Source of the DNA: Blasia pusilla | Taxonomy: Eukaryota | NCBI GenBank assembly: GCA_050084515.1 | Contig: CM114271.1 | Coordinates: 40,176,001 to 40,240,000, forward strand | Direction of reading: 5' to 3' | Length of the DNA stretch: 64,000 nt | Shown: positions 1 to 64,000 of the stretch, piece after piece | Numbering within the stretch: position 1 is the first letter of the stretch | Layout of the letters: each line of letters opens with the position of its first letter | Notes under the pieces: generated by a model | Database searches by the model: none | Told to the model about the DNA's origin: nothing | Seen by the model: the letters and a program-made list of their open reading frames with translations, nothing else | Made by a program: the position numbers and the translations under genes

Positions 1-19
1 TAGGGTTTAGGGTTTAATG

Positions 20-2380
20 GAAATGGAGTTTTCATCTACATTGATTGGAATGTTGAAGCGTGAATGGGTTGTGAATCCTTCATCTTACAACTATCCTTGA
101 TGAAGCACCAACTAAAGCTACACCTTATGCATCTCGTACATTTGCAAGAAGAAGATTATATAAGAAGGTTTTTTTTCAGTTTTTCAATGCCCATCCATAA
201 TGAACATTTTAGAAGTAAATGTAATATCTCCATCAATGATGCTATCAAGCTTCTCAAGTATAACATTCCAAATCAATCGTTGTCCATTATTCAAATTCTC
301 CTCTCCTTACCTAGTTTTTTCACATAGCGAATCTATATCATATAGGAGCTCTTTTACTTTCAAATACAAATATTACAATGGAGTATGGGAATCATCTTGG
401 GGCATATACAAGGTTACTAGACTAGATTACTATACTGCTATGTGTTTTGATGCCTAAAGTGACCGTGTTCTGATAGTCCAAGGAGTACTAGGTGGCGTTT
501 GAGCAACTAAAGTTTATGGTTAGCAATGTACAAAATTTGGCAAAAATAACCAAAAATAAAATCTTTTTTTTTGGTAATGAATCATCATAGATAATTCATT
601 ATTTTTGGGGAAATAGCTCATGGCGATGTAATAAAACTTTTGGTTAACGCCATAGAAAATTTCAATCCTATTTATGAAGTGAAAAAAGTAAGAATCTTAG
701 GTCTGTGGAACACGACACAGGGCCTGTAACCAAGACCAATAATATTTGCTATCCAATCCGTCACGGGTAGATCTGGCATTTTAATTCGGGAATCATCTTG
801 ACTTGGCTGATTCAAGGTTTCATGTGGACAAAGTCTGTGTCCGTGGACTTACGTCCGTCCTATGGAAGGACTTGTCCATATAGGTCCCACCTTCCTCTTC
901 TTTCTCTTTCCCCCCACTTGCCTTTGTGTCCCTTTCTGTCATGTTTCTTCTTTTTTCCACCTCCACTTCCTTCCCTCTTATTGCTCCACAGGCCTTGGCC
1001 CAGACATCATAAACTTTAAGTATGGGCCCCATCTCTTGCAATTCGTGTCAGTGGACATGTCCAAACTTGTCCGTTTCTGGATAATTATGGGCATATATGG
1101 GAAATCAAATAGTCTCTTTCGTTGATATGGAAAATGATAATGGACTTTCAATATTGCGATTATCATAATCAAAGCATTAGGGGAAAGATCAAGCATCCCT
1201 ATTTTCTACATGGATCTTGGGATTTATGAAATAAGTCCAATAGAAAAAAGATGAAATAAGAGAAGTACAAAAGGAAACAAGAACATGAATTACCTCATAT
1301 TTTTCATATAAATATCATCTATATATAGGATAAAGAATGACTCCATAGTTCAATAGGTTGAGCATATGTGTTATAAGCCAAAATAACAATGAATAGTTAA
1401 CGAAAGGCACAACCCGTGCGGATTTATGAAGCTTCTTGGAAGCATGAGTAAACTTCTCTATCATCCTCAAGAAGACCCATTTAAATAGTAGCCTCCTTAA
1501 AGGTTAGATATAACATTCCATACATAGTTCTCGAGTATTTGTATGTAGTTACACCTTGAATATGATGAAACAACAATTGAAATTAATGGGGTTCGTATAT
1601 CTACAAAAACTTGAATGTAAATATATAATACAGAAAAAATTGCAAATGGATTTGAATATCCTTGAAAGTGGATTTAATATAGCATAAAATACAAAGAGAT
1701 ATACCTAATAAGTGGCCAATACGTTGACCACAATTGTTTCTTCTTTGGATTTTACGGATCCATTATTTTATTGCTCTAATAATAATAGGAAGGAAAATCC
1801 ACACATAGATATTATCAAGGTAACAAATCGCAACAATTAGTTGCAAACCATTCCATAAGAATTGTCTCCCTTTTTCTTTGTAGAATATATGTTAGAATGT
1901 TGTGATCATCGAAGACTACCAATCTCACAATACTTGAATGTTTTGGATGTAAGTTGAACTTGAAAAGTCTCTAGCATGCCCCAGAAGAAGAGATGTATTT
2001 AAACAAAATACAAGATAATGAGGATAAAGATAAATTATTGTACCATGAAATGTTCTAGAATATCCTCAAATATAGAAGGGAAAAAAGGACAAAAATATGC
2101 ACCTTACATCAAGATAATGTGATGTTTCATCAATAACGTCTATTGTGGTGGAAGGGCCACTAGAAAGTCTATTGGGTTTTTCTAGAAGAGGAAGTCTGGA
2201 AAAAAGAGTGGTGGGTAGAAGTTACGTATAGAAAAAATAAATTCAAGTGTCGAAAACTACCACAAATGCACATCAATAAAGAAGGGAATATCCATACTAT
2301 CATGCACAACCCCACAAATAGAATAAGACAAGATAGCAACCATAACAAGACAAAATAGAAACATGTTCCTATTTTTTTCA
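20..2380 (-). mobile_element. Degenerate Helitron RepHel remnant
   Basis: Segments ~20-420, ~1440-1560 and ~2095-2145 align by eye, in the same orientation, with 30170-30230, 30940-31060 and 31640-31685 of the Helitron in this window (HSRF-IP helicase motif, GLLEDD segment). Many stops; boundaries approximate. Confidence 0.7.
820..1085 (+). repeat. Dispersed ~265-bp repeat (unclassified, MITE-like), copy 1
   Basis: Reverse-complement homologue at ~27915-28180 (shared GGAAGGACTTGTCCATAT.GGTCCCACCTTCC core). The spurious ORFs at both sites share GRTCPY.SHLP. Confidence 0.7.
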
Positions 2381-2427
2381 TGTATTAATTTTGTAACCTA
2401 TTGTGGGTTTGAGAAGAAATAAAAATC

Positions 2428-2762
2428 CTTGGGTAGTAATTATTGTAAGAAGTAGTGAAGTTTAATTTGATTGGTGGGAGTTATATTTATGGGAGAATGG
2501 TTTAGTGGTGATTTTATGTATGTGAGGAGTGGTTTAAAACTTAGTAACAATTATTATAGGAAGTAGTGGGATTTAATTTGATTGGTGGGGGTTACATTTA
2601 TTGTGAAGTGGTTTGGTGGTGATTTTATGTATGTGAAGAGTGGGTTAAAACTTGGGTAATAATTATTATAGGAAGTAGTGGGGTTTCATTTGATTGGTGG
2701 GGATTATATTGATGGGGAAGTGGTTTAGTGGTGATTTTACGTATATGAGAAGTGGGTTAAAA
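2428..2762. repeat. Tandem repeat, 3 x ~111 bp
   Basis: Units start at 2428, 2540 and 2651 (CTT(G)(G/A)GTA..AATTATT...TTTGATTGGTGGG...AGTGG.TTAAAA). Confidence 0.9.
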
Positions 2763-2822
2763 GAATATCCACTCTTTAATTTCTTCATTTTTCCCTAATA
2801 ATTCTTTATAATAATATCTCTT

Positions 2823-2851
2823 GCCGTGCATAGCACGGGCATGCTAACTAG
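2823..2851 (+). mobile_element. Helitron 3' terminus (hairpin + CTAG|T)
   Basis: GCCGTGC-ATA-GCACGGGC hairpin, then CTAG at 2848-2851 followed by T. Same motif as the other Helitron ends in the window. Confidence 0.7.
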
Positions 2852-3385
2852 TATGAAATATTAACAAACGCTAGGGATAGTGTAATGAATGGAGTATTGG
2901 GCCCTTCAACACACCAAATTGTCCTTGGTAACTTGGTGATATCATGAAGTCCAAAATTTACCATCTTGTCAATCATATTATCAACATAAATGTAGAATAA
3001 TTTAGTCAACACATGAACACATAAAATTAGAAATGATCCATGGCATGAATTTAAATAATCTATTCATATTTCTCTAGTATCTAACCAAATTAGGCAAAGC
3101 TCTTTTCTGAAAAATCTTCATCAAGGAAAATATTTTTAAATATTTAATACCTTTTAAATATTTTTTACCCCGCAGTAACTTCTAAAAAATACGGATTATA
3201 ATAGGTTTTAAAAAAGGCTAAAAAAGGGAGTAAGATTAAAAAAAGTGAAAATGAGAGAAGAGATGAGAAATATTTTAAAGTATTAGTGAAGTAGAAAAAA
3301 TAGGGAAAAAAGAAGCAAAAAGAAAGAAGGGGGGGGGGGGGGGGGAAGCCAACATAATACAAGTAAAAACCTATCATCATTGCTA

Positions 3386-4670
3386 GGTGCTACCAACGCC
3401 CAACTCTCCAAAAAGCAGGGAGCAAATTGTTTTGGAGAGTTGGGCGTTGGTAGCACCGATTATGGCTTCAAGGTTTCTCCAAGGAGATACACCTATCTTG
3501 ATGGATCATAGCACCCATGTAGAGGAGGGGAACTTGTTATTTCAACAACAACTGAGATGTGCACGAGCTCTTCTTCCTCTTGCTACACAAGCAAGTCTAC
3601 CCCTTTTCAGTCAACTGATTACGGAAGGGCTTGATCGACTTCAAGAGCATATCTCCGAGAATCTGCATCAAAACAACTTTTCCAGCATTCTCTCAGAGGC
3701 ATCCCATGGCGCTAATCGAGATCGTCTACGTTCATGTGTGGGTACCAGAGCGAGGGCGTGGCTTACTGCAAATCCTCTTATTCTTCCATTTCGTCTTCCT
3801 CGAAGTATATTCTTGAGAGCTTTGCAGTTACGTCTTGGACTTCCCCATCCTTCTCTCTTAGGTGTGCCAAATTGTGTATGCGGGGATCCCATTGATGCCA
3901 AGGGTATCCATATTCTCTGATGTGCACATGGTGAAGAACGAATGGCCACACATGATGTCATAAGAGAGGCAGTAGCATCGGTGGCTCATACTACACCAGA
4001 TACACCGTTGGGCAAGAGCAACTCCACGTCCTACCTTCAACCACACAAGCCTCTCGTCGGAGAGTGGATCTTGTTATGTCTCGAGGTGGATTCCGGACAC
4101 TAGGTGATGTGGTGGTTGCTGATCTAACACGTTCTGACTTGGTGTGTCGAGCCGCATATACCAAAGGTTTGGCGGCCAAAGTTGCAGCAAGAATCAAGGA
4201 GTTAAGTTATGTTGTGAGACATGCGACTGATGGATTTATTCTTTTTGAAATGGAAATATTCGGTCATTTACATGTGTCTTTTGATACTTTCCAGAAAACA
4301 TGTGCTCACCACTCCCTCGAGAATCATCACCTTGCCCCTTCCCGCAGTCCTTCTCTCTCGGTAGTTACTACTTATTTTCGGCAATGCATCTCAGTGGCCT
4401 TACTACGTGCACAAGCCTTGGCATTGATATGTCGTGCGGAGGTGGTGGGGGGTCACTTGCCTCGTCGTCCATTCACGTCTGACCAACCACTCGTGTTCTT
4501 GTCAGATTTATTTCAGGCTATCAAGCGTGTAGCTCGTTGAGCCGATGTTTACGTTGGCTTGTTGCCATTATCTTTTTGCATTCTTTTATGCATTCTTTTA
4601 TTCCTTTTTTGAGTTGTTATTATCTTTCTTTGTCCTCTTTTGAGATTTATTTTATAATAAAATAAATATA
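3386..4670 (+). mobile_element. 5'-truncated non-LTR retrotransposon of the restriction-like endonuclease (CRE-like) type
   Basis: ORFs 3387-3920 and 4064-4540 give AWL..P, LRLG, the zinc knuckle CVCG..HIL*CAHG..HD and the RLE motif RRVDLV..D. T-rich 3' UTR ends in an A-rich tail near 4655-4670. RT core absent; stop codon and frameshift present. Confidence 0.8.
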
Positions 4671-4723
4671 TTCTAATTTTTCTCTAGAGTGGAATGGTTG
4701 GATAATGAGTCCGTCAGAAGTCG

Positions 4724-4831
4724 AGTGAATACGTGGGAGGCAAATGAATACTCCGAATATATACCATGTTAAATACTAGTGAATACCTGGGAGGCAAGTG
4801 AATACTCCGAATGTATACCATGCTAAATACT
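4724..4831. repeat. Tandem duplication, 2 x 54 bp
   Basis: AGTGAATAC.TGGGAGGCAA.TGAATACTCCGAAT.TATACCATG.TAAATACT at 4724 and 4778. Confidence 0.9.
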
Positions 4832-5313
4832 GTGGCCGAGCTCCTCGTCCTAACTACTCGGACCCTCCATTACAAAGATGAATGAATTTGAAAATTCTGT
4901 TCTAGTTGGCGGGTCTCGCGTGAGAACCCTAATACCTGTGCCAAAACTGACATTGAATATGTCATGTATTCTTGAAGTGTGCGAAAAACGGACTGATAGA
5001 ACTTCAAGATCGCTAAAAGCGCACGAAAATTGACCGTTGCTAAGAGCATCAGTTAACTTACGCCTTCTATAGGTGTGCGAAAACTGATGCGTTTTAAGAG
5101 CGTGCGAAAACTGGCACCTGGTATAGGTGCGCGAAAACGCGTGGCAGTGGTCTATTTTTCCGGGTGTCTCCGGGATGCGAGACAGCACTCTCTATACATA
5201 TACATTATAAATTATACAATTGTGCGGTAACTAACAAATATTCACTTTATTATAAAAACAATGCCCCTTTAAAGGCCAACGTTGACATGATTCTTTGAAT
5301 CGTCCTATAGACA

Positions 5314-5443
5314 ACGCCTCATCGGTCATACTAAAGTTTGAATCATTCCGAGAGATCGCTGCATCAGTTACGCGCTCCATCGGTTATACTAAAGTTTGAA
5401 TCATTCCGAGAGAACGCTGCATCGGTTATACGCTTCATCAGTT
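5314..5443. repeat. Tandem repeat, ~2.3 x ~57 bp
   Basis: CATCGGT.ATACTAAAGTTTGAATCATTCCGAGAGA.CGCTGCATC.GTTA occurs twice, plus a partial third unit. Confidence 0.85.
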
Positions 5444-5682
5444 TAGCTGGCGGGTGCAGCTGTTCTGAAATGTACAAATCAACGTCGTCGAGAAAGGATG
5501 AGAAAAAGCGAGTGAATTTGCGATACATATTCGAACTTCTCTTGGAAATTGCAGATGTCTGATTTGCGGTTTAGGGTATCATTTAGATTGAATGCTACGT
5601 ACACGTAGCATACATCGGTTACAAGTCAACTTCTCCTCCTTGAAAGAATACAATGTGGCTTGCACTCTTTTGTGATTCCTCT

Positions 5683-8133
5683 CTAGATTTCACCATCCCA
5701 AAACGCTTCCAAGACTTTCTTCTCCTCGTCCTTCGATCCGACGATCAGCTCCGTTCCAGGATTGCTTCTGATCTGCAGTTACAACACCGGTGCGTTTCAA
5801 ATTTCGGGACATTCTAAACTGATTCAGGAATGGAGAGCTTTTCATCAACAGTTGCTGAGAATGTGCAACAGCTTGACGCCGCAGTGACTGTGCCTTACTG
5901 CGCATATGTCGACAGCCACGTTTTCGGCCATTTACGCGAGCTGGACAGGCCGATCTGACCTTTCTGGTAAGTAAGAAGAGCATACCTGAGTTTGAAGAGA
6001 GGAGAGCTTGTGGACTTCTTCCTCGGGTATACTCCAGTTGAACACCTCCATATTCTCTTCAATCCTCTTGTCATTGGATGATTTTGGAACCGTGCTCACG
6101 CCTCTTTGTATGAGACATCGAATCAGGACTTGTCCTGGGCTCTTTCCTAACATCAGATGACATTACAATATTTGCATATCTGATGACCTACAGCCCTTTT
6201 GGATTTCGTGGACACTAAATCAGTTCCTCGTTGATTGATGGATTCTCTAGATTCTTGAGCAGGATGCGGTAGCTTGCGGGTGTAATTGAAAAAGCCACAC
6301 ATTCCAGCAGGGGTTAATATATACACCTCATTCACGATGGGCTCGTCGAAGAGGTCGGTAGCTGAAGACCCTAGAGGAGAGTAGGCCTGCGCGATTGTCA
6401 AATGAGAAATCCTGACATGAAGATCGGTTGTTCCAAGAAAACACGACTGCGGAATCACTCTGTCGCTAGAGTTCTGACTCAATATTGTTTTAACTGTTTC
6501 AGAGATTCCAGCAGTGCATGCTGGAGTTTGTTGACCAAGATTCATCAAGGAAAGCATTAGCACGCAGCATCATCGAAGCGGACCTATTTACGTGAGTAGG
6601 AGTAGCTATTCACAAGTTCAGATGCACCTTAACAACTGGCAAATTTTCAGCAGAAAGCAGAACTGAAAGTCACCGACGTCTTACCGTCACATGGATTTTG
6701 TTCTTCTTACAATACTCAAGAACACTATCGTTTCTCCAGTTAGGATGCATCTCCACCTGGAAAGTTCCAACATGCCGAACTGAAGATGCAAACCTTCCCA
6801 AGTTTCTGAAAAAGAGCTGCAATGCTTGTTCCTAGTCTGCAGATAAATGACGACACAAATCTGCTTCAACATGCCGTAATCGTATTGAAGAAAGATGTTG
6901 TATCATCCACAAATTGTACCTGATTGACTGAAGGCATGATGGAAGCAACTTTCATGAGTTCCTCCAGTTTTGGTACAGTGAAGTTGCTGACACCGATGTT
7001 TCTGACTAGCTTCTCCCTAACCAGTCCTTCCATTGCTTGCCAGACTCCGCCCAAATTGAATTGCTTAATATCACCTTGTTTGGGTGGAGAAGAAGTGGTC
7101 TCCGATAGCAGTAAGGGCCAGTGGATCTATGAAGAGACCGTGGAGAGAAAAATCATGAGCGTCAAAGACCTGAGAATGTTCCAAGGTCGTAAAAGACAAG
7201 TTGGGCTGAAGACCAATTTTGTTTCAACAAAAAGGAACGTACCAAGTAGAGGTCCAGATATTTCAGCTTCAGATCATTGAGAGTCCGCTCGCACGCCCCC
7301 CTCACTTTCTCTGGAGAAGTGTCTGTGATCCTGAATTGGCAACAAGCTTGAATTAGTCCCAGGGGATCGTGATCTGTCTCCGGTGCAAACTGATGATCAT
7401 ATCAACTTTTGTGCAGAAAACAGGATTTGAGAGGAAACCCGAATCTTCTAACTGAAGCGTGCCCACCAGAGTTTGGATGTCACAAACAAGTCTTGACGTT
7501 TTATTCCAGCATCGAAGGCCGCGTCAAGGCCTTGTCCAACCTGCTCATCATCAAGGTTTTCGTCACTCACAAGCATTTCAAACCAGACTTTCTTCTCCTA
7601 AGCAATTAATGTTGCCAGTGAGCCCTGATGAGGCTAAACCATTGGCTGTCCACGAGAGCACATCTGCAGAGGGACAGCTGTTCTTGAGCAAGAATTTTTC
7701 GACAGGGAAAGGATTGTCGTAGAAGGTGTAGATAGAGACAAACCTCTTCCTCGTTACCGTAAATGTGTGCACAGTCAATATGTCTATACCCGCTCTGCAC
7801 AGAGTCCAATTGAGAGGATTTCAGCATCTACACAATGTTCCGACAGAGAAGTGTGCGAATTGTAAGGCCAAAGGAGGGCAAGTCCGATGGGGAACTACAG
7901 AGTCCCATGAGACTCGGGTGGAGAAGGGCAACACAGTCTGTGGAGAGAGATTGGATGAAGAAACTCAGCTGCACACTCACCTCAACAATCGCAGAGAACA
8001 CAGCATCACGCACTACATTTGGCTCTGCCTTCCATGTTCCCAAACCCAAAGCAGGAATCCGATCTCCAGTATGCAGCAAGAAGTGCGCCACTTCAGGGGA
8101 CTGGTCTTTCTTCAGCTGGTGCGTCTGAGCCAT
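5683..8133 (-). CDS. Aldo-keto reductase (plant AKR4C-like), 9 exons; possible frame lesion at the start of exon 8
   Basis: GT-AG exons 8133-7981, 7794-7744, 7540-7467, 7330-7243, 7126-6920, 6756-6685, 6386-6327, ~6150-5986 and 5772-5683. They give GLGTW, GYRHIDCAHIYGNE, TSKLW, YLDLYLIHWP, IGVSNF, AYSPLGS, PKS and C-terminal WDGEI*. Catalytic D/Y/K/H intact. The exon 8 acceptor cannot be cleanly placed in frame. Confidence 0.9.
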
Positions 8134-8869
8134 CCTGCTCCCAACTGGCCACCTGATACCTTCCCAATTCCGACTACTACTCCGAAACTGGCCCAAGCTG
8201 TCTTCAAAAGCTCCCGAAACTGTGATCTTTGCAAGCAGGCGATCGCTTTTTTACCGAGTGATCGAAGATCCCAGTAATGTTCATTCTCCGAAAACGCTCC
8301 CAGCGGTTCTGCTAAATATTGCCAGAGGCGAGCTTGCTCAGGCCCCATGGCGTGGCACCACAAGCGCACGTGGCAGAGACACTAGAACCCAAGTGTCGAA
8401 TGCAGTAGATGTGCACTGTGTTCATGGAGCTTTTCTCTCTTTTGCTCTCTACCTCCCTCGATCGAGCATGCAATGTGTCAAAGTGCCCAGCACTGCCACG
8501 ATTTACACTCGTCTTTTGACACCTCGCTGCTCCTAGGAGTCTGCAGACACAAGGGCTGTCTGAAGGACATGGGAACTTCCATAAACACGCAGTGCACTGG
8601 AGCCTCCATTCGCCGGAGAGCAGGGGCATTACAAGTATCCGCCATCTCTGTGTTTCTGCCCACGTCTTTCATCTTGCCATTCCTATCTCCGATCACTTAC
8701 CTCTCTTCTCGCCATTCCTGTCTCAATCAGGAGGATGTGTGCAAAATCGGGCCACAAATTTCAGTCACAGTTTCAAAATGTGCCGACGATGGCTGACTGG
8801 TTACAGAGTTTTGCAATGTGGAACAGCATGTGGCTTCAAAATGAGAAAGAGTTTTGGGAGGAGGGGGGT

Positions 8870-9272
8870 GAAAAAACTGTTTGGTGGAGAACACTAAGGT
8901 TTGCCGCCATAGCGTTAGATCGCTCGTCATAAGCCTCAATTGTTTTCATCCGAGTGCAAATGATGAGGGATTGCGGTGATTTTCATTCGAGCTTTTCCAC
9001 AGCTGCAAAACTGCAAGCTCCTTCCCATTCCTATCTCCGATCAGTTCACTTCTTACCTCTCACATCCGCTCCGGAACAGATTTTGAAGTCCAATTGTTTT
9101 CATTCAAGTGGAGAGGATTATTCTAAGTCATTCCGGCATCTCCAAAGTTGCAAAAGTGTAACCTTCTTACAATTCCTTTATGGTGTACTCGTTTACCACG
9201 ATCCTCAATAGCTTTCACTCGAGTAGAGATGATTCTGGATTGCATAGAGTTTCAATCACACCGTTTTCAAAC
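8870..9272 (+). repeat. 403-bp direct duplication, copy 1 (copy 2 at 10572-10974)
   Basis: Constant offset of 1702 bp; about 7 substitutions by eye; no TG..CA termini. Confidence 0.95.
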
Positions 9273-10571
9273 TTGCTAAATGCAACCTTCTTCTTGCCAT
9301 TCGTATCTCCCATCACTCCACTTCTTACTGCCATTCTAATCTAAGAACACTGTCATCCCAAAAGTTGAAGTACGTGCGCCCTAACGTTCTTCGCATGGGG
9401 TCCACCAAAGACGGTGTCCATGCACAAAGCCTTCAAACAGAGAACTTGTGGAAGTACTTCATTCAGTCTCCGCTATGACCCCCAAAACACTTTGGAGGCG
9501 CTAGAATGCACAATCGTCCTACACACGTCACCTTCTAGTGACATGTGTTGTTCCCTTTGGGGCCACTTCCTCTTCCATTTCATCATGAGGCACAATCACA
9601 TGTGTGTGCTTCTATGAAAACTAACTCATGTCATGAAATGGAATTTCACATCCTATGATTAGATCGCAATGATCATAATAGAGTTACAAATTTTAACGTC
9701 ATATCAAGACCCATTTTGTCTACATTTGGTCTCGATCTCTCCGTTAGGCGATTGTTGTAGCAAGTTTGTATCTCACATGACAAGCCTCTCAAGATTCATC
9801 GGATTTGCATGCGGTGTGTTGAACCTACCTGTCGCGAGCTTGTGAATCATCTTGGACTACCCCTCGGTATCAAGTTCTTGGCTTGGAAGACCTCCATCAA
9901 CTAGCAAGTTTTCTGTACCATCCATACCACTCAAAATGTGTAACATGTAACAAGGGATACTTCGCTATGGTTAGACGAGGAAGGTTTAGGGTTAGGAAGG
10001 TTAAGAGGGGGGTTGTCACACGTGGACAGAGGAAAGATTCCATCAATAGATTCGAATGATAGTTAACATGATGGTTGGCAACATGGATGGGCATGTGGTG
10101 GTGGATGCATCCTTGACTCATATGTTGGGTCATATGTTGGGCCATCCACTGCAAGCCGCTAGTGTGAGTATTCAATCTTAGAAGTTGGTTATACATGGAA
10201 TATTTTCAGTAGTACTAATTCACATTTCGTAGGAAGACTTGACTGAATGCAAAAACAAGTATGCAATGGAACAGATGATCGAGACATACGTTCGTGAGAA
10301 TATAAGCCATTTTTACCATATTAATTTTCTTCAATCCATGTATTCTACCTTTAGAGTTGGTTTTTGGTATCTTTTGGGTGGTAGTAATTATCATTTTGTT
10401 CATCCAACAAAGTTGGTCCCATTTTAATAGACCAAATGTTGGAGACATAGGAATTTAGAGTTTAGAGATGCATTCATGAGTATTTCATGCATATATCCCG
10501 GCTTTATATATATAATAGTATTGTACATTACCTCAACCTTTCCCTTTACGATAGTTCATACCATATGGAGA

Positions 10572-10974
10572 GAAAAAACTGTTTGGTGGAGAACACTAAG
10601 GTTTGCCGCCATAGCGTTAGGTCGTTCGTCATAAGCCTCAATTGTTTTCATCCGAGTGCAAATGATGAGGGATTGCGGTGATTTTCATTCGAGCTTTTCC
10701 ACAGCTGCAAAACTGCAAGCTCCTTCCCATTCCTATCTCCGATCAGTTCACTTCTTACCTCTCACATCCGCTCCGGAACAGATTTTGAAGTCCAATTGTT
10801 TTCATTCAAGTGGAGAGGATTATTCTAAGTCATTCAGGCATCTCCAAAGTTTCAAAAGTGTAACCTTCTTACAATTCCTTTGTGTTGTACTCGTTTACCA
10901 CGATCCTCAATAGCTTTCACTCGAGTAGAGATGATTCTGGATTGCATAGAGTTTCAATCAGACCGTTTTCAAAC
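10572..10974 (+). repeat. 403-bp direct duplication, copy 2
   Basis: Near-identical to 8870-9272. The duplicated spurious ORFs are 8954-9211 and 10656-10913. Confidence 0.95.
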
Positions 10975-11375
10975 ACCGATGTAGATTCAAGAGTAGAATT
11001 TTAGGCTGGGTGAGCCATTTTTGCTTTGATTTTATATCAGAAAGATGTCATGAGAAAAGCGGGAATTTGTGGTATGCATGTAGGCAAGCGAGTTGCCTCG
11101 GTGGGGAGGCCCCGATTTTGGGTTGATGAGGAACAACATCAGAGTGGGACGACGAGTGTTCGTGAGTTTGTTGCTGAAGGATAAGCTACGAGTGTCAGGA
11201 AGGAGAGGCTATAAGCACTTTAGGTCACACAGCCGTCGTGGGATGATCAAGACGGCTAGCTAGGGGTCTAGGGTTAGGTCATAGACGCACAAGTACTTGT
11301 GCATCTATGACCTAACCCTCGCATAATAGCCGGACAGCGCTGACGCGGGGTTATGATGTCGAGTGGCGCATAAGT

Positions 11376-12109
11376 TATCGTGCGTATACACATCGCTACA
11401 CAACATACATCGTTGTCACCGAACACACACACAAATACACACGATCCCATCTTAACTCATGGCATCCAAACAACGAGACAAGAAGTACCAAAATATCTCC
11501 AATTAAATCAAGATCTATGGTTCTTTCAACACCATAGCTCTCCAATGTGTGCACTCTCACATGTCTCTCTCAATGTCAAACCAAACCCACTCTCCTAATG
11601 AGAGGCTTGGATTACACACACAAGGCAAGCAAGACCATGGCTCCGCCGCCTCATTCCAAGAGGTTCAACAAAGAGAGAATGAGCTCTCAAGCTCTCTCTC
11701 CTTGAGGTATACCCCTCCCCTCTCAAGTCACCTCTTTGGCTCTTGACCTAATGTAAGAGGTCAAGGGCTACTTACCAAAAATATGAATTTGATCATATAC
11801 TCAAAATGGTACTTACCTAAAATAGTAAGTTTCTCAATATGGTTCGAAATGAGCCGAAACGAAGAGCAAACTTGCTCTCTCAGGTTTCGCGGGGCCTTAG
11901 CAGGTCATCCTTGATCTTCTGAGCCTATCCTCCACTACTTGCAAAGGTGCTCTACTCGATCTCACCGATCTATCCTAAAAGACATGATAGCTATCGTGCG
12001 CATATACATCGCTACTCAACATACATCGCTGTCACCAAACACACATACGATCCCATGCTAACTCATGGCATCCAAACAACAAGAAAAGAACTACCAAAAT
12101 ATCTCCAAT
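11376..12109 (-). repeat. 3' terminal repeat block B1-A2-B2 (B2 11376-11503, A2 11504-11989, B1 11992-12109)
   Basis: 11376-11503 matches 11992-12109, and 11504-11989 matches 20881-21366. The same arrangement recurs at 60797-61559. Confidence 0.9.
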
Positions 12110-12289
12110 CGCCCCCTACCTGGTGATTAGGTCCCTCTAACTCCACATAGCCATCTATCCCTACCTACTATGACATACATCTCTCGGACGCTACAAGTAA
12201 GAAGTCCGGATGCTCATGTGGCTCCATCGTTACTCGCCTTCTTGTCATCCATGTCCCAGACACAAGTCGAAATGTAGAACTACCTATTC

Positions 12290-13600
12290 TATGTACATCT
12301 GGGACACATCCATCATCCCTGAGGAACCCTAGTGAGAGGTGGCGTCAAGCATGCCATATGCCATCCTCTCGAACATCCATCACAGACTAGCATAATGGCT
12401 GCACCACGAGCACAACCACCCAACATATATCGCAAGCCTGTAAGAACTACTGCCAAGCTCGGATCAACTGTACCCTCAATGTTTGGAAGGTGATATGGCG
12501 CATAGTTAGGCACATGGTCCTTCCAAACCATACCATCGCGTCCCTCCAATAAGAGAACAACTGATGGAAAAACCTCACGCACTCTCAAGATGGTGTGCCC
12601 TGCAGTCACATCCAACGTCGTGGGTGTCGTCTGCTACAAGTAGACATAGTCTCCCTCATGAAACCTCCGGATAGTAGGTCGATAACCACTCCCCCTAATA
12701 GTTGTATACATCAATGTATCCCAATGTTGCGCAATTGCCAAGTTCTCAAACGCCATGGGCATCACTCTCCGGAACAACTCAACCCTCTATGAACATAATC
12801 TCATCCATACATCAGGGTCATCAAGGTTCAACACCTCACCAACATCTCGACAAATGGCCGTAGGAAACTTTAGCTCACGGCCATAAAGCAGCAAGTACGG
12901 TGAGAAAGACGCTAAGGATGCCTGCCTTTTGAATCTGTATCCCATCGCCAACCATGGCAACTGAAGGTCCCAATCTCCTCGGTGAAATCTCTACAAGCCA
13001 TACTTGCGCAATCCTCTCTTCATCGTGTGTACAACCCTCTCCGCTGATCCATCTGCCTCAAGATATCTCACGAAGTGGTGCGGTGGTCAATCAGTGCCTG
13101 ATCACACAAGGCTTGAAACTCCTCGCCAAACTCAATACCTTGATCTGTCAACACCTCAGTTGGTGCACCGTAATGACTCAGCACTCGATCAAGGAAGGCA
13201 TATACTACTCCCTCACTCACTTTTTGAGGCTATGCAACCAACTCTATCCAATTCGAGAAGTGCTCGACCATCACCAACACATAACGACTATTGCGCTCCA
13301 TCAAAGGCAAAGGTCCTCGAAAATCCAAACTCCATCTATAACCTATACCCATGATCGGGAGTGGATGCAACTGTGGAATCAGAACATTAAACAATGCTCG
13401 AACTTGATCATACACCATGCATCTGGCAACAAACTGTTGAATGTCAGTTTGTATGTCTCACCACCAATATTGAATCTCAAGCAAACTATACGTCTACTTC
13501 ACTCCAAAATGACTTGACTCCTCTTGGGCATGATGCACCAAATGTGCTCATTGCCAAGGATGAGGCACAACATGCACTCTACCATCCTCCCACACTCACA
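12290..13600 (-). pseudogene. DDE integrase with C-terminal PHD finger (element 1)
   Basis: ORF fragments 13230-13418 and 12313-12615. PHD reads ...[31 protein letters not shown]. Confidence 0.9.
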
Positions 13601-13637
13601 ACTCATGTGTCCCCTCCCACCGAAACCGTTTGGCTCG

Positions 13638-14990
13638 CTATAGGATCCGATCCCGCTCTCTAGCACCCACTATGCTCGCGATGCTGCCAGTACGCAGATA
13701 CTCCAAGACCACTCCATCGCCGTGAATATCTCGACCACCTGACGTCTCCTCACCGGCCTCTAGATCTAAGGACTCTCCATCAGACATCGCCATGGAAGCC
13801 TTAGCAATCTGGCTCTCCATAGCCAACAAGCCCAAATAGGCTGAAGAATGCCATCCTGGCACCAACTCCTCATCACTCTCACAATACCAACGAGCTTCAG
13901 TCACATCTCGCAGACTCGAGCATGGGTTACGGCTCAAACCAACTGCATCATGGTTGAGCGTCCTTGGTCTATGCACCACCTGGAAGTCATACTCGTGCAA
14001 CAAAAGATCCCACTTGGCAAGCTTCCCTGTAAGCTTGTGGGACTCCATTAACCACTTAAGTGGCTGATGATTTGTAATGATGGTAAAGGGATTGCCGAAT
14101 AGATAACACCTGAAATGTGCGAGTGCCCACACCGCAGCCAAGCACTCACCCTCATACGAGCTATACTTTGCCTTTGCAGCGATGTTTGAGCGACTTGCGT
14201 AAGCCACCACAAACTCTCTACCATCATTGTCATGTTGGGTGAGCACGGCTCCAAGCCCCAACATGCTCCAATCGACTCACATCTGTTGGGCATGTAATGC
14301 AGGAAATAGCCTCTACCTTTGTCTACTGCACACTAAGGCCCCCTAGATATATCGTTTGACCCAGGTACGCAATCTGGTCGTAGAAGAAATTGCACTTGTC
14401 TGGATGTAGCTTTAGCCCATGTAACAACAATCGTCGAAACACCTCCTCTAGATGTCGCTCATGCTCCTCAATTGTGGCGCTTAAGACTACGACGTCATCA
14501 ATATAACACCTACCAAAATCCAAATGTGCGAAGATCCTATCCTAAACCCTCTAAGACTCAACTAGGGCATTCTTTAACCCAAATGGTAAGAACCGCCACT
14601 AGTACAAACAATCCTTCCCGTGAGGATCGATGCCCCAAAATTCTATCTGCCGCCTATCCCCCAATTTGATAGGCATGTGATGGTATCCGGCTCGCAAATC
14701 CAATGAACTGAAGACCTTTGCATGCCCAATCGCATCAAAGATCTCCTCAGGGATGGGCATGGCATACCTACACTAAATCAGAGCCCTCTCCATGTTACTA
14801 TACCTATAGGGTCGTAGGAAGATTGCGTGTCACTCAACAACTCAATGCGGATCCCTTGACCCTTCACCATACCCAAATCTTTCATGCTAAATGCAAAAAA
14901 ACTCCTATAACTCCTCAAGAACTGATGTATGCGGCGCCGCTCTCCTCCTATCATCTTAGGGCCCATATCTGGCTCCCAAGTCTCCATCGT
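13638..14990 (-). pseudogene. Reverse transcriptase and RNase H (element 1)
   Basis: CYIDDVVV, LKLHPDKC, GLGAVL, VAYASR and YEGECLA, with stops and frameshifts. Part of the RT/RH connection appears deleted relative to element 2. Confidence 0.9.
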
Positions 14991-15339
14991 GACTATCGTA
15001 GGACTCTCTGGAGTAGGTGTAGATGGTTGCTATGGTGCAACCCCGTCTCCTACAATCAAACTCGAGTGCTCTCCTATATCCAAGTGCAAACTCTCATCTC
15101 CACGTGCACTACCCGGAACCACGCTCGATGCCATGGCTATCATCTCCTAAAGTACTTGCAAAACATCCCAATAAGTCCAAGGGTATCTCTCACGATCATC
15201 CTTGATGTGTTGATCTCCTCGAGTCTCGCCCCCAGCCACTGCCTCAACCGTCTCGGTAGGCATGGAGCTCACCAACGCAACAACTATGATATGTGGCATC
15301 CTCAAACAACGTTGCTCAACTACTCCTAAGCTGAAAATC

Positions 15340-16245
15340 CATGTCAAGCAGTTCACGTCCATCTCCTGACCCAGGACATGACGTCATAGTCAATACTCTG
15401 ATAGTGACAGTATTGTTGTCACTCCTATAGGGAATCACATCACTCGCTCTCGCTCATCGATGTTGGGCTCCACCAACCTCTGTACCTAGTCATCCCAAAC
15501 CAAGCCAGGTCCGGCCTCCTTGAAAGGCTGCTTGTGGCATGCGAATCCTGTTGACCACAGTCAACGGCGGTCGATCATCTTGCCTCACTGCCTATGATCG
15601 GAGACCTGGATCCAGAATGGAATCCACCAACAAATCAGAGGGGCGCTCCACTCTCGCATACGCCCTTCGCATAACCTCATCTGGCACCAAGTTGGTCCAC
15701 CAAAGACGCAGGCAGTGTGCTCTAGAACCTACACTCGCCGCATCCAAAAACACTTCCGAGCCCATCCATGCGTGCACTTGATGTACACTCGTCACCACGC
15801 GGGACCTCAAATCGCCCAAAATCAGCACATTCTCCAAAATGTATGCTAGAGAACGAGAATGATGCTCCTGCAAGTATCACAAAAATCCGCATCATCTCTG
15901 AAAACAACCTGGACCGAGTGTCACCTAACCCGGTATCCCGTCCAACACTCGACTGGCCCTGACATGGCCAATCAGCAATGACCAGATCTATGGTCCATAC
16001 CCACTCAAAGTCCTGCGGCCCCAACAATGAAATGTCCCTCGGAAGGGAACTCCAGTAATGAATGGCAGACGTAGAAAACAAGTCGAGAAAACATAGGCAT
16101 AAATGTGTCACATGGTGACGTGAAGCGCGCCTTGCAATATCATCAATCTCCACATACAGGTATTGTTGCACGCGCACTCCAGCCTGCAAAACAACAGCTA
16201 ACCAAGTGCTGATCCCTCTAAAGAGACCCAACACCCGAATATCCT
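15340..16245 (-). pseudogene. DNMT3-like C5 cytosine DNA methyltransferase catalytic domain inside the retrotransposon pol region
   Basis: Motifs in canonical order: I RVLGLFRGI, II YVEID, IV DLVIADWPCQG, VI YILENV, VIII DAASVGSRAHCLRLWWTNL, IX ERERVM*FPIG.T, X RHVLGQEMD. One frameshift near 15880 and a few stops. Confidence 0.9.
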
Positions 16246-16844
16246 CTTCTAGGATGCACCACATAATCCGGGTGGTGTCCAAAGGGTTCATTGCAGCACT
16301 CATGGCTACCTGGGGTTCCTCGGACCCGTCACACTCTGATGCAAACGTCTCACTCCACGCGGTCTACACATGCTCAGTGGCTAAGCGTCAAAGTTTCTCA
16401 GTCGAGCCCCAAAGTGGCATCTCTCCTCCACGGACTGATGCGGCTACCATGACACTGCTCTCCATAGAAATGTCAGGAACAGGAGTATCCTTTGCATGGA
16501 CATGTCCCTCAATCAAATCACTAGGCCAAGTGATGGCATTGCTAAATGTTGCTAAGGTCGCCATCTCTCATGGCCGTCGCTCGATCACTGGACCTGTGAA
16601 TCTAACGATTAATAAGTTAAGGGCCCATCACTTGACTGCCATCCTGGTCTGTAGGAAGTTGACTCCTCCCAATAATCCAAGAAAAACCCCATCAGATATA
16701 ACACTGCTCCACCAACCAAGACGTCATAGGACTCTGAATCAATCACTATCGCCTTGGCTCGCACCACGGACTTATCTGTAGGATGTCCCAGGCGAATCCT
16801 TACCATGACCTCATGTCGGGTGATATATTGTGTGGTACTCGCTC

Positions 16845-17000
16845 AACGAGAATTAATTATTGGAGATAGATAGACAGACAAGTAAAACAGCAATAGCCAT
16901 TGATACTATTTTGAATCAAAAAGGTCAAAATGTAATATGTGTTTATGTAGCTATTGGTCAAAAACCTTCTTCTGTAGCTCAAGTAGTTAATACGTTTGAA
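16845..17000 (+). pseudogene. atpA: Nuclear plastid DNA (NUPT): fragment of chloroplast ATP synthase CF1 alpha
   Basis: AT-rich insert translating [51 protein letters not shown] (Walker A region). A 4-bp TAGA duplication shifts the frame. Confidence 0.95.
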
Positions 17001-20000
17001 CATCCAAAGATGTCTGTATCCGGAATGGACAATGCTCCATATCGGCTCTCGTCAAGCCCAATCCTCTGAATGTCGCTTTCCCCAATATGAGGGGTTGCGC
17101 TCCTAAATCCAACACAACACGCTGCAGACTAAAAGCTCTACCTCCGGGACTCACCAATTGGAAGACCTCTCCCCCGTTATCCAGCAACACAATACTAGGA
17201 GAAGCCATGGCACGCTCTATCGCACGACTAGTGGGCATCTCCGCCATCCTAGCAGCCGCAGCTTGACATGAATCTGACGTGGACGGCCCGAGCATCCGCT
17301 CTAAGGGTAGGTCCATCACCTCCTCTGCAATCACCTTTGAATGTGATGCATGAACTCCAACTCCACGCTCACGTAGCATAGCGACCAGCCGAAATACCTC
17401 GGCAGGCGTACCTCCCAATGTCATAACATCGGAAAATATCGGAGCACGGTACACCATCGTGGTTGCCCCCAACATCGTACTCGATACATACTTCTCCTAA
17501 GCATCAGCAATATGAGTCGTCACACTCATTTCTCCCATTGCCTCATTATGCCTGCACACCAATAACATAACCAACTCTTTGGGAACTCTGATCAGGATCC
17601 ATCGATGGGGTCCTCATCGCCTCGGACAACGTGAAAGATTGAGGAAGACCGGTCTATTTCCTGGCTTTCCCTCGCTATGGATCCAACTCTACGGCTGCTC
17701 CACATATCATAATTGCGGCAGCCTCTATCTGGGCAACCTTGCACATCCAACCAGGATCCTCCATATCTCTAGCTCCTCCATATGATGTCGATGCCACGGA
17801 TCCAGCATCGGGTAAACTCAATGCCATAGCGGCAATCTGCTCCTGTAGCTGCTGTATCTTAGCATCCATCCCAGCCTCATGCCCGGCATCTCCCTCGACG
17901 CGTCTAGGTGGTGGGACTCTACCTCCTCCACATGCAACTTCACCACCCTGTCAGGTAATTCCAACTCCTCGTTTCCCAACGAGACAACATGGTGCACGAC
18001 CTCTAGGCCCACTCGGACCGGCTACTCACTCTGATGCCCTCTCTGGCCCTCGGTCCGGACGTAACTCAGTGTGTAAACTAAAACACCTGATGCATGTGTG
18101 ACCATACCTCTGATAATAGTCACACTAATAACCTCTTAGTGTAGCACTATCTCCTCCTTCATGCTGAGGCACACGTCCATGACCCTCACGAGTGCAATCA
18201 CGTTGATCATGGGCTCCACTACATGACCAACAAGTAATCGTAGGCGGCTGTTGTTGAGCCGCATATGAAGAAGCAGGTCTCTATGTAATGGTCTCCCGGT
18301 ATCCTCCCTAAGCTCGTGGTGCCACAATCAACCTATCTAGGAGTCCACGTTGCTGCAGTGGTGATGCAGGCAATCGTGACTGCTCTCGCCCAGAACCCAT
18401 GGTGGCTACGCTCTCCTCCACCATGTTGTGCTCAATATTCTTGGCGGTCCTAAAAACATCTCTAAACGTAGGTGAGGTGTTCATAAGAAGTATCCCCTCC
18501 CCCACCCGTGTCCGCAGGGTCCGATCAAGCATCGCATATCATGATTGGATAGCATGAGCCTCTGTCAACCCCTGAGTGACGTTGATCAATCGACGCAAGA
18601 AAGTGTAAGCCTCATGCAATCTCTCACTCGGGCGCCTCTAGAAGTCATGGATGCTCCACAATTTCTCCGTCCATACCCTCTGGTAGCTCGCCCTCAACTC
18701 AGCGAAGAACTCAACCACGAGGTTGCACCTAGGACGAACTCGACTGGACGGTGCAACTACTCCAGTGTGAGTTACCCCTCCTAAAATATCACGTGCGGAA
18801 GAGGAAGTAGCCTCTCCTGACTCTTCCTCCTCATCTGGGAACGGCTCCGTCCATGACACATAGTGTGGGTCATACTAGAGTGGCCATGCCTCAATCTCTT
18901 GGGCATATCTGTGGGAGAACTCATGGTAATCGTCCATGGGCGCCCCCTCTAAATGCTGGAACATACCGTTCCATGTTGTAAACTAGTTGAACTCTCTAGA
19001 GTTCCTAGCCTGTTGTGAGTCGCGCCAACTCCTAAACTCGATGATGAAGTCGTGCAACTCTATCGTACCTACTGCACCTGAGAACCTACGCGGTCTTCTA
19101 CCATGGTCGTCCATCTCGTACGCCCAAGCAATAGGACTACTCAATATGAGTGGCAAAGCACTAAATTCCTCTACGCCCTCCTCCTCATTTGAAGATGACA
19201 TAGAAGGATGTCGAGGTGGTCCCGCATGTGGATACCCTCGAAACCTCGCGCCACTCCACGTAAATCCTCTAGAGCTACGCTCTAGGATTCCGTGATGACC
19301 CTTGTTCCCCTCTCACACAATCACTCTCAACCTTGCGTGTAATCACGCAATCACTCAATCTAACATACGGCACTCAAGCTACACTCTCTCATCAAGACGT
19401 GTGTTGTGCGGTAACAAGCAGCGTGATGCTGCAAATCAACTGATATATAGTCTCATCGATAAACCATCCTCAACTCTGGACATCCCACACAAGTCTTTGT
19501 TCCCTCAACCCATTTGTCATCTATGCTCTCAGCGTCAGCACGAAACCCAATATCCCAAATAACTTCCCAATACCCGGAATTCCCTCACACTTGCACGGTA
19601 AGAGACCAGAATGGGTAACCTGACAATAATGTCAATGTCGCTCCTTGGCAACTGTAAATCTCGACCCCAACTCGGTCGTGCAGATAACTCCTCCAATAAG
19701 CAAGTTGTAATCTTGTACTGACGTTGCTCAAACCTCCTAAATATTTAGTGCAAATCCAATGGTACGGTGCGACATTGGCGACACGGAACGGCACTCGATA
19801 ATGGGATGCAGCACTCCACGGCATACCCTCCTCAATCAGCAATACACATGCTCTGCTCCTTAGTGAAGGAGCGGCTCCGCGATCGAGACAATACGGTGCG
19901 TCCACAAGCAGCACGACGCGGCAATCGGCGGCGCATTGTAGCTACGCACGTCACGACACGGTACTCGATCGTCCTTGAGTGGCTACCAATCACAACATAG

Positions 20001-20880
20001 CAGAATGAAATGAAAACTCAAACACCGTGACCCAAGGTCGCCTGCCATCATTGGTTGATCACGAAATTGCGATGATGGTGGCATCCAAAACAAAGTATGT
20101 GGTGGTGGCGCAAGTTAGAGAATCAACGGTCATCGTGGAAGACCCTCCACTCCGTAATGGTGGCAATGGCAACCAAGGGTGGACAACGGCCGAACGTAGC
20201 TCTCAGTAGCGCTAGGCGGCGGCGGCCGACGGTGGCCCGTGGACCATTGACGATGACGACGGACCGTTGATGGTGACGGTTGACCGTTGACGATGACTAT
20301 GACCGCAACAGCTGCCGCCGCTGCCACTGATTTAGGGTTTGAACAATTTTACCATACAAATCGCCTTGCAATAAAAATTTTGCAAGATTGACCATAAAAT
20401 TTTGCTCGCAACTATAAATTATGCACTATTTGTTGCACAATGTGCACAGGTTTATGATCTACGACGATGTCAAAAAATATTTTGAATCGTACATTCGAGT
20501 AAAAACTGACGGGGACTGTCGTAAAGCCCAATGTCTCTTTCTCCTACACAAAATTTGGCAGCGCTTCCGCGCTGTGCACTGATTTCTCCCAAAAAAATTG
20601 TAAAACGTGTGAAAATACAAATCAACAAGCTACATGGTGCTCCCGAGAGCACCATGTAGGGGAAATTGGCTCCCATACTCAATCCCTATCAAAAATTGGA
20701 CAGCGCTTCCGCACGCCACTCTTTCACACGAAAAATCGGCAAAGGAAACATAAGCTCTCCAGCTCTGGTGAGCACTCCCATGAACCATTGAATGGGGAAT
20801 ACGATCCCCAACCTGCAAAACCAGTGAGTGACCAGCGAGCTCCCCCATGAAACTCTCTCACTCATCTCATTCTCTCTTTG

Positions 20881-21366
20881 TAAATCAAGATCCAAACTCT
20901 CTCAACACCATAGCTCTCAATGTGTGCACTCTCACATGTCTCTCTGAATATCAAACCAAACCCACTCTCCTAATGAGAGGCTTGGATTACACACAAGGCA
21001 AGCAAGACCATGGCTCCGCCGCCTCATGCCAAGAGGTTCAACAAAAAGAGAATGAGCTCTCAAGCTCTCTCTCCTTAAGGTATACCCCTCACCTCTTCCA
21101 AGCTCTCTCCATGGTAACCTATGCTCCCAAGTCACCTCTTTGGCTCTTGACCTGATATAAGAGGTCAAGGGCCATTTACCAAAAATAGAAAGTCGACCAT
21201 ATATTCAAAATAATACTTCCCTAAAATAGTAAGTTTCTCAATATGACTCCAAATGAGCCGAAACGAAGGGGTCTCAACAAGCTATCCCCGACCTCCTTAG
21301 TCTGTCCTCCACTACTCGCAAAGGCACTCAACTAGATCTCACCGATCTATCCTAAAAGACGTGACA
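20881..21366 (-). repeat. 5' terminal repeat A1 of element 1
   Basis: Matches 11504-11989 and ~60925-61442; ends GACGTGACA on the + strand; has no B segment. Confidence 0.9.
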
Positions 21367-24300
21367 AGGTATAGGATGGAAATATGGGCCATACTTTGAG
21401 CCACGCTAGCTAGTCACCAAAATAACTGCAAGTCCGAGTAGACATAAAGAGCCAGTTGCGAGGGCTTTGCTGGTGATCGGGTGCGGAAGAAGCCATTATG
21501 GCTCCAAGGAGACATGGCAAGTGGTGAGCATGGTCACACAGGGCGGCGCACTTGCTAGCAAATGGAACTACTAAGCCAGAGATGGAGAGAGCTGAAAGGA
21601 GTTCATGACAAAGGGCGCGCATGAGGAGGTCCTTGGGGGAGGGTGCAAAGCAAGGAAGGAGCCAGGTAGGGGTTTCTCATAGGGAGGTGAGGCAGAAGTT
21701 TCATTTTACAACCCTCATAACTAAATGAGTGCCTAGCAAAATATCATAACTCTAGTTCGCTCACTCTAGGATGATTTGCGCATTGGTGAGGTCTCTTGGT
21801 AGAGACGCAAGAGACACAAGAGATGAGAAGCGAACAAGGTTGAGAATTTCATGTGTGTTTATGGTCTTGACTAGGAAACGTGAACCAAGGCTTGAGAGGA
21901 GTCGAGTCTAGGAAGAGTGGTTTCCAAAGTGGTGAGAACCGGATTTGGAACATGACCAATATGTGGGGTTTTGACTATATTTTGGACCATAACTTTTAGT
22001 CTTGAGATGCATTTGGGATAAATAATGTGGCATTGGAAGGCTAATGCAAATCGAATTTCAATGCTCTAAAGATCTCAGAAAACACACGAGCAAAGGATGA
22101 GAAACTTCCCAAAAACCACTTTACACAACTTCCCGTAAAGTTGTTTTTGGGAAGTTTTTCATCCTTTGGTACCCAACTTGTGTACCACAAGTTGGGTATG
22201 TTGTGGGCCAAAAATAGGGGTTCGAACGTCTTTTCCCAAAGGATAGGGGAGGGGGAAGAAGCCTAGAAGTACTAGTAAGGGGGAAGGTCTCAAAGACTGC
22301 TTGGGACTCAAACCCCACTTTGGAGCACCGCAAGGAGCCCAAGGGCACGGAATGGATCAAGAGCTTGGCGTTGGGACTCGAAACCCAAACCAAGTCCAAT
22401 AGAGTAGATTTTAGAGGTCCCCATTGGATTCCAACTCACGATTCATTTAGTTTGGTCTCAATTTGGGGCTCATGCAATGTTCATTAGATAGTTGGGATCG
22501 CTAGGCGTGCGAATGTCGTTTTAGGTGGTTGGACTAACCAAAAAGTGTGTCCCAAGTCTCAAAAGAGTTGCTCGTGTTGGGAAGTGAGGAACTAGGAAGA
22601 TTGAGCTCAATGAGGTGCCGAGTTGAGAATTCAGTGAGTTGGAAGGTTGATTGACTCAGACCTGACTAATGTAAGTGTGTTTGGGTGCAGATCAGAAGTG
22701 AGAGCATGTCCTACTGAACGTACGCTTCCGCAACACGAAAGATTGATGTTCAAAAGGAGTAGGTGCACAATATTTCAGTTTGGTCTAAGGAACGAGGACG
22801 GGGTTATAGGTATAAAGGAGCTATGGAGAGACGTATACACGGGCTTGTAAGGGCTACACGTAGGGACGGGGGGAGCCACTAAAGCTCCAAGGAACTATGG
22901 AGTTACAAAGGTATCTATAGCTACATCTGGAGGAGAATGAACTGCGCAGGGCTAGGAATAGCCATGAGTTGAGTAGACGTCGGACGGGGGGACACCGACA
23001 TCATAGGGTGGCCAACCCACAAGCAGGTTTAGTTGGGGCTAAGTGCGGAGACAGTAGTCGGGCTGTGGGGACCCCTCTTGCATAGGGCACTTTGCATGTA
23101 CCAGTATGGACGCAAGGAGCCAAGCTACAGGGGCGGATTTGGGTAAGGAAAATCGAGGTCGAGCGGTGACTACGGTAGGGAGGCGGATGGGGTAGAGGCA
23201 ATGCATGGTTTGCCGCACTACCAGGTTAGAATGATGGACATGGTAAGCACGCTAACCGTGGTATGCGGCTATGAGGTTAAGCGGTTAAGCGGTTAAGATA
23301 GTTAGGCATTGGACGTGGTAGGTTGGATCGGAGGTAGTTGGTGATTGGAGAGCTACATGGTTGGTGGGAGTTGCAACTTTTTGGACAAGTAGGAGGTATT
23401 TTGTGACTTGGTATTATGGAGCGAGATTGTGATTACATTAGTGGCGAGATTTGCTAGCCATTTTGAGTCGTTGACAGAGACCCAATTTACTAGCACCATG
23501 CGGACTGGGAGCAGGATGGGTGATCCGCACCAAGGGTATGCTATGGAGTGCTAGAGGTGGAGACACATGCACCGCCACTAACAGGTAATCTACATCTGTT
23601 GACGGGAGGTTGGACGTGCTACTCGAGGAGATTTTCGTGCCATGGAGGTTGTTGCACCACATGGATCAATCAATGTTGACCATGGAGTAGAATGATGGCA
23701 GGGATGCCCATGTTACCCATCAAAGTCCTTTTTCCCGCACTTTTCTTTTGTCATTGAGGGTGTTGGGTATCATGTAGTAGCTTAGTCTAGATGGGTGTAG
23801 CAATGGTGACGAGTGTAGACTCCTTGCATGTGTCGCATATTTGTGGACATAGGGCGGTTTCTCGAGTAGGGGTAGTGTATATGACCCGAAAGAGTGCAAG
23901 TAGCTTAGGTGAGCTTGGTCAAGAGGCTCAGGGTGAGTCCGAGTCTTAAGTGTGCATGAGGTCGGATGTGCCATCACGGGATTATCATTAGCATAGGTGA
24001 GCTAGTGAGGAGTGTGGAAGACTCTCGTTGAGTTTGAGTGCTTGAGCGTGTGAGATAGGGTTGTCTTCATGGTGTTCTTCGAAGGTTTGGAAGAACGGGG
24101 TAGTTTGAGTAGTGGTAGTGGAGTAACACAAAGTGGAGTGAGTATCAAGGAATTTAGAGTGAGGAACCCTCCTCCCCGGCGGACTCCTGTCAATGGTTGG
24201 ATTGTCATCACTATACAACAAGTTTGGTGACAAGATTGTAGACGGAGATAGTGTTACGTGGGGGGAGATGGACAACATGAACCATTTGGGCATGTGTCAT

Positions 24301-26720
24301 TTCTTGAGTGTGGTAGACACCATAGATCTTGATGATTTCATCCAAGAGTTTGACACATGGTGCGACTTCTAGGAGATATAAGCCCCTATGCGGTTCAACC
24401 CTTTCATGGCATGGAAGGGTTTGTTCCAACATTTAGAGGATCCTCCGATGGATGAATACATGGAGTTAATTCCGATCTTTGTGCTTGGTAGAGATTGATG
24501 GCTAGAGGATGTATTGGGCTCTAAGCATCCACTAGTGGCCACAAGGCGTATGATGGGATAGTGAGAGGGGACTGGCCTACACCATCAACGCAGGGACTAG
24601 ATGGAGAGGATGGTTGTGAGGGTGGTGAGATGGCAAAGACCTCTGGATGGTGCTCTAGCACCAAATGGCTTTCCCAAGAGGGATTTCTCATGTTGGGCCA
24701 TAGGAGCATCTCTCTTGCTCGTGTGTGAGGTAGGAACTAGGGTGCTAACGTCTGGATTCCCTCATAGCAGAGGGTGGACAAGGCTCAATATGCCAATGTA
24801 GATTCAAGAGTGGAGTTTTAGGCCAAGTGTTCCGTTTTTACTCTTATTTTTGTTGTGGGTCTCGATCTATATGTGTCATTTTTTTTGGTTTATGGATGGA
24901 TCGACCCGTGCGTTGGGAAGATCGGTGTTATGTACCCATGCGGTGTCTAGATGTGACCAACAAAGTGGGTTGTGTAGCAATGTGTATGGAGACGACAATT
25001 AATCCTACATGTGCCTCCAACATGCACCAGTACCACGGGAAGGGGCTTGTGGGCTTAGAGAGCAGGGCGGGTATTGTGATACCATGAGGCAAAGACCCGT
25101 ATCAACATATATGGCCCTGTAGGGACCAAAAATGGATTGTTGGACATATGGTGGGCCCCATAGGTAAAGGGACTGCTTGCAGCATGGTAGAGGGCCTAGG
25201 GTACCTCCGTTTGTTCAGAAGCCACCTAGGATGGCCCCACCATGTTTACAGTGTGACCATTGTCACCAATATGGTCACGGTAGGAATAGGTGTTTTGATC
25301 TTTGCCAAGAGCTATGTCTAGAGGTAGACCAAGGGTGTGGGGGCGAGAGAGTTGGTGGAGATTGAGGATTTGAAGATTGTGGTAGTAGAGTTCCACCATC
25401 AATTAGAGAAGATGGAGGAAGCACCTGATACAGCGATTCTTACTCCTACTGATCAATTGGAGCAAAGGATTGCTGCCATGACGATGATGCAGCCACTGAT
25501 ACGTACGGAGCCGAGAGTAGCTAGTGTGGCTCTAGCCTCCACATTGTATCATGATATGGGGGAGGATTATACGGTCTTGAGGTTTATGTGCAATGTGGCT
25601 CAGGTGGAGGCTGCTGCGGTGGTGACTCAGGGTGCTACGAGAGTAATCGAGCCATCAAGATAGAGTGAGCCATGCTGACACCAAGTGTGGTGTTGTTGGA
25701 TAACCAAGCGGAAGTGTTTTTCTTGGTTAGTCCCATAGGTATAGTGTATCACCCATGGGGTATCCTACTTGATTCAAGAGCGTAACCCTTGACGTTTGGG
25801 AAGGTGGCGTGTTTGGCGTTGGGGTTACGCAAAGACGACATTAAGCCTTGTCCCTTTCAGATACAAACCTTTATTGGAGGCATGTCACCCACACAGTTCA
25901 TGACTTGATATGAGTTAGTTGTTAGACTCGCCAAAGCATGAGTGAGATAGTGCGAGGAGCGCACTCGGGCAATTACAACATCGGCAAAGTCCTATGATGG
26001 GTTGGCAAAGAGTACGATGTTATACCCCCTTGGTTTCATCCTTTTTTTCTAGGAGGAGAAAATTTCTTATCGATCAGGATGGTGATCAAGTGATGGACAG
26101 GTGAGCCATCTACCAATGCAGTTTGTAGGACGTAGTTGTGGTTGACCATGTTGGTAGCATTCACAGGTGGTGTCAGCTGACCATGAGAGTTATGGGAGGG
26201 GATCATCCATACGGAGGACATCCTAGTAGTGGATAGTCCCACAGAGAGACGTGCCATGGTGGATGTCTCTTCCCATGGTGCGGAGACTTCTTTACCGTTG
26301 TTGGGTACGAGCGCTGAGTTGCAAAGGAGTGCATACGAGCTCGTGAGGTAGGCGTGCAGATGTGCTTGTGTCGTGAAGCAGATAGAGTCAGATGACGGTC
26401 ATGCTCTTGGACTGGAGACTTTGTATCTTTGGATATATACCATACCACACTTGTTGTGTGGCAGCGTTTGGAGGAGGGCGCAAGAGTGTTAGGTCACTTC
26501 GGAAAGGATGGACACACCGGGTAGTTGCAATGTTGCATGATGACATCTGGATGCATCGATATCTCTATGTGGAGATAGATGAGATGGATCCACAGATGAT
26601 GTTGCGGGGATGACGACACCAATGGTGCTAGACATGTAAAGAGTAGTAGATCATGTCAGGTAGATATGATGTCTGTTATCTAGAGTTGGAGGGACCCAAC
26701 TACCAGCTAGGAGGATTGTA
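21367..26720 (+). mobile_element. Older, diverged and internally deleted relative of the DNMT-Gypsy family; probably starts near 10980 and is interrupted by element 1
   Basis: Gag homology (LFQHLEDPPMDEY vs MFQHLEGAPMDDY; CDHCHQYGHGRNRC; MCNVAQVEAAAV), protease (PSVVLLDN..LLDSRA, CPFQIQT) and MTase start (EEGARVLGHFG..RYLYVEIDE at ~26470-26585). It then jumps to 3' UTR-like sequence (26670-26715 resembles the reverse complement of 61560-61610). The 5' extent is uncertain. Confidence 0.75.
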
Positions 26721-26865
26721 CAATTATCTATGGGGGATGCTCGCATTGTAGATAATCATTGAGTGCTCTCAACACTAAATTTCACACTTATGGGAGGAAG
26801 AAATGTCGATATAAAGCTTTAGCTAGTCATATACAAATATAGGAGTATGTGTGGGCATAGGTTCC

Positions 26866-27087
26866 TCTGTATTATTATTGGGGAGTGCACCTTGATTTTG
26901 CAGACTCCTCTCCTCTTAACACTTGGTATTTTCAACCAATGGGATCGCTCCCCTTTTGAACAAATGGGATCGCTCCCTTTCTGAATCAATAGCCTTGTTT
27001 CAAATCATTTTTAAATGAAACTTAAGAATTGTAAGAGTTAATTGTGGGAGGTAGTATAAACTCGTGCATTGCACAAGCTTACACTAG
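26866..27087 (+). mobile_element. Non-autonomous mini-Helitron
   Basis: Starts TCTGTATTATTATTGGGGAG; ends CTCGTGCATTGCACAAGC-TTACA-CTAG|T; homologous to 58975-59160. Confidence 0.8.
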
Positions 27088-27914
27088 TCTTACAAATGAA
27101 CGTAGTTGGCTGTAGAGAGAAAGACAATCAAGGATACGTACAACACTCATGCAAACGCCCTTGTAAAAGGCGTTCTCTACGTTTCTATCTCCAATACCAA
27201 CACATCATATTTACTTTGCATATTGCGTGCATGCTAATTTTCAACATCACCGTGGAAAATTATTAAATGAAAGAAATCAATTAATCTCATTTACAAGTGT
27301 TATATTTCATTCACAGCCTTGAAAGTGAAATATTACGTGGATATCCAAAGAGGGAGGGCATTAACAACCATAGTGAATGTAAATGGATTTTGAACCATTT
27401 TCTTGCAACTCTTAAGAGTTGCAAATTTACAACTAAATGAAGTTTTCATGCCACTTCCATTTGTATGAGTTTTCAAAATCATTACTTCAAACCTTTGTAG
27501 TCTTCATAAATAGTGGTAATGATCTCCCTTGAAATAAGTTTTCAAAGAAATTTTTTTTATTACACGTAGTTTTCAAAATATCTTATGGAAAATTTCACGA
27601 TCATGACTTTGTCATAAAAAATATTCAAAAAATCCTTCGAATAAAAATTTATTTTTGTCACCTTATTTTTCCATGGGAAATTTTACGATCATCACAATTT
27701 CTCAAGATGCTTCCTCAGGTAGATTTTGTGTTTCCTTTATATTATTGCTAAATGTCCCACTTCTTGAATTTCTTGAGCGGCTTTACAGAGCCAAAATTAT
27801 TAAGAGAGGATTTTTTCTTGATTTTAAAAAATGTCTTTCTTGACCCATGACATTTTCTTTCACAACACAAGAAAAAAAAAGTGTTGAGAAGTAGAATGTC
27901 TATGCACCATGGTT

Positions 27915-28180
27915 GGAAAAAATAGACAAGTTCGTCCCTAGGGCGGACATGGATTGCAAAAGGTGGGACACAAACTCATAACTCATGGTGAAAAATGAAA
28001 GAGCGCCAAACGGGGCAATAATGGGGAAAGGAAGTGAAGGTGGAGGAAGGGTAAAAAGGGCAAGTGCAGAACGTTGAGGCAAGTAGAGGGGTGAGAAAGA
28101 ATGGGAAGGTGGGACCCATATGGACAAGTCCTTCCACAGGATGGACATGCATGTTCAGGACGCAGACCTTGTCCACATGC
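27915..28180 (-). repeat. Dispersed ~265-bp repeat, copy 2
   Basis: Reverse-complement homologue of 820-1085. Confidence 0.7.
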
Positions 28181-28702
28181 AACCTTCCTATACACTATGG
28201 TTATTCACTCTATAATACCTAGGGCTTAAATTTTGTAATTATTATTGTCTTTAATTTATTTCTACATGTATTTATGAATCTGATCTGTCATTTCCTACTT
28301 GCTCCAACATATAAAAATGCGCGATGGATGTTATACTTCTTTAGGATAAAATAATTATGGCCTCTTCAAGTAACTCTTGATTTTTTTTCTCCTCTTATAT
28401 ATTTTTATTATAGATTTTCCTTCCAATTTTCAAATTCCTCTCTTGTTGACGTGTGACATTTGTAACCACTCACATGTTGGCATGTGTCGTCAATAATTTA
28501 GAGTCAATTATGAGCCCAATCAAGTTAGGGGTCAGTTTAGAGTGAATGGGATAGCTTTGGGGTTTCTTAGGGGCACGGGGGTAGATTTGGGGTCAATTAC
28601 GAGGGCTAATGATGCATAGTTTGAATTACTCATATCCAGTACCCACGCATCACACGATTCCTACTGGTACAAGCTATCCACATGTGTAACTTCCATTCAT
28701 CA

Positions 28703-31700
28703 CTAGTAAGTGCCCGTGTGATGCACGCGGGAAGTAAGGTAGTATAGAGTGAAGATACATTTTATCAAATTTATTTCATCTCAATATTTCTTTATATACT
28801 ACATTTCATGTGTAGTCACCTTCCTTATTTGAATGTTCATCCCTTCCAATGGTAATGTGGATGGAACTTCTCTTTCCTACTCTAGATAATGCTACATACA
28901 ATTAACCATGAGAAAATACATACGTAGGCAAGTAAATGCCAACCTTTTGCAAAGTTTGACTTTTCGACTTATTAATAGTCATTAAAAAAGCCGGTCTAAC
29001 AGGGAATTGAAACCTCCACAAATCAAATGGCAAACCAGAATCTGATACAATCAATGGAGTAGGTGGAAAAAAAATGCGATCTCCAATATTCTTCCCAGTG
29101 ATAATTTCAGCATCGATGCAATGTCTCATAGATCTACGAATCATCAATCTGGTCTCGTTTGCTTGTCCATGTGACCCATTCATGTTTCGTAAGAGTATGA
29201 TTGGTGCACCAATCTTCAAACACAAATGATGCGGAGGAAGTCTAGAAGGCAAGCATGTGTTTAAGAACTCAGTTTGGTAGATATGACTCATTCAGTATTT
29301 GGAATAGAGTCGACGATTACATAAATATGCTCCTGTACACAATATGTAATGAGTTAGTGAGAAAAGGAAATATTAGTATCCAAACTTCCAAAAAATATAT
29401 TGATAGAAGTACAAATGAGATAAGTCTAAAGGATTACCTCTCCGAGGAACCAAGACATAACGTCTGCATTTATGTCGTCAACATCTTTATTTCTTAGAGT
29501 CAAAATAGTTTTATCTCTTAAGAAATCAATGTCATGGAATCGGCTAAGAAAATTGCCATAGATCAAATCAATAAGATCACATATTTTGTTACTATTAGTA
29601 ACAATTTCAGATGGCAATCGTATAAAGTCTTATCCTAAATGAGGGTGTTAAAGTACACGACCCTCTCCCACTTCCAATAACCAATAAGCAAAAGCTTGTT
29701 GTTCATCATGCAAATGACCATCCAACCTTTGAACTCTCATGTTTATTTTCAACTTCATGACCCTTACATTAGACCAAAGAGATGATTTCTTTATGGTGGC
29801 TTGGATGATTTGCGGCCAATCCCCATGACGAACAACATGCAACACTTGACGAAAATCACCACCAAATACCATAAGTTTTCCACCATACGGTAATTATCGT
29901 AAATAATCCGAAACAACTCTCATGATATCCTGTAAGGTTTGATTCACGGCCTCAAAGGCATGACGATGAACCATAGGTGCCTTGTCCCATATAATGAGCA
30001 TCACCTCAAGGATTAAGTGCGCTCCATCACTATCGACCAATAAACTACCAACAAAAAGGGAAGAAAATTAAAAGCTAATTTTTTTTGAGTAATTAAAAAA
30101 ACTTTTGGAATATTAACAAAATTGAAGCTAATTAAGAAACTTATGGTACTAACTTGCAATTAGAGCTTTCATGAAGATTAATGGGGATCTTGAAGCGCGA
30201 ATGAGCAATACGTCCTCCGTCTGACAATAGGGCAACTATACTAGATGATGCTACAGCCAAAGTTATATCTCTAACTCTCCTTACACTTGCAAGAAGAAGA
30301 TTATATATATAAAAAAAAATTCCAGTTCCATCTGGACCATCGATGAGAAAAACTTTTGGAGATGGTGGAGCATTCGCACATATTTGATCAAGCTCATCAT
30401 GTATAACGTCCCATATCATGCGTTGTCCGTTGTTTAGACACGCTTCTCCCAATTGCACTTGCTCAAATAATTCTTCCATGTCATATGATAGCTCTTGTTC
30501 CTCCAAATATGAGTGTGAATGAAGGATTTCAAAATTAGCTTGGAGCATGTCTGGGAAGTCAGATAGTCTCTTTCCTTGATCTTGTAAATAATAATGGGCT
30601 CTCAATAATGCTGTACTAATGATAGCATCACCAACAGCAAGATTAGGAATTCTTATTTTCTGTAATGGAAGAGTTCCAAAAAAGGTCAAAATTATGGTTA
30701 GTATGTTGGACTCTTAATATAAGGGAGATGGAAAACGTTACTACTATTAAGAATAACGTTTTTTTGTAAGAGTTATAGCATTGGATTCTTTCTTGACGTC
30801 GTTCATATAAGAGATCTTCAACCAACGGAACCAAGAATTGACTCCATGATATTGCAGGTTGAGCAGGTGTGTTTTAAGCTAGAATAATTGCAAAGAGACG
30901 GCGTAGTGAAAAACCCGTACAGATTATGGAAGCTTCTTCAATGCAAGTAAACACCTCCCTATCATCCTCAAGAAGTCCTAATTGGATCGCAGCCTCCTTG
31001 AATGTTGGACATAATATCCCATGAACCGTTCTCAAGAATTCGTATGTAGTTGCTCCTCGAATATTATAGAGGAGTAATCTCAGCCAATGTCGTTCTCCTT
31101 CACCTATGACAAAGTGAGAAAAATGAGCTCATCTATCTATATATAAAAGAAAATGGGTGAGGCTGGTATATTAAAAAAAATGTATATAAAGAATTTTTAA
31201 GTTTTTACCTGGATGAGTAAGGTATAAGCGGCCAATGGGATGGCCACAATTATTGAATTTTTTCACCCTATGAATCCATCTCTTGTTACTCCAACGATAA
31301 TATGAAGGAAAATCTATATATAGATATTGTCGAGCAGTGGAGTCAAATAGATTGGGTGCAGACCATTGGGTAAGAGTTGTCTCTCTCTTTATTTGCAAAA
31401 TATTTTGAGGAGCGTCAACATCATTGAAGTAGAATATTTGTTGCTCCGGAAGATGAACTGCTAATCTCACGATACTTCGAAGTTCAACATGTAGAGAAAA
31501 TTTGAAGAGACACCACCATGCTTATGAACAAGATATATATCTGGAAAAATAAAAATTCCAAGTATTCAAATTAGGAGAATGAACATGATGGATAAGAAAT
31601 AGAATGGAATGCATCACATCAATGAAGTAGCGGAATCATACCTCAAATCAAGATATGATGTTGTCTCATCAATAACGTCAATTGCATTGGATGTATCTGT

Positions 31701-34700
31701 ATCCTTTGACAACTTAAATGACACCGCATCAGACGCCTTATACACCTATTTGTATAAGTACTTGACCGCAAAAACACTACTTGTGATTTCAAGATTAATG
31801 TGACAATTGAAGAGGGTGCATAACATAGGATTGTAGAGCACAACCCAACGATTATCCAATGAATGTTGGCTCTTAATTATTGCCCTCCCATTCTCCGATC
31901 TACAAAAACATAATAAAAAATCATGAATATGCTTTCCAATACTTCAATGACATCATATGTCTTACAATAATAAAGATAAGCCAAAATTAGAGGATCCTTA
32001 CCTACGATATATCGTATAGCCATCTTCCGTCTCTATAATGTTGGCCGCAAAAGCCTTAGGATAGCCTTTGGTGCACTTTTTGGTTTCCTTATCCATACAT
32101 AGTGCATTTGGATTTAATGGTCCACATGGCCCATGAACCATGCAATTAGTAACAGTAGAATACAACCTTGGATGGGTAGATTGATCAGGGATTTCTGGTG
32201 AAATAATATGATCATAATCATGAGTGGTACGTGGTTTATCCTCCCGTCCTAATATACTAAGAATGTGCACATGCGGCAAACCTCTTTTTTGGAATTCCAC
32301 CACATGGATGCATCCTGCAACTCGTCCCAATATGTGCTTCTTGATGATAAGCCTTAATAACTCTTTCCTTTTCTTCTAAAAAACCCGTACGACCAAATCT
32401 GATCGATCCGCAACTGATTGACCAGGTAATAAGGCTGATGTAATCTCCTCCCACTTTGGATTGCATGTCATAGTCAAAAAGTAGTCCGGCTTCCCCAAAT
32501 GTCTTACAAATGCCATTGCATCTTGATACAATTGATGCATGTGACGCGACCCTCCCGTGAAAGAAGAAGGTAATATAATGCGCCTCCCAACCCTCCGACT
32601 ATACACATCATGTCGATGCATGGCATCCTTTACACCTTGATATAATCTAGCCCTTAACTCCTTTTGATTCAAGCGAACCCATGATGATCGTTGCATCTTT
32701 ATAGTTGCATAGAGGTCAACCATATATTTTTGAGTAAGTCGACCAAACGGCAATAAGCGATTGTCATCTTCGCCTCCAATCTGCGTTTGAAGTCGAAAAC
32801 ATGCAAATTGCAAGGCCGTAACACTCTTTGTTTTTCTTTCCTAAAAAATGTCACCATCAACTCTTTCCTCATCCATCCAATCTTCTAAAGGTTCCACGTG
32901 TCCCTCCTCATGAATAATCCAACCCAATCGTTGGGATTCTCGATGACCTTCAATCCTCTCGAAGGGTATTCCAAGATGCCAACATGCTTCACCATAGATA
33001 AATAGTAGAACAAAATATAGTGAAATATATGCTTCATTAAGGTTTGATATACGCTTCACTCCTCCTCCATGCAATCTTATAATTATATCCCAGTGGTCAA
33101 CATGTTCACTGCCATCACCCGACAATATAGCCGCAACCTCAGAAGCAATTGGTAAATTATAACGCTTAGCCTCGAGACCTCTCTTACTTGCCTCGAGGAT
33201 GATCCGCATATTGAGATCAGTTGTTTCATATGCCATATGACAAAAGATCTTCATATATGGGTTGCATTCATATAACATGTCTTGTAGCCCTATCAAAATA
33301 TCTATATTAAGATTAGACGATCTAGACATAACTCTTTCACGATTCTCCAATTCATTTGCGCTATCATGGATGTAGAGTTGAGCAAATTGGGGATGAACCC
33401 CCATATCAAGATGTAAGGATCCAATAGAATGTTAAATCCCACCTTGGACCCTAAAGTGTTCAGTGCCACCTATTTGTTCATTTACGTGCATTCCAATAGA
33501 TGCAAGTTGAAGCGCATAATTGTAAGCTTTAGTATGTGTAAGAAAATGAAGACTTCTAGGACCAATACCTGAAATCAAGGATTTCAGGAATGGAGGAGAC
33601 AATTTCAAGAGGGGTAAATGTATTCTCCCATGGCCATAACACATGCCATATGGTGAGTAACTAATCTTTAAGCCTTCACCCTTTCACATTTCCAATGTAA
33701 AGCATGACATGATGGACATATCTCTGTCATATAATCCAATGTATGACGACCGCTAACACAATTCAAACTCCTATGTGATCTCAACTACTTAATATCATTT
33801 TCTTGGAAATTTGGTTTGCTTGCAAGATTCAATAATGTATTTAATCTTACAACCCTATCAACAACATACAACAGAGGAATCCTGTAAGCATTTGGTTTAA
33901 TGACACTTTCTCGAGATAACACAACTCCATTAATGGTAGAAGACAAAGGATCTACTCTTGACCTTGCTTCATCCTCGTAATGGGGAAGAGTCAAAGAATT
34001 CTCAACAACTTCATGTTGAAACAGAATCGGAAGAGTGATATGTAACTCAACTTTTGGTATCACATAAGTAATTGGCCTTGTCGTAGATATATTCTCGATA
34101 ACTTCATGGAGTGCACTATCACATAACTCTCGTCATGGTGATGCATGTATCCGATCTGTAGATGGAAGATGAACTTCTTGATTTTCTCCTACCATTCCTC
34201 CATCCTCATTAAAAGGCTTGAGAAAACATCAATATATTACATAATACATACAAATAAAAAATGAACAATCAAAGATTTTCAGCGAGGATATAAAAAGTTA
34301 GATATGTACCTTATGGATTGACTACCAATAGCCATAAGCTCCTCATTTGGAGTAGTTGGAATACTTTGAACTACGATCGTAGTCTCAACTTGACCATGAA
34401 GCGCTTTCCTTCTTTTTCTATACTCTTGATAATAACACCTCTTTTTTTCTTTCAAGGCTTCCATTTTGTCAACACGAATAGCACGTTTTCGTTTTTGGGC
34501 CTCGCCGCGTAGAACCTTTCGAAAATCACGTACATCCATAGGATTCAATGGAATGGGAAGTCTAAAATAATACAGACATGTTAAGAGCAATGCACTGACT
34601 TAAATTAAAAGGGAAGATTGTGAAGGTTGGAAATGTGGACATGCTAAATGATTGTCAATTTTGTGAATTTACGTTGGATATGTTTTGGGAAGGAATTCAT

Positions 34701-36384
34701 CTTCAACATGTGCTTTTTGGGCTAACATTTCCTTGCGACATGCACGACTTTCTTGTCATGCGTTCACACACATCAATTTTTGGAAGTCATGCAAATGTGT
34801 CGGATTTTATTGAATAGGAAGTCTGTGCAAAAATTCCAATATTTCATCATTTTAGTATATACATACAAAACATGGGATGTAAGGCATATCGTGGAAATGG
34901 AAATAAGTTGCTTCCATTGTTCTCCCAAAGAAAGGTGCTTACATCAGAGAGGTGTTCTTCAATTCTTTGATTTGTTTCCCTGAATTTTGTTGTAGAATCT
35001 GTATATTTGTGATAACTCCGAGCGGCCGTCTCTCCACGTTCAAGAATAATCCACCTCCACTCGCCATCTACATTACACACCACAAAACTACTTATTAAAA
35101 ATAAAAAAAATCATGTAAAATAGTAGAGAAAGACAATGATAAAAATTAAATGGGGAAATGAGGAAAAGAATTAGATGAGATAAGGAAAAAATATAAAGTG
35201 CAAAAAAAGGAGAAAGAGAATGAAAAAGTTGCGAACTAGACATAAACCAATTTTAGAGGAAGAGTTAAAAAAAAATTTAAGAGAAAGAGAAAGAGAAATT
35301 AATATTTTTTAAAAATAAGAAGAAGAAGAAAATATAAAGCTATTTAGTTGGGATGTTTAAGAAAAATTGGAAAAATATGAAAAAAATTTGGTGGGAAGAG
35401 GAAAAAAAGGAAAAAAGAAATCCGAGAGAGAATATCGGAAAGAAAATCTTATTTAGAAAACTCATATTAAAAAATGGGATTTAAAAAAATATATAAATAC
35501 CACCGAACCTACTATTGAACCTATCCCGAACCTAACATCGACTACCAACCCTACTCGCGGTCGGCACCGCCTCTGCTATTCGTAAGGCCCAGACATAACG
35601 GTCCAATTTTTGTGGACCGTTACATCATCAATCGAACGGCCCGTGTCTGAGACGCGGCCGCCCCTCACCCCCTTCCCCCCTACAATGATTCTAATGGTCC
35701 AGAGCTAGAGCTGCAGCGGAAGTCTGAACATGAGCAGTAGATGGAGTCAGAGTTGGGCTCAAAGTTGGTCCTGCTGAATTGGGAGGAGACAACAGGAGTC
35801 GAATCAAAACGTGAAGTCGATGTAGCACTACCTGGATTGTAGGAAGCATACAAACATTAGAATGTTATCGTGTGTATTGCTAGAGGTAGAGTTCGGAATC
35901 TATTGCATTACTTGTAATAGTCTATTCATACCAAGAATAATAAACCTCTGAATGCACGCCTCAACGGTTTGTGAAAAGAAAGCAAGTAAATTGACTGACG
36001 TCACCTGATTGTCGAGAGCACAATGGGGAGTTCTAATCTCTGTGAAGCAATAAATACAATGCTCCTCGTAGGTTTGGAACCTGAACGCGTCGTCTTGATC
36101 CCTCTCGTCAACTTTTCACTAAGTGAGAGGTCATTTAAATCAACGGACGTCCCTTCTCTCGAAGATCGTAACTGTCCTAAGGACGAAAAATTGAAAACTC
36201 GCATAAAAACGGTTAGAGCCTCAAGCGGCGGATAACCCTAAACCCTAAAATGCACCATCCAACGGTTATGAGAAAATATGCATCATAAGCCAATTTTTCG
36301 ATCTCCTCATGTGGCGAAAAGTCCACGTGGCAAAAGCCTGGCTGATTGCACTTATGAGAACGGGTTCTCCCATAATAGTATATA
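28703..36384 (-). mobile_element. Full-length decayed autonomous-type Helitron (RepHel with introns)
   Basis: Rep motifs YFLTMTCNPKW, VVEFQKRGLPHVHIL and VKYLYK*VYK. Pif1 helicase motifs IDGPDGTG, AHSRFKIP, FGGDFRQ and FPVRPAF.MTINKS.SQTL. The 3' end is the hairpin CCCGCGTGCATCACACGGGC + CTAG|T at 28703. The probable 5' end is TATATACTATTATGGGAGAA at 36384 (TC apparently mutated; less certain). Confidence 0.92.
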
Positions 36385-37276
36385 TATTGTACATGCTACA
36401 TTTCTTTCATTTTTTTCCCTTATTGAGAAAGGGCCTCTCAAAATCAATGGGGGCACGATGGGTTTGCTTACTTAAGGTACCAACCCAAAAGCGTGCGTTA
36501 TGGGATTTTAAAACAACAGAAATTCAGAGTTTTTCGAAACTCCAAGAAAAACAGTCGTGACCGCGTGTCGAGGGCAGAGGTCGACAGTTGTAAGCCTCTT
36601 GAAGCAATCCCACCGCCAGACGTTAAATGATGAAACGCCACGCGCCTTCTTTATCGAAAATCCGAAAATGAGAGAAGGTTCCCCTAGCGAGCACCGCTCA
36701 TCGGATAGCGTTCTTTTAACCAAGGGCGTACCAAAGAGAGAGACGCCCGAGTCCCGACTGTCCGCCGCGAAGGAGAAGTCCCTCCACCGGGGGATGATGG
36801 TCAAGGTCACTGAGTGAGTACTCCCTCACTCTGCCACGCGGACGGACAGGCGTCCGCGATGCTTCTCCAACAAGCGACCCCTACCAACGGTGCGCCGTCT
36901 TATACTTGTGGCACATCTTCCGGGCCCCACCCCTCATTTTTTTCCCGCCCTTTCCTCTGTCAGTAATCCCACAGAGGAGGGAATCCAGAACGAACGCGCT
37001 TGTAAGGAGATCATCTGTTCAAAGGTTAGCCCACGCGGCGACCTGCACCAGCCGGTAGTAAAGGATACAGCTACGCTTCAGAGTTTTTGTTTGTACGCTA
37101 CAAAGGTAGGAGCTTTTGTGTAACATGTACGTGTCGCACTATCTGAAGTTACTTACGTCATATATTCTAATTCTTCTCGAATACAGTAATATGTAAAAGA
37201 CTTTTTTTACAAATAATACATTCAAAGGTTACGTAAGTCAAAATTATTTTCCTTTCAAAATTTAAGGTCAATGAAG

Positions 37277-37448
37277 TTATATTATTATTGGAGAGTTTTT
37301 TTTAATTTTCAAAATTTTTCATACGTTGGTATGTTTAATGAATAACAATGTTCATATTTTGAATAAAAATTTTCATTTGAAATTTTTCATAGTTAATTTT
37401 CATTTTGGGAGGTAATTTAAACTCGTACATCGTATGAGCTTACACTAG
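37277..37448 (+). mobile_element. Degenerate non-autonomous mini-Helitron
   Basis: TATATTATTATTGGAGAG start; CTCGTACATCGTATGAGC-TTACA-CTAG end. Confidence 0.65.
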
Positions 37449-37769
37449 CTATTTACCTTGGTGAGATCATTCTAGGAAGTGAAGGCGTTGATGGGGCTTC
37501 TAATATGCGTCATTAAAAAAAATCATGTCCTTTAGTTTTGAAGGAAATGAATATTGGCATTTTTTTGTAATTTTGGACGTCATGGATCTCTTTTCGTTTA
37601 AAATTTGGAACTTTTTTCCATTTGTAAAACTTTCCGCCTTAGCCCTTAATTTGAGTTTAAAAATTTATCATTTTGGGAAACCAAAATGCTCACTTCTACT
37701 TCCACTCAAGGGTGACTAATAGTCCAAGTACTATGCCACGCTGCATCTCCTCTCCTTGGTATAATTTAC

Positions 37770-40190
37770 CATGATGCATAGGATTTAAACGTATTTTCAT
37801 TAATGACAATATAGTAAGAGGAAATCATCAAAAGACATTTGACTTTCTTTGTGATATGCTAAGGAGCCAATTGACTACCGATCTGATGCATTCACATGAG
37901 TCTTACCAAAGAGGTTGGTGAGTATTGAGAGACAAGTTTTTATCAATCTATTGTGTCTTGCCATAGAGGATTACACAAAAGGGAATTGGATAGCTCTTTG
38001 ATATTTGGCAGTCTAAAATTGTGCAACTTGTCCTCAAAGTAATTAAAACACTTGTGGAGTTGGCTTGTGGGATAGTGAGTTGACCAAAAAGGCAACGTAT
38101 TGAGAGGATGAAATCTTATTTTGAAGAATAACATAGCTATCTAAATTCTTGCAATGCAATTAATATGACTCACTTTCTCATGAAACTATTAGCTGGTGCA
38201 AACTCAACGGTATGGTATAGTCATAAAAATAAATCTTATGTGTGTGCAATGCAAACTATTTTTATTCAAGATTGTGATTTTTGAATGTGTTCATCATATA
38301 TCCGATTTCCTTGATTCTTGACTTTTCCAAACCTACCAATTCTACAAAAATATCAGCTCATGCCAAAGGGTCCTCGATGGACTTTTAGTTCCTCTAATAA
38401 ATGGCAAGAGAATTGAGGAGCACATTATTGATGATATAGGATATCCACTATTTGCCACAGCTTGTAGTTCCTTATCTTGAAACACCTATTGGAAAAAATG
38501 ATACCTAGAACTATGATCATTCTTCCATGAGGATGTGTGTGGAGAGATCTTTCGCCCGATTAAAAGAGATATGGCACATGCTCAACTAACTCATTTACAA
38601 GCCCAACTTACATATATTTCCAAAGATGATCTTTGTTGCACAAACTCTTTATAATATTATGATAGATAGAGAAGATCCTCTTGTCGATGGTCTCGTAGAT
38701 CCCTCGTCCTTGACAAGGATCCATGTACAAAGAGGTTCTAACAATCCTCCAAACAATGAAATATATGATGTAAAAAGAAATAGTGATACTCTTTTCAAGA
38801 ATGTCATGGCAGGAGCTCAATAGTAATTTCAACATGGTAATAAAGTTGAGTCATTTATCATGCAATGAGTACATCATACATGCATTCTTTTTACCATATC
38901 TTATACATGAATTATGATAGATAACATGTGAATGAAGTTGCATTTTGTTATGAATTCCAATGAATTTTTCTTGAACATAAGATTTGAAGATGTTAATGAC
39001 GTTGAATTACTGTCAAATGTACGATTTCAAGATATCCCTTCTTAATCTCCTACTAATGATACGAGACAGTGTTGTAGAGATCAATTTGAAAACATCTGCA
39101 ATCTTTTGTAGGACTTGTAGTTTTAATTTTTGTTTCTCAAGATCTTGTCTATGAGCACGATCCATAACATATACTATGGAATCAGTAAATTGGTGGGGGC
39201 CATGGAGCTCCCATGTCGTCATTTTCCTCAAATATGAACACTGAGGATTTTTTTTTCATAGATCCATATTCACAATACCACATAACCACAACAAAATTGT
39301 AACTTCAATTGAAAGTCTCCCATTATTTTGAAGATGTGAATGAATAAAGAAATGTTCCAAGTAGTCATAATGTGGAAGAAAATCATTATTAAAAGAACCT
39401 TGAATAGGAAAAGACCATGAAGGTGGAGTGCTTAACGGTAGCTTAGTAGACACCCTTTTTAACTCACTAGGATCTCAAATGACTCCACCTCTACATTAAT
39501 AAACAAGAATTTGGTAACAACCTTTATTTTCGTCATAAGTGATGGTCAATGAGAAATAAACATTGCCATTCATATTCATATACCTAGAGTTACGGGTGGA
39601 GTTGCGGGAGTGATGGGTGGGATTTTGTTGCATGAGAGTTCCCTCGTATATTAGATATCCATAAGTATATGCACTTCCATGACCAATCGTTAATGAGGAA
39701 GTCCATTGTCAAGGCCATTTCCATCTTGGGAGGAAAAAAATTTTGACAATATGAAAATATGATAAGATCATTATTAAGATCAAGGAGACCATAAGTATGA
39801 AAGCACAACACTCCCATGCTCCGCATCTTATAGTCTAGAAAGCCAATATACTATATCTTTGTTGTAAGTTTCATTGAAGCTTAAAGGTAGAGCCTTCTGA
39901 TCCTTTTTTGACATGTGTGTGTCATAGTACGATAACTCGCCATTCGCTGCCTTCTCCTCCCAAACATCAACACGTGCTAAATAAATAGATAAGTGTGACA
40001 TGAAAAAATAAAAGTTTTGGAAAGGCATGAGATTATAAATCTTTTCTTAAACCAACTTACCTTTTACATTTTGTTCGCAACAACATTCAATTTTTTCTTG
40101 CATGCTTGCCCATCACGAATTAGTTGAGCCAATTCTTCTTGTAGCAATAGTCAACCATTTTTCCCCACTTTTGCTTTAAGATGGCCATAT
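37770..40190. mobile_element. Decayed PIF/Harbinger transposon (nuclease on +, convergent second ORF on -)
   Basis: The + strand 37770-38823 gives IIDDIGYP, LVVPY, NYDHSSMRMCVERSFARLKEIWHML and TLYNIMID (HARBI1-type DDE nuclease). Fragments on - at 39013-40190 lie where the Myb/SANT-like gene is expected. TIRs not located. Confidence 0.75.
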
Positions 40191-43100
40191 TAAATGGAGT
40201 AATATAATTCAACTACCTCCTTTCACTATACTTTTAAAAAAGACCCTAAATTTATTAGCATGAGTGATTTCCTGAAGGTATAGTATCAAGCCTATCTTAA
40301 GACAACTATGAATCAAAAGTTCTTGAATAGTAAATGAAAAGGATTAGATCAAACTCGGTTAAACTACCCAAACTTTGAAATGAGTGACCGACTTTTCAAA
40401 CTGATACTAAAGTCATCAAATCTATATAATATCTTATCTCGAATGAAACTAATTTGACACCAATGTAGAATTGCAACTTATAGTAAGATTAATATGCCTA
40501 CATTCTTTAGTCATGGAATGACACCTCATCCACATAACTTCTTTGGATTTAGCATAGTACAATATCTTGAGCCATTTGTCAATCGTAATCATCATGGTAA
40601 AACAAAATTCATCGACATGACATAAACTATTAGAGTTGGTCATCATGACCTTCTATTGTGAGAGAAGGATGTATTTCATAATCGCACAACAACCAATTTA
40701 AGTGCATAAGCAGGTCTAGAGGTCCAACAATGAGGAACGATTAAGAAATGTGTGATGAGTTGTGATTGAAGAAGGCTCCACCATTTGGGCAAGGTGCATA
40801 GTAGAGTGTATGACACATCAAAGAGTTGGCAATGGTGATGCCATAGCGGATTAACACAATGGGGTTAGGATTGAGTTACAATTAATATATTGCATTAATT
40901 TTCTCTCAATTCATATAAATTGATGGACAAAAGTTCACACCTCCGTGAATTTGCCTTTGATTTAAATGTGCCAAAACCAAACCAATAGGTCAATGAGAAC
41001 TCAAATTTCTTCAAATCTATGAAACATGATCAAAACCCCTTCAAATATCTCGGAAGAACAAAGCACATTCAAATGTAGGACAAGGAACATTGCACTTGTG
41101 GAAGTTTAGATACCCTCCCAAAAAATTATAATCACTCACCATCACCATAATTTCCTCTGATGGAAAGGTCTAACAACCACCCTCAAAAAAATGTAGGGAA
41201 ACTAAATTCTTGACAGATAACAATTGGTTCCTTCAAAAGTTTGACCGGTTTGGAAGGGCGTGAGGACGCAACCCCTACCTCGTGCCCAAAGTTTTTGGGC
41301 GTCGGCCATGTGGTGACCATGCTTAGATTGTGTAACTCTAATGATAAACTAATGATTGTGACTAGTTTCATGGTAATGCAAGTCGTAAGATCAAATGCAT
41401 CTCTTAAAACGGCCAACATTGATGAGGGGAAGTGGCCCATGGGATAAAGCACTCAAAGAAGAGTGCAAAGTCTATGCATGCATGGTTGCTATTCAAAACC
41501 CTACTCACCTTCATTCCAAATTTAGACATCCAACTTTGATCTCCAACATAAAGCTCTCCCTCTAGAAAATCAAGATGTGTTGGTCTAGCCACCTTTGCAC
41601 CCTATGCTTCAACAACATATGAAAAAATCCATAGATGCTTATTTACTCTCATCTTTCCCCTAATCATTGCCTTAATAATCTCTATAAGCTATGAGCCAAC
41701 AAATGGATGTAATGAGATAGAGATATGCCACTTGGATCCCTTGTTTCATCCAGGTTATCATCCAAGGGAGATTGCTAGTTTAGGTCCATCTCATAACACA
41801 ACATCTATCTCCATCATGTGTCTTTAGGCACTGCCATCATACCTATAAATAAACCCATCACTTGCTCTTGCTCATAAAAAAACAACCTCCTCTATTCCTT
41901 GATCTTTTTTGCATATTCCATATTATGCGTGGTTTTCCTTAATGAAAGGTATGCATGGGATGATGAAAAAGAACAAAGATGGATAAGTTTGCTCTTAGAA
42001 TTTCTCCATCCTATTGGCCAATGCCCATGGTGTTTATCATTGTGAGCTGTTTTTAGAGATGGTCGCCCTAGATTCAAGACCACATAAATAGTCAAATGGG
42101 ATGCTCTTTGAATTCCATCATAATCTCGCCTCAACGTCTCCGATGGTAGAAGGTTTGTCCACCCTAATTATGGATGAGTTGTACGTATTATGATACTCTC
42201 CACGTCTTACAGTTGGTCTTAACCATTGTTGTATATAAAGCACAATCGTCAAAACTTATGTATGGGTGTCACAAAATAATGACACATTCTCCATAATGTA
42301 TGCCGAAGAATAAGTCTAGCTCTTCTATATGTTTCGCAAGACTCATAGGATGTCCCGAAGCATGTAAACGAAACCCTTGATTGACCAATCAATAACCATT
42401 GACATAACCATCCAAAGATCACCAAATGAATTATCATACTCCTATTAAAATCCTAAGCTCTCCAAAATGAACTATTTGTAAGTAATATATGCTAATACCT
42501 GCTTATTGTTGATGTTAGTAAGAACTCAACACGCTACTTGAATTACCTTGTCAATCCGTAATGAGAATGTTCTTGTGATCTACCCGTATGTTGACATATA
42601 AAAATACAACCAAAGAGATCTAGCATCCGTGCACCCTCCTCAAGACGTTGGCACAAAACTCCTTTGGTATCCAAAAATTATAGTGTCACCACTTTATGAG
42701 AAAATTTTATTCCTCATGCTTTGGAATGAAAGTGTAGCTCCATGTTTGCCCCAAATAAGCTCACGAGAGTTTGATGTTCGTATCCACAATGATAAAAAAA
42801 ATTATTGCCTTGGGAAGAGACACCCAAGATTACCACCCTCATTGATTGGAAACTTCCTTCTCTTAAAAATCAAGGATGAATCCAAGGGGCTAGAAAATTT
42901 TCCTCCCCATTGAAAAATTGTAAAACTCTACTCATGTCACGATTGAACAAGCGTACACCATTGCATTATGAATCAAAAGCTCTTGTTGAACTTTGATCTC
43001 TAAATCCTACCAAGCCATAAATTTTGTGGGGGAAAAACACCCTAATTAACAAATAATTGTATCTTGAAGGGATGTAGCTCGATGTCTTCTTTGTATAGCT

Positions 43101-44631
43101 CAAACACAAAATACGTTGCCTTCCTAATATAAAATTTTATCTTCAAAATCCAATATGATATATTGTAGATGGTATACCCTACATATCAGACTAGCCAAGT
43201 GAAACACATAAGTACTCTAATTCTCCAACAATACTATTCTCGCTATCAACATAGCTCACTTTATTGTAGGTTAGTTGCAAATTGGCACATCCACCAAGCT
43301 ATCTTCCTAAGCCTTTTAAGAATCATGGGGGATATCTCAAGCATGTGCTCCAAGGGTAGGTCCACCTTCTCACTAACTATCTATGTACAAGAGATAATAA
43401 TTTCTCCATGCTCACAAAATAAGATGGCTAACCAAGACATCTTAACTCACCCAACTCCAACAGTGCCAAGTCCATGGTTAAAAATTAAGGACTTTGAAAC
43501 AGTTTATTGGCAATCCCCAACAATGTACATTGTGAGCTAATCATGCACTTGCTTCACTGGTAAGAACAATGGATTGCCAATGACCTACGGAGTGCCTTCG
43601 ATAATGTGAATGACTGACATAGGAAACTAATAATGTGAATGCCCATATGTTCCCAATTGTGGGTCTAATTGAACTTGCACTTCCAAGTGGCTTGATCTGT
43701 CTTGCACCACTTTGAGTTACAATAATGATAAGATAAATGTGTGCTATTGTACATATGACCCTCACCATACTACAAAAAAACACTTATATCATGATATCAT
43801 GTGGATGTTGTAGTTAAGTTAGACATTCATGGATTTGTATCGTATTCCGATTCCTCTGATTGATCCATCTTCATGAGTATTGTTGCATCTCATGCATTTC
43901 GTGTAACTTCTTTGGTAGGTGGTGTGCCTCATTCACCATTTCCATAATCTTCTATGAGTCCACTACTAGTACCTCTTCCTCCCTCTAAGCATAAATTTTG
44001 GTGAAGTTTGGAATATCTATATCTTGTATGATCGGACATATGATAGTTGGTCACATACTTGGTTATGGTGGTACCATATGAGGATGGGTTATTGATAAGA
44101 TGAGCCGTTTTCTGCACTCAAACCTAATTTTGTACTCCCTCCATCTACGGGGTCTACCTCAAGTCCACTTGCAACAAACTACTAAATAAATAAACTAATA
44201 ACCCTACAAGGCTACACTCACACATATACACAAAGAGAACTAGATTGCATAAATAAGAAGAGTGAGAATGTGGACAAGAGTCTTATCTTTTACTCGATAT
44301 CAAGGTAGGGATAAGAAGTGATTGCCCTAGAATCCATATAAAAGGCTTATTACTCTATTCTTTATGGTGACATGTACACACAAGTTACTTTTTGACTTGC
44401 CATTTAAAATTCCTCTTACTAAACTATATGAGTTATCTTGAGCTTGGGCACTATATGTCATCGCCTCATACGCTTATGATATTAGTCATTGTGTCTAAGC
44501 ATACTATGCTACCTCAATAGTGCTTATCTCCCAACACAATATTCTTAATATTTTAGATCATCTCGATAGATTCACTATCCAATGGTGGAAATGATTATGC
44601 AACAAATGTATGAGTGATTCTTAATAGAGGA

Positions 44632-44830
44632 CTAGTAAGGTGCCCGTGCGATGCATAGGAAATACAAAAGTGTTTGAAGAGTTAGTGTATAGCTCATAAA
44701 AGGAAGAAATTAATTCAATTTTTTTCTTGATGCCCGTAGCATGTTAAACATTTTCTTGTTGCCCAATTGCCACGTGTCAAGCAGAGAGGTGTTTGCAAAT
44801 CAAGAAGGCACTCTCCTATAATAATATAGA
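44632..44830 (-). mobile_element. Non-autonomous mini-Helitron
   Basis: On -: A|TCTATATTATTATAGGAGAG ... CCTATGCATCGCACGGGC-ACCTTA-CTAG|T. Confidence 0.85.
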
Positions 44831-44959
44831 TTATGGATGTCTCACCCAAACTTGTTTTGCATGTACATATTGCTACACAACATATATTAATATCGCTAAT
44901 CAAACACTAAAACACTAAACTCACCCATACTTAACTGTGGAGTCAACAAATGGCGGAAA

Positions 44960-45115
44960 ATATCTCTTATAGGGGAAATTTTGGAAGAGGGCCAAGGGAA
45001 AGAGAGGATATACCTTAAGAAGAGAGTTCAAGAGCTCATTATCTCTTTGTTGAACCTCTCTGCATGAAGCAGTGAAGTTATGGTACTCATTGCCTTGTGA
45101 GTAACCCAAGCCTCT
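44960..45115 (+). repeat. Diverged fragment of the A-type terminal repeat of the DNMT-Gypsy family
   Basis: Reverse complement of the GAGGCTTGGATTAC...GAGGTTCAACAAAGAGA.AATGAGCTCT...TTAAGGTATA segment of 20881-21366. Confidence 0.7.
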
Positions 45116-45181
45116 AGTGCAAGCATTTCACCTTCTCGACCCTAAACCTTAAATAGAGGTTCGAGGCTCGCTTTCTATAAA

Positions 45182-45371
45182 CTAGCATCCTGCTTGTGCA
45201 TAGCATAAGTTTAAAAATCACTGTAAAAGAAACACGTATGTTAAATTTAGCTCCTCTTGTTAGCTCTTGTGTTAAGCAATACACGTGTCAATACGAGAGG
45301 AGTGCATAAAGCATATGTGTCGACACCAAAGGAGGGGTTCCTCAAACCCCATCCTCTTTTAATAATATAGA
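45182..45371 (-). mobile_element. Non-autonomous mini-Helitron
   Basis: On -: A|TCTATATTATTAAAAGAGG ... CTTATGCTATGCACAAGC-AGGATG-CTAG|T. Confidence 0.75.
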
Positions 45372-47831
45372 TATAAACAAACTATCTCAAATTTGGGAAT
45401 TTACTCAAAATAGCAAGTTTCTAAAATCAGTTATAATTTCAGCCTAAACCAAGAGAAAATCTACGGAGTACCCTATTCCTTAGCATATCATCCTCAATGT
45501 ATTGGGTTCGACTGCTGGCATCCCCGGAATTTCCATGGGATACTCTTTGTTTTGCTACAAAGGAAGTAACAAACTCTATTCAACACCAATATAGGAGATT
45601 GAGTTATAGTCAAGCTTATCGAACATACGAACTGCTACACTTGGTACTCGTATGAAGTAGGGAAGCTAATCTTGGTTAGTTGGTTAAGCACGATTATCTT
45701 AATGAGGGTTAGTTAACCACACTAAGTATAACTTGAGACTCTGGGTAGGATTAGGGTTAGGATTTTTTCTACATATTCTATATAATTGAGAAGGGGGACC
45801 CCCCCCACTCACTCTCTCCTTGCAAATTTTTTTTTTCTATGGTGGTGTGTGAGTGTGAGAGCCCTATCGCATCAGTTATGCTTGTTTAGTAATTTCTACA
45901 AAATTTACCCTAATCCTCCCACACTCCTTAGCTCACATGAGCTAATGGAAATGTCAAGTTGTCCATAAGATCCCTACTTCAAAATTCTCCATATATCTAC
46001 AAATATACTAAATACAAAAATAGTCAACACTCGATAACCTCATCACGATTCACGACCATCCAAATCCACTTGCACTCAACAATCCCATCACCTACACAGT
46101 ATTTCTTAAAAGTTCTATATGTAGACAATACCCTCAATAACAAGTGACAATGACCTCTCTACAGATTTTGTGCCTTGCTTCTTCCTTGTTCCTTGTTTGC
46201 CCACCTTTTTGCTATATAAAAGTGTTGATGCTCCCCTCCAATGTGTTGCTACTAATATTATGTCACGTTGCCTTACCAATAAATCCTATAGAAAATGGAT
46301 GGCTTCCATATAGTGCAACGATATTCTCAGCAATAAAATGGACCTCACAAGCAAAAATTCCTCTTCCATGGCTCTCAAGGAGGCTCTCCAATTGCTCACT
46401 TGCACACAATAAATCCCCCCGTTATCCCGACCATGCCTTTCTCTTGTAAAATAAAACTAAAAGTTGCTCACATGACTAATTCCAATCTTAATACATCATG
46501 TCTTCAAATCATATCCATACTCTATTACGAAGGAATTCAGACTCTAATACCAAAACTCCTACTAGACCGTAGAGGAACAAGTTCCTATTCGGCTTCTACT
46601 TGGTTCCCACACTAAGATGGGTTAATAAAAAATAAATTGACCTATAGATGCATGGCATATGGAAAATATAGTGTTAGAGTATAATAATAAATAGTTAGGA
46701 CCCGTGAGGGAACATTACGATGCGCGGCCCACTCCACGGTCCCTAGCCATGAACGCCTCATTGCGCTACTTGAATGCCCCTCTACCTGAATGCCCCATGC
46801 CATATGCCATAAATTCTGGATTTAGAAGACAAGTGATGAACTCTCCCATGTCGTCATTTGAAAACCACTCCTATGACAATAATATAGATTAGAACCTAAT
46901 ACCCTTTTCATTTTAATTTATGAGAGTTTAAAATTATAAGACAAGAAATATCCACAAGAAAATACAATCTATGTGATCAAAATGATGCAATAAATTCCGA
47001 TAACTGTTTCCGAATTTTCCGTATTGAATAAAATAAAAATACTTCAGAATATAGTACTGTACTACGGTAGTGCTATACGTGGCGGGGCGTCAGCGTCGGC
47101 AACAAGACCAGGTGAGTCATGACTCATGAGTAATAATCAGCAGTAACTAAACCAAACCGAACCGCACAGAGGCCGTGACCGGTTGTTCCCAGTCGGTGCC
47201 AACGGTCCTGTGACCGTCGACTGCGGTGGCGTACGTCGCTTCCAGCTGACCGTTGGTGCCACCTTTTCGGCCCATTTCAAACGACTAGATTCCGCCCCTC
47301 CCTCCTCACCTCGCCTGCCTTGTCTGCCTTATTCCACAGCTCCCGCCTGCGATAGCCCTCACACATTAATTGTTCGCGCGCTTTCTCTACTCTTCCATGC
47401 GACTGATACCTCTTCGTCTTCAGCTGCGAGTCCTCTTCTGGTGCTCGGCGCTTCGCAGGTAGCTCGCTCGTCCGCACGAAGTGCACGGTCTGTCGTTGTG
47501 CATGTGATTCCCATCCGATTTTCGGAGAGCTCGATCGTCCGGGGCGTGCCGTGGAGGTGAGGAGCGAGCGATGAGTGTGGGAATCGTTTGCGCGGTGGTC
47601 GGGGTGTGCTTGGGTGGCGTGGATGTTTTTCGCGGCTTGCGCTGGTCGAGTTTGTGGGGAATGATGAGGATGTGAATACTGTCTCACTTGTGGTGGTGTG
47701 TTCGGTTTTCCAGATTGTGACTGTTTCTCTGGCGGTGTTCCCCCCTAGTCTCGCATTTCCTGCTGCTTGACCCCCGACTAAGCTGTTGGAGGCGTTTCTT
47801 CGAGTTCAATCTCTGTAGGCCACCTCGAAGC

Positions 47832-48684
47832 ATGCCTTCGATTCAGTACTCCGAGAAGTACTTCGATGACACCTACGAGTACAGGTGTGGATTCGTTTCC
47901 CTTACGTCTCTTTGTCGAGTTGAGCTGCGTCATGGTGCGCGGGGCAACCCGACTGGTATAGTCCGTCTCCCCTCTGCCACATTCTTGCCGATGGAGCTAA
48001 AGAAGAGCGAGTCGAGAAGAGGGAGACGGATTTGGGGCCTATCTTTGATTATTTGAAAACGGTGCTCAGCTGTCGTATAGGAGGAGACAAGGTCGACGCA
48101 CTTTCTTGGTTTGAAAATTCATTTCCCTGCATTCCAAGTAGCACAGTCTTCCTCGGGCCTTAACACGCACATGCAACGCATGTGCTTCGGATTTAGTGGA
48201 GCGGCCCAGGTGAATAAGCCGTTGTGAATGTCTGCAGGCACGTCGTATTGCCCCCGGAAGTTGCCCAGCTACTCCCCAAGGATCGTCTTCTATCCGAGGT
48301 CTGCATTCATCTCTGTCAAGCACACTTTTTCCTGGGGTCTGGTGCAGGAGTTTCCTGTATGACGTTTGCTGGTGCCGGTGGTGTCTCGTGATTGCCTTGA
48401 ATCACTTACGGTCTTTGGTCTTTTCTCTAGGGTTGCAAGTTATCCGTAGTTGTGTAGTACTTCTGCTGCTGATTTTTTGGATTCTATCTGAAGTCATCTT
48501 TGCCTCATGACAGCCGGAGTGGCGAGGAATAGGTGTTCAGCAGTCCAGAGGTTGGGTGCATTACGCTATTCACAGGCCAGAGCCACATATTATGCTCTTC
48601 CGTCGACCTCTGAATTATCAGCAAAACGCTCAGCAGCAACAACAGCAAGCGCCTGCCGTTCAGCCCCTGGGTGTGAAAGCCTAA
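47832..48684 (+). CDS. CKS1: Cyclin-dependent kinases regulatory subunit (CKS/Suc1), 3 exons, 94 aa
   Basis: Exons 47832-47884, 48238-48298 and 48514-48684 splice in frame to [83 protein letters not shown]...; plant-type poly-Q tail. Confidence 0.97.
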
Positions 48685-49659
48685 TGACACAGCGAGTTGA
48701 TCAGTCTCCAGCGCAACCGATCTGTTTGCTACTTGGAGTATGTGCGCTAATCAGTGATTCTCAGCGGTTTTACACAGTACAGTAATGTCCGTGTTCTTCT
48801 CTGGACCCACGAAGACTGAACGGCTGCACTTGTGGTCCAGTACTCTCTTCTGGATAGTCAACGGAAATGAGATTTTTATGGAGGCTGTCCGGATAATTCT
48901 ACTCATACTACCGATCATTGGGTTCATCAAGCGATGAACTTCCCAGTGCAGCTCACGCCCATACTACGGGAATTAGAATGGCGAAAACCCACGTCCACCT
49001 CTAATTAGTATCTGCAGCTTTTCACCCCTTTCAATACTAGGTAGCATGTGGAAGTTTGCTGGACTCTCCCCCGCAGTGCTGACACTTTCCCATTCAGCTG
49101 TTTCATTTGATGGTGCGTTACGATCAGACTACCTATTAACCAAACTTAAGCAGAGTAGGGATTCCTTATGTGTACAATAATGACGCAATAAAGAAAAGCT
49201 TACACGTTCGATCTCTCCGAACTCTCAGTTCGTGGACTATACTTGCCTGTGTTCTGGACAGAGCCTGTTTCTTGGCCTCGTCCGACTAGACCTTTGCATG
49301 TAAACGAGCTCCACATGAATGTAGCACTCCACATTAAGAATTCATTTGTCGTTAGCGGGAATACCAAGTGCGGAAACTCTGAAAGGGTAAAGCGAATCCG
49401 CTGGGCTAGAAGATGTTTTCTGCATCACTACGCCCGAACATGTCATTTCTACACTATTTGCATAATAGAGGCAGGAATGTGCATTTGACAATTGACAAAA
49501 ATGGGGTTGCCCAGCAGACGAGCCGCACAGCGCGAATTTGCCAGTCGAATTTACGAGATTACACACCACACCTATGCGGAATTTTAATGTCATCATTGTT
49601 TCGAGAGTACCCTTGAGTGCAAACACGTCTTGATGTGTACAATCACCTTTTCTTTCTGC

Positions 49660-49760
49660 AATTGTGTCCTTTCTTGAACAAGAAAATGTTCAAGAAAGGA
49701 CACAATTCAATCATAATTTAATCATATTCAATTGTATACAAATGAATATGATTAAATTAT
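49660..49760. repeat. Two adjacent AT-rich inverted repeats
   Basis: Perfect 21-bp arms at 49660-49680/49687-49707, then a 48-bp palindrome at 49713-49760 with one mismatch. Confidence 0.9.
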
Positions 49761-51490
49761 AAAGGAGAAAAAAACTAACATCTGTCTCATTAAATTGTAT
49801 AATGTGTAAAACTACAATTTCATCAATTTACGTTCATGTTCCATTCCTTTAGGTGTAAGAGAAGCGTTAACTTACGCACTTCATCGTAATGATTAGGATT
49901 TTTTTTTTTTTTTTTCACTGATTGAAACGTGCCAGTCGACAAAATCATAAACACATGGATAATATCCCACTAATTTATCCGTTAGAATTAAGATCCTTTC
50001 CTCCACTCGAGAGTCCGGAACCTTTCGAGATACTTCTAGAGAGTTTGTGAGCCCCTTTTTACGTCTTTTCGATGCGAAAGGCTGTTCCCGCTTTGGTGAG
50101 GACCAGCACAAAGTCGTTCACTGAACGCAAAGGCCTGGATCCTAACGTTTCCTTCACCCCATCTACTCGGATGAGGGAATACGATCAATGCGGCGTGACG
50201 GAAGAGCGGACGGGGCGTGTCACCGTCGCGGAGATCCGCGCCTACGGACGGACAGTCCCGAGTTCCGACCCGTCTAGAGTCTCGACGAGTAGCATCTCTC
50301 TGTGTGCGACTGTGCGGCGTGCGCTTCCAAAGATCCAAAGGCGCCCCCCGCCTCCCCCGGCTTCCCGTCACCGGCTGCCGGTAAGACCCAAAACACCACG
50401 TAAGACGCCCTTATGTCCTGGATCTGGCCCCCGGATACCTTCGGATCAGTGGCAACCCGAAGCGAGTGGTCGTTCCCGGAATGTTGTCGTACAGACGATC
50501 GCACGAGATGAAGTCAATCGATGAACTTCGAGGAAGATTCTGTAGGCGAACACGGCGTTCCTCACCGTGCCGGGACCCCGGGACACTCCGGGCAGAATCG
50601 ACGGAGCCGAGCAGAGCCGAGCCGAGCTTCACCGGGGACGGACCGGAGAGCGCGCAGAATCAACGCGGGCACCGTCGCGGAAATCCACAGAGTCAACAGC
50701 GGCCCTGGCCCATCGACCCGACCCGACCTGATCTGAGTTACGCGCTGTGCGGATCATTCCTGAAAATTCACGGGGCTCAGTACATGCTGCTCTCTCGCGC
50801 AGATTGAGTGCCAGGGGAGGCCGATCCGCCCGTACGATCATCTCCTCAGATGCTTTCCAACTCGTAAAGTCTCGACACCGCCGGATGGGAGCTGAAGATT
50901 CTACAACCATGGCCGATCTTAGTGCGCTGTCCGTTCTTATTGCATGTGGAATTGGACCTTGACGGAGCGGGGCCCTCGTGGCTGTAGACTGAGTTTCTTC
51001 AGAAGCCGTGTTTAAGGCAGTCACCGCTTTGGTGCCCGGCCTCTCGGGTGCGATGTTGGCGATGTTATGACTTTCCCAGATTCATTGCTTTGCAGTGAAG
51101 CGGAGCCGGAGTTATCAGTTCCCGGATCGCATTTTAGACGATGCGTTTTAGGTTGTGGAGGGGCGGGGGCACAAATTGTTGATACAATGGCGGAATTTGG
51201 TTAGTTCACGATGAATCCCGGCTATGGAAAGACCCTTGGACTGGCGCTTCATGGTTTGGAGCTATCGTACGCATGCGTTTTCTGCGGCCGTCGGTCGGAT
51301 GGCGTGTGACAGGATGGATCTACGTGTTTCGTTCATTTATTCAGGAAGTTGCAGGGAGGTTTTCTAGTTGGATTGTGGAATCGAGAGCCTGAAGCTTGAA
51401 GGGTTCCTCTCGTCATCTAGTTAGGAATTCAAAGGTTTAAGAATTGAAGAGGTGGGCGATCTACATTGGGATCAACAGTGCTGATTCACA

Positions 51491-54400
51491 ATGGCGGGTG
51501 CGGTGAAGAGTATTGGGCTCCCATGGGTTCACTCAGGTGTAGTATGTACGGGATGCCAAGTCAATCCTATCACCGGCTATCGTTACAAGTGCGAAACGTA
51601 TGTATTCTCAATCTTCATCCAATTGAATCCAACAATCAATGTCCATCCAATCCTTGAAACTCAGATGACAGCAAGTTCTCGTGCCGATGCCTTTCCATTC
51701 TGTTCTCAAGTTCCCAGCCAGTTGTCTGTTTCATGCCAGAGTGGGTTGACACCTTACAGCCGCATCTTTTCTTGGTTCTATTCGATGCAGCTGCGTGGAA
51801 CATGACTTGTGCGAGAAATGCTTTCGCTTGGGTCATGCACAGATGGGACATAAGTTCCTGCGGATAGCGAGGGATAGTAATAATTTTCACCCTCCCTTTC
51901 AAGTGTACTATATCGTGTGCGATGAGTGTGGACAAGGACCAATCGAAGGAAGACGATACCTTCATAAGTGGTGAGTGTTTCCTGATCTTGATCACTCCCT
52001 ATTAGGCCAGGCTTTGAATTAAAGACGTATTGAGATGAAGCCTGTGCTACTTCCTCACCCTACGATTATAGAATTCAGGACGGCGTTTGTCGTGATCGCC
52101 AATGTTTAGACTACAGGCGTCTATCTGTGTCCAGGAACTCATCTCGGATCTGACAAGAAATCTCGACTGTGCATAGGCGTCCCAACTACAATCTCTGCAA
52201 CGGCTGCTTCACTAGACTGCAAAGGCCAGGCTTTGACGCCAGTAGGGAGTTTGAGGCTATTGATGAAGTCAAGATACAAACAATTTTCCCTACGCATATT
52301 CCGGTTTATCACTTTCACAAGCAGTGTGGGTCTTGTGGCATCACTCCAATATGTGGACCTCGTTTTGATTCACTCGTGTACGTAAGCTATGACACTCATT
52401 CACCTGCCATGCTCCGTGTCGACCGTGCGATGTGTTGGACTCATGATGGTGGGAAAGCGAAACGCTATCTCATGTTCTGATGCGTGGTGGAGTGCAGATA
52501 TATGGACTACTCGCTTTGTTTGGTATGTTTTGATACAAAATTTGTCAAGAGAGCCATAAAAAATGATGACTACATCAGAATCGAGCGTCCAGAGCCGGTC
52601 AGAGTTCGTCAAATTGCTGTCTATTCGTGTATGAGCTGTGGAGATGCACCAATTTGTGGGCCTGCTTATGTTCACCAACGGTCAGTGGACCCAAAAATCC
52701 GCCCAAGTATTCTCTTTATTTCTTTATTTTGTTGGCTGATTGTCTAAAAGCGTGATTCTCTTCCGTGACTTCGCTAAGCATAGGTCAAAGATCTTAGCCA
52801 TGAGCTGAGCAGAAACACATTTTGAAATTCTGCCTTCCACGTTTCCTCTGTTATGGACAGGTTACCCGAAAAGATATACTGTATTCTTTGCTACATGAAC
52901 GTCCCGCGTCAGTTTGAGTACAGCAGAGTTGAGGCACCTTCTCAATTTGGTGAACCGCCTGCTCCTGCTTTTGCACGACAAACTCCACTTGTAACGGGAG
53001 GATCAGTACGACATGAAGATTATGAGAACCTCGCTCAGAAATTTGAGTTGTACAGGAAGGAGAAGGAAGAGAAGGAGGAAGCAGCAAGAGTGGTAGCAAA
53101 GAAGTATATGGAGCTCACTGAAAAATTTGAGCAGTATCAGCAGAGAGCGCAAGGGAGTGGGAGTTTTAGACAGCAAGAGCTTGTTGCTAAAGAGCACGAG
53201 AAATATATGAGTGAAATCGAGGCACTGAAGAAGCAAAAGGATGATGATGCTGAGTATGCTACTAGAATCTATGTTAGTCGCATTGAAGCTTTGGAGGCAA
53301 TTGTGGCAGAGAAGGAAGCAGCCGTGAGAAAAACTGAAGCAACTTATGCAGCACTTAACGAGGAATTGGAGAAGCTGAATTCCCAAGAGAAAGGGAAAAC
53401 GACTGAGTCTAACAGCCTCGCTAGAGTAAAATCTGTTGATGGAGAGAGGGCAGAAACAAAAGCATCAGACTCGAGCCTCTCCCTAGAATTTGAGAAGTTG
53501 AAAATGCAGCTCTTGTCTGTAACTCAAGAGCTTGAGAAGTCCAAAGAGAGGGAAGAGGAAATGAGAACGATTGCAGTCAAGCATAATGAGCTTGTTGAGG
53601 AACACTTGAATCTCACTGAGGAATTTGACACAATAAAAAAGGAGAAGGAAGTAGCGGAAAGAAATTGTGAGCAGAAGTCCACAGATTATACAGCTCTGAA
53701 GGAAGAAGTAGCGAGGCTGAAGTTGGAAAAAGAAGAAGCTGTGGAATATGCCAGTCTTGCAAAAGAATTGGACTCACTAGATGTAGGGAAGGAGGAAACA
53801 GTGACTGCAGAGAAGTACACCAGCCTCTCTTCAGAATTTGAGAAGCTTAAAAAGGAGCACACAATTCTTACTCAGGAATTTGAGAATTTCAAAGAGGAGG
53901 TGGAAGAGATATCAAGGAGGAATGGTAAGAAATACGATGACCTCATGAGAGAGCACTTGAGCCTGACCAGTGACTTCAATACGTTGAAGGAAGAGAAGGA
54001 AGAGGTGGTACAAGTGCATGCGCAACAACATATGAGCCATCAGAAGGAGATCTTATGCCATAAAGAGGAGAAGGAAGAGGTCGTGCAACAATTAGAAGAA
54101 AAATACACAATCCTGGAGGAGGAGTTGTCTCGGCACAAGGAAGAGAAGGAAGAGGCAATACGGGTCCATGCAGAGAAAAATGCAAGCCTTGAGGAGGAAC
54201 TCTTAATCTGTAAAAAAGAGAAGGAAGAAGATGCTAAAATGCTTGCAAAATTTCAGGAAGAAAATGAGAAACGGAAAGATGAAGCAGTAGAGTGGGCTGA
54301 CCTCATTGAACAGTTCCAGGGTGTGATCAAAGACAAGGAAGCAGTCGCAGCAGAGCTTGACATGAGAGTAAAAGAGTTGGAACAGCTGGTGGTGGAGAAG

Positions 54401-55837
54401 GAGGCAGATGTTGAAAGGAAGGCAAATGATTACGTAGTTATTTATGATGAATTTGATGCCTTACATAAGGAGTATGACAAATTGCGAAGAGAGATGGAGC
54501 TTTCTATGCGGACAAATGAAGAGAGGTATGAGAATCTGAAGTTGGACTTCGAGAAGTATAGGGAAGATAAGGAAGCGGCGGAGAAAGAGTGGGCACAAGA
54601 ATGTGATAACGAGAGAAGAAAAGCTGCAGAGTTTGCCAGTAATGTTAAGGATTTGCAAGTGAAGGAGGAAGAAGGGAACTGGTATGTTGCCAAGGTTGCG
54701 GAGTTGGAAGGATTGTTGAAGGAGAAGGAAATAGGCATGAAGACTCAGTTGGAAGATCATGAACATCTTGTACAAGAATTGGAAGGACTGAAGAAGGATT
54801 TGGAAAAGTCTGAAGAAACTGCAAGAGTTAGCAGACGTGAGTTTTTGGACCTTTCTGAGGACTTTGGCAATTATAAAGAGGAGATCGAGGGAGAGATGAA
54901 AGCTAGAGCTGAGGAACATGCAAAACTTCTCCAAGAAAATGAGGAAGTGAAGAATGAAAATGCTCAGCTTATTGACGACATAAATAGTTTGGAAGAGTCA
55001 CTGAAGGAGACAGAAGCGGCAATAGAAAGTAGTGCAGCAGCTTACGCATTGGCTGTAAAGGAGGTTGAGGTTTTGAAGGAAGGGTTGGAAATTTGGGAGG
55101 AAGAGAAGAGAATGGCAGCAGCAGACCATTCTGTTGCTATTCAAGAACTAGAAACAGAAGTGAAAAGGTTGGAGAAGTTGGTACTTGAGAAGGAAGAGGT
55201 AGCAAGAGCGATTTCAGAAAAATTCTCAATTCTCTCAGTGGAGTTTGAGAGGTACAAGAAGGAGAAAATAGCAGAGGTGGAAGAGTCTAGCTTGAGTAGG
55301 CAACTGTATGCAAACCTAGCTCAGAACCTTGACAAGTCTAAGAAAGATAAAATTGCAGGGGGCAAAGTGAACATGGAGGACTTCAAAAGGCTTCAGATAG
55401 AAAATGAGGAACTGAAGGAAGAAATTCAGAGTGTGAAGGAAGATTTTGATGAGCTCTTCCCAAAATATCGAAATCTTTGTCAATCAAAGGTTACCAAGGA
55501 TGACTATGAGCGTGTTAAGACAGAACTAGAGAAGCTGAAAGCCAGCGTGCTCGACATTCCTGGTGTTGGTAAATGTGCCACCGCCGCGATTTGCACATAT
55601 GGAGTCATTGTGGAAAAGAAGAAAGTGGCTCTGGAAGAAGGCTTACAAAAGTCTCGTCTTCAGACAAAAGACCAAGACATCCTGCGGCAATCTGTAGAGT
55701 TTATGAATGATGCAGTCAAAGACCTTGACAGAGAGTTTTCCAACTTCATGGAGGAAGTTATTCCTGTCACTGATGAAGAGGCCGAAGAATTTTTCTTGAC
55801 CATGAACATTGAGACCGCTGGAGAAGCATCAAAATAA
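51491..55837 (+). CDS. Protein with four ZZ-type zinc-finger(-like) units and a long acidic coiled coil (~1215 aa, 5 exons)
   Basis: Exons 51491-51597, 51791-51970, 52177-52377, 52498-52680 and 52861-55837 splice in frame. First unit is HSGVVCTGCQVNPITGYRYKCETCVEHDLCEKC..H..H (canonical ZZ). The last exon is an open, E/K-rich heptad region of ~990 codons. Confidence 0.88.
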
Positions 55838-58800
55838 TTTAAGGTCAGTTGAGGTTGACGCCACCCCCCCAACCCCCGGCAGCTTCCTGGACATGCTCAA
55901 AAGAAGAACCTTGTTCTGACTTAATCTCTCGCATGATGAGAGAACTTAGATTATGGAGATCACACAGAAAATCAAGGCAGTGGTGGTGAAAGACCGAATT
56001 AGTTAAATTTTAGTGGATAGATCTGCACAAACCTGGTGCGACCTTGCCTTTACTCCAGAATTAAATGCTAAAGATGGTTTCTTCCCTGATTATCTTGCGG
56101 TTGCACCAGGCTAGTATACAGACCTGAAGTGCCAAAGTGCTGGAAACAGAAAATCGACATGGTAAGGCTATCTTAGGCTATGTCTGTTGAATCAATGTTG
56201 GCTTAAAGCAATCTTTGCGTCCACCCTTGCATGCAGTTTGGCTTTAATTTACAGTCTTCTGCAGGATATCTATACGACATCTCCATGTCTGATCTGTTGC
56301 ATTTCTTCTTCTTCTTCCAACCGTTTGGCTTAAAATTAGGAGTCTGCAAGGCTTGATCAATAACAATCTAGCACATGGGCCTTGAGTCCTCAGGGCCCCG
56401 GGGCTAAAAGCTTAGAGTTGCCCAGGAGGTTTGTGCTGGCACTGATTTTCTTGATTGGGCTTTGCAAATTTGTTACCAGATTAAGAATAGGTTGTGACCA
56501 TACATCACACATTTGTGTTCTACTCTTCTCAGACTATGTTTCATATCTGCAGCTTTTAGGGGACAATCTAATATTCGACTTGGGACAGCCATGGTTAACC
56601 TGGATGGAAGTTTGCGATGAGCTATTGGGAAGAAGAGATGCCCAAAAAGGGTTGCCATTACTGTATTAACATGCGACGGCGTTGTTTGGTGTTTCTTTTG
56701 CACATATTGTAAGTTGATCCCATGCCCCAGAAGTTCAAGAAAGGCATGAGGGGAATCTTCAAAATTCATGTCTCCTTCCATCCAGATATCTTACTTGCGA
56801 GAAGATAGTTGGAATTTAGAAGTTAGCTGTTGGTCTTTCTAGATTTAAAAGATTTGAGCATGCCTTCTAGGTTGCGCATATGGTGCCCTTTTCAAACATA
56901 TGTATATACCATTGTTTTGGATCCGCACTTGTGTGCATAATTGTTTTCATGTGAATTGCCATCCAGAATCTCCTTTTTTCTTGGAAACTGTGTTACTTCA
57001 AATGGAAGTGGCACTTGGGGCTGATAATAGCACAGTCGAATGAAGGAAATGTATATTTTTAGTGAACATAACAACCTATTAAGGCATCCAAATGGAATAT
57101 AGTTTGTCCTCTCCAAAATACCAAACAAGACATTCATCTAAGAGAGACTGAAAGTTTTTGCAGGAAAGTTCGAGTTTACTGTGCCAAATCCATTCTTGTG
57201 TGAGGAAAGGAAGCAGTTACATCCTCTCATAACTTCTGCTGTGCTGAGCAGGCGAACCAGAGTAGCGGATGTTCTGCTGCTGTCTCGACGACAGTGGTAG
57301 TTTCCTTTGAACATGCGAAGCTACCTCATTTCAACACAATCATGCCAGTTTCTGACCAGGATCGAGGCCTACTTCCCTATTTCCCCAAACTATTCTATAT
57401 ATCTCATGCGGATGTCCAAGATTGGGTTCCTTGCAATGGAAAAGCTTCTCCTTGAATCACCAACTTCTCCACACACAAATGGGAAAACGGGAAGTGAGAA
57501 AATAGCCTGTTCGGAAAATACTCTCTTTCTCCTCACCTTTCTTGCATGCAAACCACCAGCCTACACCCAAAAAATATTGAATGTGATTAATGTGGGGGGC
57601 TTTCGCTCGAGAATGCTATCTTGGTACTCACCTCCCACGCACACAGAGTGCGATACTATACCAAAATGAATTGTTACAGCGCTTTGTTTGGAGCTCACTC
57701 TCTATTTTTCAAGTCTGTTAGTATGTTTCGTTTGGAGCTCATTCTGTATTTTTTAAGTCGGTTAGTATGGTATTTGCATGGAGGCAGTTGTACGTTGCCC
57801 ATGTAAATAATTTTGAGTTCTCTCACCATAAGAGTGAATTTGGTTTGATTGTAATATTAAACATAATTCATGAAAGAATTTTCTTGTAAATTTTTTGAAT
57901 ATATTTTTATATATGAGCACATTTGAGTTGTATTTGAGTCTACATGTATATGAGTTGTGTAGATGATAATAACAATACATGTTGTATAAAAATGTGGAAG
58001 ATAAAATTTATACAAGGTGCAAACAACACCTTAGATGATATTTGTGCAAGGCATAAATCAAATCTCAATATAGAATAGTTCATGCGGTTCTTCAAGTATT
58101 CTTTTGTATTGAACTCAAGAATTATGAAGAAGCAATAGTGAGGGATGATCCTTCAATTATGAAAGTGCCATGATATTTTCTCTTATGCTTACGTTTTTCA
58201 AGACTTGAACCACATAATATTATTTTACAAAAAGGATCTTATTTGAAAGTAAAATAAGAAGTGAGGTAGTTTGGTCCACTAATGGACTTATAATATAATG
58301 GGAAGCAAATTAGTATCGCATGTCATAATTCTTCATGCTAGAGACCTTCTAACTCTTAAAGGTGATGTGTTAATATTCAATGGTTTTATCGTAGAGTCTA
58401 TGTTTCTTTGATGAAGATTAATGAGTCTCCTTCTTGATTCTCTGATGATCCTTACTTATCTATAAGTCATTGTCTCTACTCACCTTTTAGATATGTAGAG
58501 AAAATAATATTGATTAATTAACGAGAAAGAACTACACGACCCTATTGTAGTGAGTTAGAAGTTAAGCTTAACTTCAATAATCTTGCATTGAATTAGAAAA
58601 TGTTCTTTGAGACATGAATCCAAGAAAACCTTCCTCACAATTCACCTTAAATATTGAAATTAAAGTGACCCCTTAGAGACATTAAACCATAAGGAAATGC
58701 TAGAAAATTAAGATTATCACCAAATTATGGCTAGAATGAATTTGTGGAAAAGGGATTCTTAAGTTTAATGGGTCTTAAGAAAATTCCGGACCCTATTGAG

Positions 58801-58974
58801 GTTGGGAAAGTTAAAAATTTAAATAGGGAAAATATATGGCCTTGCGAGCGCATGATGTAGCCAAATATGAAATATACCCTCTACTTGACACATGTCGAGT
58901 TCTCCCCATCAAAATGAGAAGTGTTGAACCATGGGTATTTGCAACCAAGAATTCATCCTTCTATATAAAGACTA

Positions 58975-59160
58975 TCTATATTATTATTGGAGAGTGCCCC
59001 TTCATTTTCAAACTCTTCTCCTCTTGACACTTGTCACTTTCAACCAATAGGATCGTTCGCCTTTAGAACCGATACGATTGCTCGAATTGATTTAAAATGG
59101 CACTTGAGAGTTAACTATGGGAGGCAATTCAAACTCGTGCATCACACGGGCTTACACTAG
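58975..59160 (+). mobile_element. Non-autonomous mini-Helitron
   Basis: A|TCTATATTATTATTGGAGAG ... CTCGTGCATCACACGGGC-TTACA-CTAG|T. Confidence 0.88.
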
Positions 59161-59240
59161 TATTATTTAAAGTAAGTCCTAGCCGAAGATTAAATGCATA
59201 AGCTATTTATCCACATTTATATCTCATTAGTAGGAGAGAT

Positions 59241-60097
59241 GAACTCATTTTTATATTATGAAGTAATGAATGAATATCCTATTTCACTATTCAAAAGACT
59301 CAATATGATGCACATATTAGAATCCATAAAAAGTGGGAAAGGAAACATTCTCACCATAAAAGGATAGGGAAAAAAGTGAATGACATAATTTTCCTTGTCC
59401 TTACATTTTATGCACTTTTTGACAACAAGATGGCAGGTAAGAGGGCTTAGAAGTTTAACCAAAAGGGAAAACACAATCCTCTTTTACCATAAAAATGAAA
59501 GGCCACTAAAAAGTGAAAATAGTAGAACTCATTTTTATATTATGAAGTAATGAATGAATATCCTATTTCACTATTCGAAAGACTCAATATTATGCACATA
59601 TTAGAATCCATAAAAAGTGGGAAAGGAAACATTCTCACCATAAAAGGATAGGGAAAAAAGTGAATGACATAATTTTCCTTGTCCTTACATTTTATGCACT
59701 TTTTGACAACAAGATGGTAGGTAAGAGGGCTTAGAAGTTTAGTCAAAAGGAAAAACACAATCCTTTTTTACCATAAAAATGAAAAGGCCACTAAAAAGTG
59801 AAAATAGTAGAACTCATTTTTATATTATGAAGTAATGAATGAATATCCTATTTCACTATTCGAAAGACTCAATATTATGCACATATTAGAATCCATAAAA
59901 AGTGGGAAAGGAAACATTCTCACCATAAAAGGATAGGGGAAAAAGTGAATGACATAATTTTCCTTGTCCTTACATTTTATGCACTTTTTGACAACAAGAT
60001 GGTAGGTAAGAGGGCTTAGAAGTTTAGTCAAAAGGAAAAACACAATCCTTTTTTACCATAAAAATGAAAAGGCCACTAAAAAGTGAAAATAGTAGAA
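59241..60097. repeat. Tandem repeat, 3 x 284-285 bp
   Basis: Units start at 59241, 59525 and 59810; units 2 and 3 are almost identical. Confidence 0.97.
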
Positions 60098-60796
60098 AAC
60101 TAGACAAAGAAGTTAGAAGGCGGGAAGACCAATGATAGAATCCCATACTTGAAACACTAATAGTTGATATTGACTGAAATCTTGATTACCATAAAGGATT
60201 TCTTATAATAGCATTTCTCTCAACAAAGCATGAGTAGAGCTAGCAACCTCATGGCCTTAGGATTTTCCAATATAATAAAAGCACATTGCCTAGAATATAA
60301 TAGACTTACATATCAAAACTTGTCAAAATGAACACTACAGGAATCTACAAGGTATAGGTATGGTCAAGACTAAAGCCTCTAAGTTAACTTGACAACAAGT
60401 ACAAATATGGTTTTACTTTCTTCACATGGAGAGGCTATTAACCCTCCATGTGGCTTGGCCAACGGTCATGGAGTTACATCCTTGTCTACACTATCAACCT
60501 TTAATTTCCCTTTGGAGGTCCCATGTATATCCTATATATCTAGAGGTTATCTATTCTCCCTTTGGTATTTTGGTTTTGCCTTCACTTAGGAGATCACATC
60601 ATTGCCCACTATCATATGCATACACATCGTTACACAATACATAAAATTGTTAGATACACAAACATATATACTAACACCGCATATAATACATCAACCATCA
60701 CATCCAAATGTATACCATCACATGCAGAGGCTTGACAACAAAAATCAGATTGTAAACATACTATATGAATAACATTAATCGAGCCAAACTCATCCT

Positions 60797-63700
60797 TGTT
60801 GTGCGCATATACATCGCTACACAACATACATCGTTGTCACCAAACACACACACAAACACACACGATCTCATGCTTACTCATGGCATCCAAACAACGAGAC
60901 AAGAAGTACCAAAATATCTCCAATTAAAACAAGGTGAAATCTCTCTCACAACACCATATCATCTCACATGTGTGCACTCTCACATGTCTCTCTCAATATC
61001 AAACCAAACCCACTCTCCTAATGAGAGGCTTGGATTACATTCACAAGGCAAGGGACCATAGATCCGCCGCCTCTTGCCAAGAGGTTCAACAAAGAAAGAA
61101 TGAGCTCTCAAGCTCTCTCTCCTTGAGGTATATCCCTCCCCTCTCCCAAGCTCTCTCCATGGTAACCTATGCTCCCAAGTCATCTCCTTGGCTCTTGACC
61201 TGATGTAGGAGATCAAGGGCCACTTCCCAAAATATAATTTTGACCATATACTCAAAACAATACATACCTAAAATAGTAAGTTCCTCAATATGGCTCCAAA
61301 TGAGCCGAAACGAAGGGGAAACCTGCTCTCTCTCTGGTTTCTCGGGGCCTGAGCAGGTCATCCTCGACCTCTTGAGCATATCCTCTACTACTCGCGAAGG
61401 CGCTCTACTAGATCTCACTGATCTATCCTAAAAGATGTGACAATTGTCGTGTGCATACACATCGCTACACAACATATATCGTTGTCACCAAACACACGCA
61501 CGATCCCATGCTAACTCATGGCATCCAAACAATGAGACAAGTACCAAAATATCTCCAATCGCCCCCCTAGTTGGTGGTTAGGTCCCTCTAACTCCAGATA
61601 GCCATCTATTCCTACCAACCATGACATACATCTCTTGGACGCTACGAGCAAAAAGGCCGAGTGCTCATGTGGCCCCATTGTTAGTCACCTCCTTGTCATC
61701 CATGTCACAGACACAAGTCGGAAGCTAAAACTACCTAGTCTATGTACATCTAGGATACATCCATTGTCCGTGAGGAACCCTAGTGAGAGGTGGCGTCAAA
61801 CATGCCATATGCCATCCTCTCGAACATCCATCATAGACTAGCATAGTGGCTGCACCACGGGTGGAACCACACAACATACATCGCAAGCATGCAGGAACAA
61901 CTGCTAAGCTCGGATCAACTATATCGTCAATGTTTGGAAGATGACATGGGGCACAATTACGCACATGGTCCTTCCAAACCATACCATCGCGTCCCTTCAA
62001 TAAGAGAACACCGGATGGCAAAATCTCACGCACTCTCAAGATGGTGCGCCCTGCATTCATATCCAATGTCGTGGATGCCGTCTGCTGCAAGTAGACATAA
62101 TCTCCTTGATGAAACCTCTGGATAGTAGGTCGATAACCACCTCCCGGTATAGTTGCATATCTCAATGTATCTCGATGCTGCGCAATCGCCAAGTTCTCAA
62201 ATGCCATGGGCATCACTCTTCGAAACAATTCAGCCCTCTGAGAACATGCTCGCATCCATACATCAAGGTCATCAAGGTTCAACATCTCACCAACATCTCG
62301 ACGAATGGCCACAGGTAAATCTGGCTCTCGGCCATACAAAAGCAAGTACGGTGAGAAAGACGCTAAGGATTCCTGCTTGTTGAATCTGTATCCCATTGCT
62401 AACCACGGAAATTGGAAGTCCCAATCTCCTAGATGACTTCTCTGCAAGCCATATTTGCGTAATTCTCTCTTCACCGTCTGCACAACCCCCTCCGCTAGTC
62501 CATCCGCCTCAAGATGATCTCGCGAAGTAGTACGGTGGTCGATGAGTGTCTGATCACCCAAGGCTTGAAACTCCTCGCGGAACTATGTATCTTGTTCTGT
62601 CAACACCTCAGCTGGTGCGCCGTAATGACTCAACACCCGATCTAAGAAGGCATACGCTACTTCCTCACTCGCTTTATCACGCAATGCAACCAACTCTATC
62701 CACTTGGAGAAGTGCTCAACCATCACCAACACATAACGACTATGGCGCTCTGTCAAAGGTAAAGGTCTTGCAAAATCCAAACTCTATCAATAACCTAAAC
62801 GCGTGATCAGAAGTGGATGAAATTGTGGAGTTGGAGCATTGAACGATGCCAAGACTCGATCACACACCACGCATCTTGCAACAAAGTGCTACATGTCAAT
62901 CTGCATGCCTCGCCACCAATACTGAATTTGGAGCAAGCTATACATCCGCTTCACTCCATAATGACCCAACTCCTCATTGGCATGACGCACCAAATGTGCT
63001 CTCTATAAAGGATGAGGCACTACACGCACTCTACCATCCTTCCATACTCAAAACATATGTGTCCCCTCCCACCAGAACCATCTGGCTCGCTGTAGGATCC
63101 AATCTTGCTCTCTAGCTCCCACTATGCTCGCAACGCTGCTAGTACGCAAGTACTCCAAGACTACTCCATCATCGTGAATATCTCGGCCATCTGTCGTCTC
63201 CTCATCGGCCTCTGGATCTAAGGACTCTCCATCAAATCTTGCCATCAAAGTCTCAACAACCTGGCTCTCCATAGCCAAAAAGCCCAAATAGGCTGACACG
63301 TGCCATCTTGGCACCAACTCCTCATCACTCTCTCCATGCCAACGAGCTCCAGTCGCATCTTGCTAACTCGGGCATAGGTTACGGCTCAAACCAACTGCAT
63401 CATGGTTGAGCATCCGAGGTCTATGCACCACTTGGAAGTCATACTCGTGCAACAAAAGAGCCCACCTCACGAGCTTCCTTGTAAGCTTGTCGGACTCCAT
63501 CAACCACTTAAATGGAAAATGATCAATAATGATGGTAAAGGGATTTTGGAATAGATAACATCCGAAATGTGCAACAACCCACACTGCAGCCAAGCACTCA
63601 TCCTCAAACGAGCTATACTTTGCCTCTGCAGCGTTTTTTGAGCAACTAGCGTAAGCCACCATGAACTCTCTACCATCATCGTCATGCTGAGTGAGCACGA

Positions 63701-64000
63701 CTCCAAGCCCCAAAATGCTCCAATCGGTATGCAACTGGAAAGGACGCCCCCTGATCGGTCTCCTCAATATGGGCACGGGCGTCAATCTATCCTTGAGCAT
63801 CTGAAATGCTCTCTCATGCTTATCCTCCCAGTGCCACTCATGATCCACCTTGGTCAGCAAGGTCAGTGGTTTCACAATCGAGCTGAAACCCTTGACGTAC
63901 CGTCGATAGAAGTTGGCCAATCCCATGAATATACGAACTCGACTCACATTTGTAGGGCGTAGAATGCGTGAAATAGCCTCTACCTTCGTCTGCTACATCC
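60797..64000 (-). mobile_element. Second copy of the Gypsy family (3' part: RT end-RH-IN-PHD plus B1-A2-B2 repeats); continues beyond the window
   Basis: ORFs 63363-63947 (FMGLANFYRRYV, LHTDWS, RNase H), 62583-62780 and 61740-62561 (integrase + PHD). Repeats B2 60797-~60924, A2 ~60925-61442, B1 61445-61559. Confidence 0.93.

Follow-up and report, generated by a model that had tools for sequence, protein, structure and literature searches.

Circularly permuted terminal repeats in a Ty3/Gypsy-type retroelement of Blasia pusilla

Element 1, a Ty3/Gypsy-type retroelement lying on the minus strand of a 64,000-nucleotide stretch of Blasia pusilla DNA (GCA_050084515.1, contig CM114271.1, positions 40,176,001 to 40,240,000; hereafter, the window), carries split direct repeats in the order A1, internal region, B1, 2 nt, A2, B2, a terminal arrangement that corresponds to an ordinary LTR in circularly permuted form. 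A polypurine-type tract (PPT) at the start of B, a candidate self-priming primer-binding site (PBS) at the end of A and a TATA motif indicate that the signals of reverse transcription define a unit B·A, whereas integrated copies start at the start of A (TGTC…) and finish at the end of B (…GACA). Because the integrated ends fall at a CA-NN-TG sequence inside B·A, integration appears to occur within the reverse-transcription unit. In a lineage that is abundant and transcribed in at least one plant genome, the signals of reverse transcription and the ends of integration disagree by a circular permutation. In the textbook scheme for LTR retrotransposons and retroviruses, integrase acts on both of the ends made by reverse transcription; given the permuted signals and ends, replication or integration must depart from that scheme, as the earlier note on this DNA had proposed. 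It is probable, in our view, that the element is a DNA-methyltransferase-bearing Gypsy element with a B·A unit whose DDE integrase cuts a joined-LTR intermediate, with the transcript ends, the intermediate and the cut palindrome all predicted from the arrangement of repeats and signals.

The layout of element 1 is confirmed, since a repeat search, blastn and alignments recovered the order A1-ORFs-B1-A2-B2 that had been claimed for it (Table 1). A1 (21364-20881) and A2 (11987-11504) share 79.0% identity over 515 columns, and B1 (12109-11989) and B2 (11503-11373) share 83.2% over 131 columns. The alignments also place the end of A2 (11504) directly against the start of B2 (11503), with a gap or overlap of 0, exactly where the earlier note had put this boundary. 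The 5' repeat consists of A alone and the 3' block of B-A-B, which is not the equal pair expected of LTRs, and blastn found no B-like remnant 3' of A1 in the window. The independent copy reported to share the B1-A2-B2 block is indeed present (copy 2, minus strand); blastn aligns it with 14274-11380 at 85.0% identity across 2932 columns. The permuted A-genes-B-A-B layout is supported as a family trait, and not as a deletion accident, because copy 2 shows it as well, and so does a family of metagenome loci.

Table 1. Features of element 1 and of the second copy in the window
Feature	Position	Strand	Basis or remark
5' flank ACCT (element orientation), candidate target-site duplication	21367..21370	-	3/4 bases match 3' flank
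A1, 5' repeat	20881..21366	-	starts TGTCAC; repeat search, blastn, alignment
Candidate self-priming PBS, 15 nt, adjoining A1	20866..20880	-	perfect reverse complement of A2 positions 307-321 (11683-11669)
Degenerate internal region	12121..20865	-	Pfam PF00145, PF00078, PF17917, PF17919, PF17921, PF00665, PF00628
gag with CCHC	~18280-18128	-	
159-nt insertion private to element 1	16845..17003	+	resembles ATP synthase alpha/beta nucleotide-binding segment
Protease-like piece	16842-16612	-	
C5 DNA methyltransferase	16363-15595	-	PF00145; PCQ and ENV motifs readable
Reverse transcriptase (RT)	15029-14326	-	RVT_1, E 9e-21
RNase H	14276-13641	-	RT_RNaseH, E 7e-29
Integrase H2C2 and DDE core	13457-12800	-	Integrase_H2C2 E 2.4e-08, rve E 9.9e-11 (frames translated with X at stops)
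PHD finger	12400-12316	-	Pfam PF00628
Polypurine-type tract GGTAGGGGGCG adjoining B1	12110..12120	-	alignment
B1, internal copy of short repeat	11992..12109	-	repeat search, blastn, alignment
Two bases separating B1 end (…GATA) from A2 start (TATC…)	11990..11991	-	alignments
A2, 3' copy of long repeat	11504..11989	-	repeat search, blastn, alignment
B2, terminal copy of short repeat	11376..11503	-	end …GATA, versus …GACA in relatives
3' flank ACTT, candidate target-site duplication	11372..11375	-	versus 5' ACCT
Copy 2, 5' part beyond window edge	60801..64000	-	3' end PPT-B1-NN-A2-B2; B2 60801-60924, A2 60925-61444, B1 61447-61559

The metagenome family is related to P0028 at the protein level and shows matching PPT, PBS, end, duplication and joint features, although at the nucleotide level its A repeat gives no blastn match to the window A at E<=1e-4 and its B repeat only a weak one to the window B (74-84% over 37-73 nt). 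Among 13 distinct 3' sides (11 loci and the two window copies), A follows B1 in eight and the element ends with a single B in five, whereas all six informative 5' sides, drawn from two families, read flank|A-PBS. In the L034 family, the stretch of 300 nt that follows A1 is conserved and does not resemble B. The best-preserved relative, L001, retains frames of 1369 and 1047 aa with one in-frame stop between them and carries PPT-B-NN-A, its contig stopping before A1 and within A2; every other sequenced copy examined is degenerate. As a control, more distant Gypsy loci of the same scan have one ordinary LTR pair (L058, 334 nt, 96%; L077, 796 nt, 99.7%). A further candidate for an A…B-A-B arrangement, L015/L020, was rejected, because tblastn showed its 919-nt repeat to interrupt the pol frame between two copies of a 57-nt coding stretch.

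These loci bear directly on the possibility, raised at the outset, that element 1 descends by deletion or rearrangement from a canonical element with A+B LTRs, the 5' LTR having lost its B and B1 having arisen by local duplication. Such an origin would suit a window that shows a single 5' end, an element that is old and broken (A1/A2 at 79%, frames of 213 aa or less) and an A+B unit with canonical TG…CA ends. We nevertheless regard it as very improbable: A runs straight into the conserved PBS region without B at 6/6 informative 5' ends in two families, a purine tract followed by B1 occurs in 13/13 3' sides, and the PBS adjoins A rather than B. Moreover, among the best-supported joints listed, 212 DNA reads link the region after A1 to the end of A and none link it to the end of B, and published elements of Klebsormidium nitens share the layout (PMC5890265). 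Still less credible, and hardly worth entertaining, is that faulty assembly, or ordinary elements inserted in a nested or tandem fashion, produced the layout. Repeats are difficult to assemble and the family is very abundant, but the order and its base-exact joints are the same in the two window copies, in metagenome contigs with differing record prefixes and in raw DNA reads, which span both PPT|B and B·A and reach a depth of about 900-1100 over A2|B2. The sequences flanking the elements are unrelated to one another, apart from the matching 4-bp duplications.

Judged from its sequence, element 1 is an old, broken copy from a Ty3/Gypsy lineage in which a cytosine methyltransferase of the DNMT3 type is combined with a PHD finger at the C-terminus. 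Its longest stop-to-stop frame does not exceed 213 aa, but the Ty3/Gypsy Pol order of protease, RT, RNase H and integrase is present on the minus strand. The claim of a Gypsy DDE integrase without a tyrosine recombinase stands: rve and H2C2 were both matched, a search of all six frames of element 1, translated with X at stops, with PF00589 (Phage_integrase) gave no match at E<=0.05, and PF00589 is absent among the Pfam families found in four related polyproteins. The methyltransferase and PHD domains, in turn, had been overlooked in the earlier reading, and both PF00145 (16363-15725, E 1.7e-05, 24.9 bits against a cut-off of 22) and PF00628 were matched. The RNase H piece is 55-65% identical to liverwort proteins, some of which carry PF00145, and 40% identical (E 1.6e-32) to K. 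nitens KFL_009030040, a protein with PF00145, RT, RNase H and rve; the region around methyltransferase motif IV is 42% identical over 52 aa to a part of the same protein that lies upstream of its RT. The methyltransferase is likewise upstream of RT in element 1, an order common to the K. nitens and metagenome relatives.

By its domains, layout and pairwise similarity, element 1 would thus be assigned to the DNMT-bearing kind named KnitGypsy-Dnmt3, which the legend of Fig. 4c in de Mendoza et al. (2018, Nat Commun 9:1341, PMC5890265) describes in K. nitens as combining DIRS-type repeats with Gypsy domains. The combination that had been thought undescribed was therefore already in print, and the layout itself, with a precedent since 2018, is not new. 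Element 1 resembles KnitGypsy-Dnmt3 in its C5 DNA methyltransferase upstream of RT in a Gypsy polyprotein and in its A-coding-B-A-B repeats (PMC5890265, Fig. 4c legend). It differs in that its nearest proteins are from liverworts, with about 40% identity to the K. nitens protein, and in that a PHD finger lies 3' of its integrase, whereas Pfam detects none in the partial K. nitens protein. Section 9 of PMC5890265 is silent on the ends, target duplication and mechanism of the K. nitens elements, and the terms 'primer binding', 'polypurine' and 'target site' do not occur in the main text (term search). Among the titles listed in literature searches, no second description of Gypsy elements with split repeats was found, the name KnitGypsy occurring in PMC5890265 alone, and the supplements of that paper may add detail on the K. 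nitens repeats. The PPT at B1, the self-priming PBS at A1, the TGTC…GACA ends with a 4-bp duplication, the palindrome and the exact A2|B2 joint were not found in print. The print record found thus amounts to one figure legend (PMC5890265), and the cis signals offer concrete predictions for the bench.

With respect to priming, the earlier note had reported that a TGG-type PBS after A1 and a PPT at A2 are both absent. This is correct as far as it goes but misleading, in that a candidate PBS of the self-priming type adjoins the end of A1 and a PPT adjoins the start of B1. A homologous G-run tract adjoins B1 in 7/7 elements (element 1, copy 2, L034, L024, L043, L013 and L001). The 15-nt complementarity between the candidate PBS and A2 was reached by 0/20000 shuffles of A; the corresponding segment of A1 (21056-21042) has one mismatch, and a TATA motif at 21084-21081 lies 28 nt upstream of it, a spacing of 28-33 nt being common to element 1, the L034 family and L001. 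In four of six elements (element 1, L034, L024 and L013), the PBS pairs from its first base with a segment located 169-180 nt before the end of A, while in L023 the pairing is 10 nt and begins at the second base, and L007 has a deletion in A at the pairing segment. Between L034 and L024, two paired substitutions preserve the pairing. The A repeat of the lineage also contains a second PBS-like copy, which forms a hairpin with the primer segment. The candidate PBS would pair with the predicted start of the element's own transcript.

In this respect, the element recalls the Tf1/sushi and plant Tcn1 Gypsy elements, which are self-priming and have ordinary paired LTRs (Neumann et al. 2019, PMC6317226). 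As described there, those elements likewise lack a tRNA-type PBS; in element 1, the bases after the 5' repeat pair with a segment that would form the first bases of the transcript. Unlike their paired LTRs, the repeats of element 1 are permuted, and the A repeat of its lineage has the additional PBS-like copy and hairpin.

TG…CA ends together with 4-bp target duplications are the hallmark of a DDE integrase and not of a tyrosine recombinase; PAT-like, Ngaro and DIRS1 elements, which encode the latter, leave no target duplication. Both marks had been missed in the earlier reading. The ends are TGTC…(G/A)ACA in all copies. The 4-bp duplications are perfect in L034 (CATA/CATA) and L007 (TACA/TACA) and match at 3/4 bases in L023 and element 1, that is, at 14/16 positions over the only four elements that have both flanks, two of them imperfect (P about 3e-06 at p=0.3). 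Bases 11990-11991 form the centre of a 10-bp palindrome, GATAGCTATC in element 1 and GACAATTGTC in copy 2. At the B·A joint the palindrome reads CA-NN-TG, and B1-NN-A2 carries the sequence with which the element ends in B and that with which it starts in A. The A2|B2 joint, in turn, is exactly the end of A followed by the start of B in 6/7 elements, L010 having a 20-nt insertion there. Matched changes within the palindrome (GC to AT, CA to TA) could be taken as compensatory but are not counted here as a sign of selection, because all of them fall on CAG/CTG sites, which are symmetric, and methylation-driven deamination suffices to explain them.

Taken together, the TG…CA ends and the 4-bp duplication argue for ordinary DDE-integrase chemistry over a recombinase route of the DIRS type. 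In the latter, as for DIRS, PAT or Ngaro elements, a transcript short at both ends would be completed on B1·A2 into a closed circle and inserted by a recombinase acting in trans or not recognised as such, the Gypsy integrase being a passenger. The repeat layout does match that of PAT/Ngaro/DIRS-type elements (PMC5890265), and a few RNA reads do span A2|B2 (depth 5-14). As in the DIRS order, the split direct repeats run A1-internal-B1A2-B2, and the internal joint B1-NN-A2 holds the joined ends of the element. Unlike DIRS elements, the lineage of element 1 has a DDE integrase, no recombinase, TG…CA ends and 4-bp duplications. PF00589 is without a match in the six frames (E<=0.05) and in the polyproteins of four relatives, the DDE core (rve) is conserved in the relatives, and the PBS and PPT occupy the positions of ordinary strong-stop priming, all of which makes the recombinase route quite improbable.

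DNA and RNA reads of the same species label show that the family is transcribed. It is very abundant. The reads were pooled over many copies at 80% likeness, so that B1 and B2, or A1 and A2, are indistinguishable in them. DNA reads cross PPT|B and B·A. At 11378, 1949 DNA reads diverge from the window with an agreement of 0.39; this poor agreement indicates that the end of B is a true element end lying beside many flanks. The RNA is strongly strand-biased in 30/30 bins and is read as sense, assuming the common library design with an antisense first mate. RNA reads over PPT|B number 19, 53 and 20, and those over B·A 54, 100 and 65. Compared with the sequence on either side, the A2|B2 joint is covered at a relative depth of 0.06-0.12 in RNA and 0.33 in DNA, which is compatible with most transcripts stopping no later than the end of A. 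Places where transcripts begin or end are few and weak in these pooled copies (11720, 20586 and others), with none at the predicted start (about 21056) or at the end of A2.

If the signals are used as they are placed, reverse transcription should yield DNA with B·A at either end. The two ends would then be joined, whether in a circle, as tandem LTRs or through ligation at about the step of integration, and the A2|B2 joint, with the end of A joined to the start of B, is an LTR-LTR junction. Integrase would cleave the palindrome of the upstream LTR and expose two CA-3'OH ends, the insertion of which would give A-internal-B·A|B. The A-internal-B form would follow from the cutting of both palindromes or from later recombination between B1 and B2; the 5/13 3' sides of this form may have arisen in either way, as products of insertion itself or by that recombination. 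Under a symmetric circle model, the mirror form, A|B·A-internal-B, should be equally frequent, and this form was seen at 0/6 5' sides versus an extra unit in 8/13 3' sides (Fisher P 0.018), so that an asymmetry must be assumed. For example, the upstream LTR might become double-stranded first, or the mirror form might be lost faster by A/A recombination.

It is also conceivable, although unlikely, that an extra template switch, such as a plus-strand jump from the end of A to the start of B, makes a linear A-internal-B·A|B or a longer product, which integrase only trims, with no circle or ligation. The precise A2|B2 joint of 6/7 elements suits a polymerase jump as well as a blunt ligation, a one-sided jump would account for an extra unit found on the 3' side only, and the hairpin-forming PBS-like copy beside the primer segment in A provides extra pairing sites. 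However, no series of standard strand transfers could be written that leads from the predicted transcript to the product, and an equivalent minus-strand jump would make the mirror form, which is unobserved.

Cleavage of a joined-LTR intermediate, the route preferred here, would assign a regular role to a form that is regarded as a dead end in retroviruses. Solving the route would tell whether a DDE integrase can take the joined-LTR form as a normal substrate and would show the origin of split direct repeats, so far only modelled for DIRS-type elements. More tentatively, a Gypsy lineage extending from charophytes to liverworts may integrate via CA-NN-TG inside the LTR, its DDE integrase routinely using a joined-LTR (circular or tandem) intermediate. 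If so, the same logic may account for the split direct repeats of DIRS/PAT/Ngaro elements, and the lineage's own methyltransferase could help to mark the cDNA. Retroviral integrases are described as cleaving palindromic LTR-LTR junctions (PMC1905944, PMC1180852). Retroviral 2-LTR circles, as presented in these sources, share with the present lineage a CA-NN…TG palindrome made up of both element ends, which a DDE integrase cuts into two processed ends in retroviruses and would cut likewise here. In retroviruses, the palindrome forms where the ends of reverse transcription meet, and it belongs to a side path, whereas in element 1 it lies inside the LTR defined by reverse transcription and would serve the regular route.

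On a practical level, solving the route would also show in what way annotation software built around equal LTRs mis-calls elements of this kind. The internal region of element 1 also contains the private 159-nt insertion on the opposite strand (Table 1), whose PF00006 match (E 1.6e-05, 25.1 bits) falls under the cut-off of 29.5; it is missing from most family copies, as judged from 781 DNA reads that join 16844 directly to 17004.

Element 1 (minus strand), a degenerate Ty3/Gypsy copy, carries two repeat families, which a repeat search and self-blastn of the window delimit as a long repeat (A, 79.0% identity over 515 columns) and a short repeat (B, 83.2% over 131 columns). In the repeat alignments, A starts with TGTCAC in A1 and TATCAT in A2 and ends with …GATTTA, B runs from ATTGGAG to …CGATA, A2 and B2 meet at 11504/11503, and two bases (11991-11990) separate B1 from A2. 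A second copy, cut by the window edge, is 85.0% identical to 14274-11380 (blastn) and has the same block of B1, two bases, A2 and B2. Repeat search, self-blastn and alignments thus agree with the coordinates and layout that an earlier note had read from the sequence, including the B1-A2-B2 block of the second copy.

Features of element 1, its surroundings and related metagenome loci
Feature	Position	Strand	Remark
A1	21364-20881	-	
A2	11987-11504	-	
B1	12109-11989	-	
B2	11503-11373	-	
Copy 2	60801-64000	-	
C5 cytosine DNA methyltransferase remnant	15595-16363	-	PF00145, E 1.7e-05, above curated cut-off
PHD finger	12316-12400	-	PF00628, E 1.2e-08
159-nt insertion private to element 1	16845-17003	+	like ATP synthase alpha/beta nucleotide-binding segment, PF00006, below cut-off
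Hairpin of PBS-like copy and primer segment in A (from sequence)	window 11711-11669; L034 ~5988-6031; L001 8809-8855		
Near-perfect palindrome	11270-11319		50 nt at 96%, just outside 3' flank of element 1
Near-perfect palindrome	20630-20659		30 nt at 93%, in leader after A1 of element 1
Lone 110-nt fragment	45006-45115	+	77-79% identical to A positions ~276-389 (TATA and primer-segment region), far from both copies
L001, best-preserved relative	976-8229		frames of 1369 and 1047 aa
In-frame stop of L001	5083-5085		between DNMT and RT regions
Repeat in L015/L020	7237-8148 and 12156-13212		flanked by 57-nt duplicated coding stretch

The layout A-internal-B·A-B is a trait of the lineage. An alignment of 12 relatives was used to scan metagenomes, and the 80 loci kept were examined by self-comparison and by blastn with the repeats of one of them, L034. 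At E<=1e-4, blastn does not match the A of this metagenome family to the window's A, and the match between its B and the window's B is weak (74-84% over 37-73 nt); the architecture is the same as in element 1 despite the diverged repeats. When loci that share identical flanks are counted once (L009=L043, L024=L025), 11 distinct 3' sides remain. A follows B1 in six (L009/43, L010, L013, L024/25, L034, L012), some incomplete, i.e., the L013 contig ends in A2, B2 of L024/25 is cut after 56 nt and L012 is internally deleted; a single B followed by unrelated flank is found in five (L003, L007, L011, L017, L023). With both window copies added, the extra A|B is present in 8 of 13 3' sides and absent from 5. 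All six informative 5' sides (L007, L013, L023, L024/25, L034, element 1) read flank, A and a conserved post-A region, with B neither before nor after A1; L002, whose A is missing its first 79 nt, was excluded. The complete A+B 5' repeat that the earlier note had considered for other copies was seen in none of the six. More distant Gypsy loci of the same scan (L058, L077) have one ordinary LTR pair, so the method detects canonical LTRs where present. L015 and L020 were ruled out as examples of an A-B-A-B layout, since their pol frame is broken by a 919-nt stretch that repeats an upstream segment. The single in-frame stop between the two frames of L001 may represent a mutation or serve for read-through.

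Candidate signals for reverse transcription recur as well. A G-run polypurine tract (PPT) adjoins the B1 start in 7/7 elements (element 1, copy 2, L034, L024, L043, L013, L001), and the bases right after A1 are reverse-complementary to a stretch within A located 169-180 nt upstream of the A end. The perfect complement measures 15 nt in element 1 (reached by 0 of 20000 shuffles of A), 11 nt in L034 (11 of 20000), 11 nt in L024 (2 of 20000) and 9 nt in L013 (68 of 20000); that of L023 (10 nt) begins at the second base after A1, and L007 has a deletion in A at the complementary segment. Between L034 and L024, two post-A1 differences are matched by two partner changes in A and pairing is kept, as expected if the primer-binding site (PBS) is recopied from a self-primer each cycle, as it is in Tf1. 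The distance from a TATA motif to the primer segment downstream of it is 28-33 nt in element 1, the L034 family and L001. Just after the motif, and directly before the primer segment, A holds a PBS-like copy with a 3-nt loop between, making a hairpin possible; this is present in three families whose sequences differ at that place. Self-priming is described for plant elements (PMC6317226).

The B1-A2 joint consists of the B end (…GACA/…GATA), two bases and the A start (TGTC…/TATC…). The two bases are GC in element 1, L009/43 and L013, AT in copy 2 and L010, TC in L034, AC in L024 and GT in L001, and the ten joint bases form a perfect palindrome in 5/8 elements. The differences in this palindrome fall on symmetric CAG/CTG sites and were therefore not counted as covariation. 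In six of seven elements, the A end, as set by A1 and the PBS, meets the B start, as set by the purine tract and B1, at A2|B2; the exception is L010, with ~20 extra bases. Integrated copies start with TGTC and end with (G/A)ACA, and over the four elements with both flanks, the 4-bp target duplications match at 14/16 positions (L034, CATA/CATA; L007, TACA/TACA; L023, GGTA/AGTA; element 1, ACCT/ACTT).

The reverse-transcription signals thus define a unit B·A, in that the purine tract precedes B, the PBS follows A, and A contains the promoter and the predicted start; the insertion ends, with TG…CA and a 4-bp duplication, define a unit A|B. Each unit is a circular permutation of the other, and the integrated copy corresponds to a two-LTR form that has been opened at the upstream unit's palindrome. 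On this basis, we propose that this palindrome is cleaved by a DDE integrase and that the A end is joined to the B start; cleavage after CA on both strands would leave two processed ends, as has been reported for retroviral LTR-LTR junctions (PMC1905944, PMC1180852). The extra unit occurs on 8/13 3' sides vs. 0/6 5' sides (P 0.018, the sides not being fully independent), and a plain circle model does not account for this 3'-only position. Speculatively, the upstream LTR might be double-stranded long before the downstream LTR, or the mirror form, in which 340-nt A repeats would be only ~115 nt apart, might for that reason disappear faster. Copies of the form A-internal-B may be primary products, with both palindromes cut, or B1/B2 recombinants.

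No stop-to-stop frame in element 1 exceeds 213 aa, so this copy is dead. Pfam was run on its pieces and on three sense frames with X in place of stops, and the CCHC gag and protease-like pieces were identified by eye. The order is CCHC gag, protease-like, DNA_methylase (PF00145), RVT_1, RT_RNaseH, Integrase_H2C2, rve and PHD. The methyltransferase remnant, left out of the earlier note, sits between protease and RT and retains PCQ and ENV motifs. The PHD finger, also present in many RNase H-matched relatives, lies 3' of the integrase, whereas in chromoviruses this position is occupied by a chromodomain. No tyrosine recombinase model matched any frame at E<=0.05, and the three antisense frames gave a sub-threshold ATP-synthase match as their sole Pfam match. 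The 159-nt insertion is skipped (16844->17004) in 781 DNA reads of the family and may be a captured organelle-derived fragment.

The RNase H piece matched 61 longer proteins, the best from liverworts (Calypogeia fissa, 65%; Riccia sorocarpa, 64%; Marchantia polymorpha, 55-65%), and two of the matched Marchantia proteins carry PF00145. Klebsormidium nitens KFL_009030040 (40%, E 1.6e-32) has the Pfam domains DNA_methylase, RVT_1, RNase H, H2C2 and rve; the DNMT piece of element 1 (410 relatives at E<=0.001 in a representative library) aligns with its motif-IV region, upstream of its RT. KnitGypsy-Dnmt3 of this alga was described by de Mendoza et al. 2018 (PMC5890265), where the Fig. 4c legend states that Gypsy domains are combined with DIRS-type repeats. 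The earlier note correctly read element 1 as non-canonical, with a DDE integrase and no recombinase, but its claim of novelty falls, because this combination is already in print for the KnitGypsy-Dnmt3 lineage (PMC5890265, Fig. 4c legend). Element 1 adds a new, degenerate member from another host lineage to a kind already published. The main text of PMC5890265 does not mention 'primer binding', 'polypurine' or 'target site', and its section 9 offers no mechanism for KnitGypsy elements. The literature searched yielded neither a second description of KnitGypsy or such a Gypsy layout nor a printed account of the cis signals, ends and target duplications set out here, which make the mechanism testable.

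Reads from one DNA run (~1% used for depth) and three RNA runs under one species label were mapped at 80% likeness, which pools many copies and leaves A1/A2 and B1/B2 reads inseparable. The family is very abundant (DNA depth ~800-3300 across it). At the B2 end, 1949 DNA reads continue unlike the window with low agreement among them, which marks a true element end beside many different flanks; the read joints listed are part of a set with 299 more. All three RNA runs contain transcripts of the family, at a depth rising from ~10-30 in the 5' part to ~100-220 over integrase and PHD. RNA reads have almost all one orientation (30/30 bins), which is the sense strand on the usual library design. They cross PPT|B (19, 53 and 20 reads in the three runs) and B·A (54, 100 and 65), and the depth at A2|B2 relative to its neighbourhood is 0.06-0.12 in RNA vs. 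0.33 in DNA; the majority of transcripts apparently do not extend past the A end, the pattern of an R-U5…U3-R transcript. Differences between reads and window (11200-21600) are mostly C>T and G>A.

Follow-up and report, generated by a model that had tools for sequence, protein, structure and literature searches.

The stretch of Blasia pusilla DNA analyzed here (64,000 nucleotides, hereafter the window) contains an element of the minus strand whose terminal regions are assembled from two repeats, X and Y. Comparison of the window with itself gave lengths of about 120–128 bp for Y and about 487–515 bp for X; in both window copies, which represent one family, Y ends in GACA, X starts with TGTC, and a palindromic joint (j) sits between them. 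The features of the two copies are as follows.

11376–21366, minus strand: whole element, X1-coding-Y1-GC-X2-Y2, ~10 kb, with ends TGTC..GATA (decayed GACA)
21367–21370 (ACCT) and 11372–11375 (ACTT): target-site duplication (TSD) of 4 bp, with one C>T
20881–21366, minus strand: X1, the 5′ terminal repeat (U3 part, R, U5), with no Y after it
21041–21056, minus strand: predicted self-primer segment in X1, complement of the primer-binding site; second copy in X2 at 11668–11683
20866–20881, minus strand: primer-binding site (PBS), complementary to the X segment
15725–16363, minus strand: C5 cytosine methyltransferase domain within pol, decayed (PF00145, E 1.7e-5)
14299–14808, minus strand: reverse transcriptase, with stops (PF00078, E 7e-23)
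13641–14276, minus strand: RNase H (PF17917, E 7.7e-30)
13071–13640, minus strand: integrase zinc-binding domain and DDE core, with stops (PF17921, E 4.3e-10; PF00665, E 2.5e-12)
12280–12400, minus strand, approximate coordinates: C-terminal PHD finger, from the translation (PF00628, E 1e-6 on the second copy)
12110–12121, minus strand: polypurine tract (PPT), abutting Y1 directly
11992–12109, minus strand: Y1, internal copy of the right-end segment
11986–11995, no strand assigned: internal palindromic joint with spacer 11990–11991, right and left integration ends fused; putative integrase attachment site
11504–11989, minus strand: X2, internal copy of the left-end segment
11500–11507, minus strand: X2/Y2 seam at 11503/11504, putative end-to-end cDNA joint
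11376–11503, minus strand: Y2, the terminal right-end segment
60797–64000, minus strand: second copy, 3′ part only, running off the window, with PPT near 61560, Y1 at 61445–61559, joint at 61439–61448, X2 at 60925–61442 and Y2 at 60797–60924

All coding domains of the window element (methyltransferase, reverse transcriptase, RNase H, DDE integrase, and PHD finger) are decayed, and gag and protease, expected upstream, gave no Pfam match in the frames scanned. An AT-rich insertion of ~170 bp (about 16840–17000) breaks the putative protease region. A second stem-loop lies right after the PBS (about 20820–20865, minus strand, from the fold of the matching L265 stretch) and is possibly a packaging or priming aid. 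A fragment at 45006–45115 was traced back to the same X/Y element family. Elsewhere in the window lie an open frame of 1,003 codons with weak coiled-coil-type matches only (Takusan, SMC; 52826–55834, plus strand), a 403-bp direct repeat of 98% identity without TG..CA ends (8870–9272 and 10572–10974; a recent duplication or a small element), three tandem units of ~285 bp at 97–98% identity (59241–60097), and a PIF1 helicase fragment (PF05970; 30144–33431, minus strand) that is probably a decayed Helitron.

By its enzymes the element is of the Ty3/Gypsy type, with reverse transcriptase, RNase H, and DDE integrase in that order, TG..CA ends, and a 4-bp TSD. The pol of a relative, database protein P0017, is nearest to Ty3 among solved structures. 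No tyrosine recombinase was matched in the segments scanned or in P0017, an rve integrase being found instead; the idea in an earlier note on this DNA that the joint may be a recombination template of the DIRS/Ngaro type is not supported, the enzyme being a DDE integrase with 4-bp TSDs. At the C terminus a chromodomain is absent and a PHD finger stands in its place. The closest named homologue of the integrase–PHD part is a Marchantia protein (75%), followed by Calypogeia, Klebsormidium, and several chlorophytes. The C5 methyltransferase (PF00145) inside the Gypsy-type pol recurs in database proteins P0017, P0059, and P0080, and such a combination was known earlier from Klebsormidium (PMC5890265). 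A search of viral contigs gave one weak match. Troyka was ruled out as an identity for the element, having different ends and a 3-bp TSD (PMC12440569).

The joint reads GATAGCTATC at 11986–11995 and GACAATTGTC at 61439–61448, as previously described. An ancestral form GACAGCTGTC, proposed to have decayed at CAG/CTG, is borne out by the copies, which depart from it 103 times in all; C>T or G>A changes at the four CAG/CTG positions make up 80 of these, and GACAGCTGTC itself is found literally in 9 of 68 copies. The further proposal that the joint consists of the two integration termini abutted over a 2-bp spacer was upheld in 68 of 70 distinct PPT-preceded Y copies, a set in which 30 of the source loci were chosen by a junction query; of the two exceptions, one has a 7-bp spacer and one is without X. 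Among 30 loci chosen by their PHD region, the spacer was 2 bp in 26 and 7 bp in one, and X was missing in three. Spacer dinucleotides among the 68 were GC (24), AC (19), GT (12), AT (7), and others (6). Genome-wide, the exact PPT-Y-junction-X pattern gave 761 matches and its reversed control none; a junction query of the 390-Mb genome returned ~4,800 first-look candidates. A random spacer is ruled out by the constancy of its length, and nesting of a solo LTR is ruled out by the TSD, which flanks the whole unit and is found nowhere around the inner X-Y. With both of these accounts failing, the joint is a real feature of the element.

Two equal terminal LTRs are absent from this family, the 5′ end carrying X alone and the 3′ end Y-j-X-Y. 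The 3′ ends of 30 copies chosen by their PHD region comprised Y-j-X-Y in 25, Y-j with a broken X in two, and a stop at Y1 in three. Among 30 copies chosen by the 5′ part of their internal region, the 5′ end was X alone, with Y between X and the internal region in 0/30 and Y-j directly before X likewise in 0/30. The integrated ends are TG..CA, and a 4-bp TSD around the whole unit was exact in 13 of 18 evaluable elements, carried one mismatch in four, and was lacking in one. The 40 upstream stretches examined yielded 17 evaluable full elements and two of the form X-coding-Y, the remainder being without a usable 5′ end. X-coding-Y insertions have a TSD (exact in L053/L109, one mismatch in L037/L095) and no internal junction; they could represent one-LTR circles, cuts at both palindromes, or recombination between Y1 and Y2. 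Solo X-Y units with a TSD are also present in the genome. Within elements, X1 and X2, and likewise Y1 and Y2, are alike from end to end, with no majority difference in either repeat (15 elements), and the X copies are mostly 2–4% apart within an element as compared to 7% between elements.

The joint extends to relatives in metagenomes, whose integrases are 46–70% identical and whose X and Y differ in length and sequence. From a set of 80 loci, six were left out for too little downstream DNA and 16 more for having <560 nt; the palindrome was present in 26 of the remaining 58, several of these loci being one insertion, against 0.011 expected per locus, and the motif was not found in the other 32 loci. 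Two complete relatives have 4-bp TSDs (L207 exact, L222 with one mismatch).

The PPT abuts Y1 and thus stands 130 bp before TG, unlike the canonical adjacency of PPT and TG. At the other end of the internal region, the 16 bases that follow X1 can pair with a segment ~340 bp into X, at least 14 of the 16 doing so in 27 of 30 copies. Complementarity of 10–16 nt is kept, in unrelated sequences, in four other families (L207/L210, L222, L194, L223), and in L222 a TATA box is located ~30 nt upstream. The RNA of Tf1 starts at its own complementary segment and primes reverse transcription itself, and the PBS here is, as judged from the pairing, a self-priming site of this type. The primer stem-loop folds modestly better than shuffled sequences (z −1.79). 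Self-complementarity explains the PBS; a scan of the window gave no tRNA genes, a result without bearing on this point. Self-priming has been described as well for plant Tcn1 elements, in which the PBS complements an LTR segment and not a tRNA (PMC6317226).

In three RNA runs from one study, sense transcription was detected along the length of the family. RNA depth drops inside X2 from 111–250 to 37–45, the last bin being subject to edge effects, and no sharp 5′ or 3′ RNA end was listed in the three runs; the drop may hint at RNA ending in X2. Reads of the same runs link the pre-PPT region of L265 to mid-X (9114 to 98), skipping PPT, Y, and palindrome, as would a deleted copy or a splice.

With the PPT right before Y and the self-primer site right after X1, reverse transcription should yield LTRs of the form Y-palindrome-X. 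The repeat copied in each cycle would then be Y-j-X, from PPT to PBS, in agreement with the end-to-end likeness of X1 to X2 and of Y1 to Y2. Since the palindrome does not vary in length and is located downstream of the PPT, it is copied from RNA. Of the suggestion that the joint templates both ends or marks a circular intermediate, one part stands: the joint most likely supplies both ends of the element but is not itself a newly ligated circle junction. The likeness to a fresh 2-LTR junction is likewise lost, as the palindrome is fixed in length and the variable joint is the seam between X and Y.

Among 80 seams, TTT/ATT was found in 42, TTTA/ATT in 31, and other states in seven, with both main states in all three subfamilies. 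On a tree that is itself poorly resolved, seam state gave 20 changes versus 23 when shuffled, a slight lean toward clustering that was not significant (53/500 shuffles as low); an adjacent subfamily motif clustered on the same tree (0/500 shuffles as low). Remnants of the PBS/primer occur at the seam in 25 genome matches, some with further filler, and remnants of the PPT in 17, of which four are identical; one seam carries both kinds. Inspected remnants lay in full Y1-j-X2-remnant-Y2 ends in four of 10 PBS cases and in two PPT cases, and deletion between X1 and Y2 thus cannot explain them. In L292 and L287 the remnant extends beyond the PBS by 3–6 nt that match the complement of X, which would be expected if the RNA primer itself had been copied; two other remnants continue like the internal region instead.

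Filler of other origin was also observed at seams. That of L022 contains 2.5 units of what we take to be the plant telomere repeat, and L232, from another family, has similar filler. Of 12 inspected matches to the telomere pattern, five were ordinary PPT variants (L274, L276, L277, L279, L280) and one (L283) had no element match; single TTTAGGG units may be an X end plus a PPT remnant. In the insertion L275, which has an exact TSD and none of the 3′ half, X1 is followed by 560 nt of internal DNA, then by an inverted piece, and lastly by telomere-like filler and Y. This Y most plausibly represents the segment situated to the left of X1 in the cDNA; alternatively, a later deletion ending exactly at Y could have left it there. 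L075 and L103, considered as truncated cDNAs joined to Y, were ambiguous and were excluded from the evidence. Together with the seam states, the remnants strongly indicate that the newly made end-to-end cDNA joint is the seam at 11503/11504 and not the palindrome.

It is likely that these elements store their integration ends fused within the element, that the ends of the cDNA (the start of Y and the end of X) are joined, and that integrase cuts the palindrome after CA. RNA starting at the self-primer segment would prime itself, as does that of Tf1 and as the primer remnants suggest, giving a linear cDNA of the form Y0-j0-X1-coding-Y1-j1-X2. The end of X2 would be joined imprecisely to the start of Y0, a step to which the seams strongly point. 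Staggered cutting of each strand at GACA^GC would leave recessed CA-3′OH ends and 5′ overhangs of 2 nt; cuts of this kind require a palindromic 2-bp spacer. Strand transfer would then yield X1-coding-Y1-j1-X2-Y0, the arrangement of the observed element. The integration ends thus likely differ from the cDNA ends.

Only j0 is used, and j1 essentially never alone. The sequence X/Y-palindrome-X, left uncut, has three matches, as compared to 1,076 for X/Y and 761 for PPT-Y-j-X, and the permuted form X-Y-j-X-coding-Y was found at 0/30 5′ ends, none of three inspected pattern matches being a clean permuted element. A sealed circle with two near-equivalent palindromes should give the permuted form, so its absence requires an extra asymmetry in the model; with j1 essentially unused, the choice of j0 would have to be made before or during sealing. 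A guess that we favor is loading of integrase close to the left end of the cDNA, j0 being 128 bp away from an end and j1 about 515 bp. In L264 (with L271), L263, and L262, which are rare cases, X/Y is followed by an uncut palindrome and then by X. The L264 element, which begins at X position 203 and stops at X position 384, resembles a circle opened by some means other than integrase. Retention of circle-type sequence in L264 and L263 tilts the balance slightly toward a circle, and sealing before cutting, i.e., through a 2-LTR circle, is weakly favored over the reverse order.

The reverse order, in which j0 is cut in the linear cDNA and the chromosome break between X2 and Y0 is closed by host end-joining with no free circle, is a credible though less probable account. 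It predicts the same product and the same seam scars, host enzymes had access to a free end, as the telomere-like filler and the deletions show, and the preference for j0 is easier to explain because linear DNA is asymmetric. However, L264 and L263 keep X/Y followed by an uncut palindrome and X, as in a sealed circle (two to three cases), and a chromosome break would be risked at every insertion. Somewhat unlikely, in our estimation, is that reverse transcriptase makes the seam, the plus-strand 3′ end jumping to the far minus-strand end and copying Y a third time, with the resulting branch marking j0. End-to-end template jumping is known of reverse transcriptases, blunt joining or a single shared A is seen in 73 of 80 seams, and the strict use of j0 would be explained, but telomere-like and mixed-origin fillers indicate that at least some seams involved host repair.

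Copying after the manner of PAT/Ngaro elements, with RNA entering Y2, the seam inherited, and the palindrome acting only as the template for both ends of a linear cDNA, would yield no permuted form, as observed, and would account for the A-coding-B-A-B layout that DIRS-type elements share (PMC5890265). This account is nevertheless already largely refuted and very improbable: primer and PPT remnants occur at the seam, seam state does not follow the tree, the positions of PPT and PBS make Y-j-X the copied repeat, and in L275 a Y is present although the 3′ half is gone. That solo LTRs were nested by chance, or that the arrangement is an artefact, is scarcely conceivable against a spacer fixed in 68/70 copies, 761 genome matches, a TSD around the whole unit only, and a layout repeated in other families.

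According to textbook accounts of LTR replication, integrase inserts the very ends that reverse transcriptase has made, and 2-LTR circles are mostly seen as dead ends. In the reading that we prefer, of stored ends released by cleavage of the palindrome after the cDNA ends are joined, the two kinds of end occupy different sites, and every cycle appears to include end-joining. This is likely a new replication variant of Ty3/Gypsy-type elements. Whether circle junctions can be genuine precursors of integration could thereby be put to the test in a natural system that has recorded hundreds of events per genome, and whose seams document the removal of primer and PPT, as well as host repair, to the single base. 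Tentatively, and with slightly less than even confidence, we extend it to a PHD-finger Ty3/Gypsy clade (chlorophytes, Klebsormidium, bryophytes, and possibly Gypsy-7a_cRei, which is active in the laboratory), for which a 2-LTR circle would be obligate, the integrase attachment site would have left the cDNA ends for U3 as an inherited palindrome, and circle cleavage, which in retroviruses is a contested side path, would be the sole entry. LTR finders that demand equal LTRs with TG..CA (PMC6317226) should miss such elements, abundant as they are here, and the clade may consequently be absent from plant reference sets.

With Ty3/Gypsy elements (Metaviridae), the present family shares the order of reverse transcriptase, RNase H, and integrase, the DDE integrase, TG..CA ends, a 4-bp TSD, and solo repeats with a TSD. 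It differs in that the 5′ repeat is without Y, the PPT lies 130 bp upstream of TG, the repeat that is copied (Y-j-X) and the one that is integrated (X-Y) are circular permutations of each other, and the cDNA ends are apparently not the integration ends. As in Tf1/Sushi and the Tcn1 chromoviruses, the PBS complements a segment internal to the LTR and not a tRNA (PMC6317226), whereas a PHD finger replaces the chromodomain and an internal attachment site is proposed. In IS3 circle junctions, too, two ends abut across a short spacer and are opened for insertion by a DDE enzyme; the transposase remakes the junction in each cycle. Unlike the present element, which has a reverse transcriptase, the IS3 family consists of DNA transposons without one.

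Two green-lineage elements could be compared by description only: KnitGypsy-Dnmt3 of Klebsormidium likewise has a Gypsy pol with a C5 methyltransferase (PMC5890265), and Gypsy-7a_cRei of Chlamydomonas has a PHD finger and a left LTR lacking the final 8 bp of its right counterpart (PMC9940879). The accessible parts of these reports describe no internal junction or mechanism for either. No element combining a DDE integrase with either split repeats or an internal attachment site was found in the literature searched (Repbase reports, the Craig 2021 thesis, and subscription papers aside), in which the legend on Gypsy-7a_cRei (PMC9940879) is the nearest hint; the anatomy may have been annotated before. 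The split direct repeats A-coding-B-A-B, with an internal copy of the end junction, are shared with PAT, Ngaro, and SymbioDIRS elements (PMC5890265). The present family differs from these in its DDE integrase, 4-bp TSD, standard PPT, and self-priming, and its layout thus converges on the split repeats of PAT/Ngaro with a different enzyme.

Seams of retroviral 2-LTR circles carry scars of PBS and PPT type, as does the X/Y seam here. The circles of foamy virus, of HIV-1, and of the Panganiban–Temin model also share the CA-NN-TG palindrome, which in foamy virus is cleavable by integrase, the palindromic LTR-LTR junction being cut after CA to leave a 5′ AT overhang (PMC1180852). Such circles are usually described as dead ends, according to the same foamy virus study (PMC1180852), and those of HIV-1 can feed integration as a reserve (PMC4372172). 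In retroviruses, however, the palindrome is the ligated seam and belongs to a side route, whereas the Blasia elements inherit the palindrome, have their seam at a different site, and appear to depend on end-joining as an obligatory step.

Follow-up and report, generated by a model that had tools for sequence, protein, structure and literature searches.

A decayed Ty3/gypsy copy with a DNMT3-like methyltransferase domain, from an abundant and transcribed retrotransposon family of Blasia pusilla

The window (the whole 64,000-nucleotide stretch analysed here) holds a Ty3/gypsy element of ~10 kb at 11373-21364, and a complete, unpermuted C5 cytosine methyltransferase domain lies within it (Table 1). 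On the minus strand the layout reads A - gag(CCHC) - protease - DNMT3-like methyltransferase - in-frame UAG - RT - RNase H - integrase+PHD - B - A - B. Assignment to Gypsy, proposed in a preliminary description of this DNA, is supported by Pfam matches to RVT_1, RT_RNaseH, Integrase_H2C2 and rve on the same strand, together with homology. PR, RT, RNase H and a DDE integrase follow one another on one strand as is typical of Ty3/gypsy, the protease being assigned via homology.

Neither the two window gag ORFs nor the window's own protease ORFs gave a Pfam match, and the expected protease D-S/T-G reads D-L-G at 17098-17112; relatives carry a Pfam Asp_protease_2 domain at the corresponding place. 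The protease-like region is interrupted by a 159-bp insert private to the window copy, which 781 genomic reads skipped by joining 16844 to 17004. At the integrase C-terminus a PHD finger stands in the place of a chromodomain, for which Pfam gave no match. The PHD finger of a second family copy in the window found its best solved relatives in CHD4, KDM5, PHF12, KAT6A/DPF3, PHF21A, ATXR5 and AIRE; this copy runs off the window end before reaching the DNMT region. The long ORFs of the window are transposon remains or low-complexity coiled coil.

Table 1. Features of the element and of the second family copy in the window.
Feature	Position	Strand	Basis or remark
5' terminal repeat A1, LTR-like, starts TG/CG	20881-21364	-	matches 11504-11987
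Gag-like region, CCHC-like knuckle, 11 in-frame stops	17594-19093	-	tblastn, Marchantia P0003 residues 11-490, 40% identity
Protease-like region	16615-17484	-	tblastn, P0003 residues 514-672 and 682-751
159-bp insert, ATP synthase alpha/beta fragment	16845-17003	+	Pfam ATP-synt_ab E 7.6e-8, ORF 16857-17069(+)
DNMT3-like C5 cytosine methyltransferase domain, pseudogene	15340-16245	-	motifs, PF00145, tblastn, family profile
Motif I	16205-16231	-	
Motif IV (PCQ)	15956-15973	-	
Frame slip 1, between motifs IV and VI	15877-15880	-	frame changes between neighbouring tblastn pieces, 15881 (end) and 15876 (start)
Motif VI (ENV)	15826-15843	-	
Motif VIII	15691-15726	-	
Frame slip 2 and ~11-codon deletion relative to most copies	15522-15524	-	tblastn gap at Marchantia P0003 residues 1120-1132
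Motif IX	15417-15455	-	
Motif X	15357-15383	-	
In-frame TAG then CAA CCA (UAG-CAR-YYA context), gag-PR-DNMT / RT boundary	15024-15032	-	sequence; same site in related loci
Reverse transcriptase, five stops	14269-15029	-	Pfam RVT_1 14350-14739, E 6.5e-21; YIDD 14494-14505
RNase H	13599-14285	-	Pfam RT_RNaseH 13989-14285, E 5.8e-29
Integrase	13071-13535	-	Pfam H2C2 13404-13535, E 2.6e-8; rve core 13074-13340, E 6.9e-11
PHD finger, integrase C-terminus	12295-12399	-	Pfam PHD E 8.2e-8 and 7.4e-6
Repeat B1, purine run (PPT-like) ahead	11989-12109	-	83% identical to 11373-11503
3' terminal repeat A2	11504-11987	-	match to A1
Repeat B2, element 3' end	11373-11503	-	similarity of the window's two copies ends at the B2 end in both
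Second family copy: B2-A2-B1, PHD, integrase, RNase H	60801-64000	-	85% identity to 11380-14274

The two A repeats shared 79% identity over 515 columns including gaps in BLAST, and 89.8% over 453 aligned positions in MAFFT, with 36 transitions and 10 transversions. Together with the B pair they form a DIRS-like layout, A-coding-B-A-B, which was also present in all three related loci holding both ends (L024, L041 and L026). No terminal repeat pair was found in L018 or L015. Among loci of the RT-RH-DNMT-IN type described below, terminal repeats were absent in four of five, and the fifth had a repeat only at its contig ends. No target-site duplication was clear by eye at the window element.

The methyltransferase motifs follow one another on the minus strand in the canonical order I-IV-VI-VIII-IX-X, bearing out the unpermuted order claimed earlier. 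Location of the domain between protease and RT was likewise confirmed by three collinear tblastn pieces (16573-15881, 15876-15523 and 15524-15129), recovered with all 62 of the related proteins then collected, with the protease-like stretch upstream and RT downstream. It thus belongs to the upstream gag-PR ORF, parted from RT by the conserved in-frame UAG. A search with PF00145, suggested in the preliminary description as a check, matched ORF 15722-16363(-) above the cut-off (24.9 bits against 22; E 1.7e-5). The long frame reached 20.4 bits, below that cut-off, and the remaining two DNMT fragments (2 and 3), searched singly, had no Pfam match; intact relatives scored 34-58 bits. Read through with X at the breaks, the region aligned to positions 3-379 of a family profile of 380 positions built on 11 relatives, with a score of 342 bits.

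Profile and fold comparisons support a DNMT3-like domain rather than one of DRM or MET1/CMT type, as had been proposed from the motifs, the assignment resting on solved animal structures and fish DNMT3B. DNMT3A/B/C accounted for 29 of the 57 matches of the family profile to PDB sequences (best 9.7e-25, 90 bits). Six DRM chains came next, and no DNMT1, MET1 or CMT chain was among the 57. The DRM match was confined to profile positions 18-152 against chain positions ~225-351, as expected of a permuted domain; such permutation is absent from the window, where the motifs are unpermuted. An AlphaFold model of the domain (pLDDT 84.3, pTM 0.86) was compared with solved structures by Foldseek, and all 34 among the matches listed were DNMT3A/B/C (E about 1e-18), with TM (target) of 0.77-0.84 against isolated DNMT3 catalytic domains. 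Fish DNMT3B proteins were the sole named cellular proteins matched in the profile search, and an Atlas look-up returned generic C5-methylase clusters only.

The window copy is a pseudogene and makes no product. Two frame slips and five in-frame stops fall within the methyltransferase domain, and stops occur throughout the whole element. Motif I carries R for G, and the first, invariant R of the motif VIII core A-H-R-x-R has become C. At the joint at 15522-15524, hundreds of genomic reads have extra letters. Three of the five domain stops face R or Q in relatives. Of 1359 positions at which 20% or more of the genomic reads disagreed with the window copy, 617 had T or A in this copy and C or G in the reads, and 304 showed the reverse. 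Decay was mainly through transitions, and the earlier statement that most lesions look like C>T or G>A holds in part only: the stops opposite R/Q and the 617 against 304 places agree with it. Variant places in genomic reads numbered 2303, and the 40 listed include none in the DNMT region. CpG observed/expected was 0.72 for the element and 0.65 for the window as a whole, so CpG depletion does not set the element apart.

Whole-genome reads of the host revealed a large family behind this dead copy. Genomic read depth was 1360-1800 in DNMT bins; for gag/PR it was 1296-2368 and for RT-IN 2149-3342. DNMT depth was about 0.6-0.8 of gag/protease depth. With copy abundance estimated through read depth rather than from a genome-wide census, this implies roughly a thousand copy-equivalents of the DNMT domain in the host. 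Depth lower over DNMT than over RT-IN may mean that some copies or related families are without the domain, or that RT-IN draws more diverged reads. Only 140 of the 149,754 placed genomic reads were at least 99% alike to the window copy, which is itself an ordinary dead insertion. Three RNA runs yielded 5677, 5829 and 6209 reads matching the element. First mates lay on the + strand by about 10:1 or more which, in a usual stranded library, corresponds to RNA of the element's sense strand; RNA depth climbed about 5-fold from gag to integrase. We conclude that the DNMT domain is a family trait and that the family is abundant and transcribed in its host.

The gag-protease-DNMT layout is common to named relatives in Marchantia, Calypogeia, Sphagnum and Klebsormidium nitens, and the DNMT lies at the same position in dozens of environmental loci. 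The annotation of Marchantia polymorpha includes open gag-PR-DNMT gene models 1248 and 1278 residues long. The Klebsormidium protein GAQ93235.1, found by exhaustive search and name look-up after two profile and word searches had not returned it, has zf-CCHC, Asp_protease_2 and DNA_methylase in that order and scored 316 bits against the family profile. In a tree with fish DNMT3B as the only outgroup, plant DNMT3, DRM, MET1 and CMT sequences not being included, the window falls inside a 9-row clade with three bryophytes (support 100/100). Relatives in two liverworts and a moss, and this grouping, uphold the earlier view that the element is a land-plant instance. K. nitens sits on a long branch without a resolved place in the free tree, and constraining it to the PR-DNMT rows was not rejected (p-AU 0.56). 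The family is a land-plant-clade member of the streptophyte Gypsy-DNMT3 kind, of which the original description came from Klebsormidium.

More distant relatives occur in chlorophytes (Scenedesmus sp. 'pol' KAF8056149.1, Hariotina reticulata and Haematococcus lacustris) and in many environmental contigs. Their DNMT domain is homologous (33-43% identity), and Gypsy RT/RH/IN and the integrase PHD finger are also common to both. In contrast to the window element, however, they run RT-RH-DNMT-IN-PHD within a single long open frame, and a stop ahead of RT is missing.

Selection on the enzyme was apparent among intact relatives. Motif IV C and Q, motif VI E and N, and motif VIII R-x-R were invariant across 11 sequences of 30-75% identity, and in motif IV E replaces P in some relatives (E-C-Q versus P-C-Q). 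A comparison of dN/dS among copies had been suggested earlier; for intact copies the values were 0.01-0.16, with three PR-DNMT-type pairs at 0.11-0.16 and a single pair of the other type at 0.014. Such values indicate that purifying selection maintains the methyltransferase in intact members elsewhere.

The boundary between DNMT and RT is also conserved. In the loci with open frames (L018, L015, L020 and L010), the DNMT ORF ends at TAG and RT continues in the same frame in four of four. Across 24 related loci the boundary reads TAG-CAR in 17 and TAA-CAA in three, so that 20 of them, like the window, have CAR as the first codon past the stop. The full tobamovirus motif, defined as UAG-CAR-YYA for leaky UAG of tobamovirus type (PMC3159437), is present in five loci and the window, and most bryophyte-clade loci have CAA-CCC, not strict YYA. 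Nine ORF1 calls and three bryophyte-clade calls, two of them from Marchantia, end 48-112 residues past the domain.

Taken together, these data favour, with a probability of about 85%, a dead copy of an abundant, transcribed Ty3/gypsy-DNMT3 family whose live copies would make a Gag-PR-DNMT polyprotein, use a leaky UAG, methylate de novo and insert under the guidance of a PHD finger. In live copies the enzyme would be the C-terminal part of the Gag-PR-DNMT polyprotein and, by this position, would outnumber RT-IN, whose synthesis would require ribosomal readthrough of the leaky-type UAG, as the conservation and context of this stop suggest. The putative enzyme would methylate cytosines de novo, most plausibly those of the element's own cDNA or new insertion, and the PHD-integrase would steer insertion to chromatin with unmodified histone H3 tails.

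Two alternatives concern what live copies do. The stop after DNMT could be a mere gene end, with RT-RH-IN expressed via splicing, reinitiation or a second transcript rather than readthrough. The prevalence of CAA-CCC over CAR-YYA in the bryophyte clade and the three loci with TAA would fit such an end, and the 5-fold rise in RNA depth could mean shorter 3' transcripts. We nevertheless consider it unlikely, since both ORFs share the frame of the stop in every open-frame locus, CAR is retained as the first downstream codon in 20 of 24 loci and the window, and the full tobamovirus motif recurs. Still less probable, in our judgement, is that the domain is under selection yet no longer methylates DNA, perhaps acting on RNA instead or, within the Gag-PR polyprotein, as a module for DNA binding or multimerisation. 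In yeast the Klebsormidium domain produced no methylation, a result that the authors called inconclusive (PMC5890265); RNA methylation is considered in that paper for a LINE-borne DNMT, and the E-C-Q of some family members points the same way. Loss of DNA methylation is opposed by the invariant catalytic Cys, E-N and R-x-R, the low dN/dS, the superposition of the predicted fold on DNMT3 catalytic domains, and CG methylation in yeast by the related DIRS-borne Dnmt3 (PMC5890265).

Two other alternatives question the origin of the domain, and both are highly improbable. A host DNMT3 fragment might have been captured by, or nested in, one copy to give a chimera; a single window copy spans the DNMT region, the second being cut off before it. 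This nested or chimeric origin was rejected, because genomic read depth over the domain is thousands-fold in the host and the same position is filled in Marchantia, Calypogeia, Sphagnum, Klebsormidium and the environmental loci. Equally hard to sustain is the idea that the Marchantia-type proteins are domesticated host genes and the window domain a pseudogene of one. Annotation lists them simply as hypothetical proteins encoded on Marchantia chromosomes, but each genome has many paralogues, which are flanked by terminal repeats and joined to, or next to, gag, PR, RT and IN, and copy number in the window's host is very high.

Beyond the reading of the window element as a dead copy of its family, a wider scenario may be put forward, tentatively and as doubtful in its entirety. 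An ancient green-lineage Gypsy family, from chlorophytes to bryophytes, would carry a functional DNMT3-type enzyme; its domain would, in streptophytes, have moved into the Gag-PR ORF before a tobamovirus-like leaky UAG, so that enzyme packaged in Gag-like amounts methylates cDNA before PHD-guided insertion into H3K4-unmethylated chromatin. If true, and given about a thousand transcribed copies in the window's host and the open gene models of Marchantia, transposon-encoded de novo methylation could contribute to the methylome of a land plant. Marchantia polymorpha is a genetically tractable model plant, and with its open gag-PR-DNMT gene models the question of how a transposon profits from encoding a silencing enzyme can be put to a direct test in a land plant. 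Expression level, targeting and evolutionary history can be approached through the conserved context of the UAG, the PHD-integrase and the altered domain order of chlorophyte relatives.

Retrotransposon-borne DNMT3 is in print for a charophyte alga and dinoflagellates (PMC5890265). The literature searched, whose supplementary tables lay outside the search and may list some, names no case from a liverwort, a moss or any other land plant. The element is a land-plant-clade instance, as had been supposed, but its kind is that of KnitGypsy-Dnmt3 from Klebsormidium nitens (de Mendoza et al. 2018, PMC5890265), and in this respect it is less new than assumed. The conserved UAG in its tobamovirus-like context, the integrase C-terminal PHD finger and the DIRS-like terminal repeats are added here to the original observation. 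The words protease and PHD are absent from the main text and legends of PMC5890265.

KnitGypsy-Dnmt3 and the window element are both Gypsy with an unpermuted Dnmt3-type domain in a polyprotein, K. nitens GAQ93235.1 and the window share the order CCHC-protease-DNMT, and DIRS-like repeats are given for KnitGypsy-Dnmt3 in the legend of Fig. 4c of PMC5890265. Its Ka/Ks is below 0.2 according to that paper, against dN/dS of 0.01-0.16 here. The same source describes few copies in K. nitens, whereas copy number in the window's host is far higher; moreover, the window's host falls in a clade with liverworts and a moss. SymbioDIRS-Dnmt3 of dinoflagellates similarly combines a retrotransposon-borne Dnmt3-type domain with A-coding-B-A-B repeats, but is a DIRS with a tyrosine recombinase where the window element has a DDE integrase, and its methylation of CG was demonstrated in yeast (PMC5890265).

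Among cellular enzymes, the catalytic domains of animal DNMT3A/3B/3C are the best match by both profile and fold, with the same motif order and, in both, a short stretch between motifs VIII and IX. Identity is nevertheless about 20-26%, and the retrotransposon polyprotein lacks PWWP and ADD, its sole histone-reader-like module being the integrase PHD finger. Plant DRM methyltransferases are distant relatives that are circularly permuted, with only their C-terminal part aligning. Chromoviruses and 'EpiLTRs' (bioRxiv 10.64898/2026.05.21.726589) are, like the window element, Gypsy-type with chromatin modules added to pol; however, chromoviruses have a chromodomain instead of a PHD finger, and the EpiLTR DNMT is described as a sister of DNMT4 that is added to the pol 3' end, unlike that of the window. 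Finally, the tobamovirus leaky UAG (PMC3159437) has the same hexanucleotide context and lies in frame between an upstream product and the polymerase, whereas the UAG described here belongs to a retrotransposon, follows protease and DNMT, reads CAA-CCC in many relatives, and is predicted to allow readthrough.

The element is a Ty3/gypsy-type retrotransposon, and the preliminary description, which had reported a DNMT3-like cytosine methyltransferase between its protease (PR) and reverse transcriptase (RT), was right in both observation and identification. Pfam scanning of window 11900-19500, translated in three frames with stops as X, recovered the domains listed in the table.

Features of the element, its methyltransferase domain and other parts of the window
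Feature	Position	Strand	Basis or remark
Ty3/gypsy-type retrotransposon	11373-21364	-	Pfam and repeats
RVT_1	within 11900-19500	-	Pfam E 6.5e-21
RT_RNaseH	within 11900-19500	-	Pfam E 5.8e-29
Integrase_H2C2	within 11900-19500	-	Pfam E 2.6e-8
rve	within 11900-19500	-	Pfam E 6.9e-11
PHD finger	within 11900-19500	-	Pfam E 8.2e-8
PF00145 (C5 DNA methylase)	within 11900-19500	-	Pfam E 3.9e-4
Repeat A1	21364-20881	-	5' end, before coding region
Repeat B1	12109-11989	-	purine run just before it
Repeat A2	11987-11504	-	after B1
Repeat B2	11503-11373	-	after A2
Frame slip 1	15877-15880	-	domain lesion
Frame slip 2	15522-15524	-	about 11 codons missing
Second family copy	60801-64000	-	85% identity over 2.9 kb
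Helitron remains	30141-33431	-	Helitron_like_N E 2.9e-39 and PIF1-like helicase E 4.6e-17, in separate broken ORFs
1003-residue open frame	52826-55837	+	E/K-rich, coiled-coil-like; no convincing Pfam family; surrounding stretch with GC skew +0.34, AT skew +0.26
Two 300-nt direct repeats	8865-9164, 10567-10866		98% identity, 1.7 kb apart, adjoining the element; possibly a short, young LTR pair

All six C5-methyltransferase motifs are present in canonical order within the claimed domain. PF00145 matched the single ORF 15722-16363(-) at 24.9 bits (cut-off 22); the other two domain fragments, scanned singly, gave no Pfam match. All 62 related proteins align to the region as three collinear pieces (16573-15881, 15876-15523 and 15524-15129), each in a different frame, and the domain, translated across each break as X, scored 342 bits over positions 3-379 of the 380-position family profile. 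The whole domain is therefore present, though broken. Besides the two frame slips, it carries five in-frame stops, with three more in the upstream linker. At the second slip hundreds of host genomic reads have extra letters absent from the window copy, indicating a private deletion. One glycine of motif I is replaced by R, and the first, invariant arginine of the motif VIII A-H-R-x-R core by C. Since gag (11), RT (5), RNase H (2) and integrase (10) also contain in-frame stops, the window copy is dead. The protease region is interrupted by a 159-bp insert (16845-17003; ORF 16857-17069 (+), on the strand opposite the element) that encodes an ATP synthase alpha/beta nucleotide-binding domain fragment (Pfam E 7.6e-8) and looks organelle-derived; 781 host genomic reads span the site without it, making it private either to this copy or to a small subfamily.

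The lesions had been described as mostly C>T or G>A changes, which held as a tendency. Among 1359 places where at least 20% of genomic reads disagree with the window copy, 617 have A/T in the copy and G/C in the reads against 304 in the reverse direction, and 3/5 domain stops lie opposite R or Q of relatives; 438 differences are transversions. Between A1 and A2 there are 36 transitions and 10 transversions, and between the two window copies 269 and 128. CpG observed/expected is not lower in the element (0.72) than in the whole window (0.65).

The affinity to DNMT3 was supported by several searches. With an intact Marchantia relative as query, 25 of 27 matching PDB sequences were DNMT3A/B/C. 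An 11-member family profile matched 57 PDB sequences, the top 29 being DNMT3A/B/C (best 9.7e-25), followed by six DRM chains and then by bacterial enzymes and DNMT2; no DNMT1, MET1 or CMT chain was among the 57. The DRM chains aligned only over the first part of the profile, which matched their C-terminal part, as expected since DRM enzymes are permuted. In a profile search of 5.8 billion proteins, fish DNMT3B were the sole named cellular matches. Foldseek with an AlphaFold model of the domain (pLDDT 84.3) returned DNMT3A/B/C in every row among the matches listed, with target TM of 0.77-0.84 against isolated DNMT3 catalytic domains for the predicted fold. The DNMT3-like identity thus stands by reference to solved structures and fish DNMT3B.

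The broken window ORF retrieved eight proteins (seven from Marchantia polymorpha, one from Calypogeia fissa) and the intact domain 60, Sphagnum fallax among them. An exhaustive profile search gave 590 cluster representatives with E no higher than 1e-30; further named relatives were Hariotina reticulata, Scenedesmus sp., Haematococcus lacustris and Klebsormidium nitens (GAQ93235.1). Scanning metagenome contigs yielded 80 loci, the closest at ~70% DNA identity to the window. Two domain orders were found. The PR-DNMT type, gag(CCHC)-protease-DNMT followed by RT-RNase H-integrase-PHD (RT-RH-IN-PHD), comprises the window, Marchantia, Calypogeia, Sphagnum, K. nitens and a set of environmental loci. 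The RH-DNMT-IN type reads RT-RH-DNMT-IN-PHD in one frame in Scenedesmus and in 4/4 tested environmental ORFs (1833-2182 residues; DNMT detected by tblastn only in one of the four); its chlorophyte and environmental members include loci L027, L036, L040 and L046 and proteins P0067 and P0140. The DNMT has changed position within one Gypsy lineage. In the maximum-likelihood domain tree, the window and three bryophytes fall in a 9-row clade with support 100/100, supporting a land-plant instance, and the neighbouring clade is environmental. K. nitens occupies a long, unresolved branch in this tree; constraining it together with all PR-DNMT rows was not rejected (p-AU 0.56). Two related proteins are unusual: P0007 (Marchantia Mp_6g11220) has lost motif IV P-C-Q by a short deletion, and its gene model runs from DNMT into the RT start without a stop; P0062, an integrase-PHD fragment of the family, is assigned in a public database to a Spirochaetia metagenome bin, most likely through an error of binning.

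Motif IV C-Q, motif VI E-N and motif VIII R-x-R are invariant among 11 sequences that share 30-75% identity. Domain dN/dS was 0.16, 0.13 and 0.11 in three PR-DNMT-type pairs and 0.014 in one RH-DNMT-IN-type pair; in several further pairs synonymous sites were saturated, with pN ~0.08.

Public host reads were mapped to 12100-20900 at a likeness of at least 80%. About 1% of one whole-genome run gave 149,754 matching reads, of which 140 were at least 99% alike to the window copy and 123,642 less than 90% alike. The window copy is an old, divergent family member; if at most those 140 reads stem from it, the family would comprise, by rough estimate, on the order of a thousand copy-equivalents. Summed depth was 1360-1800 over the three DNMT bins, 1296-2368 over gag and protease and 2149-3342 from RT to integrase, so the domain is in most copies. 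Three RNA runs each gave 5677-6209 matching reads. In most bins first mates on the + strand outnumbered those on the - strand ~10-fold or more, which for a usual stranded library indicates sense transcripts of the family, and depth climbed from gag (~20-50) to integrase (~140-240). RNA joins spanned 701 bases in the RT/RNase H region (14168-14870; 38 RNA reads, 0 DNA) and 155 bases (13993-14149; 30 RNA reads, 1 DNA). Neither join has GT..AG ends in the sense orientation, and both probably come from expressed deletion derivatives rather than introns.

A stop is conserved between DNMT and RT. In metagenome loci L018 and L015, TAG closes the gag-PR-DNMT frame and a 1047-residue RT-RH-IN frame starts from the next codon in the same frame; the DNMT frames of L020 and L010 close at the same site. 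Among 24 PR-DNMT-type loci with a locatable boundary, TAG precedes CAA or CAG in 17 (full TAG-CAR-YYA in five), TAA-CAA occurs in three, and four have other contexts; the site was found in 0/18 of the remaining loci. The gene calls of 12 relatives terminate 48-112 residues past the domain. In the window this site reads TAG-CAA-CCA (15024-15032) and lies in the frame common to the final DNMT piece and the RT ORF; it shares the CAR-YYA context of the tobacco mosaic virus-type leaky UAG; UAG-CAR-YYA is given as the efficient-readthrough consensus of this and other plant viruses (PMC3159437). By this likeness, we infer that RT-RH-IN would be made by readthrough of the UAG and that the methyltransferase would be part of the abundant upstream product.

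The PHD finger forms the C-terminal end of integrase, and its best solved relatives are the fingers of CHD4, KDM5, PHF12, KAT6A/DPF3, PHF21A, ATXR5, AIRE and UHRF1. Most of these fingers recognize histone H3 tails that lack methylation at K4, which suggests that the finger would steer insertion to silent chromatin. The second window copy has a better preserved integrase/PHD ORF of 280 residues; its RNase H is cut by the window end.

Unlike plain LTRs, the terminal repeats have a split A-coding-B-A-B layout, found also in 3/3 related loci having both ends (L024, L041 and L026); in these and the window, A is ~340-480 nt and B ~115-130 nt. The 3' end of the second copy is the same, and similarity between the copies ends where B2 ends. 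B1 resembles B2 as closely as A1 resembles A2, which suggests that B2 is regenerated with every round of transposition. The Fig. 4c legend of PMC5890265 gives DIRS-like repeats for the Klebsormidium element.

Dnmt3 domains were reported there in a K. nitens Gypsy element and in Symbiodinium DIRS elements (de Mendoza et al. 2018, PMC5890265); in yeast the K. nitens domain produced no methylation, a result that its authors call inconclusive. The main text mentions neither Marchantia nor liverworts, and two later texts place Gypsy-DNMT3 or DNMT3-bearing retrotransposons "in streptophytes", with land plants unnamed in the passages concerned. Our literature search, supplements aside, found no bryophyte report of such elements and none naming the six Marchantia gene identifiers. 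The element is a member of this known streptophyte Gypsy-DNMT3 kind, and host copies cluster with bryophyte copies. Relative to the literature covered, the new points are that the family extends to land plants, that it is transcribed and present in high copy number, that a leaky-type stop would make the predicted enzyme part of the Gag-PR product, that the integrase carries a PHD finger, and that chlorophyte relatives have another domain order.

Follow-up and report, generated by a model that had tools for sequence, protein, structure and literature searches.

A PHD finger at the integrase C-terminus of a Gypsy-like, often DNMT-bearing retrotransposon family of green plants and algae

Does the Cys- and His-rich end of a decayed integrase in the Blasia pusilla genome represent a genuine chromatin-reader domain, and what would such a domain do in a retrotransposon that also encodes a DNA methyltransferase? 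The question is raised by a 64,000-bp stretch of DNA (hereafter the window), for which a sequence-only reading had proposed a PHD finger at the integrase C-terminus. Pfam searches, domain mapping, an AF2 model and Foldseek comparisons all bear this out: the integrase ends in a genuine PHD zinc finger, a domain of the histone-reader class.

Two decayed copies of one element

The window contains two decayed copies of a green-lineage Ty3/Gypsy-like retrotransposon, approximately 82–85% identical and both on the minus strand. Both are pseudogenes, each with two zinc ligands of the finger lost and with stop codons, and these two insertions, both old, are the sample that the window offers. Copy B covers a whole element (about 11373–21367, 9,995 bp), and the DNA methyltransferase (DNMT), reverse transcriptase (RT), RNase H, integrase (INT) and PHD finger were all found within it. 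The pol order is (gag-protease)-DNMT-RT-RNase H-INT, and the integrase closes with an SH3-like domain followed directly by the finger. The decayed gag and protease region (16624–19309) was located by tblastn with gag-protease ORFs from the related loci L017 and L037, and no Pfam family was detected there at E 0.01. The DNMT3-like cytosine-5 methyltransferase lies upstream of RT in three frames (15264–16363); it was detected by tblastn with the DNMT parts of P0018, P0081 and P0286 and by PF00145 on the ORF 15725–16363 (24.9 bits, cut-off 22). RNase H (13641–14276; PF17917, 103.6 bits) and RT (14326–14772; PF00078, 82.2 bits) together occupy 13641–14772, and the decayed integrase (12430–13520), with its H2C2, core and SH3-like parts, is broken by a frameshift and was traced from ORF pieces and from tblastn segments of P0018 and P0005 in two frames.

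Copy A is truncated by the window end at 64000, and its single reading frame from 61740 to 63992 contains seven internal stops and no frameshift. It encodes RNase H (63441–63830; PF17917 and PF17919), the integrase H2C2 zinc-binding domain (62853–63002; PF17921, 43.4 bits, residues 331–380), the integrase catalytic core rve (62523–62777; PF00665, 32.6 bits, residues 406–490 of the read-through P0122) and the SH3-like C-terminal domain (61947–62099). The latter is formed by five strands in the AF2 model of P0001 (E5–9, E22–30, E35–39, E45–49 and E53–55), and Foldseek pairs it with Tudor-PHD cassettes.

The order protease-RT-RNase H-INT with a DDE integrase is that of Ty3/Gypsy elements, but the two identical flanking long terminal repeats expected of them were not found; they are instead split direct repeats in an A-internal-B-A-B layout, which is complete in copy B and represented by its 3' part in copy A. 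In copy B, the 5' repeat A1 (20881–21367; self-BLAST, 79% identity to 11504–11987 and 83% to 60925–61443) is paired with a 3' block at 11373–12109 (B1 11989–12109, A2 11504–11987, B2 11373–11503). The corresponding block of copy A, delimited by self-BLAST and sequence ends, is located at 60796–61559 (B1 61444–61559, A2 60925–61443, B2 60796–60924) and follows a G-rich tract. When a B unit was sought by local alignment beside A1 of copy B, only chance-level matches appeared, no tRNA-type primer-binding site was evident by eye after A1, and the flanks of copy B share a 5-bp match with one mismatch as a target-site duplication only when the element ends are shifted by a base. The substitutions between the copies comprise 342 transitions and 221 transversions, with transition differences at 30% of CG, 42% of CHG and 17% of CHH cytosine sites, a pattern that fits decay through deamination of methylated cytosines.

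The finger and its place in the integrase

The finger forms the last 45 integrase residues and continues the integrase reading frame in both copies. In copy A (61746–61880), it sits at the end of a minus-strand ORF of 280 aa (61740–62582, finger residues 235–279), one residue (Thr) before the TAG stop that closes the pol frame at 61740–61742. Ligands 1, 2, 4, 5 (His), 6 and 8 of the C4HC3 set are present, and positions 3 and 7 are Tyr. The copy B finger (12295–12429) retains ligands 3 to 8, with Tyr at position 1, Gly at position 2 and one in-frame stop between ligands 6 and 7. The codons differ between the copies as TGT/TAT at positions 1, 3 and 7 and as TGT/GGT at position 2. Since each copy has lost two different zinc ligands, the losses are complementary, as the sequence-only reading had noticed. 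The Pfam search that it had suggested gave PF00628 matches above the curated gathering cut-off of 24 bits for both copy A (29.1 bits, E = 1e-6) and copy B (38.7 bits, E = 1e-9), and also in the long read-through translation (27.7 bits).

In the AF2 model (mean pLDDT 78), the copy A finger adopts the PHD fold with strands at E90–93 and E98–101. Foldseek superposes it on the PHD fingers of DPF2 and DPF3 at 1.3–1.4 Å over 48 columns with 40–42% identity, on BAZ2B at 1.9–2.0 Å and on ATXR5 at 2.1 Å.

The position of the finger is that of a chromodomain in other integrases. It lies after the SH3-like domain, about 215 residues beyond the rve core, and the chromodomain of a related element, P0126, lies 287 residues beyond its core. 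No match to the chromodomain family PF00385 was obtained by Pfam in the ORFs and read-throughs of the window copies, and the PHD finger occupies that place. P0126 is also the best non-PHD match of the intact relative P0018 (406 bits), which we treat only as a lead on the relation to chromoviruses.

A conserved module of a widespread family

The full eight-ligand set is present in neither window copy alone but in 113 of the 120 relatives listed, the number that match the strict C4HC3 spacing pattern. PF00628 is annotated (precomputed) in 116 of the 120. In metagenome contigs, all eight ligands are kept in 49 of the 75 genomic copies that span the whole finger, and 357 of 597 pattern-matching stretches encode a relative. 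Finger-bearing relatives occur in liverworts, streptophyte algae (Closterium) and chlorophytes, and sequence comparison identifies the finger as a conserved module of a large integrase clade, a trait of the whole family. Decayed copies are sometimes entered in annotations as host "PHD-type domain" genes, e.g., Marchantia Mp_7g09570 (P0003), and such annotation can inflate counts of chromatin-reader genes. A separate feature search yielded leads scoring at most 0.90, among them a hint of PHD-integrase clusters in molluscs (0.83).

One ORF of the intact relative P0018 encodes DNMT, RT, RNase H, INT and PHD together, and the best solved structures for its DNMT are DNMT3B, 3A and 3C (E 1e-6), ahead of HaeIII (4e-5). 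Together with the methyltransferase of copy B, this ORF supports the earlier proposal that one polyprotein pairs a putative reader with a methylation writer, but protease processing may place the two on different proteins. The full order DNMT-RT-RNase H-INT-PHD is present in 11 of the 16 type-I-like loci examined, and two further loci have DNMT followed by PHD but lack RT and RNase H. The A-internal-B-A-B repeats are also complete in loci L037, L054 and L045. In a sister clade with chlorophyte members, 28 of 33 informative proteins place DNMT after RNase H and before INT, so that DNMT, INT and PHD are contiguous; the other 5 of 33 have the finger and lack a DNMT at this position. The motifs of the methyltransferase are conserved, and its catalytic Cys is present in 35 of 37. 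Since two long DNMT-bearing relatives of the same domain order, P0286 and P0291, have no finger, the finger is dispensable for some lineages.

Both halves of this combination are already in print, as PHD fingers on retrotransposons and as DNMT3-carrying Gypsy elements. KnitGypsy-Dnmt3 of Klebsormidium nitens has a Gypsy pol with an unrearranged DNMT3-like domain in its polyprotein (de Mendoza et al. 2018, PMC5890265) and, according to the legend of Fig. 4c, DIRS-like repeats in an A-coding-B-A-B arrangement. The window element likewise has a DNMT3-like domain inside pol, Gypsy domains with DIRS-like repeats and a streptophyte host, and thus matches this published layout, the likeness resting on the description and a single integrase from K. 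nitens, P0104. This protein groups within the 33-row clade of the window element with a support of 96, in a tree whose outgroup consists of two non-PHD rows, both on long branches, and its gene model has no finger. Klebsormidium was absent from the P0018 homology results (14 proteins for the whole query and 4 for the DNMT region), which came from word-based searches that scored the 8000 candidates sharing most words. The main text of PMC5890265 mentions no PHD finger; it presents the gain of DNMT3 as particular to the lineage of K. nitens. The window family, in contrast, has relatives in liverworts, Closterium and chlorophytes.

On the PHD side, Gypsy-7a_cRei of Chlamydomonas is a Gypsy LTR element with a PHD finger in its polyprotein (Fig. 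6 legend, PMC9940879), and REM1 (Perez-Alegre 2005, as cited in PMC6673714 and PMC8557442) is another. As described there, both resemble the window family as green-lineage Gypsy LTR elements with an unusual LTR substructure, but the legend for Gypsy-7a_cRei gives no DNMT, the comparison being one of descriptions. No C. reinhardtii protein was among the named matches in our listing of relatives. The sequence-only reading had mentioned reports of PHD-tailed integrases in a few non-chromovirus plant Gypsy lineages; the Chlamydomonas element and the general statements on PHD fingers in retrotransposons in these three papers agree with this in part, and the word "PHD" does not occur in the main text of a classification of plant LTR elements (PMC6317226). 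In the literature searched, we found neither the joint carriage of PHD and DNMT nor the two DNMT positions nor the spread across green plants.

What the finger may read

The 60 PDB sequence matches listed include CHD4 PHD1/2, ATXR5, MLL3, DPF3, BAZ2A/B, PHF21A (BHC80), KDM5A/B, AIRE and UHRF1. We take ATXR5, DPF3, BAZ2, KDM5 and UHRF1 to be specific for H3 unmethylated at K4 (H3K4me0), and the positions scored below to be the canonical methyl-lysine cage sites. In the 113 ligand-complete fingers, Gly occupies the site two residues before the His in 110, an aromatic residue precedes ligand 1 in one, and Asp follows ligand 3 in 105. By homology, these fingers would therefore have no obvious aromatic cage, as had been proposed. 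BHC80, AIRE-PHD1 and CHD4 PHD1/2 are described as H3K4me0 readers without an aromatic cage (PMC3471955). These readers, together with ATXR5, DPF3 PHD2, BAZ2A/B and KDM5A/B PHD1, provide the best sequence and fold matches of the window finger and share with the family a small residue followed by an aromatic one before the His, an Asp following ligand 3 and the absence of a cage Trp. The window family differs from them in that its finger is carried on a transposon integrase and that acidic residues after ligand 2 are fewer in the window's clade. The mean number in the first eight residues after this ligand is 1.07 in the window's clade (0 in copy A) and 2.67 in the sister clade. Since the AIRE residues that contact unmethylated K4 are acidic (PMC3471955), H3K4me0 specificity is least certain for the window's clade.

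Because the nearest solved relatives include H3K4me0 readers and Gly occupies the cage position, reading of unmethylated H3 to steer integration is the best-supported candidate mechanism, and the earlier proposal of such a reader gains support by homology on these two points, with insertion targeting as its putative role. The finger of live family members would bind the H3 N-terminal tail unmethylated at K4, and this binding would hold the complex of integrase and cDNA on nucleosomes away from active promoters. By analogy, this would be the same job as chromodomains do for chromoviruses via H3K9 methylation. Chromoviruses such as MAGGY (Gao et al. 2008, as cited in PMC6673714) carry a histone reader appended to the integrase. 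As in the window family, the reader follows the SH3-like (GPY/F) domain with a proposed role in tethering integration to a chromatin state; their module is a chromodomain rather than a PHD zinc finger, and their ligand is methylated H3K9, whereas that of the window family is likely unmethylated H3K4. Fusion of the integrase-binding domain of LEDGF to a chromodomain or a PHD finger shifts where HIV-1 integrates (PMC8149907). For targeting through a PHD finger by a natural LTR element, no test was found in the literature searched. Taken as a whole, we moderately favor a Gypsy-like DNMT element whose integrase PHD finger probably binds K4-unmethylated H3 to steer integration.

Three other explanations were weighed against this one. 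That the finger does not belong to the element, the Cys/His pattern having arisen by chance or from a piece of an adjacent host PHD gene, could be suspected from the two ligands missing in each copy taken alone; the in-frame position in both copies, both Pfam scores and the conserved, in-frame finger in more than 100 relatives from several phyla leave it virtually no chance, and with PF00628 and the complete ligand set so frequent among the relatives listed, we regard it as refuted. The finger may also be functional but read something else, such as H3K4me3, H3K9me3, acyl-lysine, unmodified R2 or a non-histone host protein, and so steer integration to another chromatin state or take part in nuclear import or in assembly. 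PHD fingers as a class are versatile, the PDB matches also include tandem-module fingers (DPF3 and MOZ) and UHRF1, and the scarcity of acidic residues in the window's clade leans the same way. In addition, the top Foldseek matches of the SH3-like domain and finger together are the Tudor-PHD cassettes of PHF1, MTF2 and UHRF1, which leaves room for combinatorial reading, but these matches have rmsd values of 9–19 Å. The Gly at the cage Trp position, the near absence of an aromatic residue before ligand 1 and the lack of H3K4me3 readers such as ING or BPTF among the 60 listed matches make such a ligand unlikely.

The remaining alternative is that the finger serves the methyltransferase of the element rather than its integrase. 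In the manner of the ADD domain of animal DNMT3, it would guide or license methylation, on nucleosomes unmethylated at H3K4, of a new copy or the DNA around it. The conserved DNMT motifs and catalytic Cys, the tendency of DNMT and finger to travel together in the type-I-like loci and their contiguity with INT in the sister clade speak for it. In the window type, however, DNMT precedes RT and the finger comes last in INT, and normal processing would separate them; in addition, five sister-clade proteins have a finger and no DNMT between RNase H and INT, and P0286 and P0291 have a DNMT and no finger. Known targeting modules, moreover, sit after the integrase SH3-like domain, as the finger does. 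We consider this role distinctly improbable, and retain H3K4me0 reading by the integrase as the preferred explanation.

Targeting of integration by chromodomains is well studied. More tentatively, an old Gypsy-like lineage across green plants and algae may have co-inherited an H3K4me0 reader, the integrase PHD finger, with a DNMT3-like writer placed at two or more positions of pol, ahead of RT in the streptophyte-type clade and, in the clade that includes chlorophytes, after RNase H and before INT. The DNMT, INT and PHD of the second clade could form one mature protein, and reader and writer may cooperate, the element choosing H3K4-unmethylated chromatin and methylating its own new copy; we regard this scenario as possible but doubtful. 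If true, it would give a transposon counterpart of the ADD-methyltransferase logic of animal DNMT3, in which an H3K4me0 reader and a DNMT3-type catalytic domain also occur in one gene product, as they putatively do here. In the window family, by contrast, the reader is a simple PHD finger rather than an ADD domain, it is separated from DNMT by RT, RNase H and INT and is probably cleaved apart from it, and the coupling is speculative. Retrotransposons with chromatin readers choose their landing sites, and this choice shapes genome architecture. The family provides numerous natural copies that are intact, both in algal genomes and in metagenome contigs, with the putative reader beside a transposon-encoded DNMT3-like enzyme, and therefore makes it testable whether a mobile element both reads and writes the epigenetic state of its host.

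PHD finger at the integrase C-terminus of two decayed elements

In both decayed Ty3/Gypsy-like elements of the window, copy A and copy B, the integrase ends in a PHD finger. The copy A ORF at 61740..62582 (minus strand, 280 aa) encodes the C-terminal part of the integrase, and its final 45 residues (61746-61880) have C4HC3 spacing and are followed by a Thr and a TAG stop. The same reading holds at 12295-12429 of copy B, so that the positions named in the sequence-only reading are accurate for both copies. The Pfam search proposed there places both fingers above the PF00628 cut-off of 24 bits, with 29.1 bits for copy A (E 1e-6) and 38.7 bits for copy B (E 1e-9). The zinc ligand losses are complementary, as had been noticed: ligand positions 3 and 7 are Tyr in copy A, and positions 1 and 2 are Tyr and Gly in copy B, whose finger also contains an in-frame stop between ligands 6 and 7. 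The ligand codons of the two copies differ three times as TGT/TAT and once as TGT/GGT. The feature is real, and its reading as an integrase-borne PHD finger was right; we hold the domain and family identity, taken jointly, to be close to certain. A nearly invariant Cys-Ala-Pro-Cys-His motif (61941-61955, minus strand; residues 53-57 of P0001, the copy A C-terminal segment) closes the SH3-like domain; its second Cys is invariant over 30 alignment rows, and its conservation is sufficient for use as a search pattern.

Copy A extends beyond the window edge and runs from 63992 to 61740 in one reading frame with seven internal stops and no frameshifts, encoding RNase H, integrase H2C2, the rve core and the finger. 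Copy B is full length (about 11373-21367, 9,995 bp), and its frame is broken by frameshifts and stops. On its minus strand, the 5'-most part holds gag and protease remnants, detected only when ORFs from related loci served as tblastn queries, followed by a cytosine-5 methyltransferase (DNMT; PF00145, 24.9 bits, cut-off 22), RT and RNase H (Pfam domain matches), and, in the 3' part, the integrase (tblastn) and the finger (PF00628). Self-comparison of the window gave 85% identity between 11380-14274 and 60801-63726, and global alignment of the two copies gave 82%.

The repeats of this DDE-integrase, Gypsy-type element differ from ordinary LTRs: in element orientation, split direct repeats are arranged as A1, the internal region and B1-A2-B2 (11373-12109, 20881-21367 and 60796-61559). 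The A unit measures about 485-520 bp and the B unit about 115-130 bp, and a G-rich tract lies directly ahead of B1 in both copies. Self-comparison and inspection of the ends found no B unit beside A1 of copy B.

Both copies are dead. They differ by 342 transitions and 221 transversions, and the transitions (60796-63992 versus 11373-14600) affect 73 of 241 CG, 71 of 168 CHG and 198 of 1148 CHH sites, the frequency at CG and CHG cytosines being two to two-and-a-half times that at CHH. The CpG observed/expected ratio is 0.64-0.68. The substitution pattern is consistent with methylated cytosines having been deaminated while the copies were silenced, which would also account for the Cys-to-Tyr replacements and for the TAG and TGA stop codons, and the CG/CHG bias fits plant-type methylation.

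Other features lie near the two copies. Three tandem units of about 285 bp, 97-98% identical to one another (59241-60097), adjoin the 3' end of copy A. About 5 kb from this copy lies a single 1003-aa open frame (52826-55837, plus strand), probably a host gene, whose product has a very high content of Glu, Lys and Leu and repeated segments that resemble coiled coils. Two 403-bp direct repeats adjoining copy B (8870-9272 and 10572-10974; 98.3% identical, 1.7 kb apart) may bound a small, young element as its terminal repeats. Two minus-strand ORFs of 190 and 196 aa (30141-30713 and 32841-33431), which we take to resemble a PIF1-type helicase and the N-terminal region of a Helitron transposase, may represent a decayed Helitron.

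Family members and the two positions of the methyltransferase

The interest lies in the family more than in this locus. A homologue search with the 280-aa ORF, in which longer proteins were sought, returned 217 proteins at E <= 0.001 among 3076 candidates. For the 120 relatives listed of these 217, precomputed annotation records PF00628 in 116 and rve in nearly all, and 113 match the strict C4HC3 pattern. A Marchantia polymorpha relative is 75% identical to the ORF; the other named hosts are Calypogeia fissa, Klebsormidium nitens, Haematococcus lacustris, Pleodorina starrii, Tetrabaena socialis and, in one record, Chromochloris, and Closterium has DNMT-RT relatives. The M. polymorpha gene model Mp_7g09570 (P0003), named "PHD-type domain", joins a protease end, a DNMT fragment, an integrase C-terminus and the finger, and looks like an internally deleted transposon copy annotated as a host gene. 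Among clusters with PHD, rve and integrase H2C2, the commonest recorded phylum is Mollusca (Atlas score 0.83); as a lead only, PHD-tailed integrases may occur in animals too.

Metagenome contigs contain at least 597 finger-pattern stretches, at least 357 of which encode a relative. Among 80 loci retained, 18 had enough upstream sequence for domain order to be examined. The order of copy B, DNMT-RT-RNaseH-INT-PHD, recurs in 11 of the 18; two have DNMT and then the finger, without RT and RNase H, two gave no DNMT match, one is a lone fragment with only the SH3-like domain and the finger, and two (L064 and L075) encode RT-RNaseH-DNMT-INT-PHD in long open frames. The split repeats are complete in L037, L054 and L045 and partial in L018 and L030.

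In a FastTree tree of 120 rows, built from integrase H2C2 to the SH3-like domain with the finger excluded, 118 PHD-integrase rows (111 with a complete finger) fall on one side of a branch, opposite two long-branched outgroup rows. The window's clade (33 rows, support 96) includes the window, liverwort proteins, K. nitens P0104 and P0018, an intact DNMT-RT-RNaseH-INT-PHD relative; its sister clade has 83 rows (support 88). A DNMT between RNase H and INT occurs in none of 25 informative proteins of the former and in 28 of 33 of the latter. It lies upstream of RT in P0018 and P0214 of the window's clade, and between RNase H and INT in P0081, P0060 and P0099 of the sister clade. The finger ends the protein in the window's clade, with tails of 1-21 residues, and up to 388 residues extend beyond it in the sister clade.

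BLAST found the DNMT in 48 of 133 proteins, most of them missed by precomputed Pfam annotation, which flags it in only 6 of the 120 relatives listed of 217. The methyltransferase motifs are kept: 35 of 37 sequences have the catalytic Cys, and every motif is intact in the sister-clade Haematococcus DNMT. Over about 320 residues, the two DNMT types share 31-36% identity (E about 1e-40). The nearest solved structures to the P0018 DNMT are DNMT3B, 3A and 3C (E about 1e-6), followed by HaeIII (4e-5) and plant DRM (1e-4). With the 213-aa DNMT ORF of the window as query against 1.84 billion representatives, HMMER retrieved 410 proteins at E <= 0.001, of which 63 reached E <= 1e-10; most are short fragments, and both domain orders occur among the longer ones.

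The sequence-only reading paired a histone reader with a DNA methylation writer in one polyprotein. Several results speak against a strict link of this kind. The ENA-contig proteins P0286 and P0291 are full-length gag, PR, DNMT, RT, RNase H and INT polyproteins with no PHD finger in the integrase tail, which shows that the finger does not always accompany the DNMT. P0277, with its DNMT upstream of the protease, and five sister-clade proteins with the finger and no DNMT between RNase H and INT also stand against it.

Published relatives

The first member of the family is already published, and PHD is a known class of accessory domain. KnitGypsy-Dnmt3 carries a DNMT3-type domain within Gypsy pol, and its repeats are reported to be organised just as in a DIRS retrotransposon (PMC5890265). 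Compared by this description, the window family shares with it the DNMT3-like domain in Gypsy pol and the split-repeat layout. The main text of PMC5890265 contains neither "PHD" nor "H3K4". PHD is described as a common accessory domain of C. reinhardtii transposons (PMC8557442), and the legend for Gypsy-7a_cRei includes a PHD finger (PMC9940879). A survey of 172 genomes reports RT and integrase domains occurring together with PHD and with chromodomains (bioRxiv 10.1101/2021.11.30.470311). Gypsy-DNMT3 is known from Klebsormidium, and a 2026 preprint mentions only "streptophytes (Gypsy-DNMT3)" beside dinoflagellate cases (10.64898/2026.05.21.726589); the family's names were found only in this preprint and PMC5890265. 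The main text of a plant LTR classification paper (PMC6317226) contains no "PHD" and names neither Marchantia nor Klebsormidium. The literature searched yielded no account of the finger as a constant DNMT partner in the window family, of the RT-RNaseH-DNMT-INT-PHD order, or of this family in liverworts, Closterium or chlorophytes.

What the finger may read

The finger starts about 215 residues past the rve core and the chromodomain of the relative P0126 starts 287 residues past it, and these offsets support, as to position, the claim that the finger stands in place of a chromodomain. In chromoviruses, a reader module steers the integrase (Gao et al. 2008, as cited in PMC6673714), and LEDGF fusions bearing a PHD finger or a chromodomain are likewise described as steering integrase (PMC8149907).

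In an AF2 model covering the C-terminal 123 residues of copy A (30-row alignment, mean pLDDT 78), the finger comes after an SH3-like barrel of five strands. The modelled finger superposes on DPF2 and DPF3 at 1.3-1.4 Å with 40-42% identity, and also on BAZ2B, ATXR5 and UHRF1; together, the two domains match the Tudor-PHD cassettes of PHF1, MTF2 and UHRF1 at high rmsd only. The solved sequences nearest to the finger of protein P0004 are CHD4 PHD1/2 (4e-14) and ATXR5 (6e-13), with further matches to MLL3, DPF3, BAZ2A/B, PHF21A, KDM5A/B, AIRE and UHRF1. We take ATXR5, MLL3, DPF3, BAZ2A/B, KDM5A/B and UHRF1 to belong to the same group of unmethylated-H3K4 readers as CHD4. BHC80, AIRE-PHD1 and CHD4 PHD1/2 are such readers; other residues stand in for their aromatic cage, acidic ones in the case of AIRE (PMC3471955).

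Across 113 family fingers, a Gly lies two residues ahead of the His in 110, an Asp directly follows ligand 3 in 105, and a Met stands three residues ahead of ligand 3 in 97. The residue just ahead of the His is the aromatic core residue (W in 73, Y in 26 and F in 8). We take the residue two ahead of the His to be one of the canonical aromatic-cage positions. Acidic residues after ligand 2 average 1.07 in the window's clade versus 2.67 in the sister clade, and their small number in the former suggests caution about reading of unmethylated H3K4. In our reading, held at about even odds, the finger would anchor the integration complex on H3 tails that lack methylation at K4.
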